Positions 1 to 23,812 of a stretch of 23,812 bases of DNA are shown here, piece after piece. Location: positions 1 to 23,812 of the forward strand of contig JAEOUG010000142.1 in the NCBI GenBank assembly GCA_016839445.1, in the 5' to 3' direction. How positions within the stretch are numbered: position 1 is the stretch's first letter; each line of letters opens with the position of its first letter. The notes below the pieces were generated by a model. The model had not been told where the DNA came from. It saw nothing but the letters and a program-made list of their open reading frames with translations, and searched no databases. Source of the DNA: Candidatus Thorarchaeota archaeon (GTDB lineage: Archaea; Asgardarchaeota; Thorarchaeia; Thorarchaeales; Thorarchaeaceae). A program made the translations under genes and the position numbers.

Positions 1-96
1 GCTGCGTCTTCAAGCAGCTAGGATGAGGCAGGTTAAATAGGGACACAGACCCAGCACGATATGTTTCGACTTGACTGTGCAAGAGGGGTTCCTGCG

Positions 97-828
97 GTGG
101 CGGCCTATTCAGATTCGAAGGCTTATTTGTGGGCTCTGACTGGTATTCTCGCAGCCCTGCATCTTGTGATGACAGTCATCCCGCTTTTCGTACTGACGGG
201 TGGAGGCGGGTTCATATCACTTGGTGTCGTGTCCGCAGTGGTAATCGGCTATGTGGCAGGGCCGATCTTCGGTGTGGCATCTGTGTTCATTGGATCAACT
301 CTAGGAGTTGCGTTTCTCAATGTTGGGGGAATCGTTGGGTATGTGGTCCCGATTGTGGCACCAGCAGCAAGTGCATTTGTTGCGGGCTGCATGAGGAAGA
401 GAATGTACATCCAGGTGATAATAGTCTACATCATCGGCTTCGTCGCCTTCATCGTAGGACCTGTAGGAAGCATTGCCTATCCGTACCTCTGGATGCACGT
501 GATAGCACTTGCCCTAGTAATGATTCTGCTCGTTCCTAGGATAGAGAAAAGATACAGGGAGGGATTGCAGCTACGACCAGAAAAGCCAGAGACGTCCATT
601 CTCCCATCGGCAGTCCTTGCCTACACTGCTCTGATGGCGGACCACCTGACAGGAGGCGCCTTGGCAAGCTACCACTTCGTCTTCATTCTGGGATGGGATC
701 CCACGTCGACTGCAATCATGTTTCTTCTAGGCACCTTCACCTACGCACTTGAGCGTCTTGCACTGACACTAATCGCTGCAGGAGTCATCATGGCCCTGGC
801 AAAACACCTTGGGAAGCTGGGTCTCTGA
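97..828 (+). CDS. Polytopic membrane protein, ECF transporter S-component-like
   Basis: About 6-7 hydrophobic helices; N-terminal 'LTGILAALHLVMT', 'GYVAGPIFG' and C-terminal 'YALER' resemble archaeal ECF S components. GTG at 97, after AAGAGGGG, is preferred over ATG at 61. Confidence 0.6.
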   Translation: MAAYSDSKAYLWALTGILAALHLVMTVIPLFVLTGGGGFISLGVVSAVVIGYVAGPIFGVASVFIGSTLGVAFLNVGGIVGYVVPIVAPAASAFVAGCMRKRMYIQVIIVYIIGFVAFIVGPVGSIAYPYLWMHVIALALVMILLVPRIEKRYREGLQLRPEKPETSILPSAVLAYTALMADHLTGGALASYHFVFILGWDPTSTAIMFLLGTFTYALERLALTLIAAGVIMALAKHLGKLGL

Positions 829-962
829 GATTGCACTCGAAGATCCGCTTGTCGTGTCAGCATCGAGACGAAGCTTTATGAGAATTCATGAGATTCAAGC
901 CTTGAGATTGAGTCTGGAGGGTCATCCTCAGCGGACTCAGATGTCAAAAGGAGCTTTACGAA

Positions 963-1793
963 TTGCAGATTGGATTGGAATGGACACTATTCTACGCCTT
1001 GATCTTCATTGGTGTCATCATCCTGTTATGGTTCATCAGTGGAATCAAGATCCTGAAGGATTGGGAACGCGTGGCCATCTTGAGACTGGGCAAGTTCAAG
1101 GGAATAGACGGACCAGGCATTATCTGGATTGCCAGCGGGCTAGACCAGATAGCCATGAAGGTCTCTGTACGACTTCTGACCTATGCCTTCAAAACCGAGA
1201 GATCTCTGACGAAGGATAACGTCCCCGTGGTTGTGGACGCTGTCATGTACTTCAAGGTCGTTGACGTGGAGAAAGCCATCCTCGGAGTTGAGAGGTACAC
1301 CGTGGCAGTAGAACTGGCAGCACAGACTACACTCAGGGAAACCATTGGTAAGGTTACACTTGACGAGCTCCTCTCTGAAAGGGACACAATCGCACAGCAC
1401 CTTCAGGAGCTCATCGATGAGAAGACGGAGCACTGGGGCGTGAAGGTCACCTCGGTCGAGATACGCGATGTCGTCATACCCTCGGCGCTGCAGGACTCAA
1501 TGAGCAGAGAGGCACAAGCAGAGAGGGAGCGCAGAGCGCGAATCACTCTGGCAAGAGCAGAGCAGGAGGCCTCTGAGGCCATGCTGAAGGCCGCAAAGAG
1601 CTATGAGGAATCCACTGTCGGCCTAACGCTAAGAACCTGGAACATCATGCAAGAGATATCTAAGAACGCCAACCTGATCATCATGGTTCCGACCAACATA
1701 CCAGAGGTGGGGCTGGCTGCAGGTTCAGCAGTGGCGATTGGCGCAGGCACTGGTGGACTTCGCGTACCTAAGAACAAGGGCACCGACGAGTGA
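963..1793 (+). CDS. SPFH/band-7 (stomatin-like) protein
   Basis: N-terminal TM; 'WERVAILRLGK', 'LTKDNVPVVVDAVMYFKV', 'AQTTLRETIG', 'WGVKVTSVEIRDV', 'QAERERRARI'. TTG start after AAGGAG. Confidence 0.95.
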   Translation: MQIGLEWTLFYALIFIGVIILLWFISGIKILKDWERVAILRLGKFKGIDGPGIIWIASGLDQIAMKVSVRLLTYAFKTERSLTKDNVPVVVDAVMYFKVVDVEKAILGVERYTVAVELAAQTTLRETIGKVTLDELLSERDTIAQHLQELIDEKTEHWGVKVTSVEIRDVVIPSALQDSMSREAQAERERRARITLARAEQEASEAMLKAAKSYEESTVGLTLRTWNIMQEISKNANLIIMVPTNIPEVGLAAGSAVAIGAGTGGLRVPKNKGTDE

Positions 1794-1817
1794 TATCAGG
1801 AAAGGGGTGATTAGAAG

Positions 1818-2519
1818 ATGGAAGCCTGGCTGAAGATCTTCGTGGTCATGATAATGCTCTCTGTGATCAGCTTCGTGGCCACATGGGTTCTCACAGACCC
1901 CTTCATGGGGCTAATCCTCCTCGCGGTCCTCCTAACTCTTCTAGTGCTCACTGTAGAACCGGCAACGGGAAAGGCGATGTCCCAGGTGACAGTCCCAATT
2001 GTCATCATGCTGTTTGTGATGCAGGTACTTCTGAACCCAGGATTCGTGTTTGACGTCTGGACGTTGGCGATCATAGGAATCCTGTTGTACTTCATGTTCA
2101 CCCTGTTCACTGGCGGGAGCAGCTTCATGGAGGGCGCCTTCATCGACGCCAAGATGTCCCTGAAACTCCTCCCAGCCTACGCAGCAGCCATCATCATCTC
2201 AATGGTAATGGATCGAACCAATCGGATGACTGTCTTTATCATGGCCGGGACTTCCCTCTTCCTGATGGGGATCTACTTCTCCTTCCTACGGGACTATGAC
2301 AAGTGGCCCGCCTACTCCCAGTATCAGTACAGTGACATCAGAGCAATCACGGACATCAACCCCAAGGGAAAAGTGAAGACTGGAGCAGAGATCTGGTGGG
2401 CGAGAACTGCAGGACCACCAATCAAGGCAGGAGAAGAGGTTGTGATTGTGACGATTTCTGGGCTCACCATGGTAGTAAGGCGTCCAGATGACATCACAGT
2501 CTCTGAGCAGGACCAGTAA
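1818..2519 (+). CDS. NfeD-family membrane protein (TM bundle plus C-terminal OB fold, no protease domain)
   Basis: C-terminal 'GKVKTGAEIWWART..PIKAGEEVVIVTISGLTMVVR' is the NfeD OB-fold pattern; adjacent to stomatin; GGTGA RBS. Confidence 0.85.
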   Translation: MEAWLKIFVVMIMLSVISFVATWVLTDPFMGLILLAVLLTLLVLTVEPATGKAMSQVTVPIVIMLFVMQVLLNPGFVFDVWTLAIIGILLYFMFTLFTGGSSFMEGAFIDAKMSLKLLPAYAAAIIISMVMDRTNRMTVFIMAGTSLFLMGIYFSFLRDYDKWPAYSQYQYSDIRAITDINPKGKVKTGAEIWWARTAGPPIKAGEEVVIVTISGLTMVVRRPDDITVSEQDQ

Positions 2520-2552
2520 CCCGCAGCAATGGGTCAGAGAAATCTGGCCCAG

Positions 2553-3365
2553 CTACTCCTTTTTCCCATAGCTCATCCAGAGACCCCAGATGAGAGAGAG
2601 CCCGAAGATGAAGCCTAGGATTGTCGTCAAACCCCACTCGATCTGGAAGATCTGAGGCAGATAGACCTCAGTCCGCGGAAATGAGGGGAAGGTCAGGTAT
2701 GCTACCATGTTCCACATGAAATGGAACGATATCGGCACCCACAATCTACGGCCTGTGAAGTAATACGCCATGGATAGCACTACTCCACCAAGAAACATGT
2801 TGAAAATGAAGAGCGCAAGAACATCAGGCCGAAATCCTGCAACCGACCACCAGCTGAAGTGAAGGAGCGAGAAGAAGAGCGAACTCACCATAATCGCAGT
2901 GCCGCGCGATGTAAGCGACTCAACTCGAGGAAGCACATAACCGCGGTGCACAATCTCCTCGAGAAGGGCTGTCGGTGCCGTAATGATAATCTCAGCGGCG
3001 ATGAGGTCACCCGTTATCTCCGCCGCTGGACGCACGTCTGCCCCAAACCCCCAGGCTATGGCAAGAACAAGAGCCGCGCCGAGAGTACCCCCAATTGCTC
3101 CGATGATGATTTGCGTGAGTGAACTTCCATCCCAAGCAACGCCCAGCTCCGAAACGCCTTCGCCGCCATCAAGTCTGACGAAGTACTCCGTGATGAAATA
3201 GAAGAGAAGGAAGGTGAGGAAGAAGGCAAGGGTTGCCGCCATCTCCAGCATCTCGCCTTGAAACAGCATCGAGACAATAGGAGACATGGCCACGACCATG
3301 AATATGAGAAGCATGAAGACGATTAGTCTCGAGGGGGTGGTTTCGCGAGTCACAGCCATTGGCAT
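2553..3365 (-). CDS. CPBP/Abi (CAAX protease II) intramembrane metalloprotease
   Basis: Motifs EEIVHRGY, FSLLH and HFMWN within a multi-TM protein. Confidence 0.92.
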   Translation of the reverse strand: MPMAVTRETTPSRLIVFMLLIFMVVAMSPIVSMLFQGEMLEMAATLAFFLTFLLFYFITEYFVRLDGGEGVSELGVAWDGSSLTQIIIGAIGGTLGAALVLAIAWGFGADVRPAAEITGDLIAAEIIITAPTALLEEIVHRGYVLPRVESLTSRGTAIMVSSLFFSLLHFSWWSVAGFRPDVLALFIFNMFLGGVVLSMAYYFTGRRLWVPISFHFMWNMVAYLTFPSFPRTEVYLPQIFQIEWGLTTILGFIFGLSLIWGLWMSYGKKE

Positions 3366-3541
3366 CGCCGCCTGAGTGTGCCTTCAACCTACCTAAAACT
3401 CATGCGGTCGCCTCAGCACTCCATTACATGCACGAATATTGTATATGTAGTGCGAAGTCATATAAGTCGGCAACTCCATTCGCCATTCCAAGTCTGGAAG
3501 CTCGTATGGCTGCGCCATGTTCAGCAAACGGAGGAGTATGT

Positions 3542-4651
3542 TTGCCCCAAACACGGAAGCTCTTGCTGGAATACGAAACAGAGGAAGTAGGGCGGCTCGC
3601 CAGGGATGATTCCTCTGAGAGGAAAGCCCTGATTAAGGCATTCGCTGATTCCTCCGATGTTGTAAGAGAGCGAGCACTGATTGCCTCCGTTGATGTGGCT
3701 GACCCAACTCTTGTTACTGATATCGTGAAGGCGCTAGAAGACAATGTTGCGGAGGTCAGAATAGCCGCCGCGCAGGCTCTCGCATTCTACAGCCAGCCGG
3801 CAACAATACCGATGATGTTGGACGGCCTGAAAGACCAGAACACCTGGGTTCGATCCCATTGTGCTGCAGGCCTCTCCAAGCTGCTTAGTGGCCCGATCTG
3901 GGCGAGAGTCCCTATCGAGAGCATCGATAAGATCCGGGAAGGATTTCCAGATATGACTGAAGAAGAAGTCGATGGTCTCCTAAGGTCAATCAAACTGCGG
4001 CCAGATGCTGTAGGAAGACTCAAGGACTGGCAAGCGAAGAACTATGAGATAGAGATTGATGTCTCCGCCCTTGTAGAAGAACTAGAGGGCAGGCCAATCC
4101 TGCTTTCTGGAGAAGCACCTTCTCCTTCGAAGCCAGGGAAACCTGACGAGGTGGAGGAAATACTCAGCGAACTACCAGACGAGATTAGAGCCACACTCCC
4201 GCCGGAAGATGTCAGTCGTCTTACTCCGGACTCTGCTAGGGAGCTCGTAAGGCAGCTGAAGGTTTCCACGCCGGCCAAAGAGAAGAAGAAGGCAGTCAAG
4301 GTCAAGAAGGTAAAGAAGGTCAAGAAGAAGAAGGCGGGACCATCGCACGAAGAGCTCATTGAGAGACTTCCGAAGGAGGTAAGGGAATCCGTGGGAGACA
4401 GCACACTTGCAGATCTCTCGACGGAGGAACTTGAGGCGCTTCTCTCGTCATCCAGCGAGGGTGCAGTGGAAGAAGAGGCCACACCGGGAACTCCGAGAAT
4501 GACCGAGCTTATGGAGAAGTTCGGCAAAGAAAAGGCAGAGGTCCTGGTCAACATCCCTGAGCACCTGCTTGAAGACATTCCCGAGGACCAAATCAAAGAG
4601 ATGGACATGGAGACCCTCAAGGGTCTCGCACAGGCTCTTGAGCCGAGATAG
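3542..4651 (+). CDS. HEAT (PBS-lyase-type) repeat protein with Lys-rich patch and C-terminal helical repeats
   Basis: HEAT repeats 'D..DVVRERA', 'LEDNVAEVRIAAAQAL', 'LKDQNTWVRSHCAAGL'. TTG at 3542 after GGAGGAG is preferred over the listed start at 3359, which overlaps the opposite gene. Confidence 0.8.
   Translation: MPQTRKLLLEYETEEVGRLARDDSSERKALIKAFADSSDVVRERALIASVDVADPTLVTDIVKALEDNVAEVRIAAAQALAFYSQPATIPMMLDGLKDQNTWVRSHCAAGLSKLLSGPIWARVPIESIDKIREGFPDMTEEEVDGLLRSIKLRPDAVGRLKDWQAKNYEIEIDVSALVEELEGRPILLSGEAPSPSKPGKPDEVEEILSELPDEIRATLPPEDVSRLTPDSARELVRQLKVSTPAKEKKKAVKVKKVKKVKKKKAGPSHEELIERLPKEVRESVGDSTLADLSTEELEALLSSSSEGAVEEEATPGTPRMTELMEKFGKEKAEVLVNIPEHLLEDIPEDQIKEMDMETLKGLAQALEPR
4277..4333 (+). 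repeat. Low-complexity Lys/Val tandem repeat (KEKKKAVKVKKVKKVKKKK)
   Basis: Near-tandem GTMAAGAAG units at the DNA level inside the HEAT gene. Confidence 0.8.
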
Positions 4652-4657
4652 GGTCTG

Positions 4658-5950
4658 CTACTCTGAGCCTCTGATGACAACCGCGAATTCTCCTGCAAGC
4701 CGTCCGTACCACTCTAGAAGATCTCGCATATTGTCAACATGCCTGTAGCTACCGTTGCCGTACTGAGCTATTGCCAGCATGAGCTCCTCGTCAATCTCAC
4801 TCCGCTCCCCAAGACCGATGCAGTAGATAACGAGCTTTCCTCGATCAGGGAACCGGTCCTTCAGGACCTTAAGTGGAGGCGGGCCTGAGGTCGTCATTCC
4901 GTCGGTAAGAAGAATCAACATCGTCGGCTTGTCAGGGTCTCCGAACTCCTCCATGATGTCTTTGGCCTTGTTCAACGCACTGCCCATGTCTGTCAGCGTG
5001 CCGCCTTCCTCAACTTTGTCAACAACATGGGTGCTGATAATCTGAAGACCCAGAGCCTTCTCACGTCCCGTACACTCCACAAAGGGTTGAACCTCACCTG
5101 ATTCGGAGTCGAGGAAGGTCATTTCGCTTACTTCCTTCTCGAACGTGATGACCCCTACCTTCTCCCCATATCCGCGGCCCACTTTCTCAGCAAGATACAG
5201 CAGCACAGCCATGGCAGCAGCCTCGGCCCTACTCACGTTCCTTCCCTCTTCGAAACGATTTAGGAACGCCTGGACCTCGGGATTGTCACCAGCCAGGTCC
5301 TTGAGCCCCTCTCTTGCATGAGCAATCTCCTGTACAGGAACGTCAGTTGTCTTCATGGATCCACTAGTGTCAATGCACAGAACCGCATTGAAAGGCGAAG
5401 CAACGCCCACAGTCTTGAACTGATAGCCCGTCTTCTCTCTCAAAGCTTCGAAAGCAAGTTTGGCGAAGCTCTTTCCCGATAGGAGTGGCTTCGTGTTGAG
5501 AATCTCTACCTTCACGTTGAGCTCGGGCCAGTGAAATGACATTCCTGGGTAGACGAGTCGTCCCCCGATTAGAGACTCCAGAGACTTGACTGACTCAGCC
5601 GCCCTTGAAACCAAATCCTCTGTGTTCGCATCCTCAGAGAGAGGCTTCAGCCCGAATTCGACGTACTCCAACGCGGTCATGTCTTCATCGAAAAGCGTCA
5701 CTTCGACTTCGTCCCCTTCCATCAACAGAGATGCTTCGAGGACGAGAGTGTCAATCACGATTTGGTCCTGTGAGACATCCTTGCTCTTCCGTATCTCTGC
5801 AGCCCCCCAGAAACTGCTCTGTGGGTCCTCGAAGATCACTATGGAGCCGATATCAGCCGCAATCTTCTCTACAACCTTGGGGTGAAGACTTACGAAGCCA
5901 CGAAGATCTCCGCCGTCAACAATCTCGAGAGTAAGCTTGGGGATGGTGAC
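4658..5950 (-). CDS. Cdc48/p97-N-domain-like + vWA protein with intact MIDAS
   Basis: vWA: 'AVLCIDTSGSM' (DxSxS at 5357-5371), 'GGTLTDMGSAL', 'LILLTDG', 'YCIGLG', 'LAIAQYGNGSY'. The N-terminal ~170 aa match Cdc48-N patterns: 'FVSLHPKVVEKIAADIGSIVIF', 'IVIDTLVLEASLLMEGDEVEV', 'GRLVYPG...KVEILNTKP'. The frame is open to 5950, 37 codons beyond the listed GTG at 5839; true start uncertain. Confidence 0.8.
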   Translation of the reverse strand, partial: VTIPKLTLEIVDGGDLRGFVSLHPKVVEKIAADIGSIVIFEDPQSSFWGAAEIRKSKDVSQDQIVIDTLVLEASLLMEGDEVEVTLFDEDMTALEYVEFGLKPLSEDANTEDLVSRAAESVKSLESLIGGRLVYPGMSFHWPELNVKVEILNTKPLLSGKSFAKLAFEALREKTGYQFKTVGVASPFNAVLCIDTSGSMKTTDVPVQEIAHAREGLKDLAGDNPEVQAFLNRFEEGRNVSRAEAAAMAVLLYLAEKVGRGYGEKVGVITFEKEVSEMTFLDSESGEVQPFVECTGREKALGLQIISTHVVDKVEEGGTLTDMGSALNKAKDIMEEFGDPDKPTMLILLTDGMTTSGPPPLKVLKDRFPDRGKLVIYCIGLGERSEIDEELMLAIAQYGNGSYRHVDNMRDLLEWYGRLAGEFAVVIRGSE

Positions 5951-5984
5951 TCATGCCTCCTTGCATCCTCCTCGTGACCATATG

Positions 5985-5991
5985 TTATAAA
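5985..5991 (-). promoter_or_regulatory. TATA-box-like element upstream of the Cdc48N-vWA gene
   Basis: TTTATAA on the minus strand about 30 nt upstream of the ATG at 5954; AAGGAGG lies at 5956-5962. Confidence 0.5.
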
Positions 5992-6007
5992 CAATTGTGG
6001 GGACGCA

Positions 6008-7501
6008 TCACGCAATTGCGGTCTCAAATGCGGAAACGAGCTCATCCGCAGACTTGGCGAGGTGGGAGTTGTCAGAGAGTGCCTTACTAAGAACGGCACC
6101 GACTTTCTGAGACGCGTGTTCGAGCGACTCGATCCGTACCGAGCCCTGAGCTCCAAGAAGAGCAACGCTGAGCAAGCCGCCAGCTCTTCTTCGAATCCAG
6201 ACATGCAAATCGCCTTCTGTCTTTGCAGACCTCAGTGTTACTAGGTATGAATCCTGGTACACACCGTTGAATCCCCCCTTTTCGACAGCCTCGATACTTG
6301 GCCATGTAGACTGAGGGGGAATCATGAAATCTAGAGATGCCATGTCCCACGCACCTCGGGATATCTCACGAAGAAGGAACTCCTCGAAGGCGGACTGGAC
6401 AGCATGAGATTTGTCGTGGCTGTAGATCTCTCTAGGAGGCAGTGATGTCTTCATCCTTGTCCTGAATGGCTTCTGTATGAGATGCAGCGCGTTCCCACCA
6501 AGAATCTTCTGCGCATCAACGAGGGTTCCCTGGAACTCCCTAGAGAGAAGGTAGGTAATCACATCTGCTGCTTGAACAGTGAGGAAACTGAAGTCCGTGC
6601 CGAACATGATGCGGTCAGACCACTTCCCTTTGGGGCCAAGCCGCTCATACGCAGACTCGAAGAGCGCAGGCACATCCAAATCGTGTAGGGATGAGGTCTC
6701 TGTGAGTATTGCAGGGTCCCTTAGTGCTTCAAAGAGCTTTGAATCACTTGGTGACATCCCGCAATGCGCGATAATGACTCGCAGGTTCCTAGCTGCTTCA
6801 CCGCACGATGGGTCGTTCAGTATTGAGTCGACCAGCGATCTTATCCTGTCAACTGTCCGGATGTTCCGTGTGTCGAAGATGATGGGCACAGAGAGTTCTG
6901 CCGCCCTCTTCACAACGCTCCTTGTTGGGCCGCTGTCAATCTCGTCAACGAAGAGCTGGGCGAGAGGGTGCAGCTTGAGACCTCTCAATCCAAGGTCCAG
7001 AATGGCCCTCTCCAGCTCTGCCACGGCGATGTCTTCGCCATCTCTTGGGTTGACTCTGCAGAAACCAATGAGTCGTGATGAGTGTGGCGCCCGACCAGTC
7101 CACCCAGCTATCTTGTCGTTTGATACGGCGAAAGAAGCAGATCTTGGACCTTCGGGTGCTGAATAATCATCAGTATACGGGAAAACTACTGTTCGGTCAA
7201 CGAGCCACCCGTGATTGGCTCTGCGCCAGCTATCCTTGGACTCGAATAGCTGGTTGAGAAGAGCAGGTGCTTCTACGCCAACTGGCCTGAAGAGAAGCCT
7301 GTCTTCCTCTGCCAGCTGCTCCGCTTGCTTCTGGACTTCAAACCAAAGCTGAGTGTAGAAATCGTAGGCACCCGATGGGGTGTTCCTATGTCCCTTCTCG
7401 CGACCCATATGATGGTGTGCATCCACGAGGTAGAGGCGAAACTCATCATTCTTCGATATCCCACGTTGGGGCAGGTCCTCTACGGCACGAACGACGAGCA
7501 T
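6008..7501 (-). CDS. Amidohydrolase-superfamily (Amidohydro_2-like) metallohydrolase with extra C-terminal domain
   Basis: Motifs VDAHHH, GLRGLKLHP, IIAHCG, RIMFGTDF, KILGGNA. ATG at 7501 is preferred over the listed start at 7582. Confidence 0.88.
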   Translation of the reverse strand: MLVVRAVEDLPQRGISKNDEFRLYLVDAHHHMGREKGHRNTPSGAYDFYTQLWFEVQKQAEQLAEEDRLLFRPVGVEAPALLNQLFESKDSWRRANHGWLVDRTVVFPYTDDYSAPEGPRSASFAVSNDKIAGWTGRAPHSSRLIGFCRVNPRDGEDIAVAELERAILDLGLRGLKLHPLAQLFVDEIDSGPTRSVVKRAAELSVPIIFDTRNIRTVDRIRSLVDSILNDPSCGEAARNLRVIIAHCGMSPSDSKLFEALRDPAILTETSSLHDLDVPALFESAYERLGPKGKWSDRIMFGTDFSFLTVQAADVITYLLSREFQGTLVDAQKILGGNALHLIQKPFRTRMKTSLPPREIYSHDKSHAVQSAFEEFLLREISRGAWDMASLDFMIPPQSTWPSIEAVEKGGFNGVYQDSYLVTLRSAKTEGDLHVWIRRRAGGLLSVALLGAQGSVRIESLEHASQKVGAVLSKALSDNSHLAKSADELVSAFETAIA

Positions 7502-7584
7502 CCACCATCTGCTCCTTGACCAGTGAGACAGCCTCGACGCGAGATAAATGATTGGTTGGTGGGGGACGTTCCCACTATGCATAT

Positions 7585-7600
7585 ATCAGCTCATGCTGAT
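7585..7600. promoter_or_regulatory. Perfect inverted repeat ATCAGC-N4-GCTGAT in the divergent intergenic region
   Basis: Seen directly, next to TATGCATATAT (7576-7586); regulatory role is inferred. Confidence 0.35.
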
Positions 7601-7631
7601 TTCTCGAATGCCGGATTGAGGTTGCCACGCG

Positions 7632-10292
7632 ATGATAGTTGTCGAAGACATTGATGCCAATGAGATTCATCGCTTTCTCGTTGTGGATTCTTCCATTCGA
7701 CTTGGCATCGTCAGAGCAGGCGCCTCTTTGCGCACTTTCGATCCGGATCGTGCACTAGCCTATCACTCCATGGTTGAGAACCAGATTCACGACTTCTCCA
7801 CCAAGTACTCAGGAGCCTTCAAGTTCATTCCCAGAAGAGCCTATGACTACTTGAAGGAACCAGAACTACTGAGTGATCTTCATTCTGGGGTGACGGATGT
7901 CTCCTGTTCGAGCTGGCTTGCGGACTTGTTTGTAGCCGCACCCCTTGTCCACTTGGGTGGAAGCCACTTGCCAGAGGGGCAGAAGGATGCTAATGCTCAA
8001 TCAGTGTACAGATGGAGCAATTTCCCCCCGCACAGCACAAGGTTCTATAATCTACAGGACATGAGGCTCGGCAGACGAACACCCACAGGATGGGGAGCAC
8101 TACTTGCAGCAGCCGACCTCAAGGACTCTCTGCACGGACCAAACCGCAACGACTTGCTGACTCACCTGAAAGCGAAAAGACCCGTATTCATTGAGCTTGA
8201 TGCAAGAGAGGATATCGAACCTCTTCTTGCGTGGATTGTGCTTCTGAAGGAGGCAGGTCTTGGAATTCCAAAACTAGCTCTCTCTGTTAGAGAACACAAG
8301 AGCTGGTCGAAGGAAATCACCCGCCTCATGGAGATCCCGAGCAGCAAGGTCCTGACGTCAGGGGCTACAATATCATCGCTGGCATCGCTCGTGAGGACTG
8401 CAAACAGCGAAGACGGCAAGGGATCATGGTCAAGAAGACTGATGTTCTCTTCCTCGTACCCGGAAACTCATTTGGGAGATAGCGTTTCAGAGGTCATCAG
8501 CTACTTCCTAAGCAGGAATATTGGCGCCGAGCCAAGCCAGGTTCAGAGGGTGCTGGGAGGCAACATGCTGTCTCTACTGCCTCCTCGACCTCCACACCTC
8601 ACCTACACTGAGAACACTAGCTCGGTGATGGCGGAAGAGAACCTTGGCAGGTCAGCTATGAACGAGCTCGTCAGAATCCTGCAGATCCTGCGTGCAAGGA
8701 AGGTCCTGACAGCCAACTCGGTGGACTTCATGGTTGAGGATGATGGGGGCAGCGTGTTTCTGGACGGTGCAATTCTGACAGCAATGGACCCGGCAACAGA
8801 GAGGGCTACGAGCATCTCGATTCTAGTGGACAGGAATGGCTCGGTCATGGTTTCAGGGTGGAGAAAGGCATTCACAGATACGCTGATTGAGAGAGACGCT
8901 CTTTTGCTTCAGACTCTCGCTCGCGCAAACGCCCGACTTGATGGTCCGATCTTTGGCTCGCCGGCCCACCTCACGCGATTCGATGAGGAACTCCTGAGAT
9001 GTCTTCAAGTGAAAAGCCCCAGGGAAATAATGTCTGCCCTTCATTTCGGCGTGGAAGTGGCCAAGACAGATCCTGGTGTTTACCTCATGTGTCCCGAAGA
9101 CATGGAGGCCCTTGAGGTCGAGTCAGGCCAGTATGTGCTCGCGTTGGATACAAGAACAGGACAATGGTTCCCGGCTGTGGCCAAAGCTCACAGCAGGTGT
9201 AATGAACGCAGTGTTGTAGTTTCTGAGAGCGATGCACAAGTGTTTGGTCTGAAAAACTCGTCTGTAGTCAATGTAGTCAGGTTCGACGGCGAGATTGCTG
9301 ATCTGACAAGTCTCGTTCTCGCATGCAGCTCTTCATCTCTTGGTAGTGGACAAGAGCTGTATTCGTACCTCCAACTGCATGGCGAAGAGATGCGTAGCCT
9401 GATTGATGGAAGACTAGTCAGTGTCGACTCGAGTCTCTTTGTGGACCGCAAAGGCCGCAGGGTCACGCTTAGAGTCGCCGGCACAACTCCGAGACTGGAA
9501 GCAGGTCATGTAGGAAGAGCCAGTTCATCGGACGTGAAGTTTCGACCGGTTCAGAGTTTCTCCGACATCAACGTGCTTCTCTGCCTTTCATCTGCAAAGG
9601 ATATGCTTTCAAGGGATGTCACTCTCGAAACTCTCAACGCCGCCAAGAGGGAACTCGCTGACTTCAGCACAGGTCTTCCGGAGCTGCAGAGCTTCATCGA
9701 GAGTCTTAGCAAGACTAGCTCACGAGCAGAGATTAGCGCTCTTGCGACCCTGTTAGCCTTCAACCTCTTCAACCACAATCAATCCGACGGGAGATTCGGT
9801 GTTGTCACGTTTGGGGAAGAGGTCGACAAGTTCAGCATCCAACATGGCGACCAGATCCAAACCTATATCGAGTTCTCCAAGGACATCCAGTCACAGGAAG
9901 TAGCTGCCGCCCTGACCTATTCGATTCTTGACAACCTGAGGAACCCTTCAGGTAGAGAGAACATGGCCTTGGCATACAGAGCTGCTGCCGAGTACCTCGA
10001 GGACTTCGGCTCGGACCGTCCCACTCTCGTCATCATGTTCTCGAATGGTATCGGCAACTATGATGAGGACCACCTGCCCTTTCTGGAGGCACTTGCCAAG
10101 CATGAGAGATGCCGCCTGGAACTCTTCATGATGGGGGCCGAACCGAAAACACGGCAGGCGATGAGACTGCTAAAGGGCATAAACGCAGATGTCATCAGTA
10201 CCAGGAGATTCTCGTCACTGAAGTTCGTAGGGCACCTACTTGATGCAATTGAGAGCTTGGTACCTACCTCTAGAGCCCGCTCCGAATCCTGA
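7632..10292 (+). CDS. Fusion protein: pseudo-amidohydrolase + Cdc48N-like + MIDAS-less vWA
   Basis: aa 1-~470 align with the 6008-7501 product (PHSTRF/PHSSRL, WSRRLMFSSSY/WSDRIMFGTDF, VLGGNM/ILGGNA). aa ~473-886 align with the 4658-5950 product (SRAEISALA/SRAEAAAMA, GVVTFGEEV/GVITFEKEV, FGSDRPTLVIMFSNG/FGDPDKPTMLILLTDG). Confidence 0.85.
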   Translation: MIVVEDIDANEIHRFLVVDSSIRLGIVRAGASLRTFDPDRALAYHSMVENQIHDFSTKYSGAFKFIPRRAYDYLKEPELLSDLHSGVTDVSCSSWLADLFVAAPLVHLGGSHLPEGQKDANAQSVYRWSNFPPHSTRFYNLQDMRLGRRTPTGWGALLAAADLKDSLHGPNRNDLLTHLKAKRPVFIELDAREDIEPLLAWIVLLKEAGLGIPKLALSVREHKSWSKEITRLMEIPSSKVLTSGATISSLASLVRTANSEDGKGSWSRRLMFSSSYPETHLGDSVSEVISYFLSRNIGAEPSQVQRVLGGNMLSLLPPRPPHLTYTENTSSVMAEENLGRSAMNELVRILQILRARKVLTANSVDFMVEDDGGSVFLDGAILTAMDPATERATSISILVDRNGSVMVSGWRKAFTDTLIERDALLLQTLARANARLDGPIFGSPAHLTRFDEELLRCLQVKSPREIMSALHFGVEVAKTDPGVYLMCPEDMEALEVESGQYVLALDTRTGQWFPAVAKAHSRCNERSVVVSESDAQVFGLKNSSVVNVVRFDGEIADLTSLVLACSSSSLGSGQELYSYLQLHGEEMRSLIDGRLVSVDSSLFVDRKGRRVTLRVAGTTPRLEAGHVGRASSSDVKFRPVQSFSDINVLLCLSSAKDMLSRDVTLETLNAAKRELADFSTGLPELQSFIESLSKTSSRAEISALATLLAFNLFNHNQSDGRFGVVTFGEEVDKFSIQHGDQIQTYIEFSKDIQSQEVAAALTYSILDNLRNPSGRENMALAYRAAAEYLEDFGSDRPTLVIMFSNGIGNYDEDHLPFLEALAKHERCRLELFMMGAEPKTRQAMRLLKGINADVISTRRFSSLKFVGHLLDAIESLVPTSRARSES

Positions 10293-10530
10293 ACCTCATC
10301 GATTCAATCTCCGAGACCTGCCCCTCGACTCTCGTCAGACGAATCTCAACTTGGTCAATGGTTTCCCTGAGAGAACTCAGCCGCATTGTGATCTCTTGTA
10401 TGCCGCCAGTATGATCATCGGTGGCCAGTTGCTGAATCTCGCTCCACATCTGCTCAAGCAGGCTCAGCCCTTTCTCTATCTCCTTCAGGGTCTCTGTAAG
10501 GCTCCTCGTTTCTTCTGCCATCACTATCAT
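10270..10530 (-). CDS. Small coiled-coil protein
   Basis: Two heptad-rich helices; start overlaps the upstream stop (ATG at 10530, alternative ATG at 10521); 3' end overlaps the convergent 886-aa gene by 23 nt. Confidence 0.7.
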   Translation of the reverse strand: MIVMAEETRSLTETLKEIEKGLSLLEQMWSEIQQLATDDHTGGIQEITMRLSSLRETIDQVEIRLTRVEGQVSEIESMRFRIRSGL

Positions 10531-11672
10531 CCCATGTTTTTGGTCAACCTCGACAGCCGCTCCTCCAACATCTTCAGACGGCTGGTCAGATCTTCGAGTC
10601 GTTCCTGCGTTTCGTTGAATCTGTGTACGATTTGAGCTGCCGCCTGATCGTTCGGCTGGCCCACACTACCAGATGACTTCTGACGGTTCTCGAGAGCTGC
10701 AAGCCGCCTCTGAATGTCATCTACAGGGATGGCTCTCAGTCGAGAGGCAAGACTCGCCACGTCGTCTTCCAACTTGGTGCGTGCTTTGCCACCTTCCTCC
10801 ACTCGTGGCTTCAATGGTTTGTTGGCCCTCTCAATGGTCACCTCAGGAGTAGCCTCGTCCATCTTTGTTTCCTTATCAAATGATGCCCAAAGAGGAGCCA
10901 GATAGTGGGCAATCAATCTGTCGAATTCTACATTCGAGGTGTAGGCAAAGGTCACCGTTTCCGCGGGACCATCCCACAAACAAAGAACGGCTGTTTCGGC
11001 ACTACTCAAGAGTAAAGAGGCAACAGGTGTACGCATGTCCTTGAAGACACGGAGGGCGGTCAGCCACCGAGCGAGCAAGGGGGCAAGATCTTCGAGTACA
11101 ATGACTTGGCCATCCTTCTCGATTCTGCCATCTCCAAGACTCTGTATCCACTTCGTGAACTTGGTCTTCTTGTCCGGGATTGCCAGGCTTAGAAAGCCCT
11201 CCAGTTTGCCTTCGATTCGGTCCTTCCTCATCTGTTCCAGATAGTCGAGCTGAATCTCTGTGCTGCTCGTGAATGCACCTTTTCCCAGTAGAATGGCAGC
11301 CGGTGCCACGATATCTCGTTTCGTAGTGGACACTCCTATAGCTACTGGTGTGTCCTGCCCCTTCCACGTTTCTGTTCCTACGATAGCGGCAATCCGAGAG
11401 TTCGCAGGTGGTGCTCCACCAATCATGAAGACGCCACGAGAGAATTGACTTCCCACCTTCTTGTCTGAGAGAAGCCGGACAAGACGGTCAGTGGGAATAG
11501 ACAAGTTGAGCCGAACATCTGATTCGTTCAAGACGGCGGCGTTCGAGCTTAGAAGGATGTTCTCCTCCAGCCATCCTGTTTCTAGGAACCCTGATGGAAC
11601 CCTCGTGACAATGAAGCTTGAAACGAGGCCCCGCCTTTCCAGGGTCCTAAGGGTGTTCTCAAGATTCGTCAC
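10527..11672 (-). CDS. Hypothetical alpha/beta protein with C-terminal coiled coil
   Basis: 381-aa ORF whose GTG abuts the upstream TAG; C-terminal heptads 'LEDDVASLASRL', 'RLEDLTSRLKMLEERLSRL'. Confidence 0.75.
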   Translation of the reverse strand: MTNLENTLRTLERRGLVSSFIVTRVPSGFLETGWLEENILLSSNAAVLNESDVRLNLSIPTDRLVRLLSDKKVGSQFSRGVFMIGGAPPANSRIAAIVGTETWKGQDTPVAIGVSTTKRDIVAPAAILLGKGAFTSSTEIQLDYLEQMRKDRIEGKLEGFLSLAIPDKKTKFTKWIQSLGDGRIEKDGQVIVLEDLAPLLARWLTALRVFKDMRTPVASLLLSSAETAVLCLWDGPAETVTFAYTSNVEFDRLIAHYLAPLWASFDKETKMDEATPEVTIERANKPLKPRVEEGGKARTKLEDDVASLASRLRAIPVDDIQRRLAALENRQKSSGSVGQPNDQAAAQIVHRFNETQERLEDLTSRLKMLEERLSRLTKNMG

Positions 11673-12797
11673 CTAACCACCTCGGGCCGTCCGATTGCTG
11701 AGGCTGTATACTGCATTACTTATGTCTTCGTTACTATCAATCTTTAGCAGGATGCCTTGTACTTGCTCAGCCATTGCCTCAAGGATATCGGATTGAACTC
11801 CAGTGCCACAGTACAAGAAGAAGAATGTCGTATCCGAGAGCCCCTGACCCCTTCTGATGGTCTTGACAGGATTTGGCCCTGAGCTAAATACTCCGCTTGA
11901 GAGGACGACCACTGCAATCGGCAATCTGTTCTCTGCCCGAATCCTCTCGGCGATTCGAACAGCATCAGATACTGCATCTCCCAGATTTGATGTGCTTCGC
12001 TTGCTGTGTGCAAGCAATTCCTCAACCCAGTTGCTATAGGCGGCAATCACAGAGGCGGACTCCAGAAATGAGACCTCACTTGGTTCGCCCGTTTCTGAGT
12101 CAAATGTAGAGAATGTGTGAACCTCTTCTGAAAAGCCCAGTCCGGAGAACTTGGCTCCGCCTCCAAGCCCACTGAAGGACTCGCCAAGCAAATCCAGGAA
12201 GTGCAAGTAGTTGGAGTATCTGGGTGCTGCCTCTGCTCCACCACAGTCCTCGATGTGAGAAGAACCCCCAAGTTCGCTGACTACAACAAGATTGGAGGGA
12301 GTGATTCCAGCCTGGGGAACCAAGCGGATGCTCTCAAGTTGCTTCCATAGCACGCGCCCTGGAGATCTTGGTCGAACCTCAACAACTGAGAAAGCCAGAT
12401 CGAGACGGGTCACCACAAGATTGTCGCCAGCAGCGAGAATGAGACCCTCGAAGTCTTCTCGGAGATCATTGACTCTCTTTGAAATGGCATCGGCCACCTT
12501 CATGTTGTCAAGCCCCCGTGTCGACCGCAAGCTCATCACTAATTGCGACATGTCATGAAGGGTATCTTCGTAGATGGAGAGGACCACTTCGTCATTCTCG
12601 TTGAGAGCAAGTCTGTCGAAGAGCCGAGAATCGATGACAACCGAACCTTCAGGAACGCGCGAGTCACTTCTGACATCAGCAAGGCATCGAAGGGGTCCTG
12701 CTTCGATTGCGCACACCTTGCGGTCAAGCTGCGAGTGTGAACTCGAAACGAAACAGATGCCCTTCTGATTGCGTCCCCGCCTTGCGTGCAGAACCAT
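11673..12797 (-). CDS. Cdc48N-like + degenerate vWA protein (paralogue of 4658-5950)
   Basis: EGSVVIDSRLFDRLALNENDEVVLSIYED vs QDQIVIDTLVLEASLLMEGDEVEVTLFDE; FSTFDSETGE vs MTFLDSESGE; VVLSSGVFSSGPNPVK vs ILLTDGMTTSGPPPLK. DxSxS is replaced by ELGGS. ATG at 12797 follows AGGTG. Confidence 0.8.
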   Translation of the reverse strand: MVLHARRGRNQKGICFVSSSHSQLDRKVCAIEAGPLRCLADVRSDSRVPEGSVVIDSRLFDRLALNENDEVVLSIYEDTLHDMSQLVMSLRSTRGLDNMKVADAISKRVNDLREDFEGLILAAGDNLVVTRLDLAFSVVEVRPRSPGRVLWKQLESIRLVPQAGITPSNLVVVSELGGSSHIEDCGGAEAAPRYSNYLHFLDLLGESFSGLGGGAKFSGLGFSEEVHTFSTFDSETGEPSEVSFLESASVIAAYSNWVEELLAHSKRSTSNLGDAVSDAVRIAERIRAENRLPIAVVVLSSGVFSSGPNPVKTIRRGQGLSDTTFFFLYCGTGVQSDILEAMAEQVQGILLKIDSNEDISNAVYSLSNRTARGG

Positions 12798-12807
12798 CTG
12801 TATACAC

Positions 12808-13920
12808 CTAGAAGATTCGTGTCTGATAGATGCCTGATGCCAGAGAGCGAGAACCATAGTAGACTTCGATTCGCATGGTTGCCTTGCCCTTTGTGTCTGT
12901 CATGGGCACTAGTTTGAGGCTCAGTGTCTGATTGGACTTCCCTCCAATCTCATGGCGCTCATTTGTGACTTCAGATACACCTTCATCCGTAACCAGAGAA
13001 GCGATTACTCGGATCCCAATGACTGTAGGACTTGGGTTTCGCACGTTGATTTGGTAGTTGAACGCCTTGCCGGAAACAATATTGTTCGGCACTTGACCGA
13101 GTTCCACTTCGAGGCCCATTGATGATGGACTAATCGGTCGCCCCTTCGGCCATCTCGGAATGTGACCGAGCTCGAGTAGTCGTGACAGTGATGTCTTCAG
13201 GTCTCGAAGATCCATCTTCAGAGATGCAGCGGCTTCTGCCATGTCGAATGAGCCATCATTCGCCTGATAGAAGGACAGGACCTTCCTATCTCCGATGATT
13301 AGATCTCCAACGTCCTCCAGAATCTCAAGAATTGCCTTCGGAAGCTCTCCCGCCTCCAGAAGAGTGTAGTACTTGCCTCCGTCGACGGCCCCAGCAATCT
13401 TTCTGAATGAGTCTTCAACCAATGGATTGCAGCCACACACGAAGATGAATACAGTAGAGCCGAAGTCCCTTCTTAGTTCTTTGACCTCCTCAATGGGGTC
13501 GTAGCCGCTTGGACAGCCGTTAGGGAAGTAGTCGTCAGATATCTGGTTATATTGCCGCCCATGCGGAGGAGCATCGCCAACTAGCAGAACTACCTTGTAG
13601 GAGTCAGCATCCCATGACAGCTTCACACGGGCATCGTGGAGGCCATCAGCTACCGCCTCTGGAGTGTCGCCACCTTCGGACGGCTTCAACTCTGCAATGC
13701 GCTTCTGTACTCTCTTCACTTTGTTGTCGAAGTCGGCAACCTGAGTTACGTATGTCTTGTCTTGTGGGGGGTGGTCCCTGTATGACACAACGCCAAAACG
13801 AATCTCTAGGTCACTTGTCCTCTTGGTCACCTGCTGAACTATGTCGAATAGACTGTCTTTGACTGCACGAATGTCATCCTTCATGGAACCAGTTGTGTCT
13901 ACGACAAATGCCACATCCAT
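12808..13920 (-). CDS. vWA (intact MIDAS) + winged helix + Ig-like/CARDB-like domain protein
   Basis: 'DVAFVVDTTGSM', 'GVVSYRDHPPQD', 'GGDTPEAVADGL', 'LSW', 'LVGDAPPHG'; wHTH 'FDMAEAAASLKMDLRDLKTSLSRLLELGHI'; beta-rich C-terminus 'FNYQINVRNPS...GKATMRIEVYY'. Start ATG 13920, or CTG 13935. Confidence 0.85.
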   Translation of the reverse strand: MDVAFVVDTTGSMKDDIRAVKDSLFDIVQQVTKRTSDLEIRFGVVSYRDHPPQDKTYVTQVADFDNKVKRVQKRIAELKPSEGGDTPEAVADGLHDARVKLSWDADSYKVVLLVGDAPPHGRQYNQISDDYFPNGCPSGYDPIEEVKELRRDFGSTVFIFVCGCNPLVEDSFRKIAGAVDGGKYYTLLEAGELPKAILEILEDVGDLIIGDRKVLSFYQANDGSFDMAEAAASLKMDLRDLKTSLSRLLELGHIPRWPKGRPISPSSMGLEVELGQVPNNIVSGKAFNYQINVRNPSPTVIGIRVIASLVTDEGVSEVTNERHEIGGKSNQTLSLKLVPMTDTKGKATMRIEVYYGSRSLASGIYQTRIF

Positions 13921-14037
13921 CTTCGTAAGGGGCAGTCCTATCCACTCCAGCTCCAGCAACCCCCCAGCGCAATTAAGCGTTTGCCGGTCGGCCGCAGAAC
14001 ACAGCACATTTTAGGATAGACTCTTCGAAGATGAAAC

Positions 14038-14427
14038 ATGGTCGACCTAAGTGACACGGATGTCTACCTTACGTTCCGCTTCGAGGATGGCACCGAACTC
14101 AAGGGAACCATCAATAGAATACACGCACCGCTGCTGGTGGAGGAGATCAAGTCCAGGCTTCCCATAGGTGGTAAGGCAACCTTCCTCAGAGGGGAGATGA
14201 AGATAACGCTCGATATCGGCAAAGGATACGCCAAGCCCACATCACAAGCGAAGAGGGGGGACATCGCCTACATGCCACTCGGAGACTCTCTGTGCATATA
14301 CCTGGAGGACATGACTACCTTCTCGAAGATCAACATTCTTGGCAGGGTGATATCAGATGATGCAGAACTGGATAGCATATCATCAGTTCGAAGAGGGAGC
14401 GGCGTCACGATTGAAGAGTCCAAGTAG
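14038..14427 (+). CDS. Cyclophilin-like fold protein (TM1367/DUF369-like)
   Basis: 'APLLVEEIKSRLPI', 'GDIAYMPLGDSLCIY', 'INILGRV'. Confidence 0.78.
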   Translation: MVDLSDTDVYLTFRFEDGTELKGTINRIHAPLLVEEIKSRLPIGGKATFLRGEMKITLDIGKGYAKPTSQAKRGDIAYMPLGDSLCIYLEDMTTFSKINILGRVISDDAELDSISSVRRGSGVTIEESK

Positions 14428-14438
14428 GAGAACAGAAC

Positions 14439-14990
14439 TCAGAGCCGCCGAAGATTCTTGAGTAGGTTCTCATTCGGATCTGACTCGATTTCAGCAGGGT
14501 CCACAACCAACCCGGCTTCGTGTGTTTCAATGAGTACCTCTATCCCAGAGTGCTCCACTTTCTTGATTCCTGTTCCTGACAGAGCCCTGATCCGGAGTTG
14601 CGTGGTGGCAAACTCAGTCTTGTCAGCGGTCTCGATTGTCTTCACATCCCTGCGCAGCTTTGTCCGGGCAATCCTCAGTTGCTCTTTCAACTCGGCAACT
14701 TGCACTTGCAGTGCCTTCCTCTGTTCGCTCTCATCACCGAGCTGGCCGCGCAGCTGATCGAACTCAGTCTTTGGGACCTGTTCTTTCGACCTATCAATCC
14801 AAGTGACAGTTGTGCCGTCAAACTTCCGAGTCGTCTCGACCTGATCAAGAGCTTTCAACACGGCAATAATATCATACACGCGCCTCTTCGGGCTATCCAA
14901 CGTGGCCGCGAGGTCCTCGCTTTTGATACCCTCTTCCCCACAATCCTGGAGAATCTTCAAAGCCTCCCGAGCAAGATTGACCAGCTTCAA
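14439..14990 (-). CDS. E2F/DP-family-like transcription factor (wHTH + coiled coil + marked-box-like segment)
   Basis: 'LAATLDSPKRRVYDIIAVLKAL...TVTWI' carries the RRxYD signature (14871-14888), followed by a coiled coil and 'FATTQLRIRALSGTGI'. Confidence 0.82.
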   Translation of the reverse strand: MKLVNLAREALKILQDCGEEGIKSEDLAATLDSPKRRVYDIIAVLKALDQVETTRKFDGTTVTWIDRSKEQVPKTEFDQLRGQLGDESEQRKALQVQVAELKEQLRIARTKLRRDVKTIETADKTEFATTQLRIRALSGTGIKKVEHSGIEVLIETHEAGLVVDPAEIESDPNENLLKNLRRL

Positions 14991-15282
14991 CTGTGCACCC
15001 CACTATGTGCTTGGCGGCGGGCTCCGAAGAGCACATTCCCATCTCTAATGATGCACCGCGCATTTAGGTGTTTGTATCATACTTCTAAAGACTTCTAGTA
15101 AATCTCTCCGATTTCGAAAAAACGACAAAGGACATGATTACGAATAATCGTAGCTCCGATTTATCGTGGTGAGGACCACATTTGCTCTCGTAGAACACTC
15201 AGTGACTAGACCAAAGATTTCTTAACTTGCCCTAGGGGTCCGACCTCACATCTCAACACACCCCCCGGGAGTGGAGACCACG

Positions 15283-16614
15283 ATGAGCAAGAAGAAAGTC
15301 ATAATCATGGGTGCAGCAGGACGCGACTTCCACAACTTCAACGTTCATTTCAGAGACAACGAAGACTACGAAGTTGTAGCTTTCACGGCGGAGCAGATTC
15401 CTGGTATTGGCGACAGGATATATCCACCAGAGCTGTCCGGTCCATTGTATCCAGACGGTATCAAGATCTATCCGGAAGAGATGCTACCCGAACTGGTTGA
15501 GAAGTATGATGTCGAGCAATGCATACTCGCCTATTCAGACCTGCCGCATGAGGTCGTTGGGCACAAGATTGCTTGGGTCAACAAACTGGGCCCAGACATG
15601 AGGCTCATGGGACCCAAGACGACAATGATTCAGAGCAAGAAGCCCGTAGTGGCAGTGTGTGCAGTTCGTACTGGTTGCGGTAAGAGCCAGACATCGAGGA
15701 GAGTGAACCAAATCCTCGTTGACATGGGACTGAAGCCAGTGAATATTCGACACCCTATGCCATACGACCCTGATCTAACGACTCAGATTGCACAGCGGTA
15801 TGAGAAGCTCGAAGACATGGACAAGTACAGGTGCACAATCGAAGAGCGTGAAGAATACGAGCCCATGATTAACATGGGAGTGATTCTGTACGCAGGAGTC
15901 GATTACGGAAGAATCATTGAGCAGGCAGAAAAGGAAGCGGACGTCATCACTTGGGACGGTGGCAATAACGACTTCCCGTTCTACAAGCCAGACCTGCTGA
16001 TTGTCATTGCAGACCCACACCGGCCAAGCCACGAGATACTGTACTACCCAGGGGAAACCAACCTGAGGATGGCGGACGTGGTGATTATCAACAAGATAGA
16101 CACCGCTGACTACGAAGACGTCGAAGAAGTGCGAGAGAACATCATGATTGTAAACCCCACGGCCACGATTGTCGATGCGGCCTCACCACTGACCATTGAC
16201 GACATGGAATCCATCAAAGGAAAGAGAGTAATCGTGGTGGAAGATGGTCCGACTGTGACACATGGAGAGATGCCCTACGGAGCTGGATACATAGCTGCTC
16301 GCAAGGCAGGCGCAATCATAGTTGACCCCCGACCGTTTGCGGTAGGGAGCATAGAGCAAACCTTCGAGAAGTACTCTCATCTAGAGGACGTACTCCCGGC
16401 CATGGGCTATGGGAAGAAGCAGACAGCCGAACTGGAGAAGACTATCAATAATGCAGATGTTGACGCGGTTGTGATAGGCACGCCAATCGACTTGACGAGA
16501 ATAGTCAAGATATCGAAACCGAGCGTTCGTGTCCGCTACGACCTTCAGGAAATCGGAAGACCCAACCTGGATGATGTCTTGAAGGAATTCGTTAGGAAGC
16601 ATGGTCTGAAATAG
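15283..16614 (+). CDS. arcE: Arginine synthetase (ArcE)-like / cDPGS-like P-loop protein (COG2403)
   Basis: 'MGAAGRDFHNFN', 'VVAFTAEQIP', P-loop 'AVRTGCGKS', 'RHPMPY', 'TIEEREEYEP', 'WDGGNND', 'VEDGPT', 'LPAMGY'. ATG at 15283 follows GGAG. Confidence 0.8.
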   Translation: MSKKKVIIMGAAGRDFHNFNVHFRDNEDYEVVAFTAEQIPGIGDRIYPPELSGPLYPDGIKIYPEEMLPELVEKYDVEQCILAYSDLPHEVVGHKIAWVNKLGPDMRLMGPKTTMIQSKKPVVAVCAVRTGCGKSQTSRRVNQILVDMGLKPVNIRHPMPYDPDLTTQIAQRYEKLEDMDKYRCTIEEREEYEPMINMGVILYAGVDYGRIIEQAEKEADVITWDGGNNDFPFYKPDLLIVIADPHRPSHEILYYPGETNLRMADVVIINKIDTADYEDVEEVRENIMIVNPTATIVDAASPLTIDDMESIKGKRVIVVEDGPTVTHGEMPYGAGYIAARKAGAIIVDPRPFAVGSIEQTFEKYSHLEDVLPAMGYGKKQTAELEKTINNADVDAVVIGTPIDLTRIVKISKPSVRVRYDLQEIGRPNLDDVLKEFVRKHGLK

Positions 16615-16621
16615 AGTTACA

Positions 16622-16642
16622 GCCCGGGGAGATTCCTCGGGC
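16622..16642 (+). terminator. GC-rich hairpin just after arcE
   Basis: GCCCGGGGA-GAT-TCCTCGGGC, a 9-bp stem with one G-U pair; no U-tract follows. Confidence 0.35.
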
Positions 16643-16697
16643 CCCTCGCTCTAGCCTCCTACACTACAGATATCAATGAAAGGAGTGAGTTGTGCGT

Positions 16698-17030
16698 ATG
16701 AGTTCTCAGGACACCCCTCTGGGAGTATTGATACTTGCCATCCTTCAAGGACTTCAGGCGCTTGTTCTGTTCTTGCCGGGCTTGCTGCTGCTGATCATAC
16801 CAATCATTGGATGGATCATTGGCATCCCAATGGTAGTTGTAGGGCTCTTCCTGCTGTTCATCGCATGGGGCCTTTTCACCATGCAGGCATGGGCTTGGAT
16901 GTGGGCGTTCATCATGAATATCGTAGGATTTCTGGTGGCACTTGTCAACTGGAACTGGATAGGTGTAGTACTATCTCTCATCATCGTCCTCTACCTGAAT
17001 CAGGGCGACATCAAGAGGAGATTCAGGTAG
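16698..17030 (+). CDS. Small 4-TM membrane protein of unknown function
   Basis: 'PLGVLILAIL', 'WGLFTMQAWAW', 'YLNQGDIKRRF' pattern; AGGAGTGA RBS; alternative GTG start at 16692. Confidence 0.75.
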   Translation: MSSQDTPLGVLILAILQGLQALVLFLPGLLLLIIPIIGWIIGIPMVVVGLFLLFIAWGLFTMQAWAWMWAFIMNIVGFLVALVNWNWIGVVLSLIIVLYLNQGDIKRRFR

Positions 17031-17069
17031 CAGCCATCATTTCGAGATGAACACAGAGGACAGCATAGC

Positions 17070-18665
17070 CTAGGCAGGCTTCGGCCTGCTGTCAATGATC
17101 TCCATGAACTTCATGCCACCAGCTTTGTCAACCAGCTCTTCGAAGTCGAGGATGAACACGCCAGGGGTTACCTCGGTGTTGGTCTTGGTCATCTTCTTAA
17201 GCTGAGCAATGAGAGAGCTGTAGTCGGCGTTCTTGGGACCCTTGGGAGCAACATAGAGGTTGAGCACATCCATGCTGTACGGGTCGGACATGTCTTCCTT
17301 TGCCACCTCTATCTGCACTTCCTCAATCTCACTGACACTTAGCAGCTCGGCGCGAAGTGCTGTGAGGTTCACCGTAGCACCCTTGATCTTCTTCTCAGAG
17401 AGACCCATAATATCCAGCTGAGCCTCAGCATCATTCGTACGTCCAATGTCCCAGAAGAATGGACCGTCAAGACCGCAGAGTGGACACTTGCCTCGCTCCT
17501 GGTGGGAAGCAACGTCACCAAGGAGGAATCCCTCGAAGACGGTTCCAGTGCTATCCAGATGGAAGAGGGACATGTGTCCTGATTCATCGTCACCGACGAA
17601 ATCGTAGGTGCCATCATCATTCAGTTTGACTAGTTCAAACGCCAACATCAGCGGAGACACGTTGTGATAGGGTCCATGACGCTCACATTGAGCGGCAAAG
17701 GAGATCTTGCTCTCAGAGGAAGCATAGCCTCCGACAGCTTGGATTTCCTTGGCTCCCTTCTCTTCAAGTACTGAGATCATGTCATCAAGCGCTGCATCAT
17801 AGATCTTCTCGCCAGCTAGCAGCAGCACGACTTTCTCGGGAGCCTGGTAGTCCTTTGACTCCTTCATGGCTCTGAAGAAGCGGTTTCGCATGTAGCTTGG
17901 CATTCCCGTAATGCTGTTCGCCTTGAACGTACCTGCAATGTCTACAAGCTTCTCACTCGGAATGGCGCCGCCAGCACTGGTTGCTACGTAGAACTTCGAC
18001 ATCTGCCTCAAACCAAGATTGACAGCATGCCAGCCAAGATGGGGCGCATAGGGGAACAGGTTCATGCTAATCACCTCCCACCCAGTCTTGACGAAGGGGT
18101 CCACTGCAAGTTGACCTGCTTTGACACAGTTCTTCTCCAAGAGCTCCCAATCATATCGCGTTAGGAAGACTGGCGAGGGAAGCCCTGAGGCTCTCCCAGA
18201 GCTCAACCAGAACTGCAATGGAGCAAACTGCTCTGTCATCTTCGACTGCAATCGACCCATGGCCGCTTTTGCACCAATCTTGAGCTTGACCTTGGCTCCA
18301 TTGTTCCTTACGAACTTGGCCATTTCATTGTGACCAGTTTCTTTGGAATACTTCAGTAGGTTCCCGACAACTTGTGCAGGTTCGCGAGGTTTGCCATCAA
18401 CCTCACTCGGATTGATCACAAACTTCGGTATGTTCTCCTTGTAGTCTACCTTCTTCACAAGCGGTATGTTGTACTTCGCCCAGTCTTCAACACAGGTGAT
18501 GTTGAAGGGATCTATGTTGTTGTCTTTGAACAACCTTCTGTAGTACTGATGATTAGGCCAGACCTGGTACCGAATAAAGGCTCGGAACTTCTGGTCCTGC
18601 AGCTCCTTAATCTCTCTGTGATTAGTTCTCTTCAGTTCCTGAAAGGTGAAAGTAGACTTGACCAT
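17070..18665 (-). CDS. Phenylacetate-CoA ligase (PaaK)-like adenylate-forming enzyme
   Basis: 'YYRRLF', 'IPLVKKVD', P-loop-like 'SSGRASGLP', 'GMPSY', 'AGEK', 'GYASSE', 'GDVA', 'IGRTND', 'KIKGATV'. Confidence 0.8.
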   Translation of the reverse strand: MVKSTFTFQELKRTNHREIKELQDQKFRAFIRYQVWPNHQYYRRLFKDNNIDPFNITCVEDWAKYNIPLVKKVDYKENIPKFVINPSEVDGKPREPAQVVGNLLKYSKETGHNEMAKFVRNNGAKVKLKIGAKAAMGRLQSKMTEQFAPLQFWLSSGRASGLPSPVFLTRYDWELLEKNCVKAGQLAVDPFVKTGWEVISMNLFPYAPHLGWHAVNLGLRQMSKFYVATSAGGAIPSEKLVDIAGTFKANSITGMPSYMRNRFFRAMKESKDYQAPEKVVLLLAGEKIYDAALDDMISVLEEKGAKEIQAVGGYASSESKISFAAQCERHGPYHNVSPLMLAFELVKLNDDGTYDFVGDDESGHMSLFHLDSTGTVFEGFLLGDVASHQERGKCPLCGLDGPFFWDIGRTNDAEAQLDIMGLSEKKIKGATVNLTALRAELLSVSEIEEVQIEVAKEDMSDPYSMDVLNLYVAPKGPKNADYSSLIAQLKKMTKTNTEVTPGVFILDFEELVDKAGGMKFMEIIDSRPKPA

Positions 18666-18853
18666 TGCTTACCCACCTGTTCTCCGTGACGAATCGAATT
18701 CCGGCTAAACGAGGATAATAGTCTTGTGAGTGAAGTTCATCTCAGGGAAATACACGCACTTAAGGGCACGACGTAGAAACTCATAATAGACAAGACCACA
18801 GACCAAATCCCACAGAACTGTCTTGTCAGGTAATCCTCAAGGGTGGCTATGCG

Positions 18854-19285
18854 ATGTCAGAAAGTGGCGAGAAACTTCAGAAGGGAATCATTGAGCTCGA
18901 CAAAGGGAACGACAAGAAGGCCTTCAGTTACTTCAAAGACGTTTTCGAGGATCGTCAGGAAGGACTATTGAAGAAGGTGGCAGACAACCCGAAGTCTCCG
19001 ACACTCATGCTGGATGCTCTCTACATGATTCATGCCCTCGTCTGGCTCAGGGTTGCAGAGGCGGGGAAGGAGAAGAAACAGAGCGTGGAGCTGCTGGGCA
19101 AGGCCGTTGGAACAGTGGAGGCCGCCAGAACTGCTCTTGGACCACTTGTTGCAGGGCTAGCACAATGGGCCAAGGAGAAGAACATCACCCAGATAAGGAA
19201 CAGGGCGTTGGGTCTACTAGCCGCCACCAAAGATCTTGAGGACATGGCTAAGAAGGCGCTTGAAGCAAGCAGGAAGATGGCCTAG
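18854..19285 (+). CDS. Hypothetical all-alpha protein
   Basis: 143-aa ORF with GGGTGG RBS-like element and amphipathic helices, possibly TPR-like. Confidence 0.6.
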   Translation: MSESGEKLQKGIIELDKGNDKKAFSYFKDVFEDRQEGLLKKVADNPKSPTLMLDALYMIHALVWLRVAEAGKEKKQSVELLGKAVGTVEAARTALGPLVAGLAQWAKEKNITQIRNRALGLLAATKDLEDMAKKALEASRKMA

Positions 19286-19626
19286 GACTCTCGTTCATTC
19301 ATGTGTTCAGACCACTTGTCCTTATCGAAGCGCTCTTCCATTATGTCAAGCTCTGCAATAACTGATGATTCGATATCAACTCCGAAGTGATTGGCGATTT
19401 GTGCAAAGAGCGCGAAGACTTGTGCGAACTCACGTGACAACTGAGACTTCTCCGGTGCCTCATGACCAAGACCAATCACCTTGTATCCTTCAGACACTGT
19501 GATATGACGGGAGATCTCGCCCAGTTCCTCAATCAGATGCGCGAAGACAAGGGAGGCGGGGAACTGGTCCCATCCACGCTCTTGCTCAAATGCTCTCAAC
19601 TTGGCCTGAAGTTCTCGAAGTTCCAT
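19282..19626 (-). CDS. MazG-like NTP pyrophosphohydrolase
   Basis: 'ELQAKLRAFEQERGWDQF', 'HLIEELGEI', 'REFAQV...IANHFGVDIE'; ATG abuts the upstream stop. Confidence 0.8.
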   Translation of the reverse strand: MELRELQAKLRAFEQERGWDQFPASLVFAHLIEELGEISRHITVSEGYKVIGLGHEAPEKSQLSREFAQVFALFAQIANHFGVDIESSVIAELDIMEERFDKDKWSEHMNERES

Positions 19627-20322
19627 CTACATCATCCTCTTGACGATTTCTAGAACCTGTGCATGAGCTTGGTTAAGTGCCGATTCTGGTGGGGATTCCA
19701 TTAGACCCAGAGGAGTGTCTTCTGGCAGCGGGGTCCCCCCGAGGAACATCGCCTCGCTCACATGACCCATCATCTCAACTGGCGGAAGAACAGCGCAGGC
19801 GAGCTTCATTCCGGGTGAGAGACCGCTGATGTTCGTTACAATGTGCCAGATTCTTGTACCATCCGTGCATCTGCACTCGAAGAGATTCCTGGAGTCCTTG
19901 ACTGTCTGTATCTGACTGAGTTCAACTGCCAATATGTCAACAGCCATCCCGGGGTCTTCTCCACTTGTCATTCGCCTCTGGAAGCCCTCTCCAATTCTGA
20001 AAGCATAGGAGGCCTCTGCAAGCGTCAGTGAGTCTTTCACAGTCGATGGCTTGTAGCCAGTGGTCTTCAATGCGGTCTCTAGAGTGGTCTTGTATGCGCC
20101 AACCTGCTCCACAATCTTCGATGTGGCCTCCAGAGCTGCAACTTGCGTTGGTGGTATGTAGGAGTATTTCACCTCGTAGATGAGACTGCCTGCAGTCTTC
20201 AGAGCATCTGTGAGACGCGAGTAGTCTACGTGCATCTTGAGCTTCCTATTCCCGACGATCTCGTTGAGCCTTCGAATCGCGTCCTCAAGGACGAGAATCC
20301 GGCAATCCTTGGCGGTATCCAT
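19627..20322 (-). CDS. Archaeal tRNA-binding protein with C-terminal EMAP/OB fold (COG2517-type)
   Basis: 'MDTAKDCRILV', 'KYSYIPP', 'DPGMAVDI', 'IVTN', 'LPPVEMMGHVSEAMFLG'; ATG at 20322. Confidence 0.82.
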   Translation of the reverse strand: MDTAKDCRILVLEDAIRRLNEIVGNRKLKMHVDYSRLTDALKTAGSLIYEVKYSYIPPTQVAALEATSKIVEQVGAYKTTLETALKTTGYKPSTVKDSLTLAEASYAFRIGEGFQRRMTSGEDPGMAVDILAVELSQIQTVKDSRNLFECRCTDGTRIWHIVTNISGLSPGMKLACAVLPPVEMMGHVSEAMFLGGTPLPEDTPLGLMESPPESALNQAHAQVLEIVKRMM

Positions 20323-20452
20323 GGCTAGACCTTGCTCCCATCCTGCTGATAGACTGCTGATAAAGCTCACCAATCACCTAGGAGGCCGTACGAAGTTCTA
20401 TAAAGACAAGCGATGTACTCGATTCAGGTTCATTGACAGGGAGATGTGCAGA

Positions 20453-21064
20453 TTGATTCAAGCGGTCTATATTCTTGTCGCGGATAGTGGCCTCTGTGTG
20501 TTAGACAGGAAGTACGGAGAGGCAGACATGGATCCCAACCTCATCAGTGGATTCCTGACCGCTCTTATCCAGTTCGGCAGAGAACTCAGCGATGGAAACC
20601 GTGTGCATGTCATAGACTTTGGAGCATTTGACATCTGTCTGTCACTGAAAGAGAATGTAATCGTTGCCGCCACTGTCGACAAGGTCGACGATGGCAATGC
20701 GGCCATGGCTATCCTTAGCGATGTCAACAACGCCTTTCTCGATGATTACGGGAACATGCTCATGACATGGGATGGAAACCTCGAACCCTTCGAGAAGTTC
20801 TATTCAATCCTAGATGAGATCACAAAGCATGGGCATGCATCTGAAACAAAGATTGTCGTCCCGATTCTCAAGGGCAAGGTGTCTCCGATGTCTGTTCGCC
20901 TGGGCCAGATGAGTCAAGAGGTCTACGAGGTTGCACAGATGTGCAAGGGCCGACTGACTGTCAGAGACATCGCAGACCAACTCGGTAAACACGAGAAAGA
21001 CGTGCAGAAATCAATACACACTCTTGAGGACATGAAGATTCTAGTCTGGGAAGAGCCTTCTTGA
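20453..21064 (+). CDS. Longin-like domain + C-terminal winged helix protein
   Basis: 'IQAVYIL..SGLCVLDRKY...DPNLISGFLTALIQFGREL' is the longin-like pattern typical of Asgard proteins; C-terminal 'CKGRLTVRDIADQLG...VQKSIHTLEDMKILVW' is a wHTH. TTG 20453, alternative ATG 20444. Confidence 0.75.
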   Translation: MIQAVYILVADSGLCVLDRKYGEADMDPNLISGFLTALIQFGRELSDGNRVHVIDFGAFDICLSLKENVIVAATVDKVDDGNAAMAILSDVNNAFLDDYGNMLMTWDGNLEPFEKFYSILDEITKHGHASETKIVVPILKGKVSPMSVRLGQMSQEVYEVAQMCKGRLTVRDIADQLGKHEKDVQKSIHTLEDMKILVWEEPS

Positions 21065-21106
21065 TTCCTCTGCACAGACGCCGCGGAGCAAGTTCTTCAG
21101 CGCTGC

Positions 21107-21820
21107 CTAGGTCGATTGACCCCATTCATTTCCTGTAGCTATCAAGATCAGTCCGATTACTATGAGACCGGGGGCCACGACACCGGGTATCGTCACAGAG
21201 CCAAAGACATAGTCCCTAAGGAGGTAACGCGCCGCATGTACAGCTCTACCAGCGAACAGAATGAAGAATCCGAATCCCAATAGGAGATTGGACCTTCGAA
21301 GGATGCCTCCCGATTGCCATGCAAGATACCAGAAGAGGCACGGAATGAATAGAGCATAGGCGGCTCCGAAACTTGCCGTCAGCAACTGCCTGAACGCATC
21401 CTCCATGGGTACGAAACCAAGCCCGATTCCAATCAAGACTGCTGGAACTGCGAATCCAATCTGGGCCCACTTCTTACCGAAGATCATGAAGGCTGCTGTC
21501 GCAGAAAGGACCGCTAGGGCCATCCACTGGAAGAACGCACCGGCCATCAGCCAGAAGGGAGACTCACCTAGGAAGGGGATATTGTAGGGCGGGGTGAATC
21601 CGATCAGACTGTCTGCATCTGCGTAGAAGTCGCCGATGAAATAGAAGCACCTGCCAACAGATAGGAGCAGGAAGAACAGAGCCATTGCCAACTGGAACGG
21701 GTTGCCTGTCTTGGTCCATCTTCTGAGCAAGAATATGAATATGAAGAAGTAGTAGCCAACAACAAGGAACCAGAGCCCTGCGTGGACTTCACGAATTACC
21801 ATGTCGACAGTCTGAAACAT
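21107..21820 (-). CDS. 7-TM membrane protein of unknown function
   Basis: Seven hydrophobic segments counted by eye; ATG at 21820 follows GGAG. Confidence 0.7.
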   Translation of the reverse strand: MFQTVDMVIREVHAGLWFLVVGYYFFIFIFLLRRWTKTGNPFQLAMALFFLLLSVGRCFYFIGDFYADADSLIGFTPPYNIPFLGESPFWLMAGAFFQWMALAVLSATAAFMIFGKKWAQIGFAVPAVLIGIGLGFVPMEDAFRQLLTASFGAAYALFIPCLFWYLAWQSGGILRRSNLLLGFGFFILFAGRAVHAARYLLRDYVFGSVTIPGVVAPGLIVIGLILIATGNEWGQST

Positions 21821-21956
21821 AGTTGTACTCCGTCCTGAACCTCTAACTCCCATGGAGGGGCATGCTGCCAAATAAAGCTATTCTGCGCCTTTGCTCAGTG
21901 GCGATACAGCTAGATAAGCTCTATATTGCATATCGCAGGAATAACTCGTGGTGCTG

Positions 21957-22361
21957 ATGAGTAAGAGCCCGACCTGGAAACTCGTAAATGGCGACGACAG
22001 CGTAGAGGAATTCATAGACATCCGTAGGAAGGTGGGCAACCAGATTATCAGAGCATACCTACTCAGCGATGTGATGGATTCAGAGCGGGTAAAGAAGATA
22101 CCTGGAAAGCTGAGAGGACCGAAGGATGAGTTCAAGGACTTCGATCGTTTTCTCATCCTCAAGATCAAAGACGGAGACTCAACCTACAGATTCCTTGCAG
22201 AGAGTGGAGTATACGAGAACCTGAGAATAGTTGGGACTGACTCAGAGAGCGTTGCCTCTTCTTCACCGCAGGAGATAACAGAGAAGTTCACAAGGGCGCT
22301 TCAGAACCCAGCCCCCAACGGTGTCACTCTCATTCTAAGTGAGAGTTCAAGGGTGAAATAG
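21957..22361 (+). CDS. Hypothetical protein
   Basis: Open frame with typical soluble-protein composition; ATG at 21957 after GGTG (alternative GTG 21948). Confidence 0.6.
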   Translation: MSKSPTWKLVNGDDSVEEFIDIRRKVGNQIIRAYLLSDVMDSERVKKIPGKLRGPKDEFKDFDRFLILKIKDGDSTYRFLAESGVYENLRIVGTDSESVASSSPQEITEKFTRALQNPAPNGVTLILSESSRVK

Positions 22362-22386
22362 CGTTCTGTTTGAAGGGTGATCGAGA

Positions 22387-22584
22387 TTGACTACATTCGA
22401 AAGGTTCGCCAAGTGCCCAATCTGTGAGAAACGTACTGTACTCAGGGTGCCACCCAATGTCCTAGACAAAGCTAAGAGGTTTCCATACCAAGTGAAGGTC
22501 AAACACGAGGACCACTACTTCTACATCAATCTCGATAGCCAGGCGTGGATTACTGATATCCTGCACCCGGACCTAGTCGAGTAG
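22387..22584 (+). CDS. Small putative Zn-binding protein (CxxC...HxxH)
   Basis: 'CPIC' and 'KHEDHYFYINLD'; GGGTGA RBS before a TTG start. Confidence 0.7.
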   Translation: MTTFERFAKCPICEKRTVLRVPPNVLDKAKRFPYQVKVKHEDHYFYINLDSQAWITDILHPDLVE

Positions 22585-22585
22585 G

Positions 22586-23398
22586 TCAGCCGATGTACGA
22601 GTCAGGCGGGTGCGTTCCCTCGCCCGAGTCGTCTCTACTGGTCACTTCCTTGCGTGCCCACTCGATGAATTCTATGACTTTCGAGATCTCAGTATCGATT
22701 ACATCGAAGTGCGCCTTGAGACCTATCAGGGAGGATATGTTCTCAAGGAGAGCCTTGGCAGCCCTGTAATCCACCTTTATGATTCCCAAGGTTTCACCCA
22801 GTAGACAGGCACTCTCGATGTCATACATGGATGAAGCCCATGCAGGAACGATACCGTTTGCACCTACAACCATTCCCTCCTCGGTGGTTACTGAGCCCTG
22901 AATGGAGGAGATCTTGGCGAGAAGCCGCTCTGAGCTTGCAGAAACGTACATCCGAGGAGGCGACGGGTATGATTCGAAGTATTCACTGTAGCCTTGTTCA
23001 TAGGCGGCCAGGGCATAGACTTCCTTGACATCAAGAGCGGATAGCTCTCCTGCAACGAAGTCCGCGTACTCGAAGACTCCACTTCCGGACGATGGCTGGA
23101 AGTCGGCGGTGAGAGTGAGAACATCATGAGGCTCGTCTGGCGCCGCTCTATAGAGATGGATTGTGGACTTGGGCACTCTGGCTATGCCCTGCTGCACAAT
23201 GACGCGTGGTGGGAAGTCACTGCTGAAGAAGTCCATCACATGTTCCGCCTCAAGTACATGAACCAGTGTTTCGACAGCCACCTTGCCCACATTGGCGATG
23301 CCAGGGAGACCTACTACTGCAACCGGGGATTTCAGGGATTGGCTCTCAAGGTTCACGAAACGGCGCTTGTACATACTCTGTATATCGGGAGTAGGCAT
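22586..23398 (-). CDS. PAC2-family proteasome assembly chaperone-like protein
   Basis: 'VGLPGIANVGKVA', 'SSDFPP', 'ADFQP', 'CLLGET', 'DYRAAKALL', C-terminal 'YIG'; ATG at 23398. Confidence 0.88.
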   Translation of the reverse strand: MPTPDIQSMYKRRFVNLESQSLKSPVAVVGLPGIANVGKVAVETLVHVLEAEHVMDFFSSDFPPRVIVQQGIARVPKSTIHLYRAAPDEPHDVLTLTADFQPSSGSGVFEYADFVAGELSALDVKEVYALAAYEQGYSEYFESYPSPPRMYVSASSERLLAKISSIQGSVTTEEGMVVGANGIVPAWASSMYDIESACLLGETLGIIKVDYRAAKALLENISSLIGLKAHFDVIDTEISKVIEFIEWARKEVTSRDDSGEGTHPPDSYIG

Positions 23399-23411
23399 TT
23401 GGCAGTATCGG

Positions 23412-23812
23412 TCACAAGCGGTAGAATCTGATCGCGTTTTCTGTCGTAGCCTGAGCAACATCATCTATCGGGATGTTCAGAATCTCACCCAACGTTTCCG
23501 CCCCGTAGAGGATGTTGGCTGGTTCATTCCTTTCTGGGGTAGGTGACAAGTACGGGCCATCGCTTTCGAGCATTATCTGAGAGAGCGGCACAACCTTGGC
23601 GGCCTCAACTCGATTCCGGTACTTGCCGAAGTTGGCTGGCAGGGTGATGTACCAACCATTGTCGGCAACGACCTGGGCAACATCGTTCGGACCGTCGAAG
23701 CAATGCATCAGGACATCACCGCTGTAGGTGCTCTCAAGGATTGAACATGCCTCCTGCTCCGACTTCCTCGAGTGAATGACAATCGGCTTCTCGAGTTCCA
23801 TGGCAAGCTCTA
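23412..23812 (-). CDS. tatD: TatD-family nuclease, 5' end outside the window
   Basis: 'PIVIHSR', 'MHCFDG', 'LESDGPYL', 'RNEPAN', 'TTENAIRFY'; frame open to the window edge. Confidence 0.92.
   Translation of the reverse strand, partial: ELAMELEKPIVIHSRKSEQEACSILESTYSGDVLMHCFDGPNDVAQVVADNGWYITLPANFGKYRNRVEAAKVVPLSQIMLESDGPYLSPTPERNEPANILYGAETLGEILNIPIDDVAQATTENAIRFYRL

Follow-up and report, generated by a model that had tools for sequence, protein, structure and literature searches.

DEPDC5/Iml1 (Sea1), a eukaryotic protein of nutrient signalling, is the large subunit of GATOR1/SEACIT, the GAP complex for RagA/Gtr1. The actinobacterial PafA-Dop system is a Pup ligase/depupylase pair, in which a GS/GCS-type ligase and an amide-cleaving enzyme share one conserved neighbourhood. 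The N-domains of Cdc48/p97/NSF, the vWA receptors Rpn10 and TFIIH p44, and roadblock/LC7 platforms (MglB, Ragulator LAMTOR2/3, the Rag C-terminal domains and Asgard Roadblock proteins) are also among the closest known systems. In addition, the best PDB sequence matches to the vWA halves studied here are 5a8j and 8s05, which are related to ArnB, a regulator of motility in Sulfolobus. The system considered below, for which these serve as points of comparison, is previously undescribed.

The window, that is, the whole stretch of 23,812 nt analysed, is a contig of a Thorarchaeota MAG, and the block under study contains four vWA domains within 11.5 kb. The ORFs of the block were found where the initial annotation had placed them, and its overall observation of a multi-protein block was confirmed. 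As it had stated, no obvious TM segment is present (the highest Kyte-Doolittle 19-residue mean is 1.42), and no nuclease, integrase or transposase was found in the block with Pfam. The composition is even, with a GC content of 0.48-0.54. Its count of two wHTH proteins was upheld only for g14; the second was not confirmed, because the N-terminus of g10 has a roadblock fold, and no family match was found in the middle of g12.

The four vWA domains reside in g06 (4658..5839, minus strand), g12 (12808..13920, minus strand), g11 (11673..12797, minus strand) and the C-terminal half of g08 (7632..10292, plus strand), in agreement with the first count. The Pfam VWA model matches just three places in the whole 2.9-Mb assembly, so four such domains in 11.5 kb are far from chance. 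g06 matches VWA_2 (E 1.3e-10), and its intact MIDAS (D156/S158/S160, T282, D312) is invariant in 6/6 aligned orthologues. g12 matches VWA_4 (2.8e-13), VWA (2.6e-10) and Integrin_beta, and all 20 of its orthologues match the VWA_4/VWA families. g11 itself has no Pfam match; hhalign aligns it with g06 over the full length (99.8% probability), and nine of its 22 orthologues match VWA and seven CDC48_2. In g11 the MIDAS is degenerate and an N-terminal RGRNQxG motif is conserved (alignment A3). By paralogy, g06, g11 and the C-terminal half of g08 form one family, termed B, consisting of a Cdc48-N-like domain and a vWA domain. B is a rare protein family: its N-domain profile (A7), which matches g06, found 116 proteins among 1.84 billion representatives, and in those scanned the N-domain is followed by vWA in 38 of 49 and CDC48_N is matched in 2 of 49. 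The most conserved gene of the block is g06, with 79-91% identity over 65 Thor loci, 51% in locus L096 and 34-35% in the Jord and Frey lineages.

The divergent enzyme/pseudoenzyme pair was borne out as well. g07 (6008..7582, minus strand; start likely near 7504), termed A, is an Amidohydro_2 TIM-barrel metal hydrolase (53 bits against a Pfam cut-off of 26.4) with a C-terminal alpha/beta domain. It retains the catalytic ligands, and D53, H55, H56, H57, H204, H272 and D329 are invariant in 15/15 orthologues. The N-terminal half of g08 belongs to the same family, and g08 is thus a fusion, A'-B'. Its residues 1-~320 form a dead amidohydrolase lacking the HxH, H, H and D ligands, ~330-470 a middle part of alpha/beta and helical character, ~472-640 a Cdc48-N-like domain and ~644-879 a vWA domain with degenerate MIDAS. 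A-B fusions span three classes: besides Thor and f2 (L096), they occur in Frey (L113) and Jord (L118). None of the four retains the HxH/H/H/D ligands, which 8/8 free-standing A proteins keep. Substrates of the Amidohydro_2 family are mostly small molecules; therefore, A and the ligase L described below may have a purely metabolic role.

In its two-domain architecture, B resembles the front half of DEPDC5: in both, a Cdc48/NSF-N-like domain is directly followed by a vWA/Sec23-trunk-type alpha/beta domain. With the g08 model, Foldseek ranks GATOR1/SEAC first (9o5e_H, E 2.7e-11; 9xzy, 'DEPDC5 dimer', 3.5e-11; further matches 9o5a_B, 9v0j_C, 7t3a_A, 7t3b_A, 8fw5_A, 8adl_W and 8ae6_W), and GATOR1/SEAC makes up 9 of the 44 among the matches listed, over 415-575 aligned columns; however, the match is only local, as TM-scores of 0.13-0.18 and an rmsd of about 16 A indicate, and p97/NSF N-D1, the other best two-domain match, is nearly as good (E 1.3e-10). 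B could accordingly be an archaeal homologue of DEPDC5/Iml1 over its N-terminal half (NTD + SABA), forming with g10 a platform that acts as GAP or GEF on small GTPases, Rag-like or other, with A and its dead copy as metabolite sensors. The genomic surroundings offer some likeness to GATOR1, since the archaeal proteins accompany roadblock/longin-type proteins and, in two lineages, small GTPases. Roadblock genes adjoin B in three contexts, including a ~130-aa ORF directly upstream of B in all six f9 loci with that flank and in f24 (L122). A Gtr1/RagA-like GTPase adjoins B in Jord L101, one of four scanned Jord/Frey g06-orthologue loci, and in f27 (L119) the distance between B and a Ras/Roc GTPase is 1 kb; these are the only two lineages with GTPase neighbours. 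Across the genome, small GTPases are matched 12 times and roadblock proteins 15 times. A preprint (10.1101/2020.10.19.343400) describes NPRL2-like proteins for most Thor MAGs; its available part makes no mention of a DEPDC5 homologue. Nevertheless, we consider this proto-GATOR1 reading unlikely. No sequence-level similarity between B and DEPDC5 was detected: Pfam IML1 has no match in the genome at E <= 1, nor does Pfam NPR2 match there; PDB profile searches with g06 and g11 return vWA chains only; the N-domain profile found no DEPDC5-length protein among the 1.84 billion representatives; and ESM Atlas returned vWA clusters only. By single-domain Z, the vWA part is closest to ordinary vWA domains (Rpn10, ANTXR2, TFIIH p44). 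Moreover, B has no counterpart to the SHEN, DEP and C-terminal domains found in DEPDC5, g06 keeps a full, working-looking MIDAS, and the amidohydrolase and carboxylate-amine ligase that are obligate partners in the Asgard system are missing from GATOR1. The Thor cluster is without a GTPase, and neither a small GTPase nor a Pfam-recognisable roadblock gene was found on the window contig.

The same structural matches bear on a second reading, in which the Cdc48-N-like and vWA domains would be Rpn10/Ufd1-type receptors feeding Cdc48/VAT or the proteasome. The N-domain of B in the g08 model aligns with p97/NSF N-domains in Foldseek, CDC48_2 and CDC48_N are among the family matches, and a PAC2 proteasome-assembly gene lies at 22586-23464 (Pfam). 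However, PAC2 is 8 kb away with unrelated genes between, many unrelated vWA domains score equally, and no ubiquitin-like, E1/E2, AAA+ or proteasome gene lies beside the system in the loci examined. The second domain of B is a vWA domain instead of the P-loop ATPase of Cdc48/p97/NSF, with no AAA+ module, and B lacks the UIM or zinc-finger parts of Rpn10 and TFIIH p44. We therefore regard this role as quite improbable, and the link to proteostasis or transcription control offered by the initial annotation found no direct support. The matches to 5a8j ('VWA2') and 8s05, both archaeal (E 1.6e-8 for g06 and 2.4e-5 for g11), are confined to the vWA domain's C-terminal half; they do not extend to the Cdc48-N-like domain, and the Thor locus has no FHA or kinase partners.

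Phylogenetic profiling, which had been named as a check, was applied to 251 Asgard genomes of 28 families (A-like, E <= 1e-30). B was found in 137 genomes and A-like proteins in 133, and the two patterns match, both being present in the same 10 of 28 families, a tally that overstates the support because related genomes are not independent. Neither occurs in 97 genomes, which belong to 18 families, and neither was found in the high-quality Thor genomes G052, G062, G121 and G088. A and B are neighbours in Jord, Frey and two further lineages; A is immediately upstream of B in Frey L114, in L116 and L117 of Jord, and in f6 L129. In Frey L115 one ORF separates them, in f22 L121 the ligase L stands between them, in f27 L119 they are 6 kb apart, and in family f9 they are non-adjacent (13-53 kb). 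The fusions, the adjacency that recurs across distant Asgard classes and the agreement of the phyletic patterns thus uphold the proposed functional linkage of several genes.

L is a ~1150-aa YbdK/GCS2-like ligase beside A/B (GCS2, 25-39 bits against a Pfam cut-off of 21; PDB YbdK 1r8g, E 1.5e-7) with a ~800-aa extension. It converges on B in L114, L115, L116, L117 and L129. In Thor it lies just off the left edge of the window, two genes left of g01 in 4/5 genomes examined, with six genes between it and g06; in the present genome it is truncated by the end of the 6.5-kb contig that carries it (C187), and G254 has it 0.9 Mb from g06. A ~230-aa partner upstream of L is homologous among Thor, Frey and Jord. 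The conserved core consists of g07 and g06/g08 plus a ligase outside the window, and not of the 11.5-kb stretch that had been taken as the unit. By analogy with PafA-Dop, a carboxylate-amine ligase and an amide-cleaving enzyme in one neighbourhood would be the scheme we suggest for L and A; however, the putative Asgard eraser is a TIM-barrel Amidohydro_2 protein instead of a ligase paralogue, L has its extension, and no Pup-like tag gene was found in the Asgard system.

Within Thorarchaeia, g01 to g17 are collinear in 66/66 loci. Gene order is thus kept, but the unrelated flanks g01-g04 and g15-g17 are equally collinear, so that synteny within Thor cannot show linkage. g15, which looks housekeeping, has 83-93% identity within the genus and 73-93% over all Thor loci. 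g07 adjoins g06 in 64 of the 66 loci, the other two being cut at g06. The tight minus-strand run g12-g11-g10-g09 was also confirmed: the g12 TAG is followed after 10 nt by the g11 ATG, the g11 TAG directly abuts the g10 GTG, and the g10 TGA and g09 ATG overlap by 4 nt (ATGA), so that g09 appears to be translationally coupled to g10. g08 and g09 are convergent with a 23-nt overlap. g12 retains the MIDAS DxTxS; a ~60-aa middle part separates this integrin-beta-like vWA from an Ig-like beta-sandwich at the C-terminus (weak Transglut_C/ASH matches in 7-8/20 orthologues); its full-length form occurs in families f1, f2 and f6 only. g10 (10527..11672, minus strand) has tandem roadblock-like domains at 1-132 and 146-268, followed by a disordered linker and, at the C-terminus, a coiled coil. 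g09 (10270..10530, minus strand; 86 aa) has coiled-coil family matches only, is fast-evolving and was detected by tblastn in 15/66 loci. g11 identity within the genus is 31-38%. g09-g11 are missing in 5 of 42 Thor loci spanning the site and partly missing in 4 more; they are dispensable and therefore not essential parts.

The HEAT, cyclophilin-like and E2F-like assignments all exceed Pfam cut-offs. g05 (3506..4651, plus strand; HEAT_2, E 9.7e-12; long acidic/lysine-rich tail) probably starts at ATG 3506 or TTG 3542 and not at the first TTG of the ORF (3359); orthologue alignments start at ORF residues ~54-62. It adjoins g06 in 65/66 Thor-order loci and in L096, and no HEAT gene was seen beside the system in other classes; g05 may belong to the system. 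g13 (14038..14427, plus strand; Cyclophil_like, E 1.7e-9, 38 bits against 27) stays beside g12 in L096, and g14 (14439..14990, minus strand; E2F_TDP, E 9.7e-9, 35.3 bits against 25.7; winged helix of E2F/DP type with a coiled-coil tail) stays beside g13 in L096 and L123, which represent the order's one other family. In f6 L130, the g13 and g14 profiles matched none of ten ORFs in the 12 kb fetched around g12. The membership of both is unproven, as was cautioned from the start. To the left lie g02 (SPFH/Band 7), g03 (NfeD) and g04 (Rce1-like CAAX protease), identified by Pfam at 963..3365; in Frey L113 and Jord L118 the g08-like fusion has a divergently oriented Band_7 gene next to it, and g02-g04 may anchor the system at the membrane.

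It could be argued that only g06-g07-g08 form a functional unit, and that HEAT, g09-g12, the cyclophilin-like and the E2F-like genes are unrelated neighbours in a frozen order. The collinearity of the loci extends to g15 and SPFH/NfeD, some genera lost g09-g11 without other change, f6 has g12 on a different contig than A-B-L, and next to A-B in Jord, Frey, f22 and f27 no HEAT, g12, g13 or g14 gene was observed. We find this doubtful, however, as g11 is a g06 paralogue apparently coupled in translation to g12, g10 and g09, the roadblock-B adjacency independently recurs in f9 and f24, four of the genome's few vWA domains are clustered, and L096 keeps g04-g08 and g12-g14 intact although SPFH/NfeD and g15 have moved away. 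An anti-virus defence or other conflict system is highly implausible. vWA, HEAT and coiled-coil proteins are known in some defence systems, and the evolution of g09-g11 is very rapid (within one genus, 24-39% identity vs 87-91% for g06); yet PADLOC gave only weak HEAT-ARM_XIII (E 1.1e-5) and Csa3-like wHTH (E 7.6e-4) matches over 10 proteins, the block carries no mobile-element or nuclease gene, its composition is even, and its position is fixed and vertically inherited in 66/66 loci. The block is thus neither a defence nor a mobile island. The initial annotation is supported in seeing a resident set of soluble-protein genes, several of them linked, but not in the extent and role that it assigned.

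The reading we prefer centres on B, which is constantly accompanied by A and usually also by L and its ~230-aa partner. The analysis establishes what the domains are, which genes are paralogous, which copies have lost catalytic or MIDAS residues, and which genes are fused, adjacent or co-occurring; a physical assembly, its chemistry, its target and a GTPase link are what we infer. B would hold a target protein or peptide, with the MIDAS metal on an acidic group and the Cdc48-N-like domain on the peptide or fold. L would put an amide bond (isopeptide or gamma-glutamyl-type) on the target and A would take it off, while the dead copies (g08 A'-B' and g11 B') would pair with the live g07 and g06 in a scaffolding or regulatory role. 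The pair g10/g09, with its tandem roadblock domains and coiled coils, might let a small GTPase switch dock, g12 (vWA + Ig) and HEAT g05 might be further Thor-specific scaffold subunits, and SPFH/NfeD may position the assembly at the membrane. The linkage evidence that informs this reading comes from outside the class Thorarchaeia. With slightly less than even confidence, we suggest that an Asgard-specific multi-protein system, built on the hub protein B with A and L, is represented by this cluster in a much-expanded Thorarchaeial form.

The window corresponds to the entire contig C116 (23.8 kb) of a 2.9-Mb Thorarchaeota MAG that is 89.8% complete. According to the gene map based on the ORF listing and Pfam scans, it opens with g01, to which no family is given, g02 (SPFH), g03 (NfeD) and g04 (an Rce1-like CAAX protease), followed by the HEAT gene g05 at 3506/3542-4651 on the plus strand. 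On the minus strand, g12 (12808-13920), g11 (374 aa; 11673-12797), g10 (381 aa; 10527-11672) and g09 (an 86-aa coiled coil; 10270-10530) form a tightly packed run, in which the junctions are a 10-nt gap, an abutting TAG/GTG and a 4-nt ATGA overlap, in line with the initial annotation. The coding ends of g09 and the convergent g08 overlap by 23 nt (10270-10292). Farther right lie the cyclophilin-like gene g13 (14038-14427, plus strand), g14 (14439-14990, minus strand) and g15 (15271-16614), which encodes 447 aa with a weak CobW/HypB-type P-loop match; PAC2, TatD and the PaaK-like ligase g17 are found beyond g15. The absence of obvious transmembrane segments was borne out by Kyte-Doolittle means of no more than 1.42 in every 19-residue window, and that of defence signs by PADLOC, which returned two weak generic hits and nothing else. 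Among the two winged-helix proteins that had been proposed, only g14 could be recovered, through an E2F_TDP (PF02319) match of 35.3 bits (cut-off 25.7) at residues 3-65; a second one was not found. The NCBIfam scan of g05-g14 gave nothing useful. A sequencing-run search with 4658-14007 listed 19 DNA-type runs from six studies and no RNA run; therefore, it says nothing on expression.

We assigned vWA domains by a family profile match (PF00092 clan) together with the MIDAS motif DxSxS ... T ... D. The g06 protein (4658-5839, minus strand) matches VWA_2 (E 1.3e-10) with invariant D156, S158, S160, T282 and D312, and g12 matches VWA at 41 bits (cut-off 23.8) with invariant D8, T10, S12 and D116, so that the MIDAS is intact in both. 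Although g11 on its own matches no Pfam family, hhalign (99.8%, E 1.9e-27) identifies it as a paralogue of g06 over its full length, and the C-terminal half of g08 (886 aa; 7632-10292, plus strand), at residues 503-841, is a third paralogue of the same family (hhalign 99.6%). Both thus have the vWA fold, and an intact MIDAS was found in neither: the three positions read EVGAAS, PSNPG and FSSG in the g11 family, and CLSSAKD and FSNG occur in the g08 C-terminus. The claim of four vWA domains within 11.5 kb is therefore upheld, and since the Pfam VWA model has no more than three match sites in the whole assembly, their clustering is not due to chance. Although the g11 family evolves fast, its N-terminus keeps a motif L-x-A-x-RGRNQ-x-G, in which G8, Q11 and G13 are invariant and R9 occurs in at least 90% of the 22 sequences; an arginine-finger-like role for it is only a guess.

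The domain ahead of the vWA in g06, g11 and g08 appears to be Cdc48-N-like. A CDC48_2 match appears in seven of the 22 g11 orthologues (best E 8.7e-4), CDC48_N appears in two of 49 distant family members (23.8 and 28.5 bits, below the gathering score of 35.1), and in Foldseek alignments the region pairs with N-D1 of p97 and NSF. Searched against 1.84 billion representatives, the profile of this N-domain (alignment A7) matched only 116 proteins at E <= 1e-3, and in 38 of the 49 Pfam-scanned members of the N-domain family a vWA follows; the g06-type protein, hereafter B, thus belongs to a rare and coherent two-domain family. An ESM Atlas search with g06 returned vWA clusters only. Two of the N-domain hits, P0104 and P0112, are giant proteins of 4878 and 6265 aa, with six and nine repeats, respectively, that match the first half of the profile.

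The partner of B is g07 (6008-7582, minus strand), hereafter A, which was assigned to Amidohydro_2 (PF04909) by a score above the cut-off (53 bits against 26.4) and by the metal ligands HxH, H, H and D; the corresponding H55, H57, H204, H272 and D329 are invariant in 15 of 15 sequences. Among 251 Asgard genomes, B is present in 137 and A (g07-like, E <= 1e-30) in 133, and the 10 families with B, out of 28, are also those with A. Given as B and A, the counts are 54 and 50 of 59 genomes in the main Thorarchaeial family (f1), 1 of 1 each in the second family of that order (f2) and in families f6 and f28, 5 of 5 each in f7, 50 and 51 of 54 in f9, 6 of 6 each in f19, 10 of 16 each in f22, 4 and 2 of 5 in f24, and 4 and 5 of 5 in f27. 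The remaining 18 families, with 97 genomes, yielded neither, and four good Thorarchaeial genomes (91-99% complete) also lack both. The phylogenetic profiling called for by the initial annotation thus yields a pattern rather than a statistic, because related genomes are not independent.

The loci anchored on g06 number 75, of which 65 are from Thorarchaeia, one (L096) from the second family of the order and nine from Jord- or Freyarchaeia. All 66 Thorarchaeial-order loci are collinear with zero order violations, but the unrelated flanks g01-g04 and g15-g17 are equally so; conserved order within the class therefore reflects inheritance, and we rejected it as evidence of linkage. One Thorarchaeial locus, L070, is the sole one without g08-g15 in the 10 kb upstream of g07, through a rearrangement or because that half of the block was lost. 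In another (L082, on a 916-kb contig), the g12 sequence is spread over three frames and those of g15 and g02 over two frames each, which look like indel errors of a long-read assembly rather than true pseudogenes. The g15 protein keeps 73-93% identity across Thorarchaeia, and the distance of its gene from g14 is 5 kb greater in genome G025, where four other genes intervene; g15 thus probably lies outside the system.

The informative comparison comes from other classes, for which neighbourhoods from seven more families were annotated with profiles built in this analysis. B is directly preceded by A in Freyarchaeia (L114), Jordarchaeia (L116 and L117) and f6 (L129), and the two are separated by one ORF in a further Freyarchaeial locus (L115) and by 6 kb in f27 (L119). 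Moreover, g08 and its Thorarchaeial counterparts, including that of L096, are fusions of an A-like N-terminal half to a B-like C-terminal half, and such fusions also occur in Freyarchaeia (L113, 893 aa) and Jordarchaeia (L118, 848 aa). The catalytic ligands HxH, H, H and D are gone in all four fusions examined, the N-terminal half of g08 included, and are intact in all eight free-standing A proteins, from five families. The conservation of a dead A fused to a MIDAS-less B in three classes, beside live copies of each, argues strongly, on Rosetta-stone grounds, for a joint function of A and B.

The genes between g12 and g08 behave differently. Identity within one GTDB genus is 87-91% for g06, 83-89% for g15, 68-73% for g12, 59-62% for g07 and 44-55% for g08, and drops to 31-37% for g11, 24-30% for g10 and 28-39% for g09; these low values (24-39%, against 87-91% for g06) suggest that the accessory subunits g09-g11 are under relaxed or diversifying selection. 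Their composition was counted over the 42 loci that span g12 to g08: g11 and g10 are both present in 32, g10 alone in two and a g11-like piece alone in two, and in five there is nothing between, g12 lying 31-68 nt from g08. In L096, a divergent 463-aa coiled-coil protein, which matches g10 in the coiled coil only (E 0.0016), takes the place of g10 and g11.

Outside the window, B has another recurrent neighbour. A protein of 1144-1399 aa lies directly after B on the opposite strand in L114, L115, L116, L117 and L129, and a homologue of 988 aa sits between A and B in f22 (L121). Its N-terminal region matches YbdK/GCS2 (PF04107) at 24.8-39.1 bits (cut-off 21) in six of six proteins scanned, over a span of only about 50 residues, and phmmer aligns residues 157-344 with YbdK of PDB entry 1r8g (E 1.5e-7); an ESM Atlas search returned GCS2 clusters only. 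We therefore take this neighbour of about 1150 aa as a predicted YbdK/GCS2-type carboxylate-amine ligase. Thorarchaeia carry it as well: in four of five genomes examined it is found left of g01 at a distance of two genes, and in the fifth it is 0.9 Mb off. In the source genome, the first 341 ligase residues lie at the cut end of a 6.5-kb contig (C187) whose remaining genes match the Thorarchaeial flank, so the window very probably breaks off just short of the ligase. A protein of about 220-260 aa directly upstream of the ligase is homologous in Thor-, Frey- and Jordarchaeia: a BLAST comparison of the two upstream neighbours of the Jordarchaeial ligase with Thorarchaeial flanks found nothing at 1e-5, and phmmer then tied the Jordarchaeial protein of about 230 aa to the Thorarchaeial flank through the Freyarchaeial one. 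In Thorarchaeia, the upstream flank of the ligase (L125:6884-11310 and equivalents) also holds oligopeptide/dipeptide ABC transporter genes, namely two ATPases with oligo_HPY domains and an OppC-type permease; between g01 and the ligase is a gene for a DUF92 membrane protein.

Roadblock or roadblock-like proteins adjoin B in three contexts. The f9 B proteins (about 720 aa) have an additional N-terminal barrel (a Molydop_binding match), and a roadblock gene of about 130 aa is directly upstream of B in all six f9 loci that include that flank and likewise in f24; both proteins scanned gave Robl_LC7 matches, and phmmer tied the others to them (E <= 1e-46). The third context is the g10-g11 pair of Thorarchaeia, where g10 appears to combine a tandem roadblock-like part with a coiled coil. 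No Robl_LC7 (PF03259) match was found among 20 g10 orthologues, and a profile search of the PDB with g10 gave coiled-coil entries only. Complex prediction for g11 with g10 residues 1-275 scored 0.00 against a mark of 0.32, which is evidence neither way. A Gtr1/RagA-like GTPase gene is divergent from the g06 orthologue in Jordarchaeial L101 (one of the four Jord-/Freyarchaeial g06-orthologue loci scanned), and L119 has a Ras/Roc GTPase gene at a distance of 1 kb from B. Contig C116 has no small GTPase and no Pfam-recognisable roadblock gene; 12 and 15 matches, respectively, were counted in the rest of the genome. A Band 7/SPFH gene is divergent from the g08-like fusion in Frey- and Jordarchaeia, which is paralleled in the window by SPFH-NfeD three genes from g06.

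The conserved f9 (L106-L112) and f24 (L122) runs comprise an NAD(P)HX repair enzyme, a protein of about 280 aa with a gelsolin-like sequence pattern, recognised by eye, the roadblock, B, and an ACT plus AbrB-like protein; the L106 run continues with an actin homologue (E 1.4e-48) and a CHAT-domain protein. The gelsolin-like-pattern protein is also found two genes from A-B in L114 (E 8.5e-40). 'Sec23/24-like' proteins have reportedly been noted in Thorarchaeota. The source genome has a second vWA-type and roadblock neighbourhood (C180:773-5637), where its sole Pfam Sec23_trunk match (a 542-aa ORF, E 6.9e-9) shares one small stretch with four roadblock/LC7 genes; we therefore rejected the idea that the cluster is the Sec23_trunk-matching gene of this genome.

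Taken together, the candidate module of the initial annotation is real and, in the literature searched, undescribed, but its borders had been drawn by eye, and the conserved core differs from them. The core consists of A (g07), B (g06), the dead fusion g08 and the off-window YbdK-like ligase with its small partner; g11, g10/g09 and g12 are Thorarchaeial additions, and the HEAT protein g05 probably is as well. We place g13 and g14 in neither set. As a tentative but plausible reading of these sequences, the cluster may be a write/erase amide-modification machine, which B-type adaptors would organise with the pseudo-subunits and a roadblock platform.

The trunk of Sec23 has a vWA-type fold. In a bolder reading, that of a proto-GATOR1, Asgard B would be the archaeal forerunner of the NTD-SABA module of DEPDC5/Iml1, the large GATOR1/SEACIT subunit. 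Under that proposal, B and tandem-roadblock subunits would form a nutrient-linked regulator of Rag-like GTPases, into which the amidohydrolase/pseudo-amidohydrolase pair and the carboxylate-amine ligase would feed a metabolite or modification input. In a Foldseek search of the PDB with the g08 model, GATOR1/SEAC entries came out on top (9o5e_H, E 2.7e-11; 9xzy, 'DEPDC5 dimer', 3.5e-11) and made up nine of the 44 matches listed, with 415-575 aligned columns; that the matched chain is DEPDC5/Iml1 was inferred from entry titles and chain lengths, except for 9xzy. However, N-D1 structures of p97, NSF and SPATA5 are interleaved with them from E 1.3e-10, p97 being nearly tied, and the match is local, with TM-scores of 0.13-0.16 for GATOR1/SEAC and up to 0.18 overall. 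According to a review (PMC8534245), the NTD of DEPDC5 is similar to the N-domain of Sec18/NSF and SABA to a Sec23 domain, and no other protein combines the two. B would therefore share with the front half of DEPDC5 both the kinds of domain and their order, a Cdc48/NSF-N-like domain and then a vWA/Sec23-trunk-type domain; however, it ends right after the vWA and lacks the SHEN, DEP and C-terminal domains, and the normal MIDAS of g06 counts against homology. Sequence methods gave no link between the B family and DEPDC5/Iml1: Pfam IML1 (PF12257) had no match at E <= 1 in the whole genome, scans of the cluster proteins and relatives gave no IML1 match and those of the window proteins no DEP match. 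For the partners NPRL2 and NPRL3, Pfam NPR2 had no match in the genome. A 2020 preprint (10.1101/2020.10.19.343400) reports NPRL2-like proteins in most Thorarchaeial MAGs, and a 2025 paper ties Asgard longins to GAP longins; the accessible portions of both leave DEPDC5 unmentioned. On this balance, we consider the proto-GATOR1 reading unlikely.

Literature searches on Asgard archaea with GATOR1, DEPDC5/Iml1, vWA plus Cdc48 or the ligase-vWA-amidohydrolase combination brought up nothing that describes the system, and a term search in the main text of a 2026 Asgard structural-modelling paper was likewise negative; the supplements of these papers might list some of the families. Eukaryotes have no closer known relatives than Asgard archaea, and Asgard-only systems are candidate raw material of eukaryotic cell biology. 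In the present system, a layout so far given as exclusive to DEPDC5 (PMC8534245) is joined with roadblock proteins, an enzyme/pseudoenzyme pair is kept dead and fused across three Asgard classes, and a giant predicted amide ligase is included. If the parts assemble, they would make up either a new machine for modifying proteins or metabolites or an early relative of GATOR1, the nutrient-signalling complex.

Follow-up and report, generated by a model that had tools for sequence, protein, structure and literature searches.

The window analysed here, a 23,812-nucleotide stretch of a Candidatus Thorarchaeota contig, contains a small E2F-like gene on the reverse strand (positions 14439..14990, stop codon included), the ORF of which encodes 183 amino acids from a TTG start. 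This start agrees with the N-termini of the family, which read MKLV, LKLV or VKLV, and just 5′ of it lies the ribosome-binding-like sequence TGGGGTGC (14995..15002, reverse strand), which contains GGGGTG at 14996-15001 and is found in 55 of 79 upstream regions. The ORF and every motif named in a preliminary description of this DNA were found at the coordinates given here and below. The protein has 168 homologues, the best 120 of which show 57-100% identity over 92-100% of the query, and the 43-member alignment of the E2F-like family used in this work spans down to 21% identity.

Two genes on the forward strand flank the E2F-like gene. The convergent neighbour (14038..14427) encodes a cyclophilin-like protein of 129 aa (Pfam PF04126, 38 bits compared to a cut-off of 27) and is single copy in the genome. 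Of 80 loci, 74 have it directly beside the E2F-like gene; 9 of the 12 distant loci are among these, and at two distant loci (L073 and L076) it is located upstream on the same strand. Adjacency by coordinates is likewise seen in 10 genomes from three other Asgard families. The divergent neighbour (15271..16614) encodes a P-loop GTPase-like protein of 447 aa with weak CobW/HypB matches; 64 of 80 loci have it upstream, every one of these belonging to the 68 close (Thorarchaeota-type) loci and none to the 12 distant ones.

The divergent intergenic region contains a T-run/CG/A-run near-palindrome, TTTTTTCGAAA (15112..15122), which may be a promoter element (BRE-like) or an operator. As a half element, ATTTTTCG occurs in 51 of 79 upstream regions, and the full T3-7 CG A3-7 form in 22 of 65. 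Among 8-mers containing GCGC or CGCG 5′ of the E2F-like gene, none is found in at least 8 of 79 regions, so nothing there points to an autoregulatory site of the E2F type; this search concerns the gene's own upstream region and is silent on target sites.

An E2F/DP-type winged helix

Residues 3-65 of the protein (14796..14984, reverse strand) form a winged helix of the E2F/DP type. The Pfam profile E2F_TDP (PF02319) matches with 35.3 bits compared to a curated cut-off of 25.7 (E = 9.7e-9), a profile search of the genome gives the same span, and AlphaFold2 (AF2) models these residues with a pLDDT of 84-91. The recognition helix carries the motif KRRVYD (K35-R36-R37-V38-Y39-D40; 14871..14888, reverse strand), of which R36, R37, Y39 and D40 are invariant in the 43 family members. 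RRxYD is the motif that contacts DNA in the E2F4-DP2-DNA structure. The wing tryptophan W64 (14799..14801, reverse strand), within T61-V62-T63-W64-I65, is also invariant (n = 43) and is paired by hhalign with the E2F wing Trp. The protein is thus an E2F/DP-family winged-helix protein with an invariant RRxYD motif.

The preliminary description had set this assignment against membership in the archaeal TrmB regulators. An ordinary TrmB/MarR-like winged-helix regulator, in which RRxYD and the E2F_TDP score are convergent or result from profile cross-talk, would be in line with the weak TrmB (PF01978) matches in 30 of the 43 members and with fold searches, in which MarR, ArsR and Z-alpha winged helices outrank E2F chains. 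We nonetheless consider this explanation very improbable. E2F_TDP matches all 43 members with a best E of 2e-10, compared to 5.2e-6 for TrmB, and the Thorarchaeota protein itself has no TrmB match at E ≤ 10. Aligned alone with eukaryotic E2F, the winged helix reaches an hhalign E of 6.4e-13; searches of PDB sequences with the protein and with the family profile found E2F8 and E2F4 as the only natural DNA-binding proteins; and an E2F_TDP search in 14 control genomes returned 0 matches. Finally, the family profile has 59 matches at E ≤ 0.001 among 1.84 billion representatives. All 30 that were scanned with Pfam carry E2F_TDP, those outside the family are eukaryotic E2Fs, and for none of the 30 is TrmB or MarR the best-scoring family.

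The same scan does not bear out the 'DP-like' character that had been read into the recognition motif: the 19 eukaryotic matches scanned are of E2F or double-winged-helix types without a Pfam DP domain, and no DP domain was found in any of the 30 scanned matches at E ≤ 0.01 or 0.001.

A coiled coil collinear with the E2F leucine zipper

Directly after the winged helix, heptad analysis and profile alignment identify a coiled coil of five heptads that runs collinear with the eukaryotic E2F leucine zipper. The leucine-zipper-like helix spans residues 74-115 (14646..14771, reverse strand) and is modelled by AF2 as a single helix with a pLDDT of up to 96. Its heptad repeat covers about residues 77-112, with L80, L84, L94, V98, L101, L105 and L112 in a/d positions; of 135 family rows, 124-135 have a hydrophobic residue at each of these. 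The coiled coil of about 35 aa noted earlier is therefore well borne out by its conserved heptad positions and by the single predicted helix.

Aligned as profiles, the family and eukaryotic E2F match with a probability of 98.1% (E = 8.3e-14) over residues 5-110 versus 37-140, with one small gap. The archaeal zipper alone aligned to the E2F zipper still gives an E of 9.2e-5 in an unchanged register, at a probability of 59%, a score that may be inflated by coiled-coil composition. Because the coiled coil after the wing is collinear with the E2F zipper, the dimerisation module is kept in part. The earlier proposal that the whole module is kept holds for the zipper, and finds no support from sequence for the marked box (see below). 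It counts against the E2F reading that regulators outside the E2F family can likewise consist of a winged helix followed by a coiled coil; BusR and TrmBL2, which do, are present in the Foldseek lists.

A native, single-copy gene across Asgard archaea

The E2F-like gene is a native archaeal, single-copy and Asgard-wide gene. The family is found in Thor-, Hermod-, Hel-, Odin-, Baldr- and Hodarchaeota records. E2F_TDP has one match in the genome studied here, which is 89.8% complete, and most of the 139 Asgard genomes that are positive for the profile likewise have a single match.

The contig is archaeal: the neighbours are 60-89% identical to Thorarchaeota MAGs. In our tree, which was built without DP sequences and without broad TrmB/MarR outgroups, the Thorarchaeota protein falls within an archaeal clade of 20 rows (SH-aLRT 99), and a single branch (SH-aLRT 96) lies between archaeal rows and eukaryotic E2Fs. 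This topology supports a native archaeal gene; the preliminary description had asked for a phylogeny to exclude transfer from eukaryotes. The short archaeal paralogues P0164, P0173 and P0176 lie between the E2F-like family and the eukaryotic E2Fs in the same tree. Another sequence, P0162, was considered as an archaeal 'missing link' and rejected, its relatives being named Tritrichomonas E2Fs.

We also searched for Rb-like proteins. RB_A has no match in the genome, nor in the control genomes, and RB_B gives weak matches of about 18-20 bits, below the cut-off, in four frames of 282-412 aa.

The C-terminal module and the marked-box question

After the zipper, a conserved module of about 45 residues is predicted to form four short beta strands. 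This beta module (residues 126-165; 14496..14615, reverse strand) starts with the conserved Phe127, and AF2 with a broad alignment places the strands at residues 132-136, 142-147, 152-156 and 161-165 (pLDDT 75-83). F127, G160 and P165 are the only tail residues that are invariant in the wide family alignment. On its own, the module is matched in 103 of 400 Asgard genomes, with one match each except in three, and in frames of at most 267 aa. The protein ends in an acidic stretch followed by a predicted amphipathic helix (residues 172-182; 14445..14477, reverse strand; AF2 pLDDT 65-69), which is kept in Thorarchaeota rows; 10 distant rows lack it or have basic or unrelated tails in its place. 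As had been pointed out before, the 183-aa protein contains no transactivation or Rb-binding tail.

The position of the beta module is that of the marked box in eukaryotic E2Fs, the domain that docks pocket proteins. The preliminary description had compared the segment from F127 to T140 (nt 14571-14612 by translation) with a marked-box segment of E2F4. That segment was given correctly: human E2F4 chain 5tuu_B reads f-a-g-d-t-l-l-a-i-r-a-p-s-g-t, and the archaeal IRALSGT agrees with IRAPSGT at 6 of 7 positions, with a one-residue gap. The homology drawn from it finds no support in profile searches, profile alignments, shuffles or conservation. The likeness of the IRA.SGT motif is not above chance at the family level, and its SGT is limited to close relatives. 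The profiles E2F_CC-MB (PF16421) and DP (PF08781), whose use had been suggested as a check, give no match at E ≤ 10 in the protein or its genome, and neither is among the 25 Pfam families listed for the 43 members. E2F_CC-MB is above the cut-off in 0 of 400 Asgard genomes.

Direct comparisons of the tail gave the same result. Tail-only hhalign runs against two eukaryotic marked-box profiles gave P 0.46, 0.34 and 0.34 in three different best registers, whereas the positive control, parabasalid versus other eukaryotic marked boxes, reaches 98% (E = 2.8e-13) at 22% identity. A marked-box HMM scored the real tails no better than 100 shuffles of each (mean z -0.14, n = 22 sequences). No CC-MB chain came up when the protein, its family profile or the tail profile was searched against PDB sequences, and the sole row for the tail profile is a KH-like stretch of archaeal CPSF (E = 1.4). 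As far as sequence comparison can tell, the tail is not detectably a marked-box fold by descent.

Two further sets of alignments were set aside. With relaxed settings (-mact 0.1/0.05), hhalign alignments reach into the tail with minimal confidence and in inconsistent registers, and we rejected them as support. The other set consists of weak matches to E2F_CC-MB, which occur in seven Asgard genomes; two of the three frames from family f23 (L084 and L088) were read, and neither shows a visible E2F-type recognition motif.

Fold searches with Foldseek (PDB, both models) and VIA-align (48,161 chains) returned winged-helix matches together with whole-length, low-TM matches to BusR and TrmBL2, and no CC-MB chain among the matches listed. 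Because the winged helix filled these lists and the tail was barely probed, we do not take the fold searches as evidence on the tail.

What, then, is the tail? One reading, which we hold as a possibility and not as our expectation, is that it is a true marked box, in which case the protein would have the full E2F/DP layout as an Asgard homodimer from before the E2F/DP duplication. This reading is suggested by a protein-language-model look-up, in which residues 108-183 have two E2F_CC-MB clusters at the top (0.78 and 0.77, below the trust level) and the tail of the 28%-identical member P0132 (residues 112-175) retrieves the same two clusters (0.79 and 0.76); these scores are under 0.8, a level that a third of shuffled proteins reach, and the tool is uncalibrated for protein parts. 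The four short strands and tight turns of the AF2 model, directly after the zipper, would also fit one sheet of a two-chain sandwich, as which E2F4-DP1 is described in PMC12154468. In addition, IRALSGT resembles IRAPSGT of human E2F4, the best local tail alignment of one hhalign run falls on this segment, and the parabasalid E2Fs show that a viable E2F can have this layout in about 175 aa. Against it stand the negative profile, alignment and shuffling results above. We can only tentatively propose that the ancestral marked box persists in the four-strand tail, having diverged past sequence recognition, and that E2F and DP are duplicated descendants of the complete module.

The tail may instead be an unrelated, Asgard-specific ligand-sensing or partner-binding domain, whose partner is possibly the cyclophilin-like product, with nothing beyond the winged helix, and perhaps the zipper, in common with E2F. 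Such a protein would be built like regulators of the BusR/TrmB type, from a winged helix, a coiled coil and an effector domain. Every sequence test for a marked box being negative is consistent with such a domain, as are the low-TM Foldseek superposition of the whole model onto BusR chains of the same layout and the conserved adjacency of the cyclophilin-like gene. Nonetheless, about 45 residues and four strands are small for a ligand-binding domain, the tail matches no known domain, and the language-model lead points to E2F_CC-MB instead. Moreover, the cyclophilin-like family is common where the E2F-like gene is absent: in two Asgard families it is found in 104 of 135 and 20 of 22 genomes, compared to 3 of 135 and 0 of 22 for E2F_TDP. 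We hold an unrelated domain, too, as a possibility and not as our expectation. Whatever its descent, the tail probably has the role of a marked box, providing a second dimer contact and a partner surface.

A model and its implications

On balance, we favour the view that the protein belongs to a family of small transcription factors of the E2F type that is spread across the Asgard archaea and is composed of a winged helix, a zipper and a beta module, and that it likely acts as a homodimer. Since the gene is single copy and the searches turned up no DP-like partner, the most likely form would be a homodimer in which the zipper joins two parallel chains; the genome is incomplete (89.8%), so a second partner gene could still exist. 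Judging from the monomer model, the two four-stranded sheets might pack on each other or on a partner protein, and the pair of winged helices would recognise a DNA site with two-fold symmetry.

E2F/DP together with Rb constitutes the core switch for S-phase entry in eukaryotes. Published work already mentions E2F-like winged helices in Asgard genomes. To this our work adds a defined family, with proteins of about 180 aa and a single-copy gene, that occurs in many Asgard classes; a zipper common to the archaeal family and E2F, beyond the DNA-binding domain; a conserved beta module where the marked box would be; and a conserved gene partner for the E2F-like gene. In the main texts surveyed, we found no published account of the coiled coil, tail, copy number or neighbourhood of Asgard E2F homologs.

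If the tail is a diverged marked box, a complete E2F-type module of DNA-binding domain, zipper and sandwich would predate eukaryotes in homodimeric form, and the cyclophilin-like neighbour would be a candidate partner recruited by it. At the same time, the negative sequence results caution against naming the archaeal protein a full E2F. The analysis raises testable questions: whether the protein dimerises through zipper and sheet, whether it binds a symmetric GC-core site, which genes it regulates, and whether a regulator docks on the tail.

Comparison with known systems

The overall layout is like that of BusR/TrmB-type regulators, which have a winged helix, a coiled coil and a C-terminal effector domain, and Foldseek aligns 175-224 columns to BusR chains, at a TM of 0.25-0.29 and an rmsd of 17-20 Å. 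Unlike these regulators, the archaeal protein has a winged helix from another family and carries neither RCK_C nor the TrmB sugar-binding domain.

With eukaryotic E2F1-6 (E2F_TDP plus E2F_CC-MB), the protein shares the winged helix, including RRxYD and the tryptophan of the wing, a coiled coil that starts about 12 residues past the wing in the same register, and the order of winged helix, zipper and short beta-rich part. Unlike E2F1-6, it has no detectable marked-box sequence and no transactivation or pocket-protein-binding tail, its gene is single copy with no DP partner gene found in the genome, and that genome has no RB_A match and only weak, sub-cut-off RB_B matches.

The parabasalid minimal E2Fs (Tritrichomonas-type, 153-197 aa) resemble the archaeal protein in size, in the three-part layout and in having no further tail, and the winged helices of the two align with an hhalign probability of 98% (E = 2.5e-13). 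In contrast to the archaeal protein, 28 of 28 of these E2Fs carry Pfam E2F_CC-MB, and their marked box aligns to that of other eukaryotes at E 2.8e-13 compared to a P of 0.34 for the archaeal tail. Within the archaea, E2F homologs have been reported in some Asgard genomes, according to a review (PMC7617429), and the E2F-like gene described here belongs to this reported set.

An E2F-family transcription factor

The window protein is an Asgard E2F-family transcription factor that shares both its DNA-binding domain and its zipper with eukaryotic E2F, and it most likely acts as a homodimer. It is encoded at 14439..14990 on the minus strand as an open reading frame of 183 aa, whose TTG start is consistent with the N-termini of its homologues; a GGGGTG motif can be read from the sequence on the same strand, 5′ of the start (14996-15001). 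The translation confirms the motifs picked out in the preliminary description: K35-RRVYD-40 at residues 35-40, TVTWI at residues 61-65 and F127 to T140 at nt 14571-14612, exactly as claimed. According to one review (PMC7617429), E2F homologs have been reported from some Asgard genomes. In the literature searched, supplements aside, we found no description of the family's domain architecture, of its zipper or tail, or of its gene neighbourhood.

Residues 3-65 score 35.3 bits against Pfam E2F_TDP (cut-off 25.7) and TrmB has no match at E<=10, which bears out the E2F-like winged helix proposed earlier. All 43 members of the broad alignment match E2F_TDP, with identities to the window protein down to 21%; 30 of the 43 also match TrmB, more weakly. 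The sole invariant columns are R36, R37, Y39, D40, W64 and G21. PDB sequence searches with the protein and its profile found E2F8 and the E2F4 DNA-binding domain, and beyond these designed proteins and coiled coils only.

Against all 1.84 billion representatives, the family profile gave just 59 matches at E<=0.001, and E2F_TDP is present in all 30 that were scanned with Pfam. Among these 30, the family-length proteins are archaeal-type and the rest eukaryotic-type E2Fs. Seven eukaryotic-type matches (P0156, P0160, P0163, P0165, P0162, P0169 and P0174) carry the dimerisation domain E2F_CC-MB above cut-off, several others are double-winged-helix forms, and the Pfam DP domain occurs in 0/30 at the E-value limits used.

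Distribution and origin

A word-indexed search returned 168 homologues. The best 120 of these are 57-100% identical at 92-100% query coverage and 169-228 aa long, and their source names are all Candidatus Thorarchaeota except one Promethearchaeota (five carry JGI function labels only). Relatives are encoded in 93 stretches of species-representative genomes, of which 80 were kept: mainly Thorarchaeota, together with others whose record titles name Hermod-, Hel-, Odin-, Baldr- and Hodarchaeota and Asgardarchaeum. The contig of locus L073 is assigned to a bacterial MAG (Deferrimicrobium), yet it holds an Asgard-type pair of E2F-like and cyclophilin-like genes; mis-binning of an Asgard contig is probable.

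The source genome (2.91 Mb, 190 contigs, 89.8% complete, 6.5% contaminated; the window is its contig C116) has one E2F_TDP match. Across 400 Asgard genomes, E2F_TDP is found in 139 (136 above cut-off), usually once per genome and in frames of 119-260 aa; three sub-cut-off matches and one other weak match are in longer frames (261-336 aa). None of 14 control genomes was positive. The spread by Asgard family is patchy (f1, 75/85; f14, 17/19; f22, 3/135; f8, 0/31; f11, 0/22). Genes neighbouring the E2F-like gene are 60-89% identical to their counterparts in Thorarchaeota MAGs, and the contig is archaeal.

We built a quick maximum-likelihood tree from 45 hand-picked rows and 170 columns, leaving all other proteins out (23 archaeal-type rows; 22 eukaryotic-type, assigned by name or by E2F_CC-MB presence). 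A single branch splits archaeal from eukaryotic rows (SH-aLRT 96), and the window protein is nested in a 20-row archaeal clade (support 99). Based on distribution and tree placement, the gene is native to Asgard archaea and no recent import.

Some Asgard genomes, including ones of families f10 and f28, encode a second, shorter E2F_TDP protein of 113-152 aa without the family's zipper and tail; in this tree such proteins (P0164, P0173 and P0176) are placed between the window protein's family and eukaryotic E2Fs. They may be more closely related to eukaryotic E2F/DP, or may be partners. Parabasalid E2Fs, at 153-197 aa, show that tail-less minimal E2Fs are kept in eukaryotes too.

Gene neighbourhood and upstream regions

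The E2F-like gene has a convergent cyclophilin-like gene on one side and a divergent gene of P-loop GTPase-like type on the other, and stands alone between them. The single-copy cyclophilin-like gene (14038-14427, plus strand; PF04126, 38 bits) lies tail-to-tail with it and adjoins it in 74 of 80 loci (L002-L081), including 9 of 12 distant ones; in two distant loci, L073 and L076, it is upstream on the same strand. By coordinates, the two genes are also adjacent in families f6, f16 and f28 (10 genomes). This cross-class conservation of the pair suggests a functional link. The link is one-sided, since the cyclophilin-like family is the more widespread (289/400 Asgard genomes, including families without E2F_TDP).

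Beside the cyclophilin-like gene lies a co-directional block (10527-14007, minus strand) made up of one VWA-domain gene and two ORFs that match no Pfam family; it is conserved there in 59, 41 and 39 of 80 loci. The other window genes (SPFH/NfeD, Rce1-like, HEAT, VWA, amidohydrolase and PAC2) suggest no cell-cycle theme; the PAC2 (proteasome assembly chaperone) family gene (22586-23464, minus strand) and the SPFH/NfeD pair (963-2519, plus strand) are ordinary archaeal content.

Upstream of the E2F-like genes, a ribosome-binding-like TGGGGTGC is conserved in 55/79 regions. The divergent intergenic region also contains a T-run/CG/A-run near-palindrome (15112-15122), with a half-site in 51/79 upstream regions and the full form in 22/65, which may represent back-to-back promoter elements or an operator. 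No conserved GC-core motif was found in the 79 regions.

The zipper

AlphaFold2 predicts a single long helix, at 74-123 with a Thorarchaeota-only alignment and at 74-115 with the broad alignment, with pLDDT up to 96. Hydrophobic residues occupy its single-register a/d positions (L80, L84, L94, V98, L101, L105 and L112) in 124-135 of 135 rows. When these 135 archaeal rows were compared with 123 eukaryotic E2F rows by hhalign, residues 5-110 aligned to residues 37-140 of the eukaryotic-type P0165 (98.1%, E 8.3e-14), winged helix and zipper forming one collinear block. The winged helix alone gave E 6.4e-13. The zipper alone gave E 9.2e-5 and a probability of 59%, shifted on either side by one position relative to the domain boundary. 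On these profile alignments we take the zipper as common to the Asgard family and E2F, with the caveat that, in profile comparisons, one coiled coil draws in another.

Is the tail a marked box?

The tail is strongly conserved in the family. With the broad alignment, AlphaFold2 gives strands at 132-136, 142-147, 152-156 and 161-165 and a helix at 172-182 (pLDDT 75-83); this C-terminal helix is kept in Thorarchaeota rows and missing or replaced in 10 distant rows (L070-L080). The tail profile alone matches 103/400 Asgard genomes in frames <=267 aa, once per genome in all but three.

It had been proposed that this tail is the marked box of E2F, and every sequence test of the proposal was negative. 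Neither the E2F_CC-MB nor the DP HMM found anything at E<=10 in the window protein or its genome, and the 25 families listed for the 43 members include neither. E2F_CC-MB was above cut-off in 0/400 Asgard genomes, with weak matches in seven. Against E2Fs of red algae, plants and oomycetes, tail-only hhalign gave P 0.46 (P 0.34 after recutting), and against parabasalid E2Fs P 0.34, with the best local alignment at a different location each time. The positive control, parabasalid against other eukaryotic marked boxes, reached 98% and E 2.8e-13 at 22% identity and is decisive for the method. Scored with a marked-box HMM, 22 archaeal tails did no better than 100 shuffles each (mean z -0.14, three tails without any score being set to -20). 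The E2F4 segment given in the preliminary description was correct, IRALSGT matching the human IRAPSGT at 6/7 positions; the SGT, however, is restricted to close relatives, and across the wider family the sequence at this site is quite different.

Three of the weakly matching frames belong to one Asgard family, f23, whose 330-364-aa proteins match the E2F_CC-MB profile over nearly its full length at 19 bits. Of the two frames that were read (L084 943-1932 and L088 1261-2355), neither has a visible E2F-type recognition motif, and each adjoins a conserved gene of ~300 aa.

In the proposal's favour, an ESM Atlas feature look-up with residues 108-183 only ranked two E2F_CC-MB clusters first (0.78, 0.77), and the same two came up (0.79, 0.76) for the tail of P0132, a family member with 28% overall identity; scores <0.9 are leads, 0.8 is attained by a third of shuffled proteins, and parts of proteins are uncalibrated. 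Nonetheless, the look-up names the expected family out of 7.7 million clusters, which is a lead. With no sequence test in support, we consider it rather unlikely that the window protein also keeps the marked box, and the question is a structural one.

Four short strands with tight turns right after a parallel zipper would form one amphipathic sheet per chain. In distant members without the C-terminal helix such a sheet would need a packing surface, most obviously the twin chain. E2F4-DP1, as described in PMC12154468, has a coiled-coil subdomain and a beta-sandwich subdomain, both heterodimeric, which the Asgard zipper and putative paired sheets would mirror.
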